From Adineta steineri (taxonomy: Eukaryota): a stretch of DNA of 45,248 nt. Both the position numbers and the translations under genes were made by a program. The DNA is taken from positions 108,962 to 154,209 of the forward strand of contig CAJNOI010000182.1 in the NCBI GenBank assembly GCA_905250115.1, given 5' to 3'. Positions 1 through 45,248 of this stretch are shown here, one piece after another (within the stretch, counting starts at the first letter, position 1; the number at the start of each line of letters is the position of its first letter). The notes under the pieces were generated by a model that made no database searches, was not told where the DNA came from, and was given only the letters and a program-made list of their open reading frames with translations.

Positions 1-126
1 AAATGAGTTATGGTTCTTTCGATGTATATAGGTGTGTACACATCACTATTCAATATATATATACACATTTATATAATGTATGATGCTTATAAATACAGAT
101 CATATATGGATATACGTTAGTGTTGC

Positions 127-160
127 ATTGATAATGATGATGATGATGATGATGATGACA
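127..160. repeat. (ATG)n microsatellite
   Basis: About 10 direct tandem copies of gatgat.. are visible in the sequence. Confidence 0.8.
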
Positions 161-1101
161 TAGATGATGAACAATAGATGCTGTCAGCCAGCGTAGTAGA
201 GAACAATCACCGTTCAAGGATATATCATTAACGAAGTGATAGCAAAAAAAATGATGCTATATAGCAAAGATGAATGATGGATAAAACGTAGAGGATAAGA
301 GTTGAACAGCCGCTATGTCGATCTGAATTGTATATGCTTGTTTGACTTCGATGAGTGAAAAGATTAAATCAGATGTTTGGTATAAAAAACTAATGAGAAA
401 TGATTTGAATTCTCAAAGATAACAATAGATTTATTTGAGTGATATTGAACGATTAGTAAGTTGTATTTTATATAAATCATTGACAATATTAACTTTAAGA
501 TTTTTTATAGTTAAAAAAAAGAAAAGTTCAAATTTTATTTATGTACTTGAAAATCATCATTTAGAACTTTCGCAATATAAACATAAATCGTATCAATATA
601 ATATAATCGACACTAAAATTAATAAGATCTGTCCTTTGACGATATGAATTTACTAAATATCTTTTCATTGATATGCAATTAAATTATAATTAATTCTATT
701 GATTTTTTTCGTTCTCTCTAAAAATTTGTAACTTTATTATTTCGATATTTATAATGAAATAAAAAAAATTCAAGAATATATTTGACATCCAACTTTCAAC
801 AATGAATCAAATATTGACATGCTATTCGGTTGCATGTCAAAATAAACTGTATAATGGATAAATGATATTTGGATAAAAAATGATGGTTGACTGAATGAGA
901 TGAAAAAGTACGATCATGATTAGACAACAAATATGATTATATAATTTGATGTGTAATACGTCTTTACTATAACATTGATTGAGAATATGTCATAATAATG
1001 GATGATCTATAATAAGTTTTGACTCGGGAGTTTTATGATTAAAAAATTAAATTTTCATAAGGTAAACATTCAATGGAATATGATATTGTTTCCTGTAGAT
1101 A

Positions 1102-1278
1102 CAGTGTTTTATCTAGGTTTTCCTTTGGAGAGTGCGATAGCGATTTTCGGGAGGGCTAAAACCTAATTTCTGAGGCGAAAATACATAGTATAAGCACAAA
1201 AACTGCAATTTTCGGGGGGGGGGGGGGGGAAAATCGTTCTCCGAGAGGACGCCGCTATTGCTGCCCTCTCTCTAGATA
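1102..1278. mobile_element. Degenerate hAT-like MITE with a poly-G core. It belongs to the same family as the element at 10287..10483.
   Basis: It starts CAGTGttttATCTAGG, against CAGTGgcggATCTAGG in the other copy. Both copies have an internal run of 18 G plus ggagag/gcgatag motifs. The right end is eroded, so no clean target-site duplication is visible. Confidence 0.45.
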
Positions 1279-2371
1279 TAGATAACAAACAATATGAGCT
1301 GAAAAATCTTTTATTTCAAATATTCGAGGTATTTTTATCAAAAATAATAAGATGATATTCTTGAATGTATGATGGAATATTTTGTTTTTTTCTCTAAAGC
1401 AGATATGTATACTATTAAATTAAAGTCTAAATAAATTCATGAGTCAATTACTAATAATAGATTCTTTTTTCGATGGTTCTACATGTTTCAAATTCCATCA
1501 GATATATTACTTAACTTGTACATCGAAATGATAAATCTATCATATAGATAAAATTACCCGATTTATTTTTAGCAGAATCTTTATTTAGTGAAATCAACAT
1601 CAAAATTAATGATAATATCGAGGTCATTTATTTAGAAAAATTATTTTTTGCTCATATCATCAATGAAATTATCTTCACTTTTATAATTCATGGTTTATTA
1701 TTAATCCTTATTATGAATAATCATAATAAAATTATACTTAATTGTCATGCTATCTGATACTCATTAAAATGCTACTCGAACTGTGATTGTCGGATATACA
1801 TATCTAAGAATAGTGCATATGAAATGTATATAGTAAATTCAAATTGTTTATTTAAATGCTTGCGAATGTGTTTTATTGAAGTAAAAAAGGAAAAAAAAAG
1901 AACTAAAGTGATAGGTGAGAACATCAATACACTTTAATACGACGGATGATAATGATTTTTTGTAACATCTAAGAATACACACATGTTCATATATAAGACG
2001 AGTCAATTAAAAGAAATTAGGAATGTGTACGTGTCATTTGAAATACAACGAAAGAAAAAAGATTGAATAAGGACATATGTAAGAAAGAAAAGATTTTTTT
2101 TTCTGACTGATTACATCTACTCGTTAATTATCTTTCATTGAAAAAGAGAAGGACGAAAGTTCGATTCTCACAGATTAAGAGATTCTCATCCAAATACACT
2201 CACACACACGTATATATATGTATATTGAGAGAGAGAGAGAGATTTGTTTTGCTTGCATTATATTCAATGAAAAGACGAAAGGGATTTTGTTTTTGAAACC
2301 AAAGAAAAGAAAAGAAGAAAGGTTGTTTTTTAATTTTTTGCTTGAACATTAAAGATATTGGACAGAATAAA

Positions 2372-3360
2372 TCACTTTTGCTCATCATCAACATCTTGAA
2401 CGTCATTGTTAGCGTTCTCATTATCACCAGGCATGTCAGTTGTCCACAATGTGAGGTTATCTCTTAAGAGTTGCATAATTAATGTTGAATCTAAATATCA
2501 ATAGTTTGATAAATTTTTCAATAAAATTAATTCAAACCTTTATATGTATCCTCATTAAGAGTTTCTAACTCAGCAATTGCATCATCAAATGCCTAAAAAA
2601 AAATAGATTGAAAAACATTTATCTTTAGTTAATAGAAAAATTACTTGTTTAGCTAATCGACAAGCTCGTTCTGGTGTATTGAGAATTTCATAATAAAATA
2701 CCGAAAAGTTTAATGCTAAACCAAGTCTTATTGGATGTGTTGGTGGTAATTCATTTTGTGCAATATCATTTGCTTTTGTATATGCAACAAGTGAATTTTC
2801 AGCTGCTTCTTTACGATCTTCTTGTGTAGCAAATTCAGCTTTGTAACGATGATAATCACCTTTCATTTTTAAATAAAAAACTTTACTTTCACCTGATGCT
2901 GCATTTGGTAAAAGATTTTTATCAAGTAAATCAAGAATATCTTGACAAATATCACGTAATTCTTTTTCAATCTAAAAACAGACTGATCGGTTTTTATTGA
3001 CTCAAGGAAAGAAATTAATTCAAACAAACCTGAGAACGATATTTTTTAGTAAATGCTATTTTACTACTCTCTGATTTACTTTCTTCTTTACTTTCAATAT
3101 TGGTAACAATACGCCATGATGCTCGTCGTGCACCAATTAAATTTTTATATGCAACTGAAAGTAAATTACGCTCTTCAACTGTTAATTCTTGATCCATTTT
3201 GGCAACTTTTTTCATAGAATCGACCATTTCTATTTGATTAATAAATATTTGTTTTATAAAATTTTATAAATAAACAAACATTGATTTATTTACCTTCATA
3301 ACGTTCAGCTTGTTCAGCCAATTTAGCTTGATAAACATCATCATCACGTGAAGCAGGCAT
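2372..3360 (-). CDS. 14-3-3 protein (epsilon-like), 5 exons, 255 aa.
   Basis: Exons on the minus strand are 3294..3360, 3030..3229, 2645..2971, 2538..2592 and 2372..2490. All introns are GT..AG and 47-64 bp long. The spliced product is [62 protein letters not shown]...[14 protein letters not shown]...[86 protein letters not shown]... It carries the canonical 14-3-3 signature blocks. Confidence 0.93.
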
Positions 3361-3741
3361 GATTAATAATATATATAACGATTAACTAAGTGAGAATATG
3401 AAGAAAACTGATCAGACAAGTGTTAAATAGGCAGGAGAAATGTTAAACAAAGAACAGTGCTTGTTGACTAGGAACCATATTGTTTCGTTGAACAATTCAC
3501 TCTTAATGATTTGAATAATGCGTAAGAAAATTTAAAGTGAAAAAATAATTGAAATTTCATCAAAAAGTAAACAAACATGAAAGATTATTCCGAAATATTC
3601 ACTTAATTTTTGTAAATGATGTTTTTTTGACATTGACATCTCTAGATGTCAGACGAAGATGAGTCAGGTAAAATATTTCTCTTTGATGTTTCAAGCTTAA
3701 AACAATTTATTGAAAAAGAAAACGGTTGAATTTTAAAACTT

Positions 3742-4673
3742 TCAACATGTTCGATTAGTTCCATTTGGTATATTTTGTTGACATAATGTCTCATAATTTG
3801 TCATATCTTGCGGAGATATTTGTACAGCATCTGAACTAAGACATACTTCTGATCTATTTCGAATATTATGCATATCTAATTCCATTCGAATCATATGACC
3901 AAATTTATATTGTGGTTCGTATGGTTTTGAATAACCATTTGCTGTAAATTGATTACATTGAAAACCACAACGATTGTATAATTTTTGTGCTCGACAATTT
4001 TCCCAATTTGTATGTAATTGTATATGCGTAATAGGAGGTTTAGTATCTTTAAACTAAATAAATGAAACAGTATAGAATTTTTTATCTTAAAATATATTTT
4101 ACCATTTCGTTTATAAATCGATTGAGAAGAATTGAACCTAATCTATACTGTCGATGGTCACGTAAAACACTTAGAAAACATATATATGGATATGGCATAT
4201 TTGGACTTGGATATTTCATTGTTCCAAATAACATAGCACGCCATTCTTCTGGATGATCAACAGATGATAAAGCAAATATAATTGGACATGATGGAAGAAA
4301 TTGTTCATAATTTGATTTATTAACAAGTGATACACGAAGAAAATCACCGAAAAGTTTATACTGTTGTGCTGGATTTCTTTGAGGAAGAACATTTAATTGA
4401 TATAGTTCGTATCCACCTGGATAAACTTTTGTATTTACACGTGTATAATGAATATGTATTGGGTTATCTATAAGATAATGTTATTTTTTCATTCTATGAT
4501 ATTATTATTAGTAAACTTATACTTTTCTCTAATTTATTTTTAAGTAAAAATATTGTTGTAATAATAATAATAGTCAAAACTAATAATGTGATAGCAATAA
4601 TGATCCAAATATATTGATTTTTATACCATTTTCTTCTTTCAACATTCTCTACTAATTCTAATGTAGATTTCAT
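3742..4673 (-). CDS. GNAT-family N-acetyltransferase-like protein with an N-terminal transmembrane signal anchor, 3 exons, about 275 aa.
   Basis: Exons are 4523..4673, 4103..4467 and 3742..4053. The N-terminus is MKSTLELVENVERRKWYKNQYIWIIIAITLLVLTIIIITTIFLL, a type II membrane anchor. The C-terminal part contains VLRDHRQYRLGSILLNRF, which fits GNAT motif A (R/Q-x-x-G-x-G/A/S). ...HIQLHTNWENCRAQKLYNRCGF resembles GNAT motif B. The family assignment rests on motifs only. Confidence 0.55.
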
Positions 4674-5259
4674 ACAAACTTATAGATTATAATTGAAACA
4701 GAATGTAGCTTTATGGTTAAATATTCACGCGCAATAATTTTTCTACTACAAAAAAAATCATATACAAAAACTAAAAGTAAAGCGAGAGAGAAAGATTTTA
4801 ATTATTTGTCTTTAAATAATATATGATATAAGCTATTAATATTATATCTTTAATCATTATTATTGTCTCTCTTTTCATTTGTGAATAAAAATTGTTTGGC
4901 CTATTATCAATGATCAATCATAATAATACAACAACAAAAACAAAAGAATTATAATACACAAAGCAATGATAAATGAGCTGACAATGAAATTATAAAAAGA
5001 AATTTGATACACTTGTATGAGTATATTGTATTATTATTTGAAATGAATTTCTCTAGCAAGATAAAAAGAAAAGTTTATTATTATTTTTTTTTCTATCTGA
5101 ATTTATTCTTGATAAATAAAAGATGAAATTTTTTTTTCTTCTACAAAATGAACGAATAATAATGAAACACAAAAGAAAAAATCAAATTATTAATCTGACT
5201 GAATAGTTTAAAGGAGAATGTTTTGTTGTTTTTAAAGTTTGTTTAAAATGATATTATTA

Positions 5260-5746
5260 TTAATAGACGAGTTGTTGAGCCATTGGATGATACATTTGGG
5301 GTTGACTTTGAAAACTATTTGTTGGTGTACCAACTGCATTACCAGCAGCCATCATTGGCATACCACTTGGAATCATTCTACCTTGTTGCATCATTGGACG
5401 ATAACCATAAGACATTCCTTGATGTGCTGGATACATATATTGTTGAGGAATATAACTTGATGGTAATGGTGGAACTGATTGAGCGGCCATTTGAGGCATA
5501 GATGATTGCATTTGAACAGGTCGATACATTATTTGCTGCTGTACTGGTTGTTGTTGCATCATACCCATTTGTTGCATTGGCTGCTGTTGCATGACACCCA
5601 TTTGTTGCATTGGTTGTTGTTGCATGACACCCATAGATTGTACTGGTTGCTGCTGCATGACACCCATCGATTGTACTGGTTGTTGTTGCATGACGCCCAT
5701 AGGTTGCATTTGTTGCTGTTGCATTTGTTGTTGTTGCATTTGTTGC

Positions 5747-5780
<34 letters not shown>

Positions 5781-6736
5781 GCATTTGCTGTTGTTGCATC
5801 ATACTCATAGGTTGTACTTGTTGTGATGCTGGCATCATCATCATTGTTGTTTGCGGAACATTGGATGACATTTGTGCCGATGGAGTATATTCAAAACTTG
5901 ATCCTGAAGAAAAACTCGGATCATTATCATTTGTACGATATACTCTTGGTCGTCCAGTCGAACCTGCAATTGAATGGGTTCGATAGGTATGACCACTTGT
6001 CATAAGACCATTTGATATTGAAGGTAATCCATTACATGGATTGCCATATGGTGAACCTGGTTGACTATAACCACTACGAAGTGGACGGTCGACTTTGATA
6101 ACTCTAATGATAGTTAATATTTGTTTGATTAAAATAAAAGAATAAGAAGAAAAATTTACCTTGTTCGAACAATTGGTGGTGGTGCTTCTTCTTGCATTTC
6201 TTTTTGAATTATACGTGGTGGTGGTGTACGTGGTTGTTCAATAACACGTTCAACAATTTCCTGAGCTTGTGGTCGAATAATAACCTAATCAATTAAAAAT
6301 ATAAAACTATTCTATTCTAATCTATTTTATAATATTGAATGCATACCCGTTCCATAACAGGTGCTTCAGGTGTTGGGGCTCGTTCAACGACTCGTTTAAT
6401 AATTGGTGGTGGTGTTGGTGCTCGAACAACATCACGCGGACATCGTTTTTCACGTGTAATCATTCGACCACGATATTCATAGTCATCATCACTACAACTA
6501 TCTGATGAAAATGATCCTGGTGAATATGATCGACTATTAAAAATATTCAAGAATAAATTTTATATGAAAAAAAAATAGACAATTAATTACCGTCGTCGAC
6601 GATGATCATATCCATTTGTTGAGAGACTGGTAGGATATCCAGCAGATAACATTGATGGATCAACACCATAACCGTTAACGCCAGGTGTTGCACCTACAGT
6701 TGATGTTCCATTTGGATAAACATAACGATAGGACAT
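5260..6736 (-). CDS. Gln/Met/Pro-rich low-complexity protein (prion-like), 4 exons, about 433 aa, function unknown.
   Basis: Exons are 6591..6736, 6347..6533, 6160..6284 and 5260..6103. The N-terminal region (MSYRYVYPNGTS..., then RAPTPPPIIKRVVERAPTPEAPVMERVVIRPQAQEIVERVIEQPRTPPPRIIQKEMQEEAPPPIV) is ordinary sequence. It is followed by a long MQQQP / GVMQQQPVQSM repeat array and a poly-Q tract of 20, encoded by (TTG)n on the plus strand at 5700..5790. Confidence 0.6.
5700..5795. repeat. (TTG)n/(CAA)n trinucleotide tract, coding (poly-Gln).
   Basis: The run of ttgttgttg... lies inside exon 4 of the Q-rich gene. Confidence 0.85.
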
Positions 6737-7572
6737 TTCTTTTTTGATATACACACTCGAACAAAGTGATGTGTTTGTATTAATGCGAAGAGAATGTTAT
6801 TGAACAGATCAGTACTTTCACTTGTTGACCGTCTCCGTTACGCTTCAATTCACCGTATACACCTAGAGATAATGATCATTTATATGAAGAGAAATATGCT
6901 CATACCAAAAGAAAATATCAAGAAGACGAGACGATGACCTCCTCGTATCTTTCTATTATTCGTTTTATATATATCAACACGACACAAGGTGAACATATGA
7001 ATGTTTTTATTCATAGATAAATCAAAAAGAAAAATATTGAACTATTCGATACATTCCTTTCTTTCTTTCTCTTCTTCATTCTAATATCAATATTTTTCAC
7101 AATCTATGTCAAAACTCAATTTAATTTTGATATTATATAAGATACCAAAGAGGTCACGGTTAATAATGATAATAATAATAAAATATCATATGTAGAAGAT
7201 AATGGCATATACTCAATCATTGCTTTTTTGTTGGTTTTATGATTGATTATTAAATACATATAATAAGCATTGTATCATTCTATTAATAGAAATGCTATTT
7301 TTCATAACTATAAAAATATATTTCTTTCTATAAGCATTTAAATTAATAGATTTGTTTTTTTGTAAGTTTTTTTATTTGTAGAGAAGAAAAATTTGGAGAT
7401 AAAATCCCATCTCATGGTTCTATTGTCCTTATTCATATTATCCAATACACACGTAGAATAGAAATTCTATACACACACATATACATTGATGTAGTAGAGA
7501 ATTCAAAAATGAAAAATAAAATGTGTGTGTTTATGATAATATTTTATATAAATATTTTTTTTTTGCTTTATT

Positions 7573-7887
7573 CTATTCCACACTTCGTTTACCGAGACCG
7601 GATGCAAATTTAACTGATGCTAGTCGTTTGCCCAAGCCTGAAGCGAATTTTGCCGCTGCTAAACGTTTGCCAAGACCACTAGCAAATTTAGCTGATACTA
7701 ATCGTTTTCCAAGTCCACTAGCGAATTTGGCTGCAGCAAGACGTTTGTCAACATCAAAATCTTCTGAACTTCCATCATCTCCTTGTTCATCACTATGTAC
7801 GATTAATGTTGATTCAACGATAGTATTGAAATAGAAAAGAAATAGAACGGTGAGAAGACCAGCAATAAAAACGAATTTTGTCTGCAT
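7573..7887 (-). CDS. Neuropeptide precursor (104 aa) with a signal peptide, an acidic spacer and four copies of an x-x-x-x-KFASGLG unit separated by dibasic KR sites.
   Basis: It is a single-exon ORF: MQTKFVFIAGLLTVLFLFYFNTIVES (hydrophobic signal) + TLIVHSDEQGDDGSSEDFDVD + KR-LAAAKFASGLG-KR-LVSAKFASGLG-KR-LAAAKFASGLG-KR-LASVKFASGLG-KR-SVE. Each unit ends Gly-Lys-Arg, the signature of prohormone-convertase cleavage followed by C-terminal amidation. The predicted products are xxxxKFASGL-amide. The four 39-nt DNA repeats differ mainly at synonymous positions. Confidence 0.7.
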   Translation of the reverse strand: MQTKFVFIAGLLTVLFLFYFNTIVESTLIVHSDEQGDDGSSEDFDVDKRLAAAKFASGLGKRLVSAKFASGLGKRLAAAKFASGLGKRLASVKFASGLGKRSVE

Positions 7888-9904
7888 AATTTGTTCGTAA
7901 TAATAAATAATAGAATAATATTGATGGAATATAGATGTTAATATTAATTGCTTAATAGAAACTGAAAGAAAAATAAATGAAAATTTAATTCTAAAATTTA
8001 TTATCTACAATCAACGTCATAAGAAACAACGAGATATTAATATAGTCACAAAAAAGAAATGCTCAAAACACTCTCTGCCTGAAGGGATAACATAGAAGTG
8101 GCACAATAAGACACACTCACTCTATAGATTTTGGAATGTGTATGTGTCAGCAATAACGATATATGAATAAAGCGTGTTCGACACCAATTTTTTTTTTTGC
8201 ATAGAACTTCTATATGTCGGTTTCCGCAAAGATAAACAGCTCTACACTTTCTCTTCTTCTCTCTTCTCCTCTTCTCTCTCTCTATCTTATTCTTTTTTTT
8301 TTATTCTTGTTATAATGAAAAGCAACAACAACAATAACAGCTAAAGGGTACCATATGAATTGAATATGAACGTCTCAACAATCGACACTAGTTCTGTTTT
8401 ATTTGCCCTCGTCCGTTCATCTCCTTCAAGCTTTTCATGTTCATTAGAATCATTATAAGACATGTTCAGACAAGTGCAAACATCAAGAAAAAAGAAATTG
8501 TGTTCAAGGACAGATGATACCTTACATAAATATCCGAACTGATTCAATCAATGATTTATACATATAAATAAAGCTACAAATTTTTTAGTAATGAATGACT
8601 AAAAATAGTTAACAAAGCAAAAGATTGATTTTTCATACAAAAGAATAATATAGAAAATGTCGAAGGATCTCTTAATCAAAATACTGGAATCTATACAATA
8701 CATTGAATTGAACTACATATGAAAGAGTTCGAAACTTGTTATTATTTGTTCGTATTATATTATTATTATTATTTGATGAATTACAATAAATATATCGACT
8801 ATATGAGAAAATTTCATATTTTCTTCGAATTTGTTTTCATATGATTACGTCACTATTCGTAGGAGGAGTGCATAACTTACCTTTACTGTCAAAACATGTC
8901 AAAAATGCACTTCCTTTCGGATTAAGACTATCGGAAGAAATCAAATATAACTGTTTACATGTATTTTCTTCAAATGAGACAGACAGCAAAGCAAGAAAAA
9001 AAAACATATTGTGATCTTTTCCTTTTTCTATACTGCAGTTTTGATTTGAATCTATTTATATAACAGCACAAATTTGAATGATTATATAGAGAAACATTCA
9101 TTGTTCATTAGATAGAAGAATAAATGTAAAACTCTACTATTATTTCTTGTTACTATTCTATCAATAATTAGAATATGCAATGCACATGTCAAAGAACTAC
9201 TCCTCTGGCTTTGCTCGCCTGATCTATTTCATAAAATATTGATCATGTAGATAGTTGCAACAAAAAAGGAAATTAAAGAAAACAATTATATTCTTCTGTT
9301 ATTTTTTCGTTCATGATCTTTCTTTATGAATCATGATACTTCAATTCGATATAAATATTTCATTAGATTTTTAAATAGAATCAATACTTGTTGAATTGAT
9401 TTTTTTTTGTTTATTAGAATATTTTCATTCAATTGTACAAAATGATATTACAGAAAATAATTAGTAAAATTATATTATTTAGCATGAATATTGTTTACGG
9501 AAGGGGAAAATTATACGGTAGATAGAATTTTTCTATTTCATATTCATTATTATTATCATCATCAATTTTGTTCTTATTTTTATTTTCATGTTACATTAAA
9601 TAACTGACAAAATGTAGAGTTAAATTCAAATCTATGGAATCTATCTTACACTCAATCAAGGTCTTTGTAGCATAGTTTATATGAGAGACATGACTTTATC
9701 AAAAATAATCTCATTAGATACAACTACTGTTAACTCAAGAAAATTAGTTAGATATAAGAGTATTTTCGAGTATGAATTGTTAGAATAGCTTTTATTCATT
9801 GCCTTGATGTTCTTCATACAACTAAATTTTAATTGTAGATTTCAGTTGATGTTATTAGATTCTTCTATATGAATTAACTTATAACAGTTTAATTATCTTT
9901 TCGA

Positions 9905-9933
9905 TAATAATAATAATAATAATAATAATAATC
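9905..9933. repeat. (ATA)n microsatellite
   Basis: ataataataataataataataataata. Confidence 0.8.
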
Positions 9934-10286
9934 TATTTTTTTCCATCACATTCATGAATGACATTGACATGTACTCACAATCAATATTACGTGGCCAGAC
10001 ATTCTACTTTCAAGAAAATCTATTAAAAATTGCTATTTCGATATTGAGGATTATGGCATATGCTTACTTTAAAATTCTCATATTATCTAATAAATTTGAT
10101 ATATTTTGCGACAAAATTTACAATAGAGTTTCATATTAAGATGCAATAAAATAAAAATAAAAGGTCAAAGGTTTCCGAAAATAATACTTGTATTAATATT
10201 CAAATTTCAATATCAAGTAGTAATTCTATAGTTTCAACGGAAGTATTGTTATTTATTAAACATTCAGAAATAATATAAACAACTAT

Positions 10287-10483
10287 CAGTGGCGGATCTA
10301 GGATTTTGGATAGGAGAGGCGATTCCTGAGCAGGGAAGTGGGCAATTTCGGCTAAAAACTATCCTTGAATCCAATCGAAGTACTGTGAACCTATTTTTGC
10401 TGTAAAAAATCAAAACAAATTTCTGAAAGGGGGGGGGGAGCGATAGGGGCGGTCGCCCCCCTCCCCCTCTAAATTCGCCACTG
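10287..10483. mobile_element. hAT-type MITE, about 197 bp, with an 8-bp target-site duplication.
   Basis: The terminal inverted repeat is CAGTGGCG...CGCCACTG. It is flanked on both sides by the identical octamer ACAACTAT, at 10279..10286 and 10484..10491. Internally it has a palindromic G/C tract, ggggggggggagcgataggggcggtcgcccccctccccc. There is no ORF. Confidence 0.7.
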
Positions 10484-11406
10484 ACAACTATATTTATAAT
10501 ATTTTCTCATTTATTTCTGTCTGATTTGTTTCATATTTTGTAAAGTCGTACAAGAAATTTTATCGAAAGTCAAGTTAATAAGTACTTTCAATGAAATACT
10601 AATGTAGAGCATAAAATGAAACTGATATTTAAATATCACTCTAATCCTAAGAATAAATTTTCATAAAAGTTATTTTTATCACTCTATTCATTATTAGTGG
10701 CTATAAATATTAATGATTATCAAATTTCTTTTAATTATCTATCCATTATTTTTTTTCTTCGAAATTTTTTCAGTGCAAATTATAAAGAAAGAAAAAACCT
10801 ATTTGCATATGATTTGACTTATGCTAAAATCAACATATCAATGATTAAAAATAATAAAATCGAAATTGATTACGTATTGACTTTTTTTTATTGAAGGTTA
10901 TTTCCAAAAACAAACTTGACTACGATGTATAGCAGCAAAATATTCCCATATAATACACCCCACATACATCATAATGAGTAATAATATTGTTATTGTATGT
11001 TTGGCTTTTATACAAAATCTCACCTATGTGTCATAGGAAAAATCTATTGAAATAAAAATTTTATACCAATTAAAATAAATAACGATATTTGACTTCATTT
11101 TTCTTTGCATATATATATAATAGTTGACATTTCTATATAATCAATAAATATATTTACTAACGATTATTAAGTTGTCGATCATTTTTATGAAAGAAAAATA
11201 ATCTTTAACACATTCGTACAAAAGAACAGAGTGAAAAAAATAAAAATTCCTACAAATTTTTTTTCTTTTAACGTGCAAAATAAAATATAACGAAATATTG
11301 ATTTTTTTTGTCAGTGAAGTAAAAAGACATGAAATAGAAGTCACTTGACAATTGAATAGCAAATTGAATTAATACCTTTTTTTTCTCTCTCATTATATTA
11401 TAGAAT

Positions 11407-11844
11407 ATGGACTTAACATTGGCCAATTCGAAGGCAACATTTGATAATTTATATCCATCAATTGGATCACCATTTTCTAATACTAATACACATGATATAC
11501 TTGTTATTATTGGTTTAATTACAGTATGTATAGTTTTATTTGTATTAGTAATACAATTTTTTTTACAAGTACGTAAAAAATACCGAACTATTGATTCAAA
11601 AATACAATGTAAAAAATCTCCTCGGTATCCCGAAAATTATTCATCGTATCAAAAACTATCAGACTGTAAATGTTTTCAATATTCATGTCTTCCAAAATTT
11701 CAATGTGTTAAACCAACTTGTCAGGTATCACATCAATCTTCATATTACAAACAGATAAATGAAAAACAAATAAATAACTCTATATGTCGAGTGTTTGCTT
11801 CTAATCATATTTCTTCATGTACTCGTATTCATACTGTAAAATAA
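11407..11844 (+). CDS. Hypothetical small single-pass membrane protein with a Cys-rich C-terminus (145 aa).
   Basis: It is an uninterrupted ORF. It has a hydrophobic segment ILVIIGLITVCIVLFVLVIQFFL followed by a basic stop-transfer RKKYR, and a Cys-patterned tail (CKCFQYSCLPKFQCVKPTCQ). I recognise no homology. Confidence 0.3.
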   Translation: MDLTLANSKATFDNLYPSIGSPFSNTNTHDILVIIGLITVCIVLFVLVIQFFLQVRKKYRTIDSKIQCKKSPRYPENYSSYQKLSDCKCFQYSCLPKFQCVKPTCQVSHQSSYYKQINEKQINNSICRVFASNHISSCTRIHTVK

Positions 11845-12286
11845 ACTATTCCTATCTTTTATTCCAGCACTCAATTAAGATTTCTTTTTCTTATTGCATT
11901 ATATGCATGAATGAAAAAAGAAAATGAATTATTATCTAGATTCGATAATATATTTATCATATCATTGTCTTCGAATACAATTGAAAGATAATGATCTGTG
12001 CAAATAAATGTAGATTAGGTTTGTATTGATTGTATTACATATTGAATAGCTAATGGCAAAATATGAAATTAGTTTCTTACTTTTGTTTTTTATTTAATTA
12101 TATTTTCTCCTTTTTTTTATTATTATTTAAGATTTAATATTCTCAATGATGCACAGGGTAATGTCTTCGTCTTGTTACTTGACGGAGTATCGCACTAGTG
12201 AATTCATTGAATACAATATAAATAGAAGAAATATTTTTTTTTTAAGAAAAGTGGTCTTTTCTTTGATGGTATTGTTGTTGGATAAT

Positions 12287-12568
12287 CTAATGTTTTTCTT
12301 GTTGTTGAAAATTATCCATATCATTGTTGTTCATTGTTGATTCATCTAAAGATCGTTTCCAGAATTTACGAGGTGGTGCACGTTTCCAAAATCGTGATTT
12401 AGCTGCACGTACATTTAGAAAATGAGTTGGATAATAAGAATCAAATTGATTCCAATCACTATTAGCAGTTGCATAATCATCGTTATCTAATGAAGAACTT
12501 GATGAAAGTGTAATGCCAATTAAAGCAATAAATAAACATAAAATAGTATTAATCAATGTCATACGCAT
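12287..12568 (-). CDS. Hypothetical secreted peptide precursor (93 aa) with paired dibasic sites.
   Basis: It has an N-terminal signal-like segment, MRMTLINTILCLFIALIGITLSSSSS. It then has ...FLNVRAAKSRFW-KR-APPRKFW-KR-SLDE.., giving two KR-delimited peptides that end in R/K-F-W. This is weaker than the 7573..7887 precursor because no Gly precedes KR. Confidence 0.3.
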   Translation of the reverse strand: MRMTLINTILCLFIALIGITLSSSSSLDNDDYATANSDWNQFDSYYPTHFLNVRAAKSRFWKRAPPRKFWKRSLDESTMNNNDMDNFQQQEKH

Positions 12569-15500
12569 GATGACTATAAAAGTTAAATAAGATCTTTAAT
12601 ATAGTATTCAAAAAAGAAAGAACAATTCTTACTTGAGTATTTGAAGAAAGATAAATGAAAAGATTGAGAGTCGATTGCTGAAAAATGCGTCGAATGATGA
12701 CGATGATGATAATGGAAAGAGAAAGGAAAAGACTTCGATATGAATATCTCTCAACTTTTTTCTTTCTGTGACTAATTGATGGCGGATTTTCTTTTTCTCT
12801 CTTCTTCTTTTTTTTTCGTTGCTTTTTTTGTCTCTCTCCAATCACGTATGTTGAAAAAGAGCTCTCTAGTTTTTCTATGTATCGAATGTCAAGTATAATA
12901 TAATGATGTACACATCTATTCATAATTTGTTTATTTTATCTCTAATCGATACAATCATTTTTCTCTTTTTAAACATGAATACTGATTTTTAATCCGTAAA
13001 AAAACAACAATACTCAGTATTTATTCGTAGTGTTCTCGTTTTTTTTCGATTTAATCAATTTCCGGATGAATAATAATATTTATATGTCGATTGTGCGAAA
13101 GAGAGAACGAGCTTATAAACATCGGTATGCATAACATGTATGTCCCACGCACGATCTCTATGTATTGGTTAATGGTTGTTATTGAAATGATGCCAACAAG
13201 AGAGTGAGAGAGAAAAACGCAAAGGTTGCGAGTCCAAAACGGAAACTGAAGAGCATTAATTATTTTACATCAAACGACATAAAAATCGGACATATTTCTT
13301 TTTAAGATCATATTTTTCCGGTCTTTTTCGATTGAAAGAAACACAAAAGAAATAACTCATGAAAATATTATCTCAACAATTCTTTCTATATAAATAGCAA
13401 AATATACAACTATTCTTCACATATCTAAGTACATAAATTGACAATAGTTATTTTTAGTTGAAACATCTATTTTTTAAAAATGGGATTAGTCTATTTTCAT
13501 ATTTGTTTTACAGGTAAACAAATAGATGTTCACAAGTATAGTAAGAGTGTTACCTACACATACTTTTCCAATTTATATTTAGAATAAACTTGGAGAAGAT
13601 TTTATTAGCTCAATATCGATATAATTATAACTCAATATGAATATTAATCTAACATGCATCGATGAATAATCTAAAGAAAAGAAAGATTCTAACGGAAATT
13701 TAACTAATCATATTTTATTCCTATTCGAAATTTTTTAATAAGAAAATAATTATTTTATATAGTATAATACATATGTGTGTTTTATTTTTTTTTAATAATT
13801 ATCAGAATCTTTTTATTTATCGGAATCTTTGATTTATCATGTTTCATATTAATAAATTAAACAAACGTCATTTTACGTTACTAACGAATGATATTTATGG
13901 AGTTTCCTTTGAATTGTAAGTCATGCTTCAAGTACAAAAATTAGTTACTAATAAGATTTCTTTGATGTAAATTGAAAATGTGAACTAATGGTGTTGTTTA
14001 GAAATAGTTTTCAATGTTTTTGAAAAAAAAGAAGATATGTCATGCATAAAATAAATTTTATTCATTCAAATAACTATTTCGTGATCACTATTTTTAATTC
14101 TGATTATATGATGTGTGTTTGATGATGTATTTCTAATGACTATAGTCTTTTGAACAAATGTATAATACTTTCAGCAAGATTAGTTCTTCATTGAATTTTC
14201 CTTTTCATAAACATTTCTATATAATACACTCAGATAAATCTTATACGCCAGACAGTCTATATTATAGATTCTATACTATAATTAGAGTTGTTCATATATT
14301 GAGAATATTAAACAATGGCATAAAATATTTTGTTAGATTCTTTTAAAATATACTAGTTGAAACAGTTTGATATCTTACGAAATATGAAATATTTGAATAG
14401 ATATCTGCTGTTGTTTAACTAACACAGAAATTTTACTATCATGAAAATATATTAAACTGAAATATAGTATTCATTAAATCTTGAATCCAGGTTTTAATAG
14501 TTAAATGAGCTATAGTCCTATTTCCGTTAGGAATAACATAGGACATATAATCGACAAAAGCCGTTGTCAAGCAAATCGTTCCGTCAAAACAAAAAGAAGA
14601 TGAGAACATTTATGTGAATTAAAAAGGCAAAAGAACAACTCATCGATACCACAAGTAGAATAGAACAGTTATTTAATGAATACACATTTATATTCTTAAA
14701 TCATGGATGAAAAATTTGCTGTTATTGACCAGCAATATAAGTATTCATGTTAGCAAATGTTCGAGTAATTAATTGTTAAAATATACATATAAATTGACAT
14801 CTTACAGTATAGGTGAACCTCTTCAAATGCATTTAGAATTTTGAGTGATTGACTATGAATTAAAAGAGTGTATTATAAAACGACAAGTTGTACTCAATTA
14901 TTGTAAAGGAAAATAAAATATAGATTTAGTTCCTATACCGAGCGATCTGTAAAATAGTATCAAAACACAAGTTTCTAATTAATATATAGAACAACAACAA
15001 TAATTGATAGCTATTTACTTTGGAAGAATACTATGCTATTTCCACTCTTTTGATATGTCATTCAGGAAGCAAATATTTAGTCTAAGACAATAATTAACAA
15101 GCTATTTGAAGCGTAAACTAGCTGATTGAAACCTTGACTAAAACGAATAATGACACACTGTATATAAAGACTTCGGACTAGTTAATTCAAGAGAAACAAG
15201 CCTAGTAATAGTAAAGCAATTAGATGTTTTCGGTTTAAATTATCACGATTTTCTCTTGTGTTGATTGTTTTAACGAAGATAGATCATACTATATAATAAA
15301 GGATTTAGAAAGTTATAATCATGACATAGCAAATGACATATTGTTATCATTTCCTGCTTAAGAAAAAGAGAGAAATATCGAGAGGGTTGGTCACCTCGAA
15401 TGCGTTATCTGTATCATTAGAAAAAGGGGCATTTCGAATTGTTTAAAAACATATTCATTATTATTTTGTTGATTTTACAGTTATGTCAAATAATCGAAAC

Positions 15501-17801
15501 TTTGTCAATTAAAATAGATTTGAAAACTAGACACTTTTTACGTGTTATATATTCTTTACTTAACTTTTTTTTTTTGACTAACGAATTACGATTAGGATTA
15601 TGTAGAGATTTTACAACGCGTGTTCTGCCATGCTAATCAGATGATAAATTTCGAAGAGAAAGTGTGATATGCTCAAAATACTAATAGATTGGTTATTTAT
15701 GTATGTTCCGTTAGAAAAAGAAATTTATTAATTGGAAAGTATAATTATTACTCATACGTATATTGTGTTAGATAATATCTTGCATACCTTCATTCTATTA
15801 TTATAATCACTCACTTGAGAAAATAATTATCGATATATAACGACAAAAATTGGTGCTATCACATTGCTGCAAATCATAATCTTAAAAAATGATAGTCAGT
15901 CGAGTACTTAACTACATACTTGTTTGGTGCATAAATATCGATTTATTTTCTTGAATGACTGGTTGCAACAAAATCCATTGAAAACGTATACATAAACATA
16001 AATATAGAGATTTAAGATAGTGGAGAAAGAATTAACTGAAGAATAGATTTCTTATAGCGAATGCTTCTTATATTCATCACGAATTAAATATATTCCTCTT
16101 CTTCATAGATAGATAGATAAAGAAAGTATTGTCACTTAATTATATCATTTAACTGAACAATGAAACCAACAACTTCTCATAAATGAGCAATTTATTACAG
16201 TAACAAAACCCATTTTTGATGGAAAGCATGCAAAATAATTCATTTATTTTGATTTTATCTGTCTCCATAGATTTTCATGTTATTAATTTTTTATTGCCAA
16301 TTATCTTATACGTACAATATATCACAACGTGTGTGAAAGATCTTTCAAAATTATATATTTCATCATAGGGTTAAATAGTTTGATTAAATCTATTATGTTT
16401 TTATGTCTATATTTCACCTTTTGTAAATATGCGTAAAATATTATTCAGATTCCATTATAAGTAAACTTTTGCAGTATTTTTAGCACTACATTTCCATAAA
16501 AAGAAATTTAGGAAATAGTAAAAGTGCAATCCATTCTACGCCATCCATTATTTCTGATTTCATGTTGAATTTTAATTACGTTATTTATTTAAATAAGAAA
16601 AAGAAGTAATACTTGACATTAATTCATTCTATTTTTTTCTGCTTTTGTTAATAACAAGTAGATATTTTCTTTATTGAAATTCTCCTATCGTTCTCTTGTA
16701 TTTACTAATAATGATATTTTTTAAATCTTTACTATTTAAATGTTTTCAACAAGAATATTTAGTCAAAATAATATAATCTGAAGGTTTTTTGATTATATTA
16801 AGATTCCCGGAAAGTAAAATTAAGCATAATAATATCTACTTTTCAACTAGATATTAACAAAAAGAAAACGACCTTGTGAAGATGATTTTAATTTTGTTCA
16901 TAAAATAGAAGTGAAAATTAGCCCTTTTTTTGATTACTTGTCATATTATCCTTTTGAAAAACAAATGTTTAAATTTTTGAAAGTTTCTATAGTCTAATTA
17001 AATTTCCTAACAAATTTTAACAATTCTTTTCTTTTTTCTCTCCTTCTAGAAAGAGAAAAACTGATTGACATAAATCAAATAATGTATTTAAAGAAAAAAA
17101 AGACCGATCAAACAAATAAAAATATTCTAGAAGATTTACTCAATTAATAATTCTATTGCATGTCAAAGAGAAAAAAGTTATTTTAAATTAATGATAATTC
17201 ATTATTAGTAAAGAAATTAGTCAAATTGCTGTTTTTTTCAATACCTATTCCAAAATTTGTTTTGATAATTAAAAATAATTTTAATTTAATGTTATTATAA
17301 TTATTATTATTATAATTATTTCTCCGTCTGTCTTTGTCTTCGAAAACTGAACAGTACTCCAGCAGTAATGAGCGCAGAAAGCAAATGCAAAAGAAACAAA
17401 GAAAGAAAAAAAACGAGACAATGACAGTGACGAAAAAAAAATGAGAAGAAAAGAATGAATAGCAAATAAAAGTGGAAAGAAAAAAAAAATTCTCACAAAT
17501 ACACAATTTTTTTTATAGTTATGATGATAGAACAATAAAAAGATTTTAGCTTATTTGAAGATTCGATCAAGTTTTTTTCTATCGATTTTTTCCTTGTTGA
17601 AAGAAAAAAAAGAAAATCTCCTTCTCTCTCTTTCTCTTGCTATGTCTTATGCACATACACCGGGGTATCTGCTCGTAGCCTGATTATTTTTAAATTGAGA
17701 AAAAAGAAAAAAATTTGATGGAATTGTAAGAGAAGAAAAAACTTGAGGAATGAATGATAAATATCACAAGAAAGAGAAGGAGAAAGAAAAAAAAAATAAA
17801 G

Positions 17802-19447
17802 TTAAACAGCAAACATTTGTGGGACATATAGATCCGAATCATTTAAAGATGTCGATAGATCATCAAGACCAACAAGACCATTATTGCCACTGCTACCATT
17901 TATAGATGACGATGGATCGGCTGTTGTTCCAGATGAATCACTAGTACCATTTGGTGCATACATAGTCGCATAAAGACGACGCTAAAAATTAAAAAATAAA
18001 AGTTTACTTATTAAAATATTGTTTTGAAAATAAAATAAAAGTTTCTCACTTTTTTTGTTTCATTCTCCATTACTTCATATGGATCTGTATACAAATCACA
18101 ATGTAAATCATTATGATTTGGTAAAAGTCCACCAAGATTAATATTCGAATTTGAATTACCACCACCGGTTGTATATATATGATGTAAATCTAAATGTCCA
18201 TGATGTATATGATGATGAAGTTCACTATGTGGTATCGGTAACGGTTGAGCTAATGAATGATGTTGTTGTTGTTGTTGTTGTTGCAAAAGATGATGATTAA
18301 CATTCATTTGCTGCTGCTGCTGTTGAGAAGGATCTATATAAGGTAATTCGATCAGTCCATTTTTACCTTTATTCGTTGTTACTAATGTACGTCGTACAAT
18401 GGGTCGTAATTTATACAAAGGTGGTTCAGGTGTATTTGCTGTGATACATTTTGGACATAGCCATGTTTCCGGTATATCATCACTGAATACACCTTCATTT
18501 GTAGACGTATCTGGATGAGCACTCTAATATAAAATAACATGATATTTATATAAGAAAAAGAATAATTCAAAATTAAAATATACTTTAAAACATACATGAA
18601 AACATGGTAAATGATGTATTTCCATGCAACGTTCACATTCATATAGGATTTCTTCTGGTTTTAGTTGTGATAATTTTCGTGAACCTTTCTTTTTTGAACA
18701 TATTTGACAGGAAGCTGTTGATGGTAATATTGGCGCAATACATTGTTTTGTTAAACAACATTGTTTCATTTTACCAACACCACCAAATTTTGGCATATCT
18801 TTACAATGTACACATTCAGAACAATCATCACGACAACATGGTTCACATTGCTTACAACTATTTAAAATGTATTTTTTTTTATAATATAGAAATACGAATG
18901 CAAAAAAACAAATAAAATCATACCGAACACGTTTATGTCGATCTTTTGCAGTAGATGTTTTATCTGTACTTGTCGGATAATGTTGTTGTGTGGGTGTTGG
19001 AGGTGATGTTGCTGTACTATATTGATTATTTCCATTTGTATGATGATAATTGATAACATAATGTTGTTGCTGTTGTTGTTGTTGTTGTTGTTGCTGCTGT
19101 GCTGCATAATAGTTAGCTAAATTCGATTGTGTTTGTTGTTGTTGTTGTTGAGATGAATTTGAACCAGCTAATGGTCCACTTAAAAGGATAGTTGCAGATG
19201 GATGTAGTGTAACAACATTTGTAGTTGTCTGTTGTTGCATTGTTAATGTATCATATTGATGATGATGAGAAGGATGATGTGACGATTGTTGTGGAGTATG
19301 AGGATGCTGCTGCTGATGCTGATGATGATGATGGAATGACGAATGATGTTGCTGTTGCATATCGTCACTACCCGTACTGCTCTTACGTTTTATGCCTCGT
19401 AAAGTCTCCGTTATTGTTGTTCGTTCGTTCTGAAACATATGATACAT
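17802..19447 (-). CDS. CXXC-type zinc finger + PHD-like finger protein, Gln/His-rich, 4 exons.
   Basis: Exons are approximately 18924..19447, 18596..18858, 18050..18522 and 17802..17981. Exon 2 encodes CKQCEPCCRDDCSECVHCKDMPKFGGVGKMKQCCLTKQC, a canonical CXXC domain with a KFGG core. That is followed by a C4HC3-like finger, CQICSKKK...LYECERCMEIHHLPC...WLCPKC. The flanking regions are poly-Q/poly-H low complexity encoded by (TTG)n. Confidence 0.72.
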
Positions 19448-20493
19448 CTTATGTCACAAACTACGATCAACAACTAGAATGATACGTGCGTACACAAGTC
19501 GAGTCAACATGACTTTTGTAATAGTTTATTTAGAGCTCCGACTCTATGTACATGTGTCGTCTATATCTTAATGAACCTGTTGTCTTTGTCTATGTCTATT
19601 GTCTTAGCTTACCTGACAGTGATTTGTATCGATGGAGAGTTGTTGATTATAGTTATAATGAATTATTGTTTGACCAGTTATTGCTAATAAATGATCGTTT
19701 GAAGCATGATCAATAAGAAAATGCTAAAAGATAATATATTTAAGATTGCATCATATTTGTTCTGATTACAAGGTTAAGAAAAAGAAGAAAAATGTGAGGT
19801 CAAATGACCAAAAATGTATGTGTGTATTTATGGACAAACATAAAATTTTTTTGCGTGTAAATATCTTCTCATAGTAAGTATATGGAGACATTCTCATACT
19901 TTTTTTTTCCTTTTGCAATAAGATACTCGTTCTTTTTTTTCATTAGGTTTCTTTCAAAATTACTTAAACAGAACAAAAATATAAGTTAATCATGAAGCTG
20001 TCAGGAAACCTTAAAGTAAAATTTTTCGCCTTATTTGTCTAGAAAATTTTTTTAAGAAATTGATGCATGTAAATGAATAGAAAAAGAACGACAGATATAA
20101 ACAACGATATAGTAGTATTAACAGAACTTATTCAATAATAGATATTATCTCAAGACAAACATTTATTCATTGTATCTATCTTTAACATAAGAGAGCGACG
20201 ACCTTTTCCAAAATGAAATTTCCATGAAAAAACTTATTCGTATTGTTATATCTCAAGAATCAATTAACAAAATTGATAGTATTCAAAAGATAAATGAAGA
20301 GAAACAGAAAGCATTCTTTTTAGTTCAATTTACCTCCATTGTATTCGTAAGCTGTTGTGTCTGTACAAGTTCTTCCGGGATCGATTTGTCTTTCAATTTG
20401 CGTTAAAGTGTACATAATTTTACTAGTTCGTTCAATTTAAATTGAGTCAAATATTGATATTGTTATTCTTGTTACTGCTATTCACTGTCTTTG

Positions 20494-20530
20494 TTATTAT
20501 TATTATTATTATTGTTGTTGTTGTTGTTCA
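20494..20530. repeat. (ATT)n(GTT)n compound microsatellite
   Basis: ttattattattattattattgttgttgttgttgtt. Confidence 0.8.
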
Positions 20531-21097
20531 CCACCAACAATCGACTTGTTCGACAAGGTTTCAGATCTAAAGACACAGCAATCGATCGCGCGCAACATAT
20601 AGAGAATGAGACAAAGGGGCTTCCTTTTTGCTGCTCATCATTTGAACAAAATAACAATGGACCTCTCAAAGAGACGAAGGAGGAGGAGGAGAAGGATGGT
20701 GGCAAGTAATAAGAGAGCATATTAAAGAGAAGAGACATAACATGATGTTTTTCAAGAGAGACAAAAAGAGAACTTGATTGAGCGACATATTTCTACCTGT
20801 ATACGCTAATCGATTGCAATTATATATATATACGTATGAAGAGAAAGAAGAGAAGGAAAAAAAGAAAAACAGAGAAAAGATTTTGTAAGAACCTAAAATT
20901 CGAGAATATCAGGACAACCCATAGCATTGATAGAAATAAATAGGAGCAACGAACAAGAATAAGAGAGAAAAAGAAGGGAAAACGACGACTGTGTGTGTGT
21001 GTATGTGCGAACAACGAGTTTTTCCCTTTTTCGCCCCTATGCGTTCATTCATAAAAGATTTGAGTAATTTGCACACAGATTTCTTTTCTTCTTCTAC

Positions 21098-21117
21098 TCT
21101 CTCTCTCTCTCTCTCTC
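21098..21117. repeat. (CT)n microsatellite
   Basis: ctctctctctctctctctct. Confidence 0.8.
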
Positions 21118-21232
21118 CTTTCTTTGAGTGATCAGAAGACAGCAATAGCAGAGAAAAGGGAAGGAAAATTTTGAACAAAGAACAAGGCGCAAGCGCGCGT
21201 CGTGCGTAGCGAGAACATATTATTATGATTGT

Positions 21233-21247
21233 GTGTGTGTGTGTGAT
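21233..21247. repeat. (GT)n microsatellite
   Basis: gtgtgtgtgtgtgtg. Confidence 0.8.
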
Positions 21248-23242
21248 TGCACAAGCGAGAGAAAGTGATTGACGAGTGAGAACAGAGGGAGAGAGAGAGG
21301 GAACAACGAGGACGCCGAATGATCAGGTTGTGGATGGCGGTAGTGCGCATTAATTATTCTCTTCTTCTTCTTTCTTCCTTCTTTCTTTTTTAGTTTTTTT
21401 TGTCATTTCAAACAAGAATTTGAAATTGATGGTCTTATGTGCGTATGTGTTTCCAAGTGCAACTCGTACCCCCTCTTCAAATTCATAATGAATATGTGTG
21501 GTTGTCCAAGAAACAGAAAGATTTCATTTATTAATTAGCAAACATAAAATTTTCTTTCTTTTCAAGCACATAAAGAAAAAATTAACAACAAAAATCAATG
21601 TTCTCATTCGCCTATTCTCTTTGCTTTCTTTCTTTTCTCTGGTAATGTTTGAGATTGTCAACATGAGATATAGACCAGACAAGTTATGACGACAAAGTGT
21701 TTGTGTATTTGAGCAATAAAATGAAAATAGGATAAGCTGAGAATCAAGAAGAGGAAAGAAGTTTTACAGATCAAAATGACAACAGCAAATGAAGACTAAT
21801 AGAAAGATGATGATGATTATTGAACTTTTCCGTCTCAATCTTCTAACAAGAACATGTTTTAAGAGTCAAGTCAAGTAGTCAATCAAAATATGAACTGTTT
21901 TATTTCTTTCTCATTTTCTTTTCCTATTTCTCAATATAACTATATATTTATATGAATTTTTTATAGAACACTTTTATAAGAGTATATATATATATATATG
22001 AAAGTTTAAAAGAAAAAGAAAAACTAAAATCATATATAGAATAAAGATTGAATGAAAAAGTCATGATTTATTTTTATATTATCAGTAAAAGAAAACAAAT
22101 GTCATATTTCGTTGTCGATTTTTTTTTCGGTTGAATGGCCGATATAAAAAAGAGAATGATATTAAGAAAGAACAAGAAGAAGAAGAAAGTTCTTTCTTTT
22201 TTCCTTTCTTTTCGTACAACTGAATGACAATTGTTCACAAAGTTAATCGACACATTTTTTTATATTTAGTCAATGTAAGAAAAGAAAAATAGTAAATCCT
22301 TGGAAAGCTTCTTACCGAGTCTGACTCGTTCCCCGTTCACATTGATATGTGTATATCAATAACTCTCAAATAATAGTTTTATAAATATCTATATATACAT
22401 ACATACATCTCTATATACTTGTTAACTTTAGTGAAAGATGATGATGGTGTTATTATCAACATAGCAAATCATTCAACATGCTGATGATGATGGTGAATGC
22501 TGACGACAACACGCCTTGCGCGCTATTCATTTGTCTCCTGGGACAATGTAAAACGCGTGCGTATGCAGGAGGCACTAACAGCAAAAAAATCATTATGATC
22601 ACCATCTTCTTCCTTCTCTCCCTCTCTCTTCTCTTCTCTTCTCTTCTCCTTCGTTCTACACCCAAAGAGACTATTATCTGATTATCTTAAATACTTGCGC
22701 GCTCCTCAGCACAAAATACCAAGTGTTACCTCTAGAGTCTTCTTCTCTTTTTCAAGAGCAAGTCAACGAAAGAAGACGATTACAAATTGTTATTTCTTTC
22801 CCTCTGTCTCTGTCTCTGTGTCTCTATTGCTCTTATTTCTCTATGTTTGAAATAATGAGACAAATGCTCGATTGTCGTGCTTGAATATTCTTTGCCGAAA
22901 AGGTCAGCAAATGAAACAGAGTGAGTGAAAGATATAATGTCATAGTTCGTGTTATACAATTATCAATGATAACCTCAACATTGAGGTCAATATTTTGAAT
23001 TGAATATATATATATATATACAGATATAGTTTTGCACACAAAAACAGTCTTCATTTATTCTTCTATTCTTTTTCAAGTAGACAAAAGACATGGATACTTC
23101 CATGTTTGCTATCGCGTTGGGGCACACACATACAAATACATATTATATATATATAAAGAGGAAAAGAGAGGAAGAAGAGTAGATCCGCTCCGGAATAATT
23201 CGAAGAGGAAGACATCCAGAATCGATAATTGACATCATGAGA

Positions 23243-23243
23243 C

Positions 23244-23276
<33 letters not shown>
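23243..23276. repeat. (GA)n microsatellite
   Basis: agagagagagagagagagagagagagag. Confidence 0.8.
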
Positions 23277-23279
<3 letters not shown>

Positions 23280-26200
23280 GAGGCATGCTTGACAAGAGGA
23301 GATGCGCGCTTTCGCACACTTGATGGAATCGATGAACGACAATGATGATGAATAAGAGAGCGTAGTTCAAGAAAGAGAGAGAGGGGGGAGAAAAGAAGAA
23401 GTCAGTTTCTTTTTCTTATATTCTACTAGTACTACAACTCATATTCAACATAAATACATCTATTGATTATGCAAAAAGACAATTTCATTTAGAATTCACT
23501 TACTTCCTACTAATCTACTATCTTTGCATTAAATTTACTTCAAAACCTTTTGATCTATAACTACTACAAGTTCTGTGCTTTCTTTCAAGTCATCATTCTT
23601 ACTTACTCATTTATATACATTTTACAAAGAAAAAAAAAGACCAATACCGGAAAAATTAGTAAAGGAAGTGCTATGAAAATCAAAGCGACGCTAATTTCGA
23701 CTAAAACCCTCCTTGCTGCTGTCCTTATACAACTAACTTCTGTTATGCCTATATTTCATTTTCTTTTACTCTTTTTTTCTCGTTACAACAACAACACTTT
23801 CCGATTGACTTTTGTTCACAATACACAACAGATACAATTGACTCCATTCAAACATCATAAAAAAAAAAGAAAAGAGTGTGTACCTTTTTTTTTTTCTCTT
23901 TTAATCATTAGACTTAAGTTAGAAAAAATAACTTTCGAGACTAATGATAGCAATAGAGAGAAACAGAATAGAGTAGAGCGCCACTAATTCGATTATCTCG
24001 AATTGCAGTCATCGTTCGTCCTCAAATTAACATGTTTGATTTTTAACGATTAAGCAACATTCTCATAATTTTTCTCTATGAATATAAGAGATAGAATATG
24101 AGAGAGATCAAAGCAAAATAGACCGAAGTCAATGATAATAATGATGATGACGGTCGATGATCAAGTACTTGGCATAAGTAATTCTCACTCACACCCACTC
24201 ATTCTTTAACTTAGTAGAACAAGAAGAAAAAAAATCTGTTCTACATCAATAATAGATACAGCATTAAAAGGCTTACTAACAACATCATTTTGTAAACGTA
24301 TGCATATGTGTGCATGCAAACTAAGTAAAAAAAAAAAGTCAAATTAAAATAGCCCATAAGAGGTAGTTGACGTCGTTACTATTGTTTGATGTCTTTATCT
24401 ATTGACAATATTACTCAATAAAGTGAATGAAACGATTAAATTGAAAAAAGTAATCATAGTCTATCGGAAAAAACTCCTTAATCGTTTTCTCTTTTATCTT
24501 TATCTAAAGTATTGATTCCATTTTGTTCCTGTTTCTATTGTATATATATATATTCTAAAGTAAAAGAAAGAAGAAAAAGAATTTATGTAATCAAAACAAT
24601 TATATACGTTAATTAAAGAATTCAATTATTTAGCATAGATAATGCGATGGGATAGTCTATTCGAACAAGATGTTAAAGAACTTAGATCTGATAATATAGA
24701 GAACAAGCTTCTTTCCTTCTTTTCTTTTAATCTTGTTGATTATTTCTATCTCGATTAATACATATAAATTAGAAAATTTTAAATGTTTTTAAAAGTAAGA
24801 TCTTTCTCTACTTGCCTTATCTATAAAATAATAATTATTATTAGAAACAGAAAAAAAAAGAACTTGCCTCTTGAGCAATTTTATAACAATTATTGAACCC
24901 TATAGCACATTATAATTATTTTGGGTTATTGTGTACCATATGTAGTCAAAATAGAATTCGTCTTCCAATTATCAATTATTTAAATGATTAGGAAAAGAGA
25001 GGGGATGTTATTACCATCCTACGCATATTATTCATTCCTTATTAAACATATGGATGGAAATTATTTTCTTGTAATAGAATATTTTAAAAAAAAAAAAGAA
25101 AAGAATTGTCTATGGTAAAGAAACTAAACTTTTATAAATGACATGACTATCTACAAGAGTGTAACAAATTGAAAGACACATGGGACGTAATAGCATTTCA
25201 TTCAGGGAATTTGTCTATAAGACATCTTCTTTGCTTTTTTTGTCGATACAAAACTATATTTTGAATATTAGGTATTTGATTATCAAATAAGAATAAATCA
25301 TTTTTAAATAAAGTATAGAATTTCTTGATTATCCAAGATATATTGTATGCATTAAATCATCTGAGAAAAGAAAACCTCTAGTTTGAATAATGATCGATTT
25401 ATCTGATTTGATGATGTTGCTGTCATGATTGAGATGTATCTCTATTATTTGAATGATTGTTTAGTTTTTCTAAATATCTGCAAATAAATAAAAAAACAAT
25501 ATTGACATCCGTTTATGTCTTCATTCATGTTAGGAAAAAAGCAATAGGAAACCAAAAGTCTCTATGTAGTTTACATGAATACTTAGAACAAAAAAGATTT
25601 TTATTATGATAATGTAAGATATAATTGAACACTGTCATGAAAAATGTAAGAATTCACAAAGTTCATAGCGGATATTCACTATAGACAAAATTGAAACTAG
25701 TTCTTCTTCCGTTTCTTTTATTTATGACCATGCTCTATTACGAACTCAATGCCCTCAGGCTACAGAGAAATATTATCATATCTATTACTAACTAAATAAA
25801 TACTCATTTCTTCTATATTATTCGAAAGAAAACAATCGATCAGATGTCACATATACGACATCAAATATTTCGTGATCTTTTCGATTAAAAAATTCAAATA
25901 AAAACTTTAATCGAAGTATTCCGGTTTGTTTCGTAGTTATGGTATAAATTCTCTTCAATATAATTATACATTAGTATTTAATTCAAATAAATATATTAAT
26001 TGCATATAAAATGACTGCTTTTGACAGAAAAAAATTCGAAGTAATGCATTTAACTTAAGTGAAAAGAAAATAATTATAAGTTAATTTTTTAGATTGATAT
26101 TATCGTGCGTTAGTATTTATTACAATTATTATTTTAATATAAAAAAAAACATGTGAATCATATATTTGATCTTTATTCGATTTTTATAACTAATTTATCG

Positions 26201-27646
26201 TTTTTAATTTGTTTTATATTGAGAAATGCCAGGCATATATATTCTAAATAATCATCTACTAACCTATTAAATTATATCTTGTCGGATCTTCAGTTTATTG
26301 GTCTGTGAAAATATTTTAGATCTTTCTTTTCTTTTTAAAACGCATGTCATACTATCGTTTATCATAGATTTGTTGATGTAACACATGACTTATCAATAAA
26401 TAATCTTTGTAGTTCTTGTTTCGATTGAATAACAGACAATATGGATAATTAGAATAATTCTATGCCTGTTGACCGATAAATGGCAAATATAGGTTAAGAT
26501 TCTACTTTGCTAAAGGATAACTTAGATGCAGATTATAAAAAGTTTAAAAATCAGAATCTATGTTCTCTGTATGTAAATATCTGCTTCAATAAATTTACAT
26601 ATGTATCTTGTATAAATTAAATTAAATACAAAATTTCATATGAAGTAGATGTCACTAGTTACCATACATGGTGACAATGATTTAATTGTGTAATAACAAA
26701 TAAGAAAATCTTACTAATTCAACTTAACATATAAAATCTTTAATTAAGAAACAAATTTTATGAGAAGGCATATTTGACACAAGTCAAACCAACATCATGA
26801 CGTTGATTGGATGTAATGCTCTTTGTCCGTTCTTTCTTGGTGGTTAAAATAAAGTGAAAAAAAGATTGATATGCATTGCATTGCACTGATTGACTCAGAC
26901 AAATATATTCAGCGAGACCAATCTGTAATAGTCATTAGTTGGTTAGCGGTTTACGTAAGGGAACGAAAGAATCTTATATTATATCGGTTTTTTTTAGTAG
27001 TATTTCCCAATTCTTTGCATGATTTCTTTGTCTCTTTATTTCATGTACATATTTTAGTACGAGATCTATGAATGACATACTCGTGAATAACATATGTAAA
27101 TGAAGAGTACCGTTAAAATTCAGAAACATTAATGAGACACTGTACCCTACTTTCTTCTAGCTAGTGTTGAATGAGTAATGAACAAAAAAGAAATTGCAGA
27201 TCGTATCTGAACGTTTTGAAATATCTTACGTTATTTCATAGAAATACCATGACAATTGTAGAGAGAGATAAGTGTCTAGCGTAATAATAGACCCGTAGCG
27301 ATACGCCCATAAGGTTACCTTCATTGGTCCTTGAAAATATTTATTTCAATAAATTTTTTTTTTCGTTTTTCGATGAGGTTAATAGTATTTTATGTCATTC
27401 ATAAAAGAACCGTTAAAGTAATGTTTTCTTTATGAGAAAGGTATGTAGTCAAATTATTATATATATATTTTTTCTAATAAATAGTTCTTTTTTATTATTT
27501 TATATTCAATGACATACGCTACGTTGTCATAAAATCTTATTTGCTAACCGCAGAGAACGATTAAAAGTTAAACATAAGATGTTTTCTTTTTTTATAAAAT
27601 CAGATTAAGTTGACTTCTATTTTTTCCTTTCCTTTGCTTAATGTGT

Positions 27647-27678
27647 GTGTATATGTATGTATGTATGTATGTGTGTCT
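27647..27678. repeat. (TATG/TGTA)n microsatellite
   Basis: gtgtgtgtatatgtatgtatgtatgtatgtgtgt. Confidence 0.75.
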
Positions 27679-27713
27679 GTCTATTCTCTTCCTTCTCGAG
27701 TATGTATTGGGTA

Positions 27714-27752
27714 GCCAATGATAGACAGAGAGATGGTCATGTATATAAGAGA
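27714..27752 (+). promoter_or_regulatory. Candidate core promoter for the SUN-domain gene, with a CCAAT box and a TATA box.
   Basis: gtagCCAATgat is at about 27714 and catgTATATAAgag at about 27742. They lie 230-270 bp upstream of the ATG at 27981 and on the same strand. Confidence 0.35.
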
Positions 27753-27980
27753 GTGATTTTCGTTCTTTTCCGTCGGTTTGTCCTCTAGTGCATCCTAATC
27801 GTAGCGGTCGTTCTTTGTCTATAGCGTTCACCGATGCTATCACATCGCTCTATGTATATATGACCATAGAAGAAGGAAATGGCAGTGAAAGAAGTTCAGC
27901 ATGAGTTAATAATTTTCTTATGTTTTTTTTTTATTTTTAGATTTGTATTTATTTAATTAAGAGAAAAAAATAATAATTCA

Positions 27981-30501
27981 ATGACAGATTCACTAATTGA
28001 TGATGAAATTGTTGATGTTCGATCATCTACGAGTAGACCAGGCGTAGCAAGTGCTACTTCATCAATAACAACAACACATCGTCGACCAATGTTTATCGAA
28101 ACAGAAGTTCGAACTGATACGGTTACGACACGTCGAATGGCATCGGCTGCTGCAAATAAAAGTGTTCACGATGTACTTGAAAATACCAAATCACCTAATC
28201 AGTAAATATTATTTTTTAATCAAAATTTACATATATACATATATAAATTCTTTTTTCTAGTGATCGCCAATCAACAAGTTATACTTATGCTCATAGGTTC
28301 GTATTAAATCGAATACTTTGAAGAATATAACCATGAAAGATTACCACCCTTCTCCTTTGATTCATATCATAATTATAAAAGGCGATTAAAATTCCTAAGA
28401 ATTTCGTCATGTGGATTAGTTCTATTCATTATAGAAATTCAAAATTTAATATCTTTTGTTTTTTAGCAATTCATATGCGCCTGTGTCACGACCTGCCGCA
28501 TACGACATTCCTGCAATGTCACGCCGTAGTTTACATGGTGGTTATCAAAATGGTGTAGAATCAACTGTTGCTTCAGCATTTTCATCACCACAACAATTTC
28601 TATCAACTATTCGAACACAATTAACAAATGGTTATGATGCTGTTCGTGATCGTATAACTAATTTAATTGGTCACCAAGGTGCATCATCACGCGATGCAAC
28701 AAGTGGTGGTGGACGACATACTCGTACATCGTCACAATCATCAGGTTCTAGTCGAGCGAAAGGTTATAATCTTCGTTCACGTCCTGTTCATTCAACACCA
28801 CGGGATACTGATACTGATCAACATAATCAACATCGTAAAACAACTAAACATCGCAAAGATCAACATGGTGAAATTGATGAAGAAGAAGAAGATGATTACG
28901 ATCATGATCACAAACAACCACAACATTTCTTTCATAAAATAATTCATTATGTTAAAAAAGTATTTCATTCACCTATTGATATTTTTGATACAATTTGGGA
29001 TAAATTAAAAAGTTTACCATGGTGGTTACTTATTCCACTTCTTATATTTCTTGGTCTTTATACTTGTAAGTTATATAAATTATTCTTATTCTTATTTTAT
29101 TTCTCTTTTTTTTCAGTACCTTTTTTGGCTTGTAAACCATTTGAACGTTTTCATCATCCAAAAGTAGTTGATGTTTGTCGAGATGTTCATGATTATACAC
29201 AAAATTTAACTAAAAATACATATAAATTTGCTCGTGGTCATACATATGAACGTGGCCTTCGTAATCTAAAACAAGTTTATCGTTCAGCACAAGATGTTAA
29301 AGATTCGGTATTAAATTCTTTAAATGATGTATATTACACAGGAAAACGTGCGCTACGTGGTTCTGTTGGTGGTGTTAAAAATCGTGTTAGTGATGCTGTT
29401 GAAACAACAGCTGAAAATGCAAAAGAATATTATGATGCTGGTATACAAAAAGTTCATAATCTTATTGAAGAACTCAAACAAGAACGAGAAAAAATTCTTG
29501 GAGTGTAAGTTTAATAGATAAAAGAAACATTTATTTTCATTGAAAATTTTTTTTAATTTAGACGACATACATTGAAACCTGATGAAGAAAAAGAATTAGG
29601 AGCGGTAAATAAAATATTAAAAGAAAAGTCTTAGAATGTTTTTATTCTGTTTGTTTTAGATGGTTCGAAAATTAATTGATGAATATGCAGCCGATGAAAC
29701 AGGTCAAGCTGATTATGCACTTGAAGCTAATGGTAAATTTAAAAAAAACTAAATAATAAATTTCATCTAACTTTATTTCTTCTTTTATAAATTAGGCGGA
29801 AAAATTGTTGATACTCGTTGTCAAGAATATACTGATGAACCACGACAAAACGTTGTTAAATTTCTTGGTATCCCTATTGTTCATATGTCGAAACAACCTG
29901 ATATTATTATAAAAGTATGTCTTTTGAATTTTGTACAAATTAGTTGATAAAATAAAAATGTTTTTATAGCATGGACGTATGCCTGGTCAATGTTTTCCAT
30001 TTAAAGGTGATCATGGAAGTGTTATTGTTCGATTAGCTGTACCTGTTGTACCAACAGAATTTGTACTTGAACATTTATCAAAAAGTATTTCAATCGTTGG
30101 ACATATTAATAGTGCACCAAATAATTTTACAGTTTATGTATGTAAAAATTAAAAAACGAAAATATTCTTTTCTAATTTTTCTCTTTTTGTTTTTTCACAG
30201 GCCTTAAAAGATAAACATGATAGAGAAGGTACTGTTCTTGGTCGATATTATTATGATGCAGAAAATGGTCCAGCACTTCAAAGATTTAAACCTCAAGTAT
30301 GATTTTTTTTTCTTGTGAAATAAGAAAACAAAATCTAAATATATATTTTGAATTGTTTTTTTTTATTAGATTGCTAATATGCCCGTTGTTGAATATATTG
30401 AAATTCAAGTAAATTCCAATTGGGGTAATCCGAATTATACATGTTTATACAGATTTCGTGTACATGGTGATATGCAAACTGTTGCTCCAACAGCTGCATA
30501 G
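27981..30501 (+). CDS. SUN-domain (Sad1/UNC-84) inner-nuclear-membrane protein, 9 exons plus one optional in-frame micro-exon.
   Basis: Exons are 27981..28201, [28261..28296 optional, 36 nt, in frame], 28467..29065, 29117..29504, 29562..29604, 29660..29732, 29796..29914, 29970..30137, 30201..30296 and 30370..30501. There is a transmembrane helix LPWWLLIPLLIFLGLYT and a coiled-coil region. The C-terminal SUN domain reads GGKIVDTRCQEYTDEP...CFPFKGDHGSVIVRLAVPVVPTEFVLEHLSKSISIVGHINSAPNNFTVY...YIEIQVNSNWGNPNYTCLYRFRVHG. This matches the SUN1/2 consensus (..SNWGHPEYTCLYRFRVHG). Confidence 0.85.
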
Positions 30502-31399
30502 AGCTTAATGCATTATTTGTTTTGTTTTTCGAGAAAAAACTTTATTCTATTCTATCACAACGAAAGTTCATATTGAATTACCTCGTTGTGATGTTTATGT
30601 ATTATTAATCATTGTTTGTTTGTAAAACATAAAAAAGTACTTAGTTTGTTTGTTGTATGATAATGTATTTAGAAAAATGCATTAACAAAAAAAAAAGCGT
30701 ATGAAATTTAATCTAGACATTCTTTTTTTTCTTATGTCGTATATGTATGTGTCTATTGTATTTGTTCAATCTCGCGGTTTTTTCTTTTCTCACTTTTTTT
30801 TGTCTATAACTTGTGTGTCATTGTCAGTGTGCTTCCTTTTCTTTTCTCGTCGTCTAACATATATTTGAAAATAAAAATATAGACATTTTTGCAACAAATA
30901 AAAAGGAAAATTTTTGATTTGATTTGCTAACTATGAATAATTCTTGCATTCTGATGAAATGTTTTTCAAAATGACGTAAGTAGGGCAAAACAAGAACTTT
31001 TTGTTTATCGATTACAAACTCATTTTGCAATTTTTTCTATATTTCATATTAATTGGTAATTCATACAAAAAAAAATTTCATTTTGAGAATGCAATTTGAT
31101 TCTTTTCCCCCTAATTCATCCGTATATCTCTGTATACTCCTTATCATTATTAGTAAGTAACTTCGATTGTGCAAGAACATAATAGAATGTAGACGAGAGA
31201 GTGAAATATAGATTTTATCGTAAGTCTTGTTTTTTTCTCTTCTGTTCTACTCAACGGGGTAAACTTGCACAATATTTTGAAAATGTTCTTTACCATTTAA
31301 AATGCAATACCATACCCACAGTTTTTTCCGTTTATAAAAGCCCTTCAATTTCTTATTTTTGTCTAGATTATTACTGATATATCTGTAGTAATACACACA

Positions 31400-34300
31400 A
31401 TGAGTAAAACAACTACTGCAAGTGATACTAAAAGTCATTCAAGTCCAGTTTATCGAATTCCACCTTATCATTATATTCATGTATTGGATCAAAATACAAA
31501 TGTTACACGACTTGAAATTGGTCCCAAAACATTCATTAAACAAGATAATGAAACAGTTATTCTTGGACCCGAAAAGATGATCACAGTACCGTATGTAAAA
31601 AAGAAATGCAAATAAATAAATAATTATTTTAAATCTTATTTCAGACCACGTCATTATTGTGTTGTTGAATCACCTGTAATACGCAATGAAGCTGGAGAAG
31701 TAGAATTTGATGAAAATGGTCAAGCTAAACTTATTCATGCTGATTTGGATATTCGTCTTGCACAACCTGATCAAGCACCATTTCCACTTTATCCTGGTGA
31801 AGTTCTTCGTCAAGTATAGGATTGAAAAAATTTTGTTTAAGAAATAATATCAATTATTAAATTCTTTTTTAGCCTGTTACTCCTTTAAAAGTTGTACCTG
31901 CTAATTCAGCATTACGGCTCAAAGCTGTACTTGATTTTGATGATGAAACTGCTAAAGAACAACGTCGTGCTGGTGATGAATGGTTATTTGAAGGTCCAGC
32001 TACTTATATTCCACGTAAAGAAGTTAGTGTTGAGGAACAAATTCGTGCTACAGTTATTGGTTCTAATCAAGCCATTCGACTTTGTGCAAAAAAAGAAATT
32101 ACTGATCGTACTGGTCAACATCGTGTCACTGGTGAAGAATGGTTAGTTAAAAAAACCGGTGCTTATTTACCTCTTGCATATGTAAGTTAAAAAATTACTT
32201 TTATTAATACTAATTAATTATAAACTAAACATTATAGGAAACAGTTGTTTCTGTTGAAAATGCTCATGTATTAACCGATAAAAAAGCTTTACAACTTCGT
32301 GCATTAAAAACATTTACTGATGATTTTGGTAAAGAACGTATGAATGGTGAAGAATGGCTTATAACTTATCTTGATACAGAAACACATATACTTAGTGTTT
32401 ATGAACAATTAGTTGCTGTTGTTGATGTAATAACACTTAATTCTCGTCAATATTGCGTTATAATTGATCCAGTTGAAGATGGAAAACAACAATTAGGAAA
32501 AAAAGTTTGTTATCAAAAATTTTTGTTTTGTATTTTAGAAAAGTTAGAATTTTTTTAGAAACTTATTCTTGGTGAAAAATCATTTTTTCTTCAACCTGGT
32601 GAAAAACTTGAAAATGGTATTCAAGATGTTTTTATATTAGGCGCAGATGAAGGTGTTATACTTAAATGTATAGAAGCATTTGAAGATCAACAAGCTAATG
32701 TAAAACGAAATCCTGGTGATCGATGGATGATTCGCGGTCCAACGTAAGATATGGATTTTTATTTAATTTTGAAAATTAATTTAAAATAAATTTTTAGTGA
32801 ATATATTCCTCCAACACAAGTTGAAGTTGTTACACGTCGAAAAGCACTTCCACTAGATGAAAATGAAGGTATCTATGTTCGTGATATAAAAACGGGTCGT
32901 GTACGGGCTGTTATTGGTGAAACTTATATGTTAACACAAGACGAAGAACTTTGGCAAAAAGAATTACCTAAACAAGTTGAAGATTTATTAACACGTGATG
33001 CGTTAGTTGATCGAAATATTCCAACACGTAATAGAACAACTGATAAAAATCAATCTCAACAAGAAACTACTACTAATTCAAAATCAAATGCAGTTAAACG
33101 TGATAAATCTAAATTAGTTACATATCGTGTTCCACACAATGCATGCGTACAAATTTATGATTATAAAGCTAAAAAAGCACGAATTATTTTTGGTCCTGAA
33201 CTTGTTATGCTTGGTCCAGATGAACAATTTACATTACTTTCATTAAGTGGTTCTGTACCAAAAAAACCTAATCAAATTCAATCACTTTGTTTATTATTGG
33301 GACCCGATTTTTTTACTGATGTTATTGTTATTGAAACAGCTGATCATGCTCGTCTTTCTCTTCAACTTTCATATAATTGGCATTTTCAAATTACTGACAT
33401 CAGTGATGAAAAAGAAGCTGCAAAACTTTTTTCAGTACCAGATTTTATTGGTGATGCAGCTAAAGCTATTGCTTCTCGTATACGTGGTGCTGTTGCTGGA
33501 ACACAATTTGATGATTTTCATAAAAATTCAGCTCAAATCATTCGTGCAGCTGTATTTGGTCTTGATGCTAATCAACAAATTCGACAACATTTTATTTTTC
33601 CACAAAATAATTTAGTTTTAACATCAATTGATATTCAAAGTGTTGAACCTGTTGATCAACGTACACGGGATGCACTTCAAAAAAGTGTTCAATTAGCTAT
33701 TGAAGTAAGAGGAATTATTCTAATACAAATATCTAAAAGTAAAAATAAATAATTTAGATTACAACAAATTCACAAGAAGCAGCTGCTAAACATGAAGCTT
33801 CACGTCGAGAACAAGAAGCTAAAGGTTTATTAGAACGACAACGTATTAGAGATGAAGCTGAAGCTGAAGATGTTCGAAAACAACTTCTTCAATTACAAGC
33901 ATTATCAGCTGCTGTTGAATCAACTGGTCAAGCTAAAGCTGAAGCACAAAGTCGTGCTGAATCACATCGAATTGAAGGTGAAGCAGCTGTTGAACAAGGT
34001 ATGAATAGAAATTATTGATGATAAAATTTTCATATAAAAAAATTATTTTTATTTTAATTAGCTCGTCTTAGAGCAGAAGCTACACGTATTGAAGCTGAAG
34101 CTGAATTATCACGTTTGAAATTAGCACGTGAAGCTGAAATAAAATTTTTACGTGAACAAAATGAATTAGAAATTAATAAAAAAGCTGAAATGTCAAAAAT
34201 TGAAACTGAGAAATTTACATTACAAGTTGAAGCGATTGGAGCATCAACCATTCAAGCAATTGCTACTTCTGGTCCAGATACACAAGTTAAACTTTTACAA

Positions 34301-34462
34301 GCACTTGGTCTTCAATCAATGTTGGTTACTGATGGAAATACACCTATTAATCTAATGGGTTTTGGACAAGGACTTTTAGGTGGTTTAACTGGAAATACAA
34401 ATAAAAAATCTAGAACAGCTACTAATACTTCTAGTAATTATCATATTGAAGAGAATGATTAG
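31400..34462 (+). CDS. MVP: Major vault protein (MVP), 8 exons, 889 aa.
   Basis: Exons are 31400..31590, 31644..31812, 31873..32181, 32238..32504, 32559..32743, 32798..33704, 33758..33998 and 34062..34462. All junctions are GT..AG and in frame. The product is collinear with vertebrate MVP throughout: [209 protein letters not shown].. and the C-terminal coiled-coil cap. Confidence 0.93.
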
Positions 34463-35272
34463 ATACAATAAATTTATATTTCTTGATGAACAAAACCAAA
34501 AAAAATATTGTCTGTTCGTTTATGTTTTAATGTTGATAACTTTGTTCTAAACATTTAGTTTGATTATTTTGTAAAAGTTTACACATGAACAATAAATATG
34601 ACTATTTACCATACAATATAAGTTCTTATGTTATTTGTTTCAATATATAAGCTTAGTTATATCACATTTTACCATCTTGAGGTCATAGACAGAGCAAACC
34701 CACATCCTGGAAGTAAAGAATTTTTGAATCAAATCAAAAAGAAAAGCATATTTTATTTTATAGCCATTTGTTGGATTTCGTTTATGAAATGGAAATTTAC
34801 CATTTAAAAAAACTAGTGCAGTTCTAAGCCATCGTGAAGTTCAATATATTGATGATCATGAATTGAAGCTTGATCAAGTTATTACTGTGTACTAATGCCA
34901 AAAGTACCTTTAAATATTTCTACACGAAGTAAACTTATTGAAAATTACAAAGGAAAAAAAAATAAAGTTATTTTTGATTATTGTTTCTAGCTCATTGACT
35001 TGCAATTGAAGGTAACGACTAACCATTAAAGCGGATCTTACGACAGATTCATTAGATCCTGTAAGATTCTCTAGAACAAAATCAAGTTTTCGATGTATTT
35101 TATTGTGTTTTTATATGAAGTCGCTAACAAAGAAATGACGTAATCTTGATGCATCCAAAAGAAAAGTTCAAATCCACATAAACTTTCTTTGGTACATTTA
35201 AAAAAAATACTCATGAATTATGGATGATAGAACTAGTAGCGTATCCAAGGCCACCGATAAAAACCTCTTGAG

Positions 35273-35330
35273 GGTGTGGGTGTGTGTTGGTGTCTCTTTT
35301 CTTAACTTACACCCATACCCAGCCACACCT
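35273..35330 (-). repeat. GT-rich quasi-palindromic hairpin element, copy 1, inverted relative to copies 2 and 3.
   Basis: gggtgtgggtgtgtgttggtgtctcttttcttaacttacacccatacccagccacacc. Its reverse complement is about 90% identical to 35404..35456. Confidence 0.6.
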
Positions 35331-35403
35331 TCGCCCTCACACGTATCTACACCCTAAATTGATTTTTCGAGACGAACTAAATATATATAGATAAATATAT
35401 TAC

Positions 35404-35456
35404 GGTGTGGGTGTCAGTTAAGAAAAGAGACACCAACTCACACCCACACCCACGTT
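35404..35456 (+). repeat. GT-rich quasi-palindromic hairpin element, copy 2. It marks the start of tandem unit A.
   Basis: ggtgtgggtgtcagttaagaaaagagacaccaactcacacccacaccc. The arms GGTGTGGGTGTC / GACACC..CACCCACACC are mutually complementary. Confidence 0.6.
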
Positions 35457-35640
35457 CCGTTCAACCGAAATACTGCTTCCATGAAATCGTCGGAATACCA
35501 CGGAACCGGCCGTTTCCATGTCGGATTGTTCGACCTGGGCCATCGGTTTGTTCTGTTTTCTTGTTATTATATGAAAGTATATTTGTAAATTTATTCTAGA
35601 TATATATTTTTTCTTGTCCAAAAACGAAATTTGCAGCAAA

Positions 35641-35893
35641 ATGGCTGGATCATTTATTTTAACTGAAGGAAATGAATTAGCAATAGCTTATTTCAATCGA
35701 GCAGAATATGCTATTGCAATTGTTGATGATGCTGGCTTCGTTTACGATAAGAGTATTAAAATATCAGAAAAGAAATGTGCTGATTTGTTTATGTGATGAT
35801 GAATGTGTTATACTTAAAAGTAGAAAGAATGAAAAAATGTTTTTTGTTCTTGGTGATATTACATGTGCATATGTCTGTATTGAAATGGATTAA
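35641..35893 (+). pseudogene. Frameshifted relic of a CDC48/VCP N-terminal-domain gene (unit A).
   Basis: MAGSFILTEGNELAIAYFNRAEYAIAIVDDAGFVYDKSIKISEKKCADLFM* stops prematurely. The continuation, ...CDDECVILKSRKNEKMFFVLGDITCAYV, is homologous to the unit-B sequence LFVDNGEYVIVKSEKCLETICIVRGDNTCL but lies in another frame. Confidence 0.65.
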
Positions 35894-35945
35894 GATGCAC
35901 AAAGTAATTTAGCTGTAAAAAAAGGTGACACTGTATCTATTCAAG

Positions 35946-36003
35946 GGGTGGGTGTGGGTGTAAGTTAAGGAAAGTGACACCAACACACACCCACACCCAA
36001 CCT
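35946..36003 (+). repeat. GT-rich quasi-palindromic hairpin element, copy 3 (start of unit B).
   Basis: ggggtgggtgtgggtgtaagttaaggaaagtgacaccaacacacacccacacccaacc. Confidence 0.6.
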
Positions 36004-36187
36004 CCGTTCAACCGAAAACTGCTTCCATGAAATCGCCGGAATACCACGGAACCAGCTGTTTCCGTGCCGGATTGTTCGACCTGGACCACCGGTTTGTTTT
36101 GTTTTCTTGTTATTATATGAAAGTATATTTATAAATTTATTCTAGATATATACTTTTTCTTATCCAAAAACGAAATTTGGCAGCAAA

Positions 36188-36574
36188 ATGGCTGGATCAT
36201 TTATTTTCACTGAAGAAAATGAATTAGCAGCAGCATATCTCAATCGTGCCCAACATGCCAATGCAATTGTAGACGATGCTGGTTTTTATTATGACAAAAG
36301 CATCAAGTTATCAGACAAGAAACGTGCTGATTTGTTTGTAGATAATGGTGAATATGTTATAGTCAAGAGTGAAAAATGTCTTGAAACAATTTGTATTGTT
36401 CGTGGCGATAACACATGTCTCAATGATCGTATTCGACTAAATACCGTTGTAACAGACAATTTACGTGTATATTCTCGTGATTTTGTTACAATTCATAAGT
36501 GTGGAAATGTTCCAGATGGTAGCCATATATATGTTTTACCGATTGGTTATTCTGAACACGGATCAAGTAGTTGA
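36188..36574 (+). CDS. Stand-alone CDC48/VCP N-domain (double-psi beta-barrel, Nn subdomain) ORF, 128 aa. It may be a remnant first exon of a decayed VCP paralog.
   Basis: MAGSFIFTEENELAAAYLNRAQHANAIVDDAGFYYDKSIKLSDKKRADLFVDNGEYVIVKSEKCLETICIVRGDNTCLNDRIRLNTVVTDNLRVYSRDFVTIHKCGNVPDGSHIYVLPIGYSEH.. aligns with p97 residues about 20-115: [96 protein letters not shown]. It terminates before the Nc subdomain and has no ATPase domain. Confidence 0.6.
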   Translation: MAGSFIFTEENELAAAYLNRAQHANAIVDDAGFYYDKSIKLSDKKRADLFVDNGEYVIVKSEKCLETICIVRGDNTCLNDRIRLNTVVTDNLRVYSRDFVTIHKCGNVPDGSHIYVLPIGYSEHGSSS

Positions 36575-36690
36575 TAAAGGATGGGATTCTTTTCAAGTAC
36601 TCTCAAAAACCGAATTGGTGATATTTTTTATTAACTTACATTATTATTGTTTATATATCTATGTTTAGAAAAATTCAGCTATTGTAATTA

Positions 36691-36826
36691 CCCAGGTCGA
36701 TGAATACGCGATTCGTATACGGTCGTAATACTGAGACAGGTAATACGCTAAAGTACGACGGAATACGGCACGACATTCGTATACTGTTCGTATACGGTCG
36801 TTTACGACAGACAATGTTCGACCTGG
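36691..36826. mobile_element. 136-bp MITE with perfect palindromic termini CCCAGGTCGA...TCGACCTGGG and subterminal repeats.
   Basis: The first 11 nt, cccaggtcgat, equal the reverse complement of the last 11 nt, (a)tcgacctggg/ttcgacctggg. The interior has reiterated cgtatacggtcgt and gtaatacg motifs. There is no ORF. Confidence 0.6.
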
Positions 36827-36835
36827 GACTATTAT

Positions 36836-37001
36836 AGCTACAACAAATCGACAACGTTTAATTGATTTGCCGCTTTATCTTCGTGCTCAATTTATATACG
36901 AAGTTCTTATTAACACACCTGATGCTGATGAGCGTTTTGATATTCTTGGTAAATACACAGAAAATATGCAATTGGATGATGATGATCGAATACTGCCACC
37001 G
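36836..37001 (+). pseudogene. Isolated fragment of a VCP/CDC48 D1 ATPase domain (the region just after the arginine fingers), sitting between inverted MITE copies.
   Basis: The in-frame translation ..LRAQFIYEVLINTPDADERFDILGKYTENMQLDDDD.. aligns with p97 [39 protein letters not shown]. It is only about 55 codons long and is bounded by a stop codon and by MITE sequence. Confidence 0.55.
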
Positions 37002-37005
37002 TAAC

Positions 37006-37127
37006 CGATCGTTTATCTGCGTGAACGAGAGTATACGATACGGAGAAATACGACCGTAATACTAAGACACGTAATACGTGAAAATACGACCGTATACGAA
37101 TTGAGTATTCATCGACCGGGGTATGTT
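37006..37127. mobile_element. Partial second copy of the 36691..36826 MITE, in inverted orientation.
   Basis: The reverse complement of 37090..37127, ccccggtcgatgaatactcaattcgtatacggtcgta, matches 36691..36727, cccaggtcgatgaatacgcgattcgtatacggtcgta, at 33 of 37 positions. It shares the same subterminal motifs. Confidence 0.55.
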
Positions 37128-37454
37128 CGGCAGCTACTTTATATCGAATTCGACAACAAATGGATGTTATCGACGCCGCAAAAAAAATCATTCATTCCAA
37201 TGTCTTCGGTTCATCAGCTGTAAAAAAAGAAGATTTTCTATTCGTCTTAAACAACAGAAAATAAAAATTTATCTGTATTTGTTGTTTTTTTTTTGAATTA
37301 AATCAACAAAATAAAATATATATTATATTGATCTAAAACTTTTCTAATTATTCTTTGGTACGTGCATCAATATACAAATTTTATTTGAAAAATAATTTAT
37401 CATTTATAAAAACATTTGTTCTGAACTCTGTATACTCAATAAAAAAATATGAAA

Positions 37455-37655
37455 GAAAAAAAACGAAATCAATGAAAACTTCCTTCTTAAGAATGGAGTT
37501 TGCACTGTACATTTCTCACATAAAGATCGTCGTGTTGTTATTCTAATTGAACAGATGAAACTAGTAACACCAAAATAAAATAATAAAGTTGTTTGATTAT
37601 CAATCATCAATTTTTTTCAAACGAATTGTTGTTTTATTTAAAAGATTTATGTCAT
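37455..37655 (+). repeat. Dispersed ~200-bp repeat 'R', copy 1. Copy 2 is at 45052..45248.
   Basis: aaacgaaatcaatgaaa..ggagtttgcactgtacatttc..gataaagatcgtc(g/a)tgttgttatt(c/t)taattgaacagatg(a/g)aactagt(a/g)acaccaaaa..ttttttcaaacgaat..ttttatttaaaagatt is about 88% identical between copies. It carries a short conserved ORF ..GVCTVHF(S/P)(H/D)KDR(R/H)VVILIEQM(K/E)LVTPK. Confidence 0.7.
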
Positions 37656-38239
37656 TGGTAGAGATAGTAAAAGCGCATCGTCTGATCTACTTTCAGTTGA
37701 TAATCAAGATGGTGTTGTTCAACTGCATGAAAACATTTCGGATAATCATATACTATGAATTAGTCTTAAGTATTTATGCAAATGTATTTGACCTCACTAC
37801 TGTGTGTATGTGTATTATGTCTTTCTCTTTGTCTTTTTACTGTTGTTTATAAATAATTCAAAAGATAAAAGAAAGATTTGATTAAAATATTAAATAAATA
37901 GTTTTTGTTGTACAATCAACTGAATGACGAGAAATTTACATACCTTCTTTTTTGATCTTTGGTTGAGATAAGTTAGTCATGTACGAGATTCTATTTATGA
38001 AACAATAAATTTCAATTCAATTTTGATTCGCGTCAAGCTCCTTTTTTTATTTTTCATTGTACATATACTCTGCAACATCAGATAATGTTGTATTGGATGA
38101 TTTTTTTTATTATAAAATGAGAATGAGAAATGATCCTTAATAGTTGATATTTCTTTATATTTAAGAAATATTGTTACGTTATAAATACAACATTTATCAT
38201 GTTATTCAGTTTATTGAATAAATCAAAACGTAAATAAAT

Positions 38240-40522
38240 TTACTTATACAACGAAGGAAAATAACGACATAAATCTTCCGAATGCACCACTGGTTCTATC
38301 GAAGTTATTTTTGTCACCTTAGCACAATTGCGTCGTGTTTCTTCCCTAGTAAAGTCTTTTGTTACAGTTTTTAAATCATCAACATAGACTTCAAATTCAG
38401 TCAGACAAGGTACGAATGTCTTTGTTTCATTTAGAAATTGATCAATATAATCTCTATGTGCAGATACGACACCAAGTACAGTCAGATGAGGATATTCAAT
38501 AATCGACTGTAATAGACAATTTTCAGATGACAATGTCATAAGACCATTTAAATTTTGTGATTTTTCATTCCGAATAAAAAGATGCTTGAGTAACGGAAAC
38601 GATCGGGCAATTCGCATGAAGAATTCATGTTCGAATGGAATAATATCTTGTATAACTAAATAGGTAACATAACTAAATACAATATTTGGAAAGTTATTGC
38701 CAATATCTCGGAGATAATCAAATCCAAAAGGAAGTGAGAAAACGGAGCATGCAGCTCTCACACCATAAATACAATTAACTTCACTAATAACATAATTGAC
38801 CATACTACTGACATGTTGTTGTCCAATATTTCTTAATTTTATTCGAATATCTTCACTTGATAACTTGCAGGATAAAACAGCTGGATCAACATAAGTACAA
38901 ATATAGAAAGTGAATGAACGAAGTTGTGGCATATAATCCAAAATATCATGTTGAACATAAGTACCACCAATAACTCTATTTCGACCTTTTATAGAAATAT
39001 TTAGAGTTAACTTTTCCAGATCTGACATACGACGAAGAAGTAATACAACTTTATCATATTGATATAATGGGCAGGACGATTTTAATGAGAAACATTTTAG
39101 ATTCAATAATTTATCCTACAAAAAGAAAGAAATGTTTTTTTGATAATCTATAAGATTAAGTCATTGGCATCATTATTTTACACATGATATATCATCTATA
39201 TTCTATCTGTGAATGACCACAAATGACAAATCTATTAAATTGATTTTCTCATTTTATAGCACAACAAACGAATGTTAAAAGAACAATCAAAGCTTCAGAC
39301 CGCAAACTTTCGATCATATCTGAATTATTAGAAAAATTGTTATTATAGAAAAACTTTCGTTCCATCCAATGCTGATGATCATTCACATATGATAATATTT
39401 GATCAATCATGAAACAGAGTAGTCCAGTTTTTAATGTGAACTATATTCGATAAAATATTATATAGTTATAATTTCTGGCTACAAATTTCATTGGTTCGTT
39501 TATTAAATTGTAATTTCTACTACCTACAAACTAAATGTTGATGATTTTGATATATTCCTCAACACGAATATTTTTTTCTCCTTATCAAAATAAAACTTAA
39601 ACTTTCAATCTTATCTCAATTTTTTGAGATCAATCGTTAACTGCATTGAAATAGCCGTAATCTTCGTGGCATAAATGAAATTATTTGTAACAACTTACCA
39701 TATTGCGAACACTCTCTGAGTGTGTGTCTATATAATAGACATTAACACACAATGTTGCCAATTTTTTAAGTCGACCATCAAGTAAATAAAGACAATCACC
39801 AAAAGTTTCGACATTGATATATAAATGAGTAAGAGTCGAAGATGAAAAAGTAGTCGATGGCAAATAACAAAGTGATAAAGGTGGACATGACCTAACAGAT
39901 GGTTCTATGATACTTAATTTTTTTAAGTTTTTGAAAAAGATCAAGATGTAAGCATATACATTATCAGTATATATCTTCGGGAAATATTCCTTGTTGTATT
40001 TATCATCATTGATAAGAATAAGGTTTGTAATTTGTTCTTGAAAAATAGATCGAAGTGATGATTTATCTAAAGGAGAAAAGTGATGTATTGAAACATATTA
40101 TTCTTCTTTCATTTGTAACTCTTTTATTATTTCTCAACTAATCAAAGTCATATTAAATGCTTACTTGTAAAATAGTTTGAAGCGATTTCTTCTTGGAAAT
40201 GAAAAATTGTAAGTTTAGTTAAATTTGGATAGTCAGTAGCAAGAAGAATACGTTCCATAAACATTGGATCAAAAGCAAAACATTTCACATTGTGATGAAT
40301 TCTTGGTAATATATCACTGCAGAATCGATCGATGATAGAAATATTATCAATGGAAACAAACTTGAGAATGTTGCTGAAAATATTTTCTTGTGCAAGAATG
40401 TTAAGTCGTCCATCATTCATATCCAATAAAGAATATAGTATATCGATATTGTTCAAGTACTTCAAAATAATAAGCAATATTTCATTAGGTAAATCCAGAA
40501 GATGAGCATTCGATCGGTTCAT
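38240..40522 (-). CDS. F-box protein (N-terminal F-box, long C-terminal region of unrecognised type), 3 exons, about 530 aa.
   Basis: Exons are 40165..40522, 39699..40066 and 38240..39115. The N-terminus MNRSNAHLLDLPNEILLIILKYLNNIDILYSLLDMN is a textbook F-box (LP.EIL..I..YL). The downstream exons are collinear in frame. Intron 2, at about 583 bp, is unusually long for this locus, so a missed exon or a two-gene split cannot be excluded. Confidence 0.65.
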
Positions 40523-40914
40523 ATTTTATTATGAGTATGATGTTTTTGACTAAGATAAAGCTTTATATATACATACATATTTGTTCATTATTTTCATCTC
40601 ATACTTTGACCTCAAACAGAATGAAAATTTAGCAATGTGATTGATCTATTTCAAGTTAAATCATCTTTTTAGACGCTTTATTCGTTAATTCAGTCTGTTT
40701 GGACGTTTTGTGTCAACGTTAGATTGAAGGATGACACATTGAGAAGAAGAAAGGATATATTTCTCCTATAACAGAGTTAGCTGAACTTCATTCATTTAGT
40801 ATTTTTTACATTCGAGATTTTTACATTTTAAAATCAAATATGAAGTGTTTGATGATGATTCGATCGTGCACTGTTAATCTATATACGTGTCGGATAAAAA
40901 AACTTTTTTTCCAT

Positions 40915-41008
40915 TCTGTGACCAATCAGATAAAAGTGACTGACCTGGATCCTGTCTATTATATAATAGACAGGGTCAGTTTGGGTACTGTTATCTGATT
41001 GGTCACAG
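40915..41008. repeat. 94-bp near-perfect palindrome (foldback / MITE-like) carrying two inverted CCAAT boxes. A truncated third arm lies at 41045..41110.
   Basis: ctgtgaccaatcagataaaagtgactgacctgg...ctgtctattatataatagacag...ttatctgattggtcacag. The centre of symmetry is at about 40962. It lies between the F-box gene start (40522, minus strand) and the plus-strand ORF at 41281. Confidence 0.6.
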
Positions 41009-41280
41009 ACTGGAAAAATTATATATATATATTTTTTTTTTTAATTCTATGACCAATCAAAATCAAAGAAAAGTGATCGGACTGAACCGTATCTATTATT
41101 ATATAGATGATATCTGATAATACCATGTATTCTAGCAAAACAACTCGCCGATAGACCAGATGCAAATAATCATTAGGAATTACGCGATTATGCTTCATCA
41201 CGTTGTGCGCAAATGATCAGGTAAATATAGAGTTTAAACAAATAAAATTTCATTTGTAAACATGTTTTTTCTTCTTAATT

Positions 41281-42487
41281 AGAATGTTTCCAGCTAGTAT
41301 TCATCGTTTACAAAATCGTATTGTACGAAATTTTCGTCGAACATTTCAAAGTGAACATATCACTTATTACTCACTATGGAGCACTTGCTGATTTATGTGA
41401 AATGGATCAAGAAATAAATAGATAAAGTATAAAGTCTAATAAATTCTGTACATTTTCATTTATTTAGACAATTGAACAATACGTATTTTCTATAACAAGA
41501 ACATTTGGTGATCGAATTGTAAAATCATGTGGAAATCTATCACTACCACCGATTGATAAAATAATGTTGATCGAATTAATGGTGTTACATCGGTAAATAA
41601 TATCTATTTATTATATAATTAATTTATATAATTTTTATATCTTTTGTAAAAATATAATCCAACAGCTTACCGTACATTATGTTCAACACCTAATGATCTT
41701 GAACATTTTAAAGAAGACGTTGCTATTTTTTATGAACAACGTTTATATACACAAGTTATCCAACTTCAGCAACAATCAAGACCCACAACTTGACCTACGC
41801 AAGTGTAGATATTTGTTATTATGTTATAACAAAATAAATTTAAATATATATTTAGAATATATGTTGGTGGTCATCTTTGTAATTTAATTAATCCAATAAG
41901 TGGAACAAAGTAAATTCAATAATATTTAATTTATTTAAATAATAAATTTTTTATTTCAATTAGTTATTGAATTGTAACTGATACTGATCTTCAATGTTTT
42001 TTTGAAGGTACAGAAGTTGGTTAGTAAAATTTGATTATATACTTAATTATATGTCTCGACTAAAATTACGAATAAAATTAAGAATATAAACGACTTAAAT
42101 TGAAATAAAATAAATTGAAATGAATCAATAGCTCTACTCAATGGTCAACCAACTCCAGAAGTTGTTCAAACGGCTTCAAATGATTTACCAACAATTTATC
42201 CATTATCAGTTACAGTAACAGCGACAAGTACACTTTATATAATAACTTTTCCACCTGAAATGGATAATGTACTATTACTTACTTGTATTTCAACATCAAC
42301 AAATCCTCCTAATGTTACTGAAATAGTTCAAGGTGTTGCATCAGGTTCTCAAATAGCATTTGAATTTGATGGTCAATTAACAGAATATATTGGTTTTACA
42401 AATAATAGTATAAATTCATCAAAACTTCAATCAACATTTAATGAAGTATTTAGTATTCAATGTCCAATATCTCTTAATAACATTTAA
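41281..42487 (+). CDS. Putative multi-exon gene of unknown function. The exon chain is not resolved.
   Basis: Candidate exons are 41281..41390 (MFPASIHRLQNRIVRNFRRTFQSEHIT..), 41470..41590 (TIEQYVFSITRTFGDRIVKSCGNLSLPPIDKIMLIELMVLH, bounded by ttatttag / gtaaat), about 41660..41800, and 42135..42487 (LLNGQPTPEVVQTASNDLPTIYPLSVTVTATSTLYIITFPPEMDNVLLLTCISTS...FSIQCPISLNNI*, preceded by acceptor ..aatcaatag). I could not connect the frames unambiguously. Confidence 0.25.
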
Positions 42488-42654
42488 GCAACTACATCAA
42501 TCGTTTATCTTGAAAATTTGAACCAGATTGTTATTATGATGAAACAAATTTGATTTATATAATTTGATTTACAGTTTTTTTAATCTTGCCATTTATGACA
42601 ATAGATTTGTAAATTTTTTTTAGATAAAAATTTTAAATTTTCTTAAATACTCAT

Positions 42655-44216
42655 ATGAAAATGGCTGCAAGTAATAATGATGGTAAATATGAAACTGTTC
42701 CTGTAGCTGATAAACATGCCGGTGATGAATTACAAGTTGAAGATCAGAACGACGAGGACCATAATACTGTTGTTCTACCAGCTCAATTATTGCGAGATAT
42801 ATTCGATTCATTTAAGAAACTTTTCATCATCATTCATCATCAAGTACATGATAAATCTCTTGTATGCGTTGGTAAAACGCAGAACGTTAGATTAGCTCTT
42901 CCTGGTCCAAAAATGAAAATGAGTCGTGTAATAAGGAAAAATTTGAATATATTATTAAATGATGTTGTGACATTTGACGCATGCCAAAATATTATAGAAG
43001 GTGAACGTCTTGAAGTCGCACCCATTTATGATACCATTAATGGATTAACAGGAAGTCTATTAAATATTTTTTTAATACCATATTTTCGTATTAAAAATCC
43101 TGGTCGACCGGTGAATCAAGGTGAATTTTTTATTGTTCGTGCAGCTATGCGTGCTGTAGAATTTCAAGTTATTAAAACTGTACCAGAACCGTATTGTATT
43201 GTTGGACCCAAAACAAAAATAGTTTGTAAAGATGTTCCAGTTAAACGTGAAGAAGTGAAATCATCGTTGAATGAAGTTGGTTATGATAGTATTGGTGCTG
43301 TAAAAAAACAACTGGCATCAATTAAAGAAATGGCTGAATTTACATTACGACATCAACCATTAATTAAACTAAGTGGTGCTACACTGGCACAACGTATTCT
43401 TCTCTATGGACCACCTGGCACAGGTATAACAAAAAGAAATCTTATTTTATTAAGAAAAAAAATGTTTTATATTTTAGGGAAAACATTGGTCGCACGTGCC
43501 GTGGCAAACGAAACAGGTGCATCATTCTTTTTAATTAGTGGACAAGAAATGATGTCTAAATTAGCTGGTGATGAAGAAGTAACATTAACTAAAGTTTTTG
43601 AAGAAGCTGTAAAAGTAAATACATAATAGTTTTTTTTAAATAATTAAAATTAAGAAATTATTCGGTATTATTTTATTTATAGAAATCTTCAGCCATCATT
43701 TTCATTGATGAGCTCGATGCTATCGTACGAAAACGTCAAAATACACATGGTGAAGTTGAATGTTGCATAGTATCACAATTATTAACAATAATGGAGAATC
43801 TTAAACAACATTCACATGTTCTTTTTATGGCTGCCACAAATCAACCAAATGACATTGATTCAAAACGATTTGGTTTTAATCTCGAAGTTGATTTGAACAT
43901 AGCCGATGATGATGTTAATGGTCGTTTAGAGATCCTTCTTATACATACAAAAAATTGGAATCTACATCATGATGTTAATTTAGAACAGATTGCTAAAGAA
44001 ACACCCGGTTATGTTGGTGGAAACTTAGTCTCATTATGTTCAGAAGCTTATTTACAACAACTTCGAGAAAAAAAGGATATTTTTGTTCCAGGTCAAGATA
44101 CATATCCTGTTGAAAAACTCGATTTATTATGTATTACTGAAGAAAATTTTCGAGTTGCATTGGAGCTATCAAAAAAAACAGTTCTACGCAAATCTGTTTC
44201 AAAGAAAAAAGACTGA
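42655..44216 (+). CDS. VCP/p97/CDC48-like AAA+ ATPase paralog, truncated to N domain + D1 domain (no D2), 3 exons, 477 aa.
   Basis: Exons are 42655..43423, 43478..43608 and 43683..44216. Splicing of intron 1 (54 nt, gtataac..ttttag) restores the Walker A P-loop GPPGTG|[14 protein letters not shown]. The product aligns with p97 from the N domain through D1: ..[241 protein letters not shown]... It stops where the D1-D2 linker would begin. Confidence 0.85.
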
Positions 44217-44403
44217 TCCTAAGTTGTCAGTAAGCATTTAAGAACTGTATTCTTTTTATATTCTGTTTTCATCATTTGCTGTTGTTCACTTTTCTTCTTT
44301 TTTTATTTCCTTTAACATCAAATAAAATGTAAAAAAAAAAGACAGAATGATGAAAATAACATGTCTTCATATATTTTTTTTTTTCGATTGGGCGAGCTTG
44401 AGG

Positions 44404-44460
44404 TAGTGGGTGTGGATGGAATAGAATACACACACGAACACTCTCGTCCACGCCCACCCT
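44404..44460. repeat. GT-rich quasi-palindromic hairpin element, copy 4, located 3' of the VCP-like gene.
   Basis: gtagtgggtgtggatggaatagaatacacacacgaacactctcgtccacgcccaccc. It has the same GTGGGTGTGG...CCACRCCCACCC architecture as the 35273/35404/35946 copies. Confidence 0.5.
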
Positions 44461-45051
44461 TCATTATCAGTATGAAATTCGTCATCAACATTAACATCAA
44501 ATATTAGTTCATTACTTGGTTCTTCTGGTGAACCAACAAATGTTGCTTCCAATTAATCATCTAATGCTTATTCACCATATTCAAATCATCCAACACAATC
44601 ACCAGTTATGCAAATCAATTATCAATGTAAAAAACAAACAAAATAAAAATTATAAGAAATATTTCTTTAAAAATCCTTTTTGTTTTTATATAGCATAAAG
44701 TTCTTATATTCTAACACCAGTTGTATCAAGTGATAGTTTTTCTTCATCATCGAATAATAATACTTCATCTGACCAATCTTCATTTGAAAATAATGTTTAA
44801 TTACCAACAATAAACATTACACCTGTGACACCAAGTGCACAATATGCACCAGTGCCAACTTCACTTCGTTAGTTTTTTCTTCATCTTTTCTTGATAAATA
44901 TAAGAATTAAATGAATAGACTTTGACTCAATAACAAATAATGATTGACATACAGAAGATTTGTATGCTAGAATCAAAGTTTCAAATAAAGATGAAACAAT
45001 TTATGTTGAAATGATTGGTGTTATTCAAAGTATATCTGTAGATTTTCTATT

Positions 45052-45248
45052 AAAGAAGAAAACGAAATCAATGAAAGTTTCTTTTCTTAAGCAGGGAGTT
45101 TGCACTGTACATTTCCCAGATAAAGATCGTCATGTTGTTATTTTAATTGAACAGATGGAACTAGTGACACCAAAACAAAACGATAAAGTTATTTGATAAT
45201 CATTTATCTATTTTTTTTCAAACGAATCGATTTTTTATTTAAAAGATT
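45052..45248 (+). repeat. Dispersed ~200-bp repeat 'R', copy 2. It runs to the end of the window.
   Basis: See 37455..37655. The conserved short ORF here reads ..KQGVCTVHFPDKDRHVVILIEQMELVTPKQNDKVI*. Confidence 0.7.

Follow-up and report, generated by a model that had tools for sequence, protein, structure and literature searches.

Buccalins, known from molluscs and annelids, correspond in lophotrochozoans to the allatostatin-A of arthropods (FGL-amides; Pfam PF05953). Both are amidated peptides encoded in multi-copy precursors; buccalins are 10-11 residues long and end in F/Y-x-x-G-L/I-amide. The strict allatostatin-A motif has been defined as Y/F-X-F-G-L/I-amide, while the Aplysia Buc/AstA receptor, apBuc/AstA-R, is activated by 19 buccalins with the common sequence FXXGL/I-amide (PMC12509031). 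The same analysis suggested that amidation at the C terminus is critical and that Asp at position 2 influences potency (PMC12509031).

Allatostatin-A was first reported from rotifers in the NP-HMMer preprint, in which four rotifer proteomes were mined, families were assigned bioinformatically with a custom HMM and rotifer precursors were run through SignalP 6.0 (bioRxiv 10.1101/2024.07.20.604414). Its precursor from Brachionus plicatilis, Bpli20339, contains AIDKMRFYGGL-, LDRMRYFGAL- and LDKMKYFGGL-amide (10.1101/2024.07.20.604414). Bdelloid sequences labeled 'Allatostatin-A' appear in supplementary figures S7, S9 and S10, comprising Aric33919 from Adineta ricciae, Rsoc7983 and Rsoc31746 from Rotaria socialis, and Dcar12455 and Dcar11442 from Didymodactylos carnosus; apart from the A. 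ricciae orthologue, these printed sequences match homologues P0003, P0023, P0028 and P0035 of the present analysis (10.1101/2024.07.20.604414). Literal searches of main texts in the literature did not turn up KFASGL, FASGLamide or SGLamide, and we located the family only in the supplements of this preprint.

Here we analyzed a window of 45,248 nucleotides, the whole stretch of DNA under study, from contig CAJNOI010000182.1 of the bdelloid Adineta steineri. The window contains a gene that is real and belongs to a family already catalogued in 2024 as rotifer allatostatin-A/buccalin. Because this family is known from three other bdelloids and the A. steineri protein is public, the window adds an orthologue and further detail rather than a discovery. 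The evolutionary detail consists of the pattern of selection, synteny and a conserved upstream acceptor. To our knowledge, rotifers and other Gnathifera are the least-sampled spiralians for neuropeptide signaling. An allatostatin-A/buccalin-type precursor with a derived FASGL-amide end helps to trace the divergence of Y/FxFGL-amide and FxGGL-amide peptides, and it supplies concrete peptides for receptor deorphanization and functional work in asexual, desiccation-tolerant bdelloids.

Architecture of the precursor

The gene is a complete single-exon coding sequence at 7573..7887 that begins with ATG, ends with TAG and encodes a prepropeptide of 104 aa that reads, in order of translation, MQTKFVFIAGLLTVLFLFYFNTIVESTLIVHSDEQGDDGSSEDFDVDKR, LAAAKFASGLGKR, LVSAKFASGLGKR, LAAAKFASGLGKR, LASVKFASGLGKR and the tail SVE. 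A preliminary description of this DNA had reported a 104-aa ORF with a hydrophobic N terminus, an acidic spacer and four tandem KFASGL units, each followed by KR, all of which we confirmed in this interval. That description did not give the strand; the ORF lies on the window's minus strand, as does every feature of the gene described below.

A signal peptide was heuristically predicted at residues 1-26 (MQTKFVFIAGLLTVLFLFYFNTIVES; 7810..7887), with a basic n-region (K4) followed by a 20-residue uncharged hydrophobic stretch (maximum KD(11), 2.78). The best (-3,-1) cleavage site by the same heuristic lies after residue 26, between VES and T, and is kept in the Adineta and Rotaria orthologues. 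The acidic spacer occupies residues 27-47 (TLIVHSDEQGDDGSSEDFDVD; 7747..7809) and contains eight Asp or Glu residues and no Lys or Arg. It is followed by the first dibasic KR cleavage site (residues 48-49; 7741..7746), at which R49 is invariant and K48 nearly so in an alignment of 20 homologues.

The remainder consists almost entirely of four units, namely LAAAKFASGL-G-KR (unit 1, 7702..7740), LVSAKFASGL-G-KR (unit 2, 7663..7701), LAAAKFASGL-G-KR (unit 3, 7624..7662) and LASVKFASGL-G-KR (unit 4, 7585..7623), with the predicted products LAAAKFASGL-NH2, LVSAKFASGL-NH2, LAAAKFASGL-NH2 and LASVKFASGL-NH2, respectively. The C-terminal tail SVE and the TAG stop complete the sequence (7573..7584). 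A KR lies directly before unit 1, and every one of the four units ends in G-K-R, whose Gly is the putative amide donor; in 20 homologues these positions vary little or not at all. When the protein sequence was shuffled 100,000 times, not one shuffle reached its four G[KR]R sites in 104 aa.

At the nucleotide level, Tandem Repeats Finder identified a period-39 array of 3.8 copies with 75% matches. Seven of the nine codons of the core KFASGLGKR vary among units, each with two or three synonymous codons, and the Ser codon switches between AGT and TCA/TCC. The pooled pS among the four units is 0.72, which is near saturation, versus 0 amino-acid differences in the core, bearing out the earlier proposal that synonymous divergence around an invariant core reflects selection on the peptide.

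Genomic context and expression signals

The A. steineri annotations give the gene one exon of 315 nt that overlaps no other gene model. Its synteny with a polyQ/acetyltransferase gene and a 14-3-3 gene is kept from Adineta to Rotaria. Transcripts were sought among short contigs from Logan, ENA and JGI (P0029, P0002, P0021 and P0005) with no sign of any; two of these contigs come from metagenome assemblies, and none has a poly(A) tail, two Logan contigs included. Directly after the stop codon, an AATAAA hexamer (7567..7572) forms a candidate polyadenylation signal, which is weak evidence in a genome with a GC content of 28% (about 28% in the window). The hexamer is found at or near the stop in three of the four other species compared and is absent there in R. 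socialis.

Roughly 75 nt upstream of the ATG lies a polypyrimidine tract with TTTCAG (7962..7980; AG at 7963-7962). The tract and its acceptor-like AG are conserved in all five aligned bdelloid species and are followed by a conserved TT(T/C)CTATTAAGCA. Bdelloids use spliced-leader trans-splicing, and the element is probably an acceptor, with a 5'UTR intron and a spliced-leader trans-splice site as the candidates; it would define a 5'UTR of 74 nt (7961..7888). Adineta and Rotaria share about 0.6-0.8 kb of alignable non-coding DNA upstream; the blastn matches that contain it have 72% identity and cover the coding sequence as well. This upstream DNA is conserved to about the same degree as the synonymous sites of the gene.

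Conservation and selection among bdelloids

An NCBI 'unnamed protein product' from A. steineri matches the window protein at 100% identity, and over its first 18 kb the window shows approximately 97% identity to three A. steineri assemblies. A protein search revealed 34 further homologues (E below 1e-18). Those with a species name are all bdelloid (Adineta vaga, a second A. steineri copy, R. socialis, R. magnacalcarata, R. sordida and D. carnosus), with the remainder drawn from environmental metagenome and Logan assembly sequences. In all 34, a signal peptide and an acidic spacer are followed by 4-5 LxxxKFASGL-G-[KR]R units, so the GKR-delimited repeat, whose conservation in homologues the preliminary description had left to be checked, is kept throughout.

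In an alignment of 20 sequences, the units never vary at K, F, A, S, G, L and G or at the flanking R and L. FASGL followed by Gly occurs in nearly every unit of the homologues, with FASAL in one A. ricciae-type unit. The C-terminal tail is SVE, NAE or DMD among homologues, and several orthologues have no tail and end in ...GLGK-stop, a typical end for the last copy in amidated-peptide precursors. We compared dN/dS among A. steineri, A. vaga, R. magnacalcarata and one more distant Logan bdelloid, revealing between-species values of 0.04-0.14 for the units and, where synonymous sites were unsaturated, 0.23-0.40 for the signal peptide and spacer. Purifying selection is concentrated on the peptide units and not on the signal peptide or spacer.

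The bdelloid precursors printed in the NP-HMMer preprint follow the same plan as that of A. steineri: their signal peptide starts MQT(K/Q)F..., and the acidic spacer leads into 4-5 LxxxKFASGL-G-KR units. They belong to one family with the A. steineri precursor and are almost certainly its orthologues. The A. ricciae precursor includes a unit LAAAKFASGL-G-RR, the peptide of which (LAAAKFASGL) is identical to that of A. steineri. A. steineri itself lies outside the four proteomes of the preprint, and its copy has four units and the SVE tail.

In each named bdelloid species the precursor exists as two diverged copies (P0001/P0030, P0003/P0023 and P0028/P0035), a pairing that fits the degenerate tetraploidy of bdelloids. 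The A. steineri copies, P0001 and P0030, share 76% identity, and the R. socialis copies contain five and four units. No recorded contig came up when the A. steineri paralogue P0030 was looked up by exact sequence.

Predicted processing and products

The 104-aa preproprotein would enter the secretory pathway by way of its N-terminal signal peptide, which would be cut after Ser26, and prohormone convertases would cleave after KR48-49 and after each unit's closing KR. A carboxypeptidase would then trim the C-terminal Lys-Arg, and peptidylglycine alpha-amidating monooxygenase would turn the exposed Gly into a C-terminal amide. Cleavage, trimming and amidation of this kind are established prohormone biochemistry. 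Four decapeptides would result, comprising two copies of LAAAKFASGL-NH2 (computed [M+H]+, 947.567) and one copy each of LVSAKFASGL-NH2 and LASVKFASGL-NH2, which are isobaric (both 991.594). Their presumed target is a rhodopsin-type GPCR from the allatostatin-A/buccalin (galanin/kisspeptin-related) receptor family. The ORF, its layout, conservation and pattern of selection and its similarity to allatostatin-A/buccalin precursors are shown directly by the sequences, and we infer processing, amidation, neuronal expression and receptor identity. That the gene encodes a genuine secreted, multi-copy amidated peptide precursor is very likely, and comparative evidence from the architecture, the dibasic and Gly sites, selection and the open sense ORF supports its earlier interpretation as an amidated multi-copy neuropeptide preprohormone.

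Relationship to allatostatin-A and buccalin

One point of the preliminary description needs correction. It did not recognize -KFASGLamide as a named family, but the NP-HMMer preprint places these precursors under Allatostatin-A of rotifers, and the peptide fits FXXGL/I-amide. The strict Y/F-X-F-G-L/I-amide motif is absent from the KFASGL peptides, which have Ser and not Phe at -3, and the broader F-X-X-G-L/I-amide motif is present in all four units (F-A-S-G-L followed by Gly). Pfam returned no significant family for the window protein, with PF05953 (Allatostatin) unreported. On the orthologue P0003, PF05953 scored 12.6 bits versus a gathering threshold of 33.5, and on the Brachionus precursor it gave no match.

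The bdelloid peptides resemble those of monogononts. Brachionus LDKMKYFGGL-amide and bdelloid LASAKFASGL-amide both have L1, K5, an aromatic residue at position 6, G9 and L10, and bdelloid and monogonont decapeptides in general have in common Leu1, Lys/Arg5, aromatic 6, Gly9 and Leu10-amide, together with their length and precursor layout. Like the bdelloid gene, buccalin and Brachionus precursors are multi-copy and yield amidated peptides of 10-11 residues with an F/Y-x-x-G-L/I-amide end. However, buccalins and Brachionus peptides have Gly at -3 where the bdelloid peptides have Ser, and the Asp at position 2 ('LD' or 'MD') that is typical of both is absent from the bdelloid peptides. The bdelloid precursor is also far shorter, at 104 aa versus 505 aa in Aplysia, and has copies that hardly differ from one another. 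Arthropod allatostatin-A resembles the bdelloid peptides in its multi-copy amidated organization, the aromatic residue at -5 and the Gly-Leu-amide end, but its Phe at -3, which is counted in the critical FGL-amide core, is Ser in bdelloids. We also considered the molluscan LASGLVamide peptides (oyster MMDPLASGLV-amide), which are amidated and have the tetrapeptide A-S-G-L in common with the bdelloid peptides; we rejected them, as their Val-amide lies one residue further on, the aromatic residue at -5 is missing and the register differs.

We searched a profile of 20 bdelloid proteins against 1.84 billion representative proteins, revealing 124 non-bdelloid matches. Of these, 85 were dominated by [FYW]xxG[LIMV]-Gly-dibasic units (44 canonical [FY]xFG[LI] allatostatin-A and 41 buccalin-like), and none belonged to an unrelated amidated family. 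Canonical allatostatin-A precursors were among the best non-rotifer matches, and a homologue from Brachionus calyciflorus (P0094) was recovered at E = 1.7e-6. The similarity consists of a 5-9-residue motif and the GKR periodicity, for which convergence is possible on sequence alone. Cluster look-ups of the non-rotifer matches gave no informative names. A word-prefiltered reverse search from the Brachionus precursor retrieved monogonont-type buccalin-like proteins only, the one named being from B. calyciflorus, and no bdelloid protein, an outcome that the word prefilter makes uninformative. Because of the residues shared by bdelloid and monogonont peptides, the fit to FXXGL/I-amide and the profile matches, we file the gene as buccalin/allatostatin-A-type with a derived motif. 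The ORF is probably the A. steineri orthologue of the bdelloid allatostatin-A/buccalin-type precursor, and would be processed to four amidated decapeptides.

An alternative is that the peptide is a genuine amidated neuropeptide of a bdelloid-specific family that converged on F-x-x-G-L-amide, is not orthologous to allatostatin-A/buccalin and signals through a different receptor. This would account for the Ser at -3, the subthreshold PF05953 score, the missing buccalin-typical Asp2, the confinement of species-named KFASGL precursors to bdelloids, the reverse search from Brachionus without bdelloid matches and a similarity that covers only a handful of residues. We nevertheless consider it unlikely, if credible, given the five positions, length and layout common to bdelloid and monogonont decapeptides and a bdelloid profile that retrieves allatostatin-A/buccalin-type precursors almost exclusively; moreover, neither NP-HMMer nor the profile search found any other allatostatin-A/buccalin candidate in bdelloids. 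It is doubtful that KFASGL-amide constitutes a bdelloid-specific system with its own receptor and that its gene may, in addition, form a conserved two-gene peptide locus with the FW-KR precursor at 12287..12568 described below.

Two further readings depart from a neuropeptide function altogether. The same processing could yield a multi-copy peptide that is secreted for some role outside neurons, for example as an antimicrobial or defense peptide or an environmental signal, and the predicted products are indeed short and partly hydrophobic as well as cationic, with a charge of +2 when the amide is included; multi-copy KR-delimited precursors also serve some host-defense peptides. Yet the peptide is almost frozen across the bdelloid genera sampled, as the dN/dS of its units indicates, which is typical of receptor-constrained neuropeptides and not of fast-evolving defense peptides, and its motif fits a known neuropeptide family, making such a role improbable. 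The remaining possibility is that there is no gene here, only a 39-bp minisatellite that is open by chance, or that the real gene is a 103-aa ORF on the opposite strand (7523..7834, plus strand), which has a GTG start and no signal-like features. Tandem DNA repeats can yield spurious ORFs on both strands, and the antisense ORF is long. However, the sense ORF is open in every orthologue, whereas the antisense frame contains eight stops in D. carnosus and five in L005; in the sense frame, the great majority of differences among the repeats are synonymous, and the gene is syntenic across genera. We rejected the plus-strand ORF as a mirror of the repeat whose frame breaks down in distant orthologues, and regard the no-gene reading as having next to no chance of being correct.

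A neighboring precursor-like gene and other families

A second small precursor-like gene of 93 aa lies on the same strand, 4.4 kb from the allatostatin-A-like gene (12287..12568, minus strand). It encodes a signal peptide (MRMTLINTILCLFIALIGITLSSSSS) and an acidic spacer with an invariant DW, followed by R-AAKSRFW-KR-APPRKFW-KR-S, giving two units of the form ...RFW-KR and ...(K/H/R)FW-KR. We identified 34 homologues, of which all those with a species name are from Adineta, and the loci of A. vaga and Rotaria hold syntenic copies. Among the homologues, R-A-x-x-S-R-F-W-K-R and R-x-F-W-K-R-S do not vary. Because the units have no Gly before KR, the predicted Trp-ending heptapeptides would not be amidated. 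The protein has no Pfam match and 'FWKR' is absent from the NP-HMMer supplements, and we regard the gene as a candidate for an undescribed bdelloid peptide precursor.

Other coding sequences in the window include long polyGln/His-rich exons with (MQQQP.Q)n-type repeats in neighboring genes (5260..6003 and 18011..19447, both minus strand). One of these genes, at roughly 5260..6700, is the precursor's conserved syntenic neighbor, with a weak acetyltransferase domain annotated further on. Inspection of ORF translations by eye suggested fragments of 14-3-3 (2585..2866, minus strand), major vault protein exons (32928..34462, plus strand), two CDC48/VCP-like AAA ATPase genes (36188..36574 and 42655..44216, plus strand) and an F-box and LRR-like pair (38240..40522, minus strand), among which 14-3-3 alone is confirmed, by precomputed Pfam annotation.

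Outside the window, the bdelloid profile also retrieved a sizeable family of multi-copy precursors with AWNSGF(A/S/T/N)GG(M/L/V)-G-KR units, often after GWN..GY-G-KR units (P0036, P0037, P0039, P0042, P0045-P0049, P0053-P0055, P0058, P0060 and P0061). The motif has no name in the sources, and a literature search returned nothing relevant to it; these proteins may represent an uncharacterized buccalin-like family of some animal group. Their source assemblies are from JGI, Logan and marine sequencing runs, and one member, P0036, contains AWNSGFASGL-G-KR.

Follow-up and report, generated by a model that had tools for sequence, protein, structure and literature searches.

Is the VCP-like DNA between 35.3 and 37.7 kb of a 45,248-nucleotide stretch of the Adineta steineri genome (hereafter the window) the wreckage of a duplicated gene, or does its one open frame of 128 codons still encode a small protein? 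Both ideas had been put forward in a sequence-only reading, which described a decayed duplicate of the VCP-like locus at 42.6-45.2 kb. The features it listed (an N-domain ORF, a tandem copy of that ORF, a D1 fragment and a repeat R) are all present at the locus, and its picture of a decayed VCP-family copy, disrupted by small elements that carry terminal inverted repeats, is borne out. We consider it likely that 35641-37264 on the forward strand is an unprocessed VCP/p97 pseudogene, derived from a lineage-specific, fast-evolving paralogue with N and D1 domains only. The broken VCP-like copy is thus a real but ordinary finding.

A map of the decayed copy

By tblastn, blastx and alignment, the VCP pieces lie on a single strand and are arranged as in canonical A. 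steineri VCP (Table 1). The broken N1 is followed by the open N2, a probable frameshifted Nc stub, aa 337-394, and finally aa 410-461 with a stop codon. Residues 127-336, including the Walker A/B region, are missing or unrecognisable. Two N-domain starts, one D1 remnant and one intact neighbour of 479 aa make up a small tandem cluster in A. steineri.

Table 1 Features of the decayed VCP-like locus and of its comparators, in window positions.
Feature	Position	Strand	Remarks
E0, GT-rich hairpin unit	35272..35332	-	reverse-complement form of the 35404 and 35946 units
E1, GT-rich hairpin with a ~90-nt tail ending in GTTCGACCTGGG	35404..35545	+	starts tandem unit 1
5' flank of N1	35546..35640	+	has homology to the intact neighbour's 5' flank
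N1, broken VCP N-domain copy, about aa 1-104	35641..35944	+	frameshift and stop; 3' end cut off by E2
E2, tandem copy of E1	35946..36090	+	fold z -3.8
5' flank of N2	36091..36187	+	about 94-95% identical to the N1 flank
N2, open 128-codon ORF: VCP N-terminal tail and Nn double-psi barrel, aa 8-126	36188..36574	+	tblastn, phmmer
Probable Nc-start remnant, VCP aa ~128-144, 'GNLFEVYLKPYFLEAY'	36583..36640	+	frame differs from that of the ORF; in-frame stop
D1 piece 'KNSAIVI', VCP aa 337-343	36669..36690	+	ends in the TA target site of E3
E3, MITE-like insertion, 139 nt	36691..36829	.	TA at 36689-90 and 36830-31
D1 piece, sensor-1 to arginine-finger region, aa 344-394	36831..37001	+	tblastn, alignment, blastx
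E4, MITE-like insertion, 118 nt, same family, opposite orientation	37004..37121	.	TA at 37002-03 and 37122-23
D1 lid tail, aa 415-461 (410-458 across the junction with E4 removed), and stop codon	37121..37264	+	tblastn 45%, E 1.4e-6
Repeat R, second SPT5 KOW6 exon and flanking intron sequence	37448..37647	+	1-nt indel, premature TAA
SPT5 KOW7 exon and stop codon, continuing R	37648..37758	+	Pfam KOW7_SPT5
Intact VCP-like N-D1 gene (comparator), 479 aa	42655..44216	+	introns 43424-43477, 43615-43682
Longer SPT5 3' pseudogene fragment (comparator): CTR-like region, both KOW6 exons including R	44500..45248	+	

N2 had been recognised as a CDC48 Nn-barrel ORF, and its homology to p97 residues 7-124 is clear (phmmer against PDB, E 1.3e-18), the alignment needing one 1-residue gap; against A. 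steineri VCP the identity is 40% (tblastn, E 4e-19). Its score against Pfam CDC48_N (21.9 bits, E 2e-4) lies below the 35.1-bit gathering cut-off, and the Pfam search returned no match of the ORF to CDC48_2, the Nc beta-clam. N2 is the Nn half of the N domain only, with its stop at about VCP aa 126. As had been proposed, it is closer to canonical VCP than the N domain of the neighbour is (49 versus 35 identities over 122 positions). The ORF is annotated within the 175-aa gene model P0002, and its database matches were the A. steineri proteins P0001 (CAF1482132.1/CAF1638859.1, 91% identical) and P0002 only.

Past the stop of N2, VCP homology probably continues in another frame, although the match is marginal: the local alignment score of 29 compares with a shuffle mean of 21.1 (sd 3.9), was reached by 13 of 300 shuffles and came from one of six tests. 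What lends the stub credibility is its position directly after aa 126.

N1, for which tblastn recovered aa 38-104 at 31% identity with an internal stop, carries a 2-nt gap relative to N2 and a stop codon. That it is a frameshifted tandem copy, as suggested earlier, agrees with the 85% identity of 35404-35866 to 35951-36418 over 470 nt. Identity between the two units drops from ~94% upstream to ~55% near the 3' end. Six of the ten differences between N2 and P0001 fall within the first 15 codons, and at four of these six positions (3, 5, 6 and 8) N2 agrees with N1. The 5' ends of N1 and N2 have probably been homogenised by gene conversion; beyond this apparently converted part, 17 of 67 positions are identical.

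The D1 fragment placed at 36836 by the earlier reading is genuine, 36831-36983 matching VCP aa 344-394 at 43% identity (tblastn, E 2e-5). The piece then ends in a short frameshifted stretch that carries aa ~410-413 in another frame. Its sensor-1 Asn is kept (ATTNR) and its arginine-finger motif is replaced, with LYLRAQF standing for LRRFGRF. The D1 reading frame is interrupted by E3, E4 and a frameshift, each piece being stop-free internally (tblastn), and the decayed copy terminates just past D1, like the neighbour gene. An AAA+ ATPase that unites Walker A, Walker B, sensor 1 and the arginine fingers in a single frame is not encoded here. The second D1 piece, the aa 337-343 piece, the probable Nc stub and the KOW7 continuation of R are all additions to what had been noticed before.

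Two exon models were considered and set aside. Spacing and frame initially suggested that 36669-36830 was a Walker-B exon after canonical intron 2, with E3 as degenerate coding sequence. The interior of E3 aligns to VCP coding sequence no better than shuffles do, its excision gives a better ungapped match over aa 337-350, and the supposed intron 2 upstream of 36669 aligns to the start of Nc instead. When E3 and E4 are spliced out, one GT-AG pair links N2 to the sensor-1 piece in frame, and the next junction misses the homologous frame.

Relationship to the neighbour gene and the SPT5 fragments

The neighbour retains the first two canonical introns (1 and 2, following aa 250 and aa 296), so the family contains a DNA-level duplication from canonical VCP. 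In the decayed copy, both intron positions fall in the deleted stretch, where they might have told a processed from an unprocessed pseudogene. The neighbour keeps Walker A/B and an open frame, has a dN/dS of about 1 on its own branch, and finds its next-best matches among canonical VCPs at ~52%. The decayed copy is 40% identical to canonical VCP and 21% identical to the neighbour. At 40 positions where both depart from a conserved canonical residue, they share 3 derived residues, which is about chance. By these residues, the decayed copy, the neighbour and canonical VCP are related as a star. Third codon positions agree at about 0.6, where random sequence would give 0.35, in the comparisons with canonical VCP and in that of the D1 pieces with the neighbour; for the poorly aligned N domain against the neighbour the value is near random.

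Repeat R, correctly described as shared between 37448-37647 and 45048-45248 (86-87% nucleotide identity), is a dead fragment from the 3' end of the gene for the transcription factor SPT5, comprising KOW6/KOW7 exons. Joined into a composite peptide, the KOW6 exons from the copy at 45 kb and the KOW7 exon from 37.6 kb pass the Pfam cut-offs for KOW6 (41.5 bits, cut-off 27.0) and KOW7_SPT5 (37.8 bits, cut-off 27.1), and the peptide aligns to human SPT5 residues 1007-1041. In the longer fragment, which is truncated at the contig end, two Trp codons have become stops. With stops or indels in both copies, these are gene fragments and not SPT5 genes. The block 37448-38914 is 82-87% identical to contigs L009-L013.

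Could both loci nevertheless be the products of one segmental duplication of a VCP N-D1 gene with its SPT5 fragment, of which one copy has decayed? This is the alternative that survives best, and we hold it to be possible but doubtful. The 5' flank, N, a D1 ending after the lid, and the SPT5 KOW6 fragment are collinear on the same strand at both loci, and matching parts are offset by 6.5-7.6 kb. Weak nucleotide similarity is found in the 5' flanks and the lid: 35559-35610 matches 42584-42634 (81% over 52 nt) and 36097-36156 matches 42576-42634 (75%). A comparison of the two loci had been proposed as a check; outside R it detected these ~50-60 nt upstream of the ATG (75-81%) and 47 nt of the lid (74%), and nothing more. 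The chance level of shared derived residues and the greater identity to canonical VCP than to the neighbour speak against the one-duplication reading. Furthermore, a third-codon identity of about 0.6 in D1 beside 86% in R implies blocks of different age unless R was homogenised, and either R copy is closer to the environmental contig L009 (90%) than to the other R, the region upstream of R on L009 containing no VCP-like DNA. Since the R copies are 86% identical and the VCP-like parts far more diverged, the two do not have a single common age, and one simple block duplication fits poorly.

The description of the locus as an ancient segmental duplicate of the neighbour therefore lacks support in that form: the relationship is a star, and R is far younger than the VCP-like parts. 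Its antiquity is likewise not established because neither copy has an orthologue outside A. steineri in the database searches, and rapid evolution would account for the divergence just as well. A related bdelloid contig that shares the Sad1/UNC-MVP synteny bears no VCP-like DNA downstream, an MVP-based search for DNA of the P0001 contig returned other bdelloid lineages only, and the sequence downstream of the 45-kb locus, sought in other assemblies, was recovered from the same scaffold only.

The claim of a common order at the two loci stands for N, D1 and the SPT5-derived R, and falls for the hairpins. All three GT-rich hairpins that are significant (35272-35332, 35404-35451 and 35946-36002; z -3.3 to -3.8) precede the N copies and do not lie between D1 and R, and the supposed hairpin at 44404 is a weak fold (z -1.7) with no BLAST similarity to the others. 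E0 is built from an inverted repeat, I1, with 48-nt arms at 94% (DNA fold z -3.3); E1 is 90% identical to 35951-36084 (fold z -3.8). The motif TGTGGGTGT, for which 0.04 occurrences would be expected in the window, is present 6 times, 5 of them inside these GT-rich hairpins, and TGTGGG, found in the E0 arms, is the bdelloid telomere hexamer (PMC7943196). A tRNA- or SINE-like origin of the GTTCGA motif was discarded: ARAGORN returned nothing, and Rfam gave only sub-threshold miRNA-hairpin matches, from inverted repeats.

Status of the 128-codon frame

From neutral simulations and codon-position conservation, the copy appears to have evolved as an open reading frame during most of its history, that is, under past coding constraint. 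When simulated neutrally to 40% amino acid identity, the frame stays open in 0.35% of cases and acquires 5.5 stops on average; conservation is highest at second codon positions (0.73, versus 0.55 and 0.56). The NG86 dN/dS of the copy against canonical VCP is 0.63 and, as canonical VCP hardly changes, this overall value implies about 1 on the copy's own branch.

It is tempting to speculate that the frame is living still, as a stand-alone Nn-barrel protein that has outlasted the rest of its gene and might serve as a decoy or competitor for p97 N-domain partners. We judge this unlikely. All 128 codons are open where neutral decay to such divergence almost never leaves a frame, the ORF is likewise open in P0001, and upstream it has a separate 5' flank with homology to the corresponding flank of the intact neighbour. 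Its intactness in at least two haplotypes or isolates, and the fact that gene predictors call it, count against a pseudogene. The domain part of N2, 99 codons long, differs from P0001 at 4 codons, and over the final 42 codons of the comparison the two are identical. Set against this, a past within a longer gene explains the open frame, the D1 pieces also being stop-free, and 4 changes match the approximately 5 that neutral evolution predicts for a haplotype divergence of 2.2-2.4%, as observed elsewhere. The CDC48_N score under its cut-off weighs in the same direction, as does the loss of Nc. In p97, the Nn-Nc cleft is the docking site for UBX, VIM and VBM partners, and Nc that for SHP motifs. 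The stop itself probably stems from a frameshift rather than an evolved terminus, since the Nc stub, if real, lies out of frame. With the Nc half missing, a probable frameshift stop and a near-neutral rate of change, a stand-alone cofactor-binding N-domain protein, as the earlier reading had imagined, finds little favour. The 128-codon ORF is most likely the leftover 5' part of a dead gene, and not a new mini-protein.

Inserted elements, history and known systems

The junctions of E3 and E4 are clean. In silico excision of E3 with one TA yields an ungapped blastx alignment over aa 337-394, and excision of E4 with one TA extends the homology across the junction to aa 410-458; the first base of E4 completes a TAA stop. 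E3 has 10-bp perfect terminal inverted repeats (CCCAGGTCGA/TCGACCTGGG) and a fold z of -4.1, and a 39-nt end of E4, once reverse-complemented, matches the E3 end at 92%. Judged by junction anatomy alone, E3 and E4 would be two TA-targeted insertions of one MITE-like family.

A local inverted duplication or rearrangement, arising while the locus decayed and involving no transposon, is in our estimation quite improbable. It would account for the confinement of the end motif GTTCGACCTGGG to this 2-kb locus (in the window it occurs only at 35528, 36074, 36691 on the reverse strand, and 36816), where the family of E3/E4 ends comprises two copies and two related tails. It would also fit the z of -0.25 for E4, which gives this element no folding advantage over its shuffled versions. 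The rest of the window and ~150 kb of other Adineta-like DNA, only part of which is distinct sequence, yielded no additional copies of E3/E4 or of the hairpins, and two metagenome scans gave no matches to the E3/E4 end or the GT hairpin. However, what was sampled beyond the window amounts to a tiny fraction of a genome of ~160-170 Mb (PMC7943196). A rearrangement of this kind also sits poorly with the placement of each element between TA dinucleotides, with the continuous in-frame VCP homology that excision of either one restores, and with the shared inverted ends and perfect E3 repeat.

The order of events that we infer begins with a canonical VCP gene from which copies would have arisen by DNA-level duplication, each copy in the cluster having a dead SPT5 3' fragment downstream. 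Inactivation of the decayed copy would have involved a frameshift past aa ~126, deletion of aa ~145-336 with the remainder of Nc, Walker A and Walker B, loss of aa 395-409 together with a frameshift, and insertion of E3 and E4, of one MITE-like family, at TA. The 5' ends of N1 and N2 would have been homogenised as well, probably through gene conversion.

The main value of these observations lies in annotation. P0002 fuses two pseudogene starts and should not count as a protein family, and 'repeat R' is a dead SPT5 3' fragment rather than an unknown element. Additionally, the locus offers a small, clean case of birth-and-death evolution in a bdelloid rotifer, here of VCP, normally an ultra-conserved gene, and illustrates TA-targeted insertions with reconstructible empty sites alongside probable gene conversion between tandem copies. 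It has a bearing on p97 biology only if the neighbour or the mini-ORF is functional. That A. steineri might possess a private, rapidly diversifying single-ring (N-D1) VCP family, in which the Nn-only ORF is retained as a decoy for p97 N-domain partners or for some factor that attacks p97, is highly improbable.

Compared with the VCP/p97/Cdc48 N domain, N2 aligns to residues 7-124 of the Nn barrel (PF02359; PDB 3tiw, 1e32) but lacks an in-frame Nc subdomain, D1 or D2, and whereas canonical VCPs are very alike across the Nn stretch, N2 shares only 40% identity with them. Like the C-terminus of SPT5 (SUPT5H; PF23288, PF23287; PDB 5ohq), R together with its continuation specifies KOW6 and KOW7, although only the last ~100-250 residues are represented at either site. 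E3 and E4 resemble Tc1/mariner-derived (Stowaway-like) MITEs in being short (118-139 nt), non-coding, TA-flanked and bounded by terminal inverted repeats, and in restoring the target sequence on excision; unlike these, their family matched no described element, and the terminal repeats of E4 are degenerate. Taken as a whole, the decayed copy is like an unprocessed (duplicated) pseudogene in that it is a genomic copy adjoining a related intact gene, has inactivating frameshifts, deletions, stops and insertions, and has a related neighbour that retains the parental introns. It differs in that the parent-like member of the cluster is an N-D1 gene that is itself truncated and evolves rapidly, and in that the three lineages form a star with no recent pair.

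Anatomy of the decayed VCP-like copy

The VCP/p97-like remnant recognised by the sequence-only reading proved largely as described. Pieces of an N domain, of D1 and of a repeat (R) are collinear with those at the locus of the intact neighbouring gene, and the broken N-domain copy (N1) and both D1 pieces, the first of which confirms a fragment proposed near 36836, lie on the same strand as the 128-aa N-domain ORF (N2) and in VCP order.

Features of the decayed copy and its surroundings
Feature	Window position	Strand	Description
GT-rich hairpins	35272-35332, 35404-35451, 35946-36002		z -3.3 to -3.8
N1 piece	35744-35944	+	VCP aa 38-104, 31% identity, contains stop (tblastn, P0015)
N2 ORF	36188..36574	+	128 aa
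E3	36691-36829		139 nt, between two TA dinucleotides
D1 piece	36831-36983	+	VCP aa 344-394, 43% identity (tblastn, P0015)
E4	37004-37121		118 nt, between two TA dinucleotides
D1 piece	37121-37252	+	VCP aa 415-458, 45% identity (tblastn, P0015)
Repeat R	37448-37647, 45048-45248		about 86-87% identity (86.4% in one comparison)
F-box-like gene or gene remnant	38240-40522	-	split into ORFs of 288, 87 and 124 aa
Neighbour (P0003)	42655-44216	+	N and D1 only, 479 codons open
SPT5 3' pseudogene fragment	44500-45248		directly 3' of the VCP-like gene

The p97 homology proposed for N2 was borne out against p97 residues 7-124 (phmmer, PDB; E 1.3e-18, one single-residue gap) and against the canonical A. 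steineri VCP, P0015 (tblastn; 40% identity over aa 8-126). Its Pfam CDC48_N score of 21.9 bits lies below the cut-off of 35.1, and a search of 5.8 billion proteins found only two relatives, each an Adineta steineri protein. The frameshifted tandem copy claimed at 35641 is equally real, 35404-35866 and 35951-36418 being 85% identical. Identity between N1 and N2 is ~94% 5' of the ATG and declines steadily towards the 3' end; past the first ~100 nt, 17/67 positions are identical, making the two as distant as either is from canonical VCP. Ten differences separate N2 from P0001, one of its A. steineri relatives, with six falling within the first 15 codons, and at four of these six (positions 3, 5, 6 and 8) N2 equals N1. 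We infer that the 5' ends of N1 and N2 have been homogenised by gene conversion. The public 175-aa gene model P0002 (L001 10001-10934, equivalent to window 35641-36574) joins the first 33 N1 codons by splicing to N2, both its 5' flank and its ORF; the model is apparently an artefact of ab initio prediction.

Elsewhere the copy has lost VCP aa ~145-336, which comprise the remainder of Nc together with Walker A/B, and aa 395-409, the latter with a frameshift; its arginine fingers are substituted. A further frameshift directly after aa 126 of N2 is probable: the frame from 36565 reads ...DGILFKYSQKPNW*YFLLTY, similar to GNLFEVYLKPYFLEAY (VCP aa 128-144). The alignment of this putative Nc stub (score 29 against a shuffle mean of 21.1, reached by 13/300 shuffles) is marginal alone, yet it is located exactly where expected. 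If the stub is real, the N2 stop codon arose by chance as the gene decayed.

Inverted copies at 36689-36727 and 37085-37123 (92% identity) form the ends of E3 and E4, two elements that interrupt the D1 remnant. Removal of E3 with one TA yields KNSAIVIIIATTNR..., an ungapped match to VCP aa 337-394, and removal of E4 with one TA lengthens the lid alignment leftwards over the junction to aa 410. E3 possesses a perfect 10-bp terminal inverted repeat, and its interior gave no alignment to VCP coding sequence. Judged by sequence, E3 and E4 have the anatomy of MITEs inserted at TA targets, and pseudogenisation accompanied by MITE insertion, as first proposed, is supported by the TA-flanked elements and by the empty sites restored in silico. 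Within the window the end motif was not found outside the decayed locus, and no further copies occurred in the other fetched loci or two metagenome scans, which cover a tiny share of the genome. The A. steineri genome measures ~160-170 Mb (PMC7943196).

Hairpins and assembly setting

All three GT-rich hairpins were confirmed and lie upstream of the N copies; the structure at 44404 is weak (z -1.7) and has no BLAST similarity to them. Hence the "same order" claimed for both loci is right as regards N, D1 and R and wrong as regards the hairpins. Both TGTGGG, the bdelloid telomeric hexamer (PMC7943196), and the complementary sequence are present in the hairpin arms; for TGTGGGTGT the window has 6 occurrences where 0.04 would be expected. 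One possible reading of the hairpins is as telomere-like repeats at interstitial sites, folded back on themselves. At 35272-35451, two opposed hairpin units compose a larger inverted repeat (48-nt arms at 94%, 84-nt AT-rich spacer) with a sub-threshold Rfam miRNA-precursor match (MIR4208, 38 bits against a cut-off of 140), which could produce a hairpin RNA if transcribed.

Window 25641-45248 is 99.995% identical to scaffold CAJNOM010000038.1 of GCA_905250015.1 (L001), reached via gene model P0002, which shows the window to be bdelloid rotifer nuclear DNA; G+C is about 29% and introns span ~50-60 nt. The window ends, at 45248, on a 100-N scaffold gap (L001 19608-19707). The scaffold sequence beyond it (L014 12694-21562) is a second version of window 11959-20815, 97.65% identical to it, a level close to the divergence between haplotypes at other loci. 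Probably the assembly placed the second haplotype behind the first, so that the apparent 33-kb duplication would be an artefact and not real. The canonical VCP locus shows two haplotypes across four A. steineri assemblies (L002-L005). These differ by ~2.2% over 8 kb, rising to 6-8% in parts of the intergenic DNA, and the 805-aa protein is identical in all four assemblies.

Origins of the VCP-like copies and of repeat R

Retention of canonical introns 1 and 2 by the neighbour (after aa 250, phase 1; after aa 296, phase 0) argues that the VCP-like family was born by DNA-level duplication. In an alignment of 223 positions, the decayed copy has 40% identity with canonical VCP and 21% with the neighbour, and the two copies agree at 3/40 positions where both depart from a conserved canonical residue. 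Third-codon identity is about 0.6 in the comparisons with canonical VCP and, for the D1 pieces, also with the neighbour (random value 0.35); it is near random between the poorly aligned N domains of the decayed copy and the neighbour. The three lineages are thus related as a star.

Animal VCPs all share ~52% identity with the neighbour, in which Walker A/B are retained and one arginine finger is missing (RFGFN versus RFGRFD). Its dN/dS against canonical VCP is ~0.5 (0.53 overall, 0.76 in the N domain), which corresponds to about 1 on the neighbour's branch. The gene may be a single-ring derivative of p97 that evolves fast, or it may be in the course of being lost. Outside A. steineri it has no orthologue and no protein closer than canonical VCP (~52%), and a related bdelloid contig with Sad1/UNC-MVP synteny lacks the whole VCP-like cluster, which makes the cluster look lineage-specific. 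Its strong divergence may stem from speed, not age.

Repeat R is present at both loci, as had been noted. A 78-aa ORF across its 45-kb copy matches Pfam KOW6_SPT5 and human SPT5 residues 1007-1041, and a composite peptide, made by taking out a 54-nt GT-AG intron and joining exon 37648-37755, passes the Pfam cut-offs (KOW6_SPT5 41.5 bits, KOW7_SPT5 37.8 bits). R thus consists of the second of the KOW6 exons, with the intron sequence on either side, from an SPT5 3' fragment. The two fragment copies are dead: the 37-kb copy of R has an indel and a premature TAA, and the 45-kb SPT5 copy carries two Trp-to-stop changes relative to a related peptide, P0245. The fragment beside the neighbour includes a CTR-like Ser/Pro/Thr-rich stretch and both KOW6 exons.

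Window 37448-38914, with R, KOW7 and the F-box gene, has counterparts of 82-87% nucleotide identity in five environmental metagenome contigs (L009-L013) from an Adineta-like rotifer; upstream of the block these contigs contain no VCP-like DNA and do not resemble the window. In this block of SPT5 KOW6/KOW7 fragment and minus-strand F-box/LRR-like gene, the F-box frame contains stops in several of the contigs; in the window, the F-box motif occurs only in the 124-aa N-terminal ORF, with sub-threshold Pfam scores. Each window R copy is 90% identical to L009, which, set beside the 86.4% between them, means that R either is far more recent than the VCP-like parts or has been homogenised. One block duplication with uniform decay does not fit, and at least two steps are needed. 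The simple segmental duplicate originally envisaged thus finds no support in the star relationships or in an age of R unlike that of the VCP-like parts.

Past selection and the fate of N2

In neutral simulations from the canonical N-domain sequence the frame was open in only 0.35% once amino-acid identity dropped to 40%, and second codon positions of N2 are the best conserved (0.73 versus 0.55 and 0.56), which argues that the decayed copy diverged mostly while a coding sequence. Its dN/dS against canonical VCP is 0.63 (NG86), a rough value since synonymous changes are close to saturated in so AT-rich a genome. With canonical VCP almost unchanging, dN/dS on the copy's own branch is implied to be roughly 1, with very relaxed or diversifying evolution; the neighbour gives a comparable picture, although its frame is still open and Walker A/B are intact.

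It is unlikely that N2 is a living gene. Its frame is open both here and in P0001, gene predictors call it, and the last 42 codons compared with P0001 are identical; however, it lacks Nc, and its stop is probably a frameshift product. Codons 16-114 show 4 amino-acid differences from P0001, where about 5 are expected under neutrality and about 0.5 under strong constraint, expectations computed at the 2.2-2.4% haplotype divergence of two other loci and assuming P0001 to be an allele of ordinary divergence. The sites at which p97 binds its partners lie in the Nn-Nc cleft or in Nc and would be absent from an Nn-only protein. The functional stand-alone N-domain protein once suggested is accordingly not supported. 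The evidence instead supports reading the decayed copy as one of a known kind, the unprocessed pseudogene, of which it would be an ordinary, lineage-specific example with MITEs.

Follow-up and report, generated by a model that had tools for sequence, protein, structure and literature searches.

The four short GT-rich hairpins of the window (the whole stretch of 45,248 nucleotides analysed here, which is bdelloid rotifer DNA with Adineta steineri as the closest named match, at 91% identity to a protein) have arms made of two to three units of the bdelloid telomere repeat, the G strand first and then the C strand. They belong to a family with conserved non-telomeric motifs; its members are scattered through bdelloid genomes beside all kinds of genes, and the hairpins are therefore not a CDC48-specific signal. 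The reading preferred here, to which a little less than an even chance is given, is that they are head-to-head interstitial telomeric repeats (ITS), scars of RNA-templated addition of repeats at broken ends that were subsequently joined; the break-healing origin and the templating by RNA are what we infer.

A relaxed two-arm scan of the window recovers exactly the four copies that the first-pass annotation of this DNA had located, three clear ones and one diverged, and none elsewhere in the 45 kb. The sequence GGTGTGGGTG with at most one mismatch occurs at 12 sites in the window versus 0.22 expected (maximum 1 in 100 shuffles), and nine of these sites fall in the four hairpins. The features of the locus are the following:

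35267 to 35324, plus strand: copy 1, with the CTTGAG flank at 35267-35272, the G arm GGTGTGGGTGTGTG at 35273-35286, the loop TTGGTGTCTCTTTTCTTAACTTA at 35287-35309 and a C arm starting with CACCCATACCC
35310 to 35354, plus strand: degenerate C-strand telomeric tract prolonging the C arm of copy 1, CACCCA TACCCA GCCACA CCTTCG CCCTCA CACGTA TCTACA CCC
35355 to 35403, no strand: AT-rich spacer from copy 1 to copy 2, which together with the C tract makes the 84-nt interval of the large foldback
35404 to 35453, plus strand: copy 2, opening tandem unit 1, with the G arm GGTGTGGGTGT, the loop CAGTTAAGAAAAGAGACACCAACT and the C arm CACACCCACACCCAC
35454 to 35539, plus strand: GC-rich module, first copy, ending in GGATTGTTCGACCTGGG, its minus strand starting with CCCAGGTCGAACAATCC; 89% identity to the second module copy
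35540 to 35945, plus strand: rest of tandem unit 1, made up of AT-rich upstream DNA, a pseudo-ATG (35642) and the CDC48_N exon as a decayed copy with frameshifts and stops, ending in ...CTATTCAAG at copy 3
35946 to 36002, plus strand: copy 3, opening tandem unit 2 at the duplication junction, with the G arm GGGTGGGTGTGGGTGT, the loop AAGTTAAGGAAAGTGACACCAAC and the C arm ACACACCCACACCCAACC
36003 to 36085, plus strand: GC-rich module, second copy, ending in GGATTGTTCGACCTGGA
36188 to 36574, plus strand: first-exon ORF of the CDC48_N-like gene A, given as context only and lying outside the hairpin family (Pfam CDC48_N, E 2e-4, below the curated cut-off; 91% identity to an Adineta steineri protein)
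36691 to 36825, no strand: 135-bp element with the terminal inverted repeats (TIR) CCCAGGTCGATGAAT ... AATGTTCGACCTGGG, of the same family as the GC-rich modules
44397 to 44459, plus strand: copy 4, diverged and independent, with the CTTGAG flank at 44397-44402, the G arm GTAGTGGGTGTGGATGG, an unrelated loop of 27 nt and the C arm TCCACGCCCACCC

The arms were predicted to pair, and each copy does fold as a hairpin: as DNA, copies 1 to 4 have dG values of -11.1, -13.0, -18.8 and -10.5 kcal/mol, with z of -2.3, -3.9, -3.5 and -2.2, respectively (copy 4 as RNA, z -3.9). Copies 1 and 2 with the spacer form a single 180-bp foldback with a 48-bp stem (dG -52.9, z = -11.75), in keeping with the larger inverted repeat proposed for them, while the interval given as 73 bp is 84 nt by the boundaries of the tool. 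Such hairpin potential is an automatic consequence of inverted repeats, so no function need be assumed. The suggestion that the arms could adopt G-quadruplex or i-motif structures is not borne out, since no copy has a canonical motif of four G3+ runs with loops up to 12 nt; intramolecular G-quadruplexes (loops of 1-7 or 1-12 nt) are absent from both strands of 35200-36050 and 44380-44470, and the single match obtained with loops of up to 20 nt falls in the degenerate tract next to copy 1. No Rfam family reaches its gathering threshold in the whole window, the best miRNA-type matches in 35100-36250 scoring 32-40 bits against thresholds of 88-140, and no tRNA is found by ARAGORN in or beside the hairpins.

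The bdelloid telomere repeat is (TGTGGG)n (PMC7943196; PMC13564844; PMC8494291), and the arms match it or its complement with 0-1 mismatch per 11-mer. They are inverted repeats of 11-25 nt, some of them prolonged by CTTGAG/CTCAAG, and in many the first unit is the variant TGAGGG (the reverse complement of TCACCC). In places one arm is prolonged as a long degenerate telomeric tract, as at 35310-35354 of the window and in the metagenomic loci L014, L023, L065, L105 and L107. The G-then-C orientation prevails over C-then-G by 4 to 0 in the window and by 38 to 2 in bdelloid-type sequence, the latter sample having been ascertained for G-then-C. The arms consist of the species' own telomeric repeat, a criterion of ITS. 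The telomeric nature of the arms is absent from the first-pass annotation. The location of the hairpins is internal and not at a chromosome terminus, as ordinary genes flank them on both sides in the window (the major vault protein, MVP, gene upstream; CDC48-like and F-box genes downstream) and one metagenomic copy, L042, lies in an intron of an ABC-transporter gene, between two ABC_membrane exons.

Two non-telomeric pieces are shared in the family, the loop motif TCTCTTTAC and the outer flank ATCTTGAG|GG. With at most two mismatches, TCTCTTTAC is present in 18 of 36 loops versus 3.8 expected (maximum 9 in 500 shuffles), a motif defined from the same data. CTTGAGGG, which flanks copy 1 and is also present in the metagenomic family, occurs 19 times versus 4.7 expected; in 12 of these 19 cases it is joined directly to telomeric repeats, with AT preceding it in 8 of the 12. 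Outside the conserved 8 nt the flanks are unrelated. The loops, 10-35 nt long, occur in both orientations and differ in sequence outside a core of 6-9 nt. Within the window, the notion of a four-member family applies fully to copies 1 to 3, which are alike (the loop of copy 1 being inverted relative to those of copies 2 and 3), while copy 4 has only the arms and the CTTGAG flank (reading CTTGAGG) in common with them, its loop not being homologous.

Hairpins of this kind had been thought to occur only next to VCP-related sequences. Metagenomes scanned with an arms-only two-arm pattern gave 102 matching stretches, mostly from three related samples, of which about 33 are AT-rich, carry telomeric extensions and are of bdelloid type, an assignment checked for one contig of the ~33, L105, whose guanylate-kinase ORF is 84-86% identical to those of Rotaria and Adineta (next best, insects at 47%). 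These ~33 contigs share the architecture and have diverse neighbours with no CDC48 homology. Genes near the family loci include LicD, ABC transporter, FG-GAP, F-box, guanylate kinase, cupin, hAT and B-box, and a tblastn search with the CDC48-like ORFs of the window finds no homology near ~100 metagenomic loci. Three groups of matches were excluded as unrelated: those of high GC, which are perfect bacterial palindromes, contigs of the (TG)n type and a GGTGTGGTGT-type family. The loop core of the window, AGTTAAGRAAAGNGACACCAAC, used as a metagenome pattern gives 0 matches, so the loop of copies 1 to 3 is private to the window locus.

The distribution of the hairpins is sporadic and clustered; neither ~87 kb from other bdelloid loci nor the remaining 36 kb of the window holds any. 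When 38 sequences were compared all against all by BLAST after masking of telomeric runs, only L070 and L105 shared hairpin-adjacent sequence, and near-identical copies at unrelated loci are not seen. Empty sites were sought at two places. At the orthologous loci of the MVP gene (L001-L005, L108, L110) synteny reaches only to the end of that gene, past which gene order diverges (other bdelloid contigs have an inverted MVP paralog and a triose-phosphate-transporter-family, TPT, gene), and hence there is no empty site for copy 1. For the minimal copy of L105, compared with the guanylate-kinase ortholog L111, homology ends 300 bp short of the hairpin. By eye, no target-site duplication is seen beside the inspected copies, a 2-bp AT duplication being indistinguishable from the palindrome. 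A full-text literature search for the motif strings returned no bdelloid paper.

A tandem duplication with units of 546 bp has copies 2 and 3 at the starts of its units; copy 1 (35272-35324) is an inverted copy, 92-94% complementary to copies 2 (35404-35451) and 3 (35946-35998). As local duplicates of one ancestor, copies 1 to 3 are not independent, and only two independent hairpin events are therefore found near CDC48-like sequence. The tandem units are 91-94% identical up to ~45 nt into the coding sequence and 67% identical over the remainder. The junction of the duplication sits exactly at the G arm of copy 3: unit 1 reads ...ATTCAAG|GGGTGGGTGTGGG, versus ...ATTCATAAG|TGTGGAAATG in the intact paralog, so that by paralog comparison the exon is AAG|TGTGG at the junction point, in register with the repeat. 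This supports a role for the telomere-like arm at the junction of the local duplication, and gives partial support to the idea of a recombination hotspot that drove the duplication. Both simple insertion (L042) and rearrangement (copy 3) occur in the family.

Copies 2 and 3 abut a module of ~88 nt, whose terminus TTCGACCTGGG is also found in the 135-bp TIR element 700 bp away; the proposal that the hairpin is a MITE terminus is supported in this part. The module-plus-hairpin arrangement recurs in L029 and L106, with a similar distance from the hairpin to the CCCAGGTCGA module end in the three independent loci, and hairpin and CCCAGGTCGA module look like a composite unit. Module plus hairpin was considered as a structured RNA gene (e.g. 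telomerase RNA), and the idea was dropped because of the poor alignment of the window, L029 and L106 and the lack of convincing covariation. A tRNA origin of the GC-rich module was likewise rejected, as ARAGORN found nothing and no A box is visible by eye.

Under the preferred reading, a DNA break would expose 3' ends to which a telomerase-like reverse transcriptase, telomerase or an Athena-type enzyme, would add TGTGGG repeats, and the two healed ends would then be joined head to head, a junction that would account for the G-then-C order. The non-telomeric pieces common to the family would stem from the parts of the template RNA that immediately border its repeat-coding stretch, ATCTTGAG as the flank that precedes the repeats and GT-CT(T)CTCTT(TAC) as the loop motif that follows; a loop motif contributed by only one of the two ends would explain its occurrence in both orientations. 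In the window, upstream of a CDC48-like gene, one such scar would have formed on half a copy of a small inverted-repeat element. It was then copied locally: the inverted copy is copy 1, and copies 2 and 3 come from the 546-bp tandem duplication, whose junction would have used TGTGG as microhomology shared by the exon and the G arm. Copy 4 would be a separate, older event. There are precedents for such events: mammalian ITS are scars of double-strand-break repair, with break-site nucleotides likewise in register with the repeat and some flanks retrotranscribed from telomerase RNA (PMC7215372), and in A. vaga telomeric repeats and Athena fragments lie at deletion breakpoints (PMC13564844). That the conserved parts, ATCTTGAG before and (GT)CTTCTCTT(TAC) after the repeats, are reverse-transcribed template flanks of one hypothetical RNA is in itself unlikely. 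This RNA would be either the telomerase RNA of bdelloids or a dedicated 3' fragment of Athena type, and would have the form ...GUAAAGAGAAGAC-(ACCCAC)n-CCUCAAGAU..., and some bdelloid RNA (telomerase RNA or an Athena 3' end) would then contain ...AAGAGAAGAC-(ACCCAC)n-CCTCAAGAT....

The scar reading needs an extra assumption for the module-hairpin composite, namely that breaks recurrently hit a palindromic element close to its centre, and the short arms of 2-3 repeats on both sides across many loci, together with the cross-species loop motif, would also fit a self-copying sequence family. The main rival, possible if somewhat unlikely, is a mobile element, either a very small palindrome in itself or a non-autonomous element of which the hairpin is the terminal module, perhaps foldback or MITE-like. 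Its unit, ATCTTGAG-(GGTGTG)n-loop-(CACACC)n-CTCAAGAT, would spread in either orientation, by itself or joined to the ~90-nt CCCAGGTCGA module. The sharply bounded outer 8-mer and the loop motif, both conserved, the loop's occurrence in both orientations, the composite found twice in the window and again in L029 and L106, the kinship of the module with the 135-bp element, and copies in introns and intergenic DNA of unrelated genes all argue for such an element, as do the terminal inverted repeats, a MITE criterion, and the 180-bp foldback of copies 1 and 2 with its 48-bp arms. But no inspected copy has a visible direct target-site duplication, the telomeric-repeat arms vary from 11 to >100 nt, the loops are very different in length and sequence outside the core, near-identical copies occur only as local duplicates, and the left flank of copy 3 is a host exon in register with the repeat. 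Nor is there a transposase or reverse transcriptase nearby among the 10 largest ORFs of the window and 20 ORFs of family loci, a search that small or decayed fragments could escape. The hairpins might also be 3'-end remnants of Athena/Terminon elements (endonuclease-deficient Penelope-like), which attach to telomeric G overhangs by short reverse-complement telomeric stretches; the C arm would be such a stretch and the rest an extremely truncated element. A Penelope-like reverse-transcriptase ORF would then be expected upstream in the same orientation, and the search of those ORFs yields none. Known Athena/Terminon 3' ends carry (ACACCC)n or (TCACCC)n, and short telomeric stretches cap copies (PMC6431247; PMC8557442); the TGAGGG variant opens many arms, and the conserved loop part ends at AAGAGA right after a GUA triplet, which could be a 5' end made by ribozyme cleavage. 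Such an origin is nevertheless improbable, as the defining hammerhead immediately upstream of the C stretch is not found with Rfam (none in 35100-36250 of the window at E up to 10 or in 20 family loci at E up to 0.1), and standard attachment leaves the element flanked by repeats that all point the same way, unlike the inverted arms of the hairpins.

Readings that assign the hairpins a function at nearby genes fare worse. A sequence kept by selection (a telomere-repeat-binding site, an insulator/terminator or a precursor of telomeric small RNA) might be seen in copy 3, 186 bp upstream of the gene A ATG at 36188, in the several hairpins lying just downstream of ORFs (L019, L028, L073 and copy 4) and in the upstream region with the hairpin, 89-94% identical between the tandem units against 67% for the decayed coding part. 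Stems of 17-25 bp moreover resemble small-RNA precursors, with Rfam miRNA matches at the sub-threshold level only. Selection of this kind is quite improbable, given that there is no positional rule (copies lie upstream, downstream and in introns), that every Rfam miRNA score is far below its gathering cut-off and that gene conversion explains the high upstream identity equally well; complementarity of the arms is uninformative on selection, because it is automatic for inverted telomeric repeats. As regards a cis-regulatory or recombination element specific to the CDC48/VCP family, every window copy does sit at most a few hundred bp from CDC48-like coding sequence (186 bp for copy 3; 181 bp for copy 4, past the stop codon at 44216 that ends the CDC48-like gene B), and this proximity is real. 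It stems from two independent events only, the N domains of genes A and B are 22% identical, and the motif is widespread with no link to a gene family, the very finding that the first-pass annotation had set against its cis-regulatory proposal. A link to the CDC48 family is refuted, and an element specific to it is hardly credible.

Bdelloid rotifers survive massive DNA breakage, and the protection and rejoining of their broken ends are under active study, with transient neotelomeres that leave only scars described in a 2026 paper on A. vaga (PMC13564844). If the origin in break repair is true, the hairpins would provide a ready set of markers for old break sites, rearrangement junctions and subtelomere-like DNA moved inside chromosomes. 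If the templating is true as well, they would be a genome-wide fossil record of telomeres newly formed on both ends of a break and then rejoined, and the shared motifs, pointing at the template RNA, could serve as a sequence probe for rotifer telomerase RNA. In annotation, the hairpins should be masked as telomere-derived repeats and not treated as gene-family regulatory elements, miRNA precursors or G4 sites.

Telomere-like promoter elements are known as the Rap1 sites of yeast and the telo-boxes of plants, of which the paired inverted architecture is not a known feature. Like them, copy 3 places a telomere-like motif upstream of a gene, while the hairpins in general have no consistent position or gene class. 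MITEs and foldback elements are, like the hairpins, small, palindromic and dispersed, and two of the hairpin copies abut a module of a TIR element; the hairpins differ from MITEs in showing no target-site duplications, in their variable telomeric-repeat arms and in the low identity between loci. With the 3' termini of Athena/Terminon elements they share the host organisms, short (ACACCC)n/(TCACCC)n stretches, a link to telomeric repeats and captured host genes and, presumably, an origin templated by a reverse transcriptase. Their inverted arms and the absence of a hammerhead or reverse transcriptase nearby set them outside that group. Mammalian short ITS, including the 'TERC-ITS' described by Nergadze, Santagostino and Giulotto (PMC7215372), likewise consist of the species' own telomere repeat at internal sites, with in-register junction nucleotides and insertion sometimes accompanied by duplications or inversions; at some loci they contain nucleotides copied from telomerase RNA, analogous to the ATCTTGAG flank and the loop motif of the hairpins (PMC7215372). 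Mammalian short ITS are tracts of a single orientation, whereas the hairpins are two facing tracts (G then C) around a loop, made of the TGTGGG repeat, with flank and loop motifs recurring across dozens of loci in several species. The facing arrangement itself has a counterpart in the fusion-type ITS at human 2q13, where G-strand repeats run into C-strand repeats, the signature of a head-to-head junction of two chromosome ends; 2q13 records one large ancestral fusion of chromosomes, while the hairpins occupy many loci, at least one of them intronic (L042), with arms of 11-20 nt and a conserved non-telomeric central loop.

The arms of the hairpins are built from the bdelloid rotifer telomere repeat, (TGTGGG)n (PMC7943196; PMC13564844; PMC8494291). 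In every copy the left arm comprises two to three units in G-strand orientation, and the right arm likewise in C-strand orientation; in copy 1 the C arm extends into a degenerate 45-nt C-strand tract (35310–35354). Since the arms are the same repeat in the two orientations, their complementarity is automatic, and it is no evidence of selection for structure. The window is AT-rich (ca. 29% G+C) and eukaryotic, with genes for a 14-3-3 protein, a CXXC zinc-finger protein, the major vault protein (MVP), an F-box protein, and CDC48-like proteins; the sole database relative of the CDC48_N-like ORF at 36188–36574 is an Adineta steineri protein (91% identity). Two ORFs, 18524–19447 (-) and 5260–6003 (-), are glutamine/histidine-rich with long CAA/CAG runs, one of them having a CXXC zinc finger, and a lone telomere-like 11-mer at 18987, unrelated to the hairpins, lies in the coding sequence of the CXXC/Q-H-rich ORF.

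The four hairpins reported in the first-pass annotation are real and lie where it put them, with limits here set at 35267–35324 for copy 1 (inverted), 35404–35453 for copy 2, 35946–36002 for copy 3, and 44397–44459 for copy 4, which is diverged; its statement that the 45 kb holds no others agrees with a relaxed two-arm scan, which returned these four copies only. With at most one mismatch, GGTGTGGGTG is found at 12 sites in the window against 0.22 expected, nine of them within the hairpins. The expected folding is borne out by prediction: each copy forms a stem-loop, with DNA ΔG values of -11.1, -13.0, -18.8, and -10.5 kcal/mol for copies 1 to 4 (z -2.3 to -3.9), and the RNA predictions resemble the DNA ones. 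The suggestion of G-quadruplexes is not supported, no copy having a canonical G4 motif. A repeat search of the window showed copy 1 (35272–35324) to be 94% complementary to copy 2 (35404–35451) and 92% to copy 3 (35946–35998). Copies 1 and 2 do face each other as claimed, the spacer being 84 nt and not 73, and together with it they make a single foldback with a 48-bp stem (predicted ΔG -52.9, z -11.75). The loop of copy 1 is that of copy 2, inverted, while copy 4 has the arms in common with the other copies and a different loop.

Directly 3' of copies 2 and 3 lies a GC-rich module of 83–86 nt ending in TTCGACCTGG(G/A), beyond which AT-rich DNA leads to an ATG and CDC48_N coding sequence; copy 1 has the flank CTCTTGAG and no module. 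The two blocks are a tandem duplication (unit 1, 35404–35945; unit 2, 35946 to ca. 36500), 89–94% identical from the hairpin through the 5' noncoding sequence and the initial ca. 45 nt of coding sequence and 67% identical beyond. This pattern resembles a tract of gene conversion, or else constraint on upstream sequence, and suggests that the duplication is old and its 5' part was homogenised later. Stops and a frameshift mark unit 1 as a pseudogene. At the junction it reads ...CTATTCAAG|GGGTGGGTGTGGG, the same point in the intact unit 2 exon reading ...CAATTCATAAG|TGTGGAAATG, and the copy 3 junction is in register with the repeat. As copies 1–3 come from one ancestor and copy 4 is separate, the window holds two independent hairpin events. 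The GC-rich module was rejected as a structured RNA, comparison of three species having shown no conserved structure; it is a member of a small family with CCCAGGTCGA termini, which recurs around an exon remnant further downstream:

36691–36825, complete CCCAGGTCGA-family element, 135 bp, with inverted ends CCCAGGTCGATGAAT ... AATGTTCGACCTGGG and internal TTCGTATACGGTCGT repeats
36826–37005, exon remnant, 180 bp, TIIATTNRQRLIDLP...DADERFDILGKYTENMQL, bracketed by the two CCCAGGTCGA-family elements
ca. 37003–37123, partial CCCAGGTCGA-family element, inverted copy

The exon remnant has no Pfam detection and aligns to residues 343–393 of p97/CDC48/AFG2 D1 (E 3e-8 to 4e-5); gene A, which begins with the ORF at 36188–36574, therefore appears from its sequence to be a decayed CDC48-like gene whose Walker motifs have been lost. 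Its N domain is only 22% identical to that of gene B, the CDC48-like gene at 42655–44216. The 135-bp element stops 10 nt short of a ttatag| acceptor-like site and the partial one starts exactly at a GTAACC donor-like site, the pair recalling transposon-derived ('introner'-like) introns.

Outside the window, the loop core had no metagenome matches, and a pattern of the arms only, GGTGTGGGTGT-N(10-40)-ACACCCACACC with exact 11-nt arms, gave 102 stretches, which sort into three groups: perfect palindromes in high-GC bacterial contigs, taken here as fortuitous; a few types of repeat that are unrelated; and about 33 AT-rich contigs (27–46% G+C), mostly from a few dominant samples (Ga0116226, Ga0116228, Ga0116230, and Ga0163163), in which TGTGGG/CCCACA repeats prolong the arms, in many cases as far as the end of the contig. 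Only one metagenomic contig was confirmed as bdelloid, L105, whose guanylate-kinase ORF is 84–86% identical to Rotaria and Adineta (next, insects, 47%). The family has a loop motif, (GT)CT(T)CTCTT(TAC), immediately after ...GGGTGT, which 18 of 36 loops carry at up to two mismatches; 3.8 would be expected, and 500 shuffles gave 9 at most, the motif being defined on the same data. Also shared is an outer flank, (AT)CTTGAG|GG, directly or as the complement, and window copies 1 and 4 have it too. CTTGAGGG occurs 19 times in 367 kb against 4.7 expected, and 12 of the 19 sites lead into telomeric repeats, eight of these with AT before; the loop and flank statistics alike are post hoc. Beyond 8 nt the flanks are unrelated to one another. 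Measured against the asymmetric flanks, the loop motif points either way, in a ratio of roughly 6 to 4 by manual count, a long telomeric tract often stands in place of one hairpin side, and the C-then-G arrangement is rare (2 versus 38 G-then-C, in an ascertainment-biased sample). At 34672–34707 of the window, ca. 280 bp past the end of MVP homology and 560 bp before copy 1, ATCTTGAGGT-CATAGACAGAGCAA-ACCCACATCC consists of the exact 8-nt family flank and, after it, a hexamer resembling the C strand; this could be what is left of a further, decayed hairpin, the 8-mer alone being expected ca. 1.6 times by chance.

Several loci have features of their own. L009, L018, L051, L060, and L095 (43–46% G+C; samples Ga0105051-55, Ga0209284/491, and Ga0335398) carry long, near-perfect, nearly loopless head-to-head TGTGGG arrays (GGGTGTCCCACACC), either telomere–telomere fusions of another organism or assembly foldbacks. 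The L097 hairpin (288–329) has the family loop motif (GTCTCTCTAC) and its palindrome reaches 13 nt into a differing flank (ATGTTCTGGTAGG / CCTACCAGAACAT), which would fit snap-back copying of flanking DNA. In L045 a short-period tandem array (125–688; units 84–91% identical, self-match offsets of ca. 25 to 300 bp) immediately adjoins a hairpin with a degenerate G tract. Related 'tRNA-Ser(GGA)' calls of 73–74 nt, unusually short for tRNA-Ser, lie 330–540 bp from a hairpin each in L013 (399–471, -) and L020 (640–713, +); no tRNA was found in ca. 87 kb of control bdelloid loci and no tRNA gene in the window. A 128-nt sequence that starts like a tRNA (GCCGNTATGNCTGAGTGGTTA...GTGTTCGAAC) and resembles a tRNA-derived SINE is present in both L070 (2602–2729) and L105 (1352–1479, -), at 77% identity; in L105 its 3' end continues directly into the minimal unit ATCTTGAG-GGTGTG-AAGAGA.

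The first-pass annotation had tied the hairpins to CDC48/VCP-related sequences. The CDC48-like and F-box ORFs of the window have no tblastn match at any locus, and the metagenomic hairpins neighbour diverse genes, for LicD, ABC-transporter membrane domains (L042, with the hairpin within an intron), FG-GAP repeats, F-box, guanylate kinase, cupin, a hAT dimerisation domain, LRR, and B-box proteins, so that a CDC48-specific element is hardly credible. Hairpins are absent from other bdelloid loci totalling ca. 87 kb (L001, L004, L108, L109, and L110) and from the remaining 36 kb of the window, which makes the family sporadic and clustered. The closest MVP relative, L110, is 83% identical in nucleotides over 31032–34395, homology being lost at the MVP end. 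Downstream of MVP the bdelloid contigs L110, L004, and L108 have an inverted MVP paralog and a triose-phosphate-transporter-family (TPT) gene, and the window has the hairpin cluster with decayed CDC48-like and F-box genes; gene order thus changes immediately past MVP.

The best-supported reading, a plausible if tentative one, is that the hairpins are head-to-head interstitial telomeric repeats left by break healing. It is proposed because of the G-then-C order, a mammalian precedent, and findings at Adineta vaga breakpoints. Joining two chromosome-type ends puts a G strand ahead of a C strand in just this way. In mammals, it is established that repair of double-strand breaks can leave short telomeric tracts at internal sites, with junction nucleotides in register with the repeat and, at some loci, extra nucleotides reverse-transcribed from telomerase RNA (PMC7215372), and telomeric repeats and Athena fragments have been observed at A. 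vaga deletion breakpoints (PMC13564844). A telomerase-like reverse transcriptase would extend two ends, either those of one break or unrelated ones; on a hypothetical source RNA, synthesis would sometimes start 3' of the template, giving ATCTTGAG, and sometimes pass its 5' boundary, giving CTTCTCTT, and the extended ends would finally be joined. Extension and joining would explain why the order is fixed, why arm lengths vary, why the 8-nt flank is sharp, and why the loop motif has its phase and its two orientations; they would also explain the in-register junction of copy 3 and the occurrence of simple insertions (the L042 intron) alongside rearrangement junctions (copy 3). Recurrent fusion to half an CCCAGGTCGA element could, on an added assumption, reflect breakage near the centre of this palindromic element. 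No empty site was recovered for the hairpin loci.

The main rival, a small mobile palindrome, either by itself or joined to the CCCAGGTCGA module, would account for the sharp boundary, the common loop core, and the composite with the module in three loci, but no target-site duplications were seen in the flanks inspected, different loci lack similar copies, and the telomeric arms vary; we consider it rather unlikely. A functional role, in protein binding or as small RNA, seems very improbable. Rfam at threshold gave no family in the window, and its E-value mode, applied to the window region and 20 family loci, gave sub-threshold miRNA-precursor matches only, typical of any hairpin.

No description of a dispersed inverted mini-tract family with a shared loop and flank was found in the literature, coverage of which was partial, so that an earlier description is possible. 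Interstitial and fusion-type telomeric repeats are known, as are short telomeric stretches in bdelloid subtelomeres. Among the ORFs examined in the window and family loci no reverse transcriptase was found, and Rfam in E-value mode found no hammerhead ribozyme in the window region or the 20 family loci. An Athena-derived origin without the hammerhead is improbable: Athena/Terminon 3' ends have a hammerhead motif followed at once by (ACACCC)n or (TCACCC)n (PMC6431247; PMC8557442), and the absence of the hammerhead removes the feature that defines them.

Follow-up and report, generated by a model that had tools for sequence, protein, structure and literature searches.

Two short transposon-like elements, E1 and E2, lie in opposite orientations in the 45,248-nt stretch of DNA analyzed here (the window), and the sequence that they enclose encodes part of the D1 domain of a VCP/p97/Cdc48 AAA+ ATPase. 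This arrangement raises the question of whether the elements captured a gene fragment from elsewhere, in the way of a Pack-MITE, or whether they inserted into VCP sequence that was already in place. The host sequence around them is referred to here as locus A; paralog B, a second VCP-like gene 6 kb downstream of it, is much better preserved and was the reference for the losses of locus A. Upstream of locus A there are ORFs that, by eye, we take to be exons of a major vault protein (32928-34462, + strand), and downstream of it ORFs that presumably encode F-box/leucine-rich-repeat proteins, a kind expanded in rotifers (38240-40522, - strand; also by eye). The window has a eukaryotic look, with exon-sized ORFs and short AT-rich introns, and its GC content is ~28-30% throughout, in agreement with the 29% reported for Adineta steineri (PMC7943196). 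Together with the similarity of its N-domain ORF to an A. steineri protein, this makes Adineta the probable source of the window.

Table 1. Features of locus A and paralog B (positions are those of the window)
Feature	Position	Strand	Description
Tandem units	35404-36497	+	two 547-bp units, 35404-35950 and 35951-36497; repeat spacing 546-547
U1	35483-35539	+	3'-terminal 57 nt of a MITE of the sister subfamily (CCGGAA repeats), ends TGTTCGACCTGGG; profile E 1e-8
A1	35641-35944	+	decayed tandem copy of the N-domain start; stops and a frameshift
U2	36030-36085	+	same MITE end as U1, apparently copied by tandem duplication; profile E 6e-8
A2	36188-36574	+	intact 128-codon ORF; first half of the Cdc48/VCP N domain only (p97 10-119)
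D1 codons left of E1	36669-36690	+	seven codons, KNSAIVI, preceded by AG; p97 337-342 or ~296-302
E1	36691-36827	+	complete 137-bp MITE, ATACG-repeat subfamily
D1 coding remnant between E1 and E2	36828-36998	+	171 bp, 57 codons, stop-free
E2	36999-37121	-	full-length inverted copy, 123 bp, subfamily of E1
D1 lid remnant right of E2	37124-37264	+	p97 412-457; stop at 37262-37264; E 7e-5
Paralog B	42655-44216	+	VCP-like gene, N and D1 only, two short introns; E 6e-113

E1 and E2 are two full-length MITEs

E1 carries perfect 10-bp terminal inverted repeats (CCCAGGTCGA at 36691-36700 and TCGACCTGGG at 36818-36827; 10/10), and its interior is rich in ATACG/CGTAT repeats. It matched the family profile, of which it is itself a part, with an nhmmer E value of 6e-29, and its DNA fold gave a z of -4.0. 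The limits of E2 were set by alignment to E1, with which it is identical at 94 of 121 positions (78%); the profile match in E2 covers 37005-37121, and blastn inside the window detected the similarity of the two elements with E values of 4e-10 and 1e-9. The outer end of E2, CCCCGGTCGA, matches the terminal repeat at 9 of 10 positions, and its inner end is mutated (CCGTAACCGA in place of CCCAGGTCGA, ~5/10). The outer 39 nt of the pair, flanking TA included (36689-36727 and 37085-37123), are 92% complementary (36/39). No transposase ORF was found in E1 or E2: the longest ORFs that they contain measure 45-59 aa and are without real homologues. Of two protein-database searches with the open frame of the MITE minus strand, one gave no candidate and the other only repetitive unrelated proteins. 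Both elements are short and non-coding, with terminal inverted repeats and dispersed relatives, as is characteristic of MITEs. The original prediction had described E1 as a complete 136-bp MITE with perfect ends at 36691-36826, which is correct except that the element extends to 36827 (137 bp); the second copy, given there as partial at 37006-37127, is indeed inverted, but the alignment shows it to be full-length at 36999-37121.

Relatives of the two elements define a mobile family

A metagenome scan with the paired ends CCCAGGTCGA-N(95-125)-GTTCGACCTGGG returned 33 loci; the left-end pattern of E1/E2 alone gave no match in metagenome and viral scans. Prokaryote-like contigs of high GC content accounted for 26 of the 33 loci (23 distinct matched stretches), with no enrichment in ATACG or CCGGAA and with matching 2-nt flanks in only 2 of the 23 stretches, and they are by all appearances chance matches to a GC-rich pattern. 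The other seven (L005, L008, L010, L013, L015, L018 and L022) have 30-40% GC and contain elements of 122-147 bp that share the same ends, are GC-richer than their surroundings and fall into two subfamilies according to their subterminal repeats, an ATACG type and a CCGGAA type. The conserved end of the family is CCCAGGTCGA(AC), and E1 is 71-78% identical to these relatives. All seven are flanked by a perfect target-site duplication with a fixed length of 2 bp (TA in three cases, CA in two, AA and TT in one each), which is imperfect in the window copies: E1 is flanked by TA on the left and by AC, followed by TA, on the right, without a clean duplication, and E2 by CA and TA. Since the same ends recur in seven low-GC contigs, each with a 2-bp duplication, against 2 of 23 by chance, we consider the family to be real and, judging from these copies, mobile. 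Its dispersed copies comprise two full copies and one half copy in the window, seven in unrelated low-GC metagenome contigs and a degraded one in a further contig, L037. The identification of E1 and E2 as MITEs in the original prediction was thus borne out by the ends and 2-bp duplications that they share with elements of other low-GC contigs. The two findings that it had named as fatal to itself, an element unique in the genome or a similarity restricted to low-complexity sequence, were not obtained: relatives exist in other contigs, and the similarity of E1, E2 and the end motifs is not of low complexity.

The long ORF of L005 has 18 homologues, and the sole named one is from Adineta steineri; the low-GC contigs with relatives are probably bdelloid (one of the seven tested). 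The degraded copy in L037, which is a low-GC and probably bdelloid contig as well, is a relic of the CCGGAA type at 8953-9044 (nhmmer E 2e-4). The same contig carries at 546-1803 a mariner-type element (Pfam Transposase_1) with perfect 34-bp ends (TATTGGGTTGATGC...) that are unrelated to the MITE family. When L005 (MITE at 413-559) was compared with L034, the two contigs were 97% identical up to the MITE boundary in L005, at ~1117 in L034, and had nothing in common beyond it. L034 was rejected as an empty site for the L005 MITE, for it has unrelated sequence instead of the post-MITE flank; the break could reflect a chimeric assembly or a rearrangement whose breakpoint coincides with the MITE end. 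The window and ~100 kb of probably bdelloid loci yielded no autonomous partner element with CCCAGGTCGA ends. A search for the end sequence in the searchable literature matched only unrelated primers, and a bdelloid MITE family whose ends are CCCAGGTCGA and whose 2-bp duplication is relaxed in sequence was not found there; this is the mildly new part of the present work, and only mildly so.

Locus A and its better preserved paralog

The VCP sequence retained in locus A comprises p97 residues 10-119, seven D1 codons (337-342 or ~296-302), 343-394 and 412-457. Locus A has lost the Walker A region together with the N domain's second half (at least p97 120-295); in addition 303-342 is missing if the flank to the left of E1 corresponds to the third exon of paralog B, and otherwise the missing part is 120-336 as a whole, Walker B included. 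A functional VCP would have a complete N domain and a complete D1 with Walker A and B, and D2; measured against this, the sequence of locus A falls short, and it appears to be a relic rather than a working ATPase.

A2 matched p97 with an E value of 1e-16 and the Pfam CDC48_N domain with 2e-4, the latter being below the Pfam cut-off. Its sole homologue is an A. steineri predicted protein that is 91% identical, on account of which A2 may have remained a gene. The ORF closes with a stop codon, and no simple phase-compatible splice from its end into the D1 frame was found. Around the MITEs, 3 of 14 candidate GT-AG pairs are in frame, which is about the chance rate, and they would define introns of 96-185 nt, compared with 54-68 nt in paralog B; the possibility that the MITEs act as introns was discarded on the basis of this chance rate. 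We read the D1 remnant as a pseudogene relic, and one that may not be fully dead, with 110 codons that are still stop-free.

Paralog B contains the Pfam domains CDC48_2, AAA and AAA_lid_3. One of its introns (~54 nt) lies inside the Walker A codons and the other (~68 nt) before the Walker B strand. No D2 was detected before the end of the window, and paralog B may be a non-canonical truncated Cdc48 paralog. Two blocks of DNA are shared with locus A, one upstream (35559-35610 and 42584-42634, 81% identity) and one downstream (37448-37647 and 45048-45248, 87% identity), and the protein similarity is weak (27% in the N domain, 24% in D1). The non-coding flanks (81-87% in DNA) are therefore far better conserved than the coding parts (~24-27% in protein), for which gene conversion, conserved regulatory DNA and another repeat are the candidate explanations. 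As a separate observation, the arginine-finger region of paralog B is degenerate, with KRFGFNLE at the position of RRFGRFDRE.

The enclosed D1 sequence is collinear with its flanks

A tblastn search with a human VCP sequence, which served as a lead only and was checked against PDB p97 chains, placed three collinear pieces on the + strand: p97 10-119 at 36218-36544, 343-393 at 36831-36983 (E 7e-6), i.e., between the two MITEs, and 414-457 at 37121-37252. The two short D1 pieces were not recognized in a Pfam search, and they were recognized by phmmer against the PDB. When the translated pieces from either side of E2 were concatenated, a single alignment to PDB p97 chains was obtained (341-457, E 4e-11). 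Deletion of E2 plus 2 nt (36999-37123) fuses the inner and the outer frames (...DDDDRILP/CSAATLYRIRQQ..., that is, ...RILP/CSAATLY...) up to the stop codon at 37262-37264, and the 125 nt removed are the amount expected from the rule of the family, the element plus one copy of the 2-nt duplication. With E1 removed as well (36691-36831), a 109-codon ORF results that corresponds to p97 337-394 plus 412-457 (E 5e-12), and the alignment to 337-394 is then gapless across the E1 site. At the E1 site itself, removal of 139 nt would be expected, but it takes the removal of 138 or 141 nt to restore the frame.

The stretch KNSAIVI at the left of E1 is too short for secure placement, and its seven codons may represent the start of the third exon of paralog B instead of p97 337-342. 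If so, ~120 nt of host D1 sequence would be missing beside E1, which would account for the lost target-site duplication. Both placements make the left flank a D1 segment that precedes the enclosed piece, and neither affects the collinearity. The alternative placement comes from a resemblance of 36643-36690 to 43657-43705 of paralog B, in which 36643-36682 and 43657-43696 (end of intron 2 plus the KSSAIIF codons) are identical at 31 of 40 nt (shuffle p ~0.07).

Since the enclosed piece has the order, strand and frame of the VCP sequence outside both MITEs, and since excision of E2 restores the frame, it appears to be the resident gene's own sequence and not a captured fragment. The original prediction was right in describing an in-frame stretch of VCP D1 between the elements, but this stretch measures 171 bp (36828-36998) and not 170 bp. 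The outer flanks of the pair are TA and TA, which might be taken as a duplication generated by the whole unit; they carry little weight in this sense, because TA is the commonest target of the family and two separate insertions leave the same flanks.

A MITE end upstream of the N-domain ORFs

No further full copies of the elements were detected in the 45-kb window by blastn; only a 13-nt end motif recurs upstream. This 13-mer, TGTTCGACCTGGG, is exact at 35527-35539 and has one mismatch at 36073-36085, so that, with the ends of E1, the window contains four matches to the end motif vs 0.12 expected. The recurrence had been noticed originally at 35524-35537 and 36074-36087, and the motif is that of the family, but these coordinates were off by 1-3 nt. 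U1 and U2, in which the motif lies, correspond to the last 57 positions (3' end) of the family profile, from which both were left out, and can be closely aligned to L010, L013 and L022, relatives of the CCGGAA type; a matching 5' MITE end was not found upstream of either. U1 is located 101 nt upstream of the ATG of A1 and U2 102 nt upstream of that of A2. Besides the MITE end, each of the 547-bp tandem units contains a palindrome, the 5' leader and the beginning of the N domain; U1 and U2 are, as far as this arrangement tells, one insertion that was passively copied by the tandem duplication. The identity of the two units is graded, with 90-94% in the MITE end, the 5' leader and the first 36 coding nt, 74-76% in the next 150 nt and 52-64% beyond, a gradient that points to a mosaic origin or to a tract of gene conversion more than to decay at an even rate.

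The ~100 bp before the ATG include the 52-nt block that is common to locus A and paralog B (81% identity), and no MITE was found upstream of paralog B. Because the block is also present in a paralog whose upstream region is free of MITEs, at least this 52-nt part of the proximal 5' sequence is probably ancestral and not MITE-derived. A more distal contribution of the MITE end to the promoter may exist; the high conservation of the MITE end and the 5' leader is equally explained by gene conversion. The suggestion that the element family supplies promoter or 5' sequence to the N-domain ORFs is therefore not sustained, given a single duplicated insertion and a leader block shared with the MITE-less paralog B.

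GT-rich palindromes of ~50 nt were observed at 35272-35324, 35404-35453 and 35946-35998, with a degraded look-alike near 44405-44460. They are built on GGTGTGGGTGT...ACACCCACACC, i.e., on the hexamer TGTGGG, and the pattern has 8 matches vs 0.07 expected. Two of them end ~30 nt upstream of the matched ends of U1 (palindrome end at 35453) and U2. The hexamer TGTGGG is the bdelloid telomeric one (PMC7943196). These palindromes might represent a small foldback element or the addition of telomere repeats at a break. In a search of Rfam the only matches were sub-threshold miRNA hairpins, all on the GT-rich palindromes.

Origin of the locus

The reading that we consider very probable is that two MITEs inserted separately and in opposite orientations into a gutted VCP paralog, and that the 171 bp enclosed by them are resident. 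Locus A (~35.4-37.3 kb) would be the gutted paralog of a VCP/Cdc48-like N-D1 gene whose better preserved relative is paralog B. Two members of one MITE family would have entered its remaining D1 coding sequence independently, and 171 bp of this sequence would thereby have become bracketed. The family would be a non-autonomous cut-and-paste element of 122-147 bp with short subterminal repeats and a 2-bp duplication that is most often TA, and a transposase provided in trans presumably makes a 2-nt staggered cut. A third and older insertion, of the sister subfamily, would have occurred ~100 bp before the start codon; of this element, no more than the 3' end (57 nt) can still be recognized, and the 547-bp tandem duplication would have carried it along passively. 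The identity of E1 and E2 (78%), which is no closer than that of E1 and its relatives in other contigs (71-78%), fits two separate insertions. The picture is an ordinary one: in a gene-dense bdelloid genome, a decaying tandem paralog has received members of one MITE family three times within 1.7 kb, and such a cluster in a decaying gene copy is as expected if insertions survive mainly under relaxed selection. The finding documents a MITE family of a bdelloid rotifer and matters little beyond annotation.

The original prediction had instead interpreted the locus as a Pack-MITE-like capture, in which both MITEs and the D1 piece would form one mobile unit whose fragment was picked up elsewhere. 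The outer ends of the pair are both of the left type, complementary at 36 of 39 positions and each abutting TA, and the 431-bp unit is structurally a possible transposase substrate that as RNA would form a long hairpin (z = -7.4). Nevertheless, we regard this interpretation as extremely improbable. The enclosed sequence (p97 343-394) continues on the same strand outside E2 (p97 412-457), the short p97 stretch missing between them seems to lie within the enclosed piece and not at the junction, and excision of E2 alone restores the frame; moreover, a unit arriving from elsewhere would not have hit a VCP paralog exactly at the homologous site. Each arm is a complete MITE that has both its ends, and the pair is not a single element with a replaced interior; the fragment is not ectopic but continues collinearly into VCP sequence at either side, and a second copy of the unit is absent from the window. 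With its outer ends of the same type and each next to TA, the 431-bp unit could in principle be moved by the transposase of the family, together with the VCP exon fragment. That E1, the D1 piece and E2 already form a nascent composite, and relatedly that the loss of the E1 duplication and the ~120-nt gap reflect an adjacent deletion induced by the transposase, is in our opinion very unlikely; if true, it would represent a first step towards Pack-like exon shuffling in a bdelloid rotifer.

E1 and E2 could also descend from one inserted element that was then duplicated locally in inverted orientation, as they are adjacent, inverted and of the same subfamily. However, they are 22% diverged and no closer to each other than to unrelated members of the family, their similarity stops at the element ends and does not extend into the flanks, and the intervening and surrounding host sequence is collinear and occurs once, so that we consider a duplication highly improbable. 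It is less far-fetched, though still unlikely, that the locus is expressed, with the MITEs spliced out or partly exonized and/or with the upstream MITE end providing promoter sequence. A2 is intact and close to its A. steineri counterpart, the D1 remnant is open over 110 codons, frame-keeping GT-AG pairs span E1 (36715/36810 or 36715/36837) and E2 (36949/37133), a further pair leads from the N ORF into 36669, and the tandem units are most alike in the MITE end and the 5' leader (90-94%). Against expression, the in-frame pairs do not exceed chance and their introns are longer than those of paralog B, neither the Walker motifs A and B nor any of the N domain's second half are left, and the 52-nt block before the ATG is common to the MITE-less paralog B.

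Comparison with known systems

Locus A is homologous to the VCP/p97/Cdc48 AAA+ ATPase in the N domain and in the C-terminal third of D1, and differs from it in the absence of half of the N domain, of Walker A/B, of the arginine-finger motif and of all of D2.

Two complete inverted elements around host DNA are the structure from which composite units arise. Composite transposons with two IS copies and the Ac/Ds macrotransposons share with the E1-E2 pair two complete inverted elements with good outer ends and host DNA in between. In contrast to them, the E1-E2 pair shows no sign of movement: it was seen in a single copy, its two elements have diverged by 22%, and E2 has a degraded inner end.

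Among MITEs, the family resembles the Stowaway-like elements derived from Tc1/mariner in its size (~130 bp), non-coding nature, short terminal inverted repeats, fold-back potential and 2-bp duplication, and also in that TA is the commonest duplication (in three of the seven relatives, and also at the outer flanks of E1 and E2, which are intact). It differs from them in that four of the seven relatives have perfect non-TA duplications (CA, CA, AA and TT), and the ends of the mariner-type element of L037 are unrelated to its CCCAGGTCGA ends. A strict assignment to Tc1/mariner was rejected, only three of seven duplications being TA. The ends of CMC elements start with CAC, whereas those of the present family start with CCC, and the CMC superfamily was discarded as well. 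ISL2EU (PHIS superfamily) duplicates AT within an A/AT/T target (PMC4482050). An assignment to it would require AT duplications, and none of the seven is AT; what the family has in common with both ISL2EU and CMC is the 2-bp length of the duplication.

The likeness to Pack-MULE and Pack-CACTA ("Pack-TYPE") transposons consists of the inverted transposon ends at both sides of a gene fragment. Pack-TYPE transposons are single elements, typically multi-copy, with an interior replaced by ectopic gene fragments from elsewhere. In locus A, unlike in these, two complete MITEs lie inside the parent gene and the fragment is collinear with its flanks, and we would advise that collinearity with the flanks be checked before a capture is inferred from inverted transposons around a gene fragment.

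What the first reader, a model, noticed from the sequence alone, without database searches (positions are those of the whole stretch)
42655..44216. VCP/CDC48 paralog reduced to N+D1 with altered arginine-finger and sensor residues
The gene is clearly p97-like, with N domain, Walker A GPPGTGKT, Walker B IIFIDELD and a D1 alpha-domain. It terminates at the D1/D2 linker, so the D2 ring that provides most p97 ATPase and unfoldase activity is absent. Within D1 the second-region-of-homology arginines (p97 RFGRFDRE) read RFGFNLE, and sensor-1 ATNRPN reads ATNQPN. This predicts a protein that binds nucleotide and hexamerises but hydrolyses poorly. It could be a regulatory, dominant-negative or adaptor-scaffolding Cdc48 variant. 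Intron 1 is 54 nt, in frame and stop-free. Its retention would insert 18 aa between GPPGTG and KT and destroy the P-loop, which is a possible on/off splice switch.
Basis: partly seen in the sequence, partly recalled or inferred. Interest (0 to 1): 0.66.

Follow-up and report, generated by a model that had tools for sequence, protein, structure and literature searches.

The report
Truncated fast-evolving rotifer p97 copy
This is a real gene of the bdelloid rotifer Adineta steineri: a copy of the essential protein-unfolding ATPase p97/CDC48 that lost its second motor ring through an internal deletion, keeps an intact ATP site, and has changed faster than its own introns, so it is an evolving spin-off rather than plain junk, with an unknown job.

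Summary
The sequence facts are right. Window 42655-44216(+) holds a 3-exon gene for a 479-aa protein. It is identical to an annotated Adineta steineri protein and aligns to human p97 residues 12-468 (E 1e-167). No D2 ring is encoded within 10 kb downstream. Two residue labels were wrong. The catalytic arginine finger R359 and the sensor-1 Asn348 are both intact. What is lost is R362 (reported to stabilise the hexamer), R365, R322/R323 and K315. Most of the N-domain cofactor cleft and 8 of 11 invariant linker residues are also changed.

Both introns sit where the canonical gene has them, and their sequences still align. The stop codon lies in what was the parent gene's 3'UTR. So the gene arose by DNA duplication of a canonical p97 followed by a ~1.36-kb internal deletion.

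A second N-D1-only gene (P0184) appears to share that junction. A dead copy lies 6 kb upstream.

The reading frame cannot have survived 32% nucleotide divergence by chance. The exons differ from the parent about three times more than the introns do.

The intron-retention "switch" is not supported.

Verdict: a selected, rapidly diverging truncated p97 paralogue; function unknown; expression untested.

The parts
42584..42634 (+). 5' flank (21-71 nt before the ATG) shared with the dead upstream copy; a candidate core promoter or 5'UTR
   Evidence: 81% identical over 52 nt to window 35559-35610, which sits at the same distance from the dead copy's ATG. Function is inferred.
42655..43423 (+). Exon 1: N domain, N-D1 linker and the start of D1 up to the first base of the Gly257 codon in the P-loop
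   Evidence: Gene model. Aligns to p97 residues 12-250. Identical to the NCBI annotation.
43408..43485 (+). Walker A GPPGTGKT (aa 252-259), split by intron 1
   Evidence: All eight residues are canonical.
43424..43477 (+). Intron 1: 54 nt, phase 1, in frame and stop-free. Homologous to intron 1 of canonical gene c122.
   Evidence: Same position and phase as in c13, c122, P0184 and P0329. 48 of 54 aligned bases are identical to c122, and 0 of 500 shuffles reach that score.
43478..43614 (+). Exon 2: D1 from K258 to K302, including pore loop 1 (KLAG)
43615..43682 (+). Intron 2: 68 nt, phase 0. Homologous to intron 2 of the canonical genes.
   Evidence: 58 of 62 aligned bases are identical to c122, and 0 of 500 shuffles reach that score.
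43683..44216 (+). Exon 3: the rest of D1 (Walker B, sensor-1, SRH, lid), a diverged N-terminal half of the D1-D2 linker, the tail SKKKD and the stop codon
43695..43718 (+). Walker B IIFIDELD (aa 307-314), with the catalytic Glu retained
43830..43886 (+). Sensor-1 and second region of homology: [20 protein letters not shown]348 and R359 are kept. R349 is Gln. Residues 356-357 and R362 are deleted. D364 is Asn and R365 is Leu.
44199..44216 (+). Deletion junction and new C-terminus. The frame runs from linker codon ~468 into former 3'UTR sequence and stops at the TGA within TGATCCTAA.
   Evidence: Aligns to c122 3'UTR position ~3786 of L004, 53 nt after c122's own stop.
44217..44375 (+). 3'UTR or 3' flank inherited from the c122-type parent gene
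   Evidence: Smith-Waterman score 76 against a null mean of 23 and null maximum of 36 (z = 16.5) versus the c122 3'UTR; no similarity to the c13 3'UTR. blastn gives 80.6% over 72 nt, E = 1.7e-12.
35559..37264 (+). Dead tandem copy (psi) of an N-D1 p97 gene. Recognisable pieces: N domain 36188-36544, SRH 36831-36983, lid 37121-37252. The Walker A/B region is deleted. It carries an internal 547-bp tandem duplication (35404-35866 ~ 35951-36418).
   Evidence: tblastn with canonical p97 gives 41-45% identity and E down to 3e-20. Repeats. No D2 remnant.
37448..37647 (+). 3' flank element of the dead copy, shared with the 3' flank of the intact gene
   Evidence: 86.6% identical over 202 nt to window 45047-45248.
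45047..45248 (+). 3' flank element of the intact gene, shared with the dead copy

Best explanation
WHAT IT IS (shown). The gene is a species-restricted paralogue of p97/VCP/CDC48 in the bdelloid rotifer Adineta steineri. A canonical p97 gene of the 'c122' type was copied at the DNA level. Its first two introns were kept at identical positions and phases, and their sequences still align. A ~1.36-kb internal deletion then joined the D1-D2 linker (about codon 468) to the old 3'UTR. This removed D2 and the C-terminal tail. The result is a 479-aa N-D1 protein with a 5-residue new tail.

The gene belongs to a turbulent A. steineri p97 family. That family includes several canonical copies. It also has a degenerate full-length copy (P0329) and an N+single-AAA chimera. 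A second intact N-D1-only gene (P0184) sits at another locus and appears to share the same deletion junction. A dead tandem copy lies 6 kb upstream in this window.

HOW IT EVOLVES (shown). It is kept as a reading frame by selection while its protein changes very fast. 38% of the sites that are invariant from choanoflagellates to vertebrates are replaced. The N domain differs from the parent more than the gene's own introns or 3'UTR do.

HOW IT MOST LIKELY WORKS (inferred). The complete ATP site (K251, D304/E305, N348, R359, H384) and the N-D1 interface residues (R155, R159, R191, N387) are kept. The protein should therefore still bind ATP, possibly hydrolyse it, and couple nucleotide state to N-domain movement. 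It has no D2 motor and no C-terminal tail. It lacks R362, R365, R322/R323 and K315. Its cofactor cleft is rewritten (R53K, G54K, D55L, I70C, L72G, Y110E, Y143G). It therefore cannot be a p97-type unfoldase and probably no longer binds the standard UBX/VIM/SHP cofactors. My committed guess is a nucleotide-gated binding module. It would form its own weakened ring or a smaller oligomer and present a new N-domain surface to a new partner. Its subunit interface would have diverged so that it no longer poisons the essential canonical hexamer.
For: Identity and architecture.

No D2 within 10 kb.

Shared intron positions and phases. Alignable introns (48/54 and 58/62 bases, 0 of 500 shuffles). 3'UTR homology to c122 (z = 16.5) and the stop codon lying inside the old 3'UTR.

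Bdelloid, vertical origin: the NJ tree places the gene inside the bdelloid clade with 97% bootstrap support.

Family members.

P0184 has the same three-exon structure. Its coding sequence ends at codon ~464-470 and runs into c122-type 3'UTR (z = 6.0).

Selection for the reading frame: with random substitutions, the fraction of simulated sequences with no stop codon is 0.02 at 5% divergence, 0.0005 at 10%, and 0 of 2000 at 15% or more. The observed divergence is 32%. All 7 indels are in frame.

Site-dependent constraint: replacements rise from 38% at invariant sites to 51% at two-state sites and 72% at sites with three or more states (p = 7e-6). The degenerate copies P0329 and P0173 show no such bias.

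Catalytic and interface residues.

Exons versus non-coding DNA, T against c122: exons differ at 26.4% of positions against 8.6% in introns (p = 6e-6). N-domain codon positions 1+2 differ at 38.9% against 21.3% in the 3'UTR (p = 3e-5). If the introns truly differed at 20% or more of positions, they would look as similar as observed in 0 of 400 simulations.

Introns are not conserved across species, so intron constraint is unlikely.

Internal control: in the c122-like half of P0329, 4-fold sites (0.15) and non-coding DNA (0.18) agree.

Residue roles come from the literature: PMC4730245 and PMC9942839.
Against: There is no expression evidence of any kind. The NCBI model is an automatic annotation.

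The protein appears only in assemblies of one clonal line. It is absent from the annotated proteomes of three wild-caught A. steineri individuals. No relative above ~60% identity exists anywhere in the database. The gene may therefore be dispensable.

Pairwise dN/dS is 0.52. A crude three-taxon estimate for its own branch is about 1, with dS near saturation. D1 codon positions 1+2 differ from the parent exactly as much as the 3'UTR does (21.7% against 21.3%), so much of D1 may be drifting.

The neutral reference is small (290 nt) and heterogeneous: 9% in introns against 21% in the UTR.

The 11 linker residues that activate N-D1 ATPase are mostly replaced, and R362 is gone, so the protein may neither hydrolyse ATP nor form rings.

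The AlphaFold model is only moderately confident (pLDDT 65).

Everything about partners and oligomeric state is inference.
Confidence: 0.55

Rival explanations
1. A non-functional relic. In this reading the gene is one more decaying by-product of rampant p97 duplication in A. steineri, and its open frame is either a short-lived accident or reflects a very recent death.
For: Dead or degenerate relatives surround it. A dead copy lies 6 kb upstream. P0329 and P0173 carry Walker B E305K and show no site-dependent constraint.

102 of 269 pan-eukaryote-invariant sites are replaced. The branch dN/dS is about 1. D1 codon positions 1+2 differ as much as the 3'UTR does.

The gene is absent from the other A. 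steineri individuals' proteomes and from other species. Expression is unknown.
Against: No stop codon occurs in 479 codons despite 449 nucleotide differences. About 16 stops would be expected, and 0 of 2000 simulations at 15% divergence or more were stop-free. All indels are in frame. Both splice-site pairs are intact.

The full catalytic set is retained, while the sister copies lost E305. Replacements avoid conserved sites (p = 7e-6). Under neutrality the N domain should not be more diverged than the gene's own introns and UTR, yet it is.

A very recent loss of function cannot be excluded.
Confidence: 0.22
2. A poison or regulatory subunit. In this reading the N-D1 protein co-assembles with full-length p97 into mixed hexamers, or titrates p97 cofactors, and so tunes or inhibits canonical p97.
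For: D1 is the ring-forming domain of p97, and laboratory N-D1 fragments form hexamers (PDB entries 1E32 and 5DYI, discussed in PMC4730245). The N-D1 fold and the ATP site are retained.
Against: The inter-subunit SRH segment carries two deletions and has lost R362, which is reported to stabilise the hexamer. Overall identity to the host's own p97 is only about 52%. Cofactor-cleft residues are rewritten (the residue list is from my own knowledge of p97-UBX complexes). Both points argue against efficient mixing or cofactor capture. Constitutive poisoning of an essential enzyme should be selected against.
Confidence: 0.12
3. An intron-1 retention switch. Regulated retention of the in-frame 54-nt intron would toggle the P-loop on and off.
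For: The intron is a multiple of 3 and stop-free in frame, and it splits GPPGTG|KT.
Against: The position is ancestral. The same phase-1 site occurs in the D1 and D2 P-loops of canonical genes. The homologous introns in c13, c122, P0184 and P0329 are 56, 58, 59 and 56 nt long, with stops or frameshifts. Canonical c122 intron 4 is equally in frame and stop-free. The chance expectation is about 0.03 per intron, and 2 of 21 family introns have the property. There are no transcript data.
Confidence: 0.03
4. An annotation or assembly artefact. The true gene would continue into a D2 exon, or the truncation would be a misassembly.
For: Gene models in these assemblies are automatic. Elsewhere in the family, an N+AAA copy is fused to a transporter gene in the annotation.
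Against: No D2-like sequence is found at E <= 1 within 10 kb downstream, in a genome whose p97 introns are 47-85 nt with a single 303-nt exception. Identical sequence occurs on three contigs, and the window matches the public contig at 99.99%. The stop codon sits in recognisable parental 3'UTR. A second gene has the same architecture.
Confidence: 0.02

Closest known systems
Canonical p97/VCP/CDC48 (type II AAA+ unfoldase, N-D1-D2), including the host's own copies P0013 and P0122
   Same: Direct descent, with shared intron positions and alignable introns and 3'UTR. The N-domain beta-barrel, D1 Walker A/B, sensor-1 Asn, R359, pore loop KLAG, H317 and the lid domain are all present. It aligns to p97 residues 12-468 at E = 1e-167.
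   Different: There is no D2 and no C-terminal tail. R362 is deleted. R365L, R322C/R323C and K315N are present. The cofactor cleft is rewritten, and only 3 of 11 residues in linker 460-470 are kept. Identity is about 52%, whereas canonical p97 proteins from this rotifer's two paralogues differ by dN = 0.038. The CDC48_N Pfam model is no longer detected.
Laboratory N-D1 truncations of human p97 (residues 1-458, 1-481; PDB 1E32, 5DYI, 3HU1 and others)
   Same: The domain content and end point are almost identical. The natural protein ends at about p97 residue 473, and these constructs are among its best PDB matches. They form hexamers, and their D1 ATPase depends on the linker (PMC4730245).
   Different: Those constructs have wild-type sequence. 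Here the activating linker half and the hexamer-stabilising R362 are not conserved, so neither ring formation nor activity can be assumed.
P0184 (CAF0807385.1), the second N-D1-only p97 gene of A. steineri
   Same: 480 aa, with three exons and the same two intron sites. Its intron 1 matches c122 at 53 of 56 bases. Its coding sequence ends in the linker and runs into c122-type 3'UTR. No D2 lies within 8 kb. It groups with the window gene in the NJ tree (85% bootstrap).
   Different: It is only 38.5% identical to the window gene and sits at a different locus, next to innexin genes. It carries Walker B E305K, Walker A P247S and T252S, and has lost both SRH arginines, so it is catalytically dead by sequence. 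It is found in different A. steineri individuals.
AAA+ paralogues with a degenerate ring, such as PEX1/PEX6 D1 and NSF D2 (from my own knowledge)
   Same: They show the general principle that one ring of a p97-like ATPase can become a non-catalytic assembly or binding module.
   Different: Those proteins keep both rings in one chain and are ancient and conserved. Here the active motor ring is physically deleted, and the gene is young and fast-evolving.
Accelerated-evolution gene families, the classic case being snake-venom phospholipase A2 genes
   Same: Exons are more diverged than introns. All three codon positions change at similar rates (identity 0.68, 0.74 and 0.62). KA approaches KS. The venom pattern is as summarised in PMC7285919.
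   Different: This is an intracellular ATPase fold, not a secreted toxin. The 3'UTR is not more conserved than the exons. The sample of non-coding DNA is tiny, and no ecological driver is known.
Caenorhabditis angaria CAI5447520.1 (P0135)
   Same: It is an annotated 880-aa protein made of two consecutive N-D1 units without D2. N-D1-only p97 derivatives therefore arose in another animal lineage.
   Different: Its SRH arginines are intact, its origin is unrelated, and it may be two tandem genes merged by annotation. I did not examine it further.

Membership tests
p97/VCP/CDC48 subfamily (N-D1-D2 type II AAA+) | Descent from a p97 gene: best matches are p97, and gene structure is shared | tested here: met
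   E = 1.5e-167 to human p97. Both introns lie at the canonical positions and phases and are alignable. The 3'UTR is homologous to canonical gene c122. The gene falls inside the bdelloid p97 clade with 97% bootstrap support.
p97/VCP/CDC48 subfamily (N-D1-D2 type II AAA+) | Bipartite N domain (CDC48_N double-psi barrel plus CDC48_2 beta-barrel) | tested here: inconclusive
   CDC48_2 passes its cutoff (24.3 against 22.4 bits). CDC48_N is not detected at E <= 0.01. The alignment to p97 does run from residue 12, and the AF2 model shows matching strands at pLDDT 53-70.
p97/VCP/CDC48 subfamily (N-D1-D2 type II AAA+) | Two tandem AAA domains (D1 and D2) | tested here: not met
   There is a single AAA domain. 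No D2 lies in the window or in the 10 kb beyond it. The deletion junction has been identified.
p97/VCP/CDC48 subfamily (N-D1-D2 type II AAA+) | D1 nucleotide site: Walker A K251, Walker B D304/E305, sensor-1 N348 | tested here: met
   All are present.
p97/VCP/CDC48 subfamily (N-D1-D2 type II AAA+) | SRH with two invariant arginines, R359 and R362 (PMC4730245) | tested here: not met
   R359 is present and R362 is deleted. A further 2-residue deletion affects positions 356-357.
p97/VCP/CDC48 subfamily (N-D1-D2 type II AAA+) | Invariant D1-D2 linker residues 460-470 (PMC4730245) | tested here: not met
   [11 protein letters not shown] against NPSALRETVVE, which is 3 of 11 identical.
p97/VCP/CDC48 subfamily (N-D1-D2 type II AAA+) | C-terminal tail ending in DDLY-x (PUB/PUL cofactor site; from my own knowledge) | tested here: not met
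   The protein ends ...SVSKKKD. The canonical host copies end DDDLYN or DDDLYA.
p97/VCP/CDC48 subfamily (N-D1-D2 type II AAA+) | Hexameric ring, ATPase and unfoldase activity | not testable with these tools
   This needs recombinant protein (SEC-MALS, ATPase and unfolding assays).
Classical AAA clade (PF00004 plus AAA_lid_3) | AAA core and lid domains above the Pfam thresholds | tested here: met
   PF00004 scores 120.7 bits and PF17862 scores 39.1 bits.
Processed (retro-)pseudogene | Loss of the parental introns | tested here: not met
   Both parental introns are retained.
Duplicated non-processed pseudogene | Disabled reading frame or splice sites, with neutral substitution pattern | tested here: not met
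   The frame is open and GT..AG is intact. Simulated neutral evolution gives 0 of 2000 intact frames at 15% divergence or more. Substitutions are biased away from conserved sites. The upstream copy at 35559-37264 does meet this definition.
Accelerated-evolution (diversifying) gene families | Coding sequence more diverged than the adjacent introns and UTRs | tested here: inconclusive
   Met against the introns (26.4% against 8.6%, p = 6e-6). For the N domain it is also met against the 3'UTR (38.9% against 21.3%, p = 3e-5). It is not met for D1 against the 3'UTR (21.7% against 21.3%). The reference is only 290 nt.

The most novel reading that the evidence does not exclude
The N-D1-only p97 genes of A. 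steineri (this gene, P0184 and the dead copy) may be a young family whose exons are being driven apart faster than neutral DNA.

Two readings would fit. One is intense diversifying selection on a re-purposed N domain, for example a decoy or sensor for something that targets p97 or its cofactors. The other is an exon-restricted mutational or repair process in a bdelloid genome.

Two observations point this way. The introns stay 89-95% identical to the parent gene while the flanking P-loop exons are only 69-80% identical. The switch in identity falls at the splice sites, in two separate genes.
Probability: 0.22. Interest if true: 0.8.

Novelty: new variant of a known kind. Interest (0 to 1): 0.5.

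Why it matters
p97/CDC48 is among the most conserved and most studied eukaryotic machines. Its isolated N-D1 half is a standard laboratory construct. I found no described natural N-D1-only version in two full-text literature searches.

Here nature has made that construct. It has kept the ATP site, discarded the motor ring, and rewritten the cofactor surface. The gene is young, and its origin can be read base by base: parental introns, a deletion junction, and the parental 3'UTR.

If the gene is expressed, it offers a natural experiment on three questions. What can the D1 ring and N domain do alone? How does a duplicate of an essential homo-hexamer avoid poisoning its parent? How do paralogues diverge in an asexual genome rich in gene conversion?

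The excess of exon over intron divergence, if general, would also be of interest for bdelloid genome evolution.

If the gene is not expressed, it is simply a well-dated example of gene-family churn.

Tried and rejected
Horizontal transfer. Rejected: the gene nests in the bdelloid p97 clade (97% bootstrap), shares bdelloid-type residues, and keeps the host's introns.

Retrocopy. Rejected: the introns are kept.

Hidden D2 exon. Rejected.

Intron constraint as the reason for intron similarity. Rejected as a general explanation: the orthologous introns of A. vaga, A. ricciae and R. socialis are unalignable, and A. vaga lacks intron 1.

One or two contiguous gene-conversion tracts. These do not fit, because similarity alternates: exon low, intron high, exon low, intron high, exon low. 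Selection-filtered micro-conversion remains possible.

Independent truncation of T (this window's 479-aa gene) and P0184. I first favoured this, because P0184 shares E305K, the SKSADKSEE motif and its intron-2 type with full-length P0329. I then set it aside. P0329 proved to be a c13/c122 mosaic. T and P0184 also share the linker-to-3'UTR junction to within about 12 nt on both sides.

Searches that led nowhere:
- A metagenome scan with the N domain found no relatives.
- Exact look-up of the unspliced ORFs found nothing in the collection.
- An N-domain-only homologue search returned only 3 canonical fragments and not even the protein itself, so it is uninformative.
- Rfam found nothing in the window.
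- Two literature searches, one for natural truncated N-D1 p97 paralogues and one for bdelloid p97/CDC48 gene-family expansion, found nothing relevant.

AlphaFold2 with a 30-sequence alignment gave only pLDDT 65 and pTM 0.41. I did not use the model for fold search or interface analysis.

dS-based dating failed. Synonymous sites are near saturation in this AT-rich genome (GC3 0.15), and T, c13 and c122 look equidistant.
Full report
NAMES USED. T is the 479-aa gene in this window. psi is the dead copy 6 kb upstream. c13 (P0013/P0130) and c122 (P0122) are the two canonical p97 genes of the same species.

1. WHAT IS IN THE SEQUENCE.

Window 42655-44216 (+) contains an ATG-to-TGA gene of three exons: 42655-43423, 43478-43614 and 43683-44216. 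The exons are separated by GT..AG introns of 54 and 68 nt. The spliced product is 479 aa. It is identical, residue for residue, to three NCBI entries of the bdelloid rotifer Adineta steineri: CAF0883208.1, CAF0886670.1 and CAF1164981.1.

The window matches contig CAJNOM010000038.1 of assembly GCA_905250015.1 at 99.99%. The organism and gene model are therefore settled, although the public model is an automatic prediction.

The protein aligns to human p97 residues 12-468 with E = 1.5e-167. Pfam finds AAA, AAA_lid_3 and CDC48_2, but not CDC48_N.

tblastn with the host's own full-length p97 finds no second AAA domain in the remaining 1 kb of the window or in the next 10 kb of the contig. In this gene family 20 of 21 introns are 47-85 nt long.

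2. RESIDUE ASSIGNMENTS.

I mapped the protein onto human numbering through a 22-sequence alignment. The following are all retained:
- Walker A, residues 245-252
- Walker B D304 and E305
- sensor-1 N348
- the trans arginine finger R359
- pore loop 1 (KLAG)
- H317
- H384

The changes are R349Q, a 2-residue deletion at 356-357, deletion of R362, D364N, R365L, K315N and R322C/R323C.

The literature identifies R359 as the finger essential for D1 hydrolysis (PMC4730245). It describes R362 as contributing to hexamer stability (PMC9942839).

There is a different reason to doubt activity. The 11 linker residues 460-470 are invariant in eukaryotes and coincide with maximal activation of N-D1 ATPase (PMC4730245). 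Here they read [11 protein letters not shown], only 3 of 11 identical.

In the N domain, residues I recall as lining the UBX/VIM cleft are largely replaced: R53K, G54K, D55L, I70C, L72G, Y110E and Y143G. N-D1 interface positions known from disease mutations are kept: R155, R159, R191, P137, L198, T262 and N387 (both residue lists are from my own knowledge).

3. ORIGIN.

I mapped the canonical genes c13 and c122 exon by exon. Both have a phase-1 intron inside the D1 P-loop (GTG|KT) and a phase-0 intron after EEAEK. These are exactly the two intron sites of T.

T's introns are still alignable to those of c122, at 48 of 54 and 58 of 62 aligned bases. None of 500 composition-preserving shuffles reaches either score.

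T's 3' flank is homologous to the c122 3'UTR (Smith-Waterman z = 16.5) and shows nothing against c13. T's stop codon is the TGA of a TGATCCTAA motif that lies 53 nt after c122's own stop.

T is therefore a DNA-level copy of a c122-type gene. A deletion of about 1.36 kb joined linker codon ~468 to the 3'UTR. The last five residues (SKKKD) are read from junction or old-UTR sequence. This rules out a retrocopy, horizontal transfer and a cryptic D2 exon. An NJ tree places T inside the bdelloid p97 clade with 97% bootstrap support.

4. A FAMILY IN FLUX.

An exhaustive HMMER search of 1.8 billion cluster representatives, plus follow-up look-ups, showed several kinds of p97 gene in A. steineri:
- several canonical p97 proteins
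- a degenerate full-length copy, P0329, with D1 Walker A P-to-R, E305K and an SRH deletion
- an N+single-AAA chimera, the tandem neighbour of P0329
- a degenerate D1-D2 copy, P0173/P0284
- a second intact N-D1-only gene, P0184 (480 aa), at another locus

P0184 has the same three exons as T. Its intron 1 matches c122 at 53 of 56 bases. Its coding sequence ends at codon ~464-470 and is followed at once by c122-type 3'UTR (z = 6.0). No D2 lies within 8 kb.

The junction coincides with T's to within about 12 nt on each side. T and P0184 pair in the tree with 85% bootstrap support, though long-branch attraction is a caveat. A single truncated ancestor is therefore the simplest reading. Even so, the two proteins are only 38.5% identical.

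Inside the window, 6 kb upstream, lies a dead copy (35559-37264). Its N domain, SRH and lid pieces are 41-45% identical to canonical p97. The Walker region is deleted, the frame is broken, and there is an internal 547-bp duplication. It shares a 52-nt 5' flank (81% identical) and a 202-nt 3' flank (86.6% identical) with T. It is therefore probably a tandem duplicate.

Neither T nor P0184 has any relative above roughly 60% identity in 5.8 billion proteins. T is seen only in assemblies of one clonal line. P0184 is seen only in ASTE806-type assemblies (sample names from PMC7943196).

5. IS IT ALIVE?

T differs from c122 at 449 of 1395 aligned coding bases. I scattered substitutions at random on the c122 N-D1 coding sequence. 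The fraction of simulated sequences with no stop codon was:
- 2% at 5% divergence
- 0.05% at 10% divergence
- 0 of 2000 at 15% divergence or more

About 16 stops are expected at the observed divergence, and none is observed. All seven indels are multiples of three.

Replacements are not uniform. They affect 38% of the 269 sites that are invariant in 18 canonical p97 proteins, from Monosiga to vertebrates. They affect 51% of two-state sites and 72% of more variable sites (p = 7e-6). P0329 and P0173 show no such bias.

T is the only divergent member that keeps E305. These facts argue that T has been under selection as a protein for most of its history.

Several facts point the other way. Pairwise dN/dS is 0.52 (N domain 0.7, D1 0.38). 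Subtracting the canonical branch gives roughly 1 for T's own branch, but synonymous sites are close to saturation at GC3 0.15, so this number is weak. There is no expression evidence at all.

6. AN UNEXPLAINED ASYMMETRY.

T's non-coding DNA is closer to the parent than its coding DNA. With one aligner for all classes, T differs from c122 as follows:

- exons: 26.4% of positions
- introns: 8.6% (p = 6e-6 against exons)
- alignable 3'UTR: 21.3% (not significantly different from exons)
- N-domain codon positions 1+2: 38.9% (p = 3e-5 against the UTR)
- D1 codon positions 1+2: 21.7% (equal to the UTR)
- 4-fold degenerate sites: 41% (p = 6e-4 against the UTR)

Gapped alignment of AT-rich introns inflates identity, so I simulated it. 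Introns truly differing at 20% or more of positions reach the observed similarity, jointly for both introns, in 0 of 400 trials.

The change in identity falls at the splice sites. For P0184 against c122 the pattern is exon 52/75, intron 53/56, exon 57/75.

Intron constraint is unlikely. The orthologous introns of A. vaga, A. ricciae and R. socialis are unalignable, and A. vaga lacks intron 1.

As an internal control, P0329 is a c13/c122 mosaic. In its c122-like half, 4-fold divergence (16/106) equals non-coding divergence (about 0.18).

Three explanations remain:
- accelerated evolution of the exons, a pattern described for venom phospholipase A2 genes (PMC7285919)
- very short gene-conversion tracts that survive only in introns, because selection protects the diverged exons
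- an unknown exon-biased mutational process

The first two imply that the coding sequence matters. The non-coding sample is small (290 nt) and internally heterogeneous. I treat this as a lead, not a result.

7. MECHANISM.

Shown: the ATP-binding and catalytic residues, the fold-level similarity to N-D1, and the absence of D2, the C-terminal tail and R362.

Inferred: T binds ATP and may hydrolyse it weakly. It still couples nucleotide state to N-domain position, because the N-D1 interface residues are kept. It cannot thread substrates like p97. Its re-made N-domain surface no longer serves the standard cofactors.

I commit to a nucleotide-gated binding module that forms its own, probably weakened, oligomer. 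The indels and arginine loss at the subunit interface are what one expects if selection favoured escape from co-assembly with the essential parent hexamer. I put this at about 0.55 including the 'alive' premise. A relic gets about 0.22, and a poison or regulatory subunit about 0.12. The splice switch and the annotation artefact are each a few per cent at most.

8. THE SPLICE-SWITCH IDEA.

The P-loop intron position is ancestral. It occurs in both the D1 and D2 P-loops of canonical genes. The homologous introns in paralogues are 56, 58, 59 and 56 nt long. A canonical intron (c122 intron 4, 54 nt) is likewise in frame and stop-free. Composition-matched shuffles give about 0.08 for stop-free, times one third for length, or about 0.03 per intron. 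Observed: 2 of 21 family introns. Nothing here exceeds chance.

9. NOVELTY AND SCORE.

The gene is already in GenBank as an unnamed product. I found no description of natural N-D1-only p97 paralogues or of the A. steineri p97 expansion. A possibly analogous double N-D1 protein exists in Caenorhabditis angaria.

I rate it a new variant of a known kind. It is moderately interesting as a natural version of the N-D1 construct with a fully readable origin. It would be more interesting if the exon-faster-than-intron pattern reflects diversifying selection or a targeted process. It is limited by the complete lack of expression and functional data, and by its presence in only one clonal line.

Noticed in passing
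window 35559-37264 (+): A decayed tandem copy of an N-D1 p97 gene. The N domain, SRH and lid are recognisable, the Walker A/B region is deleted, and the frame is broken. Part of it is annotated in GenBank as a 175-aa protein with no domains (L001 2987-3920).
   Followed up: yes
window 35404-35866 and 35951-36418: A 547-bp tandem duplication (85% identical) inside the dead copy. It duplicates its 5' flank and the first ~50 codons.
   Followed up: partly
window 11959-20815 versus L001 12694-21562 (starts ~100 nt beyond the window end): An 8.9-kb direct segmental duplication, 97.65% identical, with a period of about 33.4 kb. The intact p97-like gene lies 1.1 kb before the start of the second copy and is not itself part of the repeat.
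   Followed up: partly
window 35272-35324, 35404-35451, 35946-36002; also 44395-44470: G+C-rich palindromic elements of the form GGGTGTGGGTGT...ACACCCACACCC, set in otherwise ~28% GC DNA. Arms are 48-53 nt and 92-94% complementary. A similar hairpin-like stretch lies 180 nt downstream of the intact gene. There is no Rfam match. They could be a small mobile element or a structural motif.
   Followed up: no
window 36689-36727 and 37085-37123: A 39-nt inverted repeat (92% complementary) that brackets the SRH fragment of the dead copy. It may mark a rearrangement or an inserted element.
   Followed up: no
L008 16467-18924 (A. steineri contig CAJNOE010000121.1): A tandem neighbour of the degenerate full-length copy P0329. 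It is a p97 copy in which exon 1 (N domain to the D1 P-loop) is joined to D2 from its P-loop onward, making an N+single-AAA chimera. The public annotation fuses it to a sodium:solute symporter gene (980 aa).
   Followed up: partly
L008 8001-10924 (P0329): P0329 is a mosaic. Its first ~100 codons are c13-like (4-fold divergence 0.19 to c13 against 0.45 to c122). Its D2 half, introns 3-4 and 3'UTR are c122-like. It also shares E305K, the SKSADKSEE motif and its intron-2 type with P0184. This is evidence of frequent recombination or conversion among p97 paralogues.
   Followed up: partly
L002 and L004 (canonical genes c13 and c122), codons ~280-380 plus intron 2: The two canonical paralogues are 75-95% identical at third codon positions and 90% identical in intron 2 across this stretch, against 45-65% elsewhere. 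Their introns 1, 3 and 5 are unalignable. This looks like a recent gene-conversion tract between the canonical copies.
   Followed up: partly
L010 (Adineta vaga p97, CP075493.1): The A. vaga orthologue lacks the P-loop intron 1 that is present in A. steineri, A. ricciae and Rotaria socialis. This is an intron loss or gain within Adineta.
   Followed up: no
P0135 (Caenorhabditis angaria CAI5447520.1): An 880-aa annotated protein made of two consecutive N-D1 units of p97 with no D2. It may be two tandem N-D1-only genes merged by annotation, and so an independent nematode example of this architecture.
   Followed up: no
window 32655-34462 (+) and 38240-39106 (-): Neighbouring genes. The 3' part of a major vault protein gene (Vault, MVP_shoulder domains) lies upstream. 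A 288-aa ORF with no assigned domain sits on the opposite strand between the dead and live p97 copies. Glutamine-rich ORFs lie at 5260-6003(-) and 18524-19447(-).
   Followed up: no
(tool behaviour): A homologue search with only the N domain (aa 1-205) collected 68 candidates and did not return the protein itself. Absence of hits in that search therefore says nothing about relatives.
   Followed up: no
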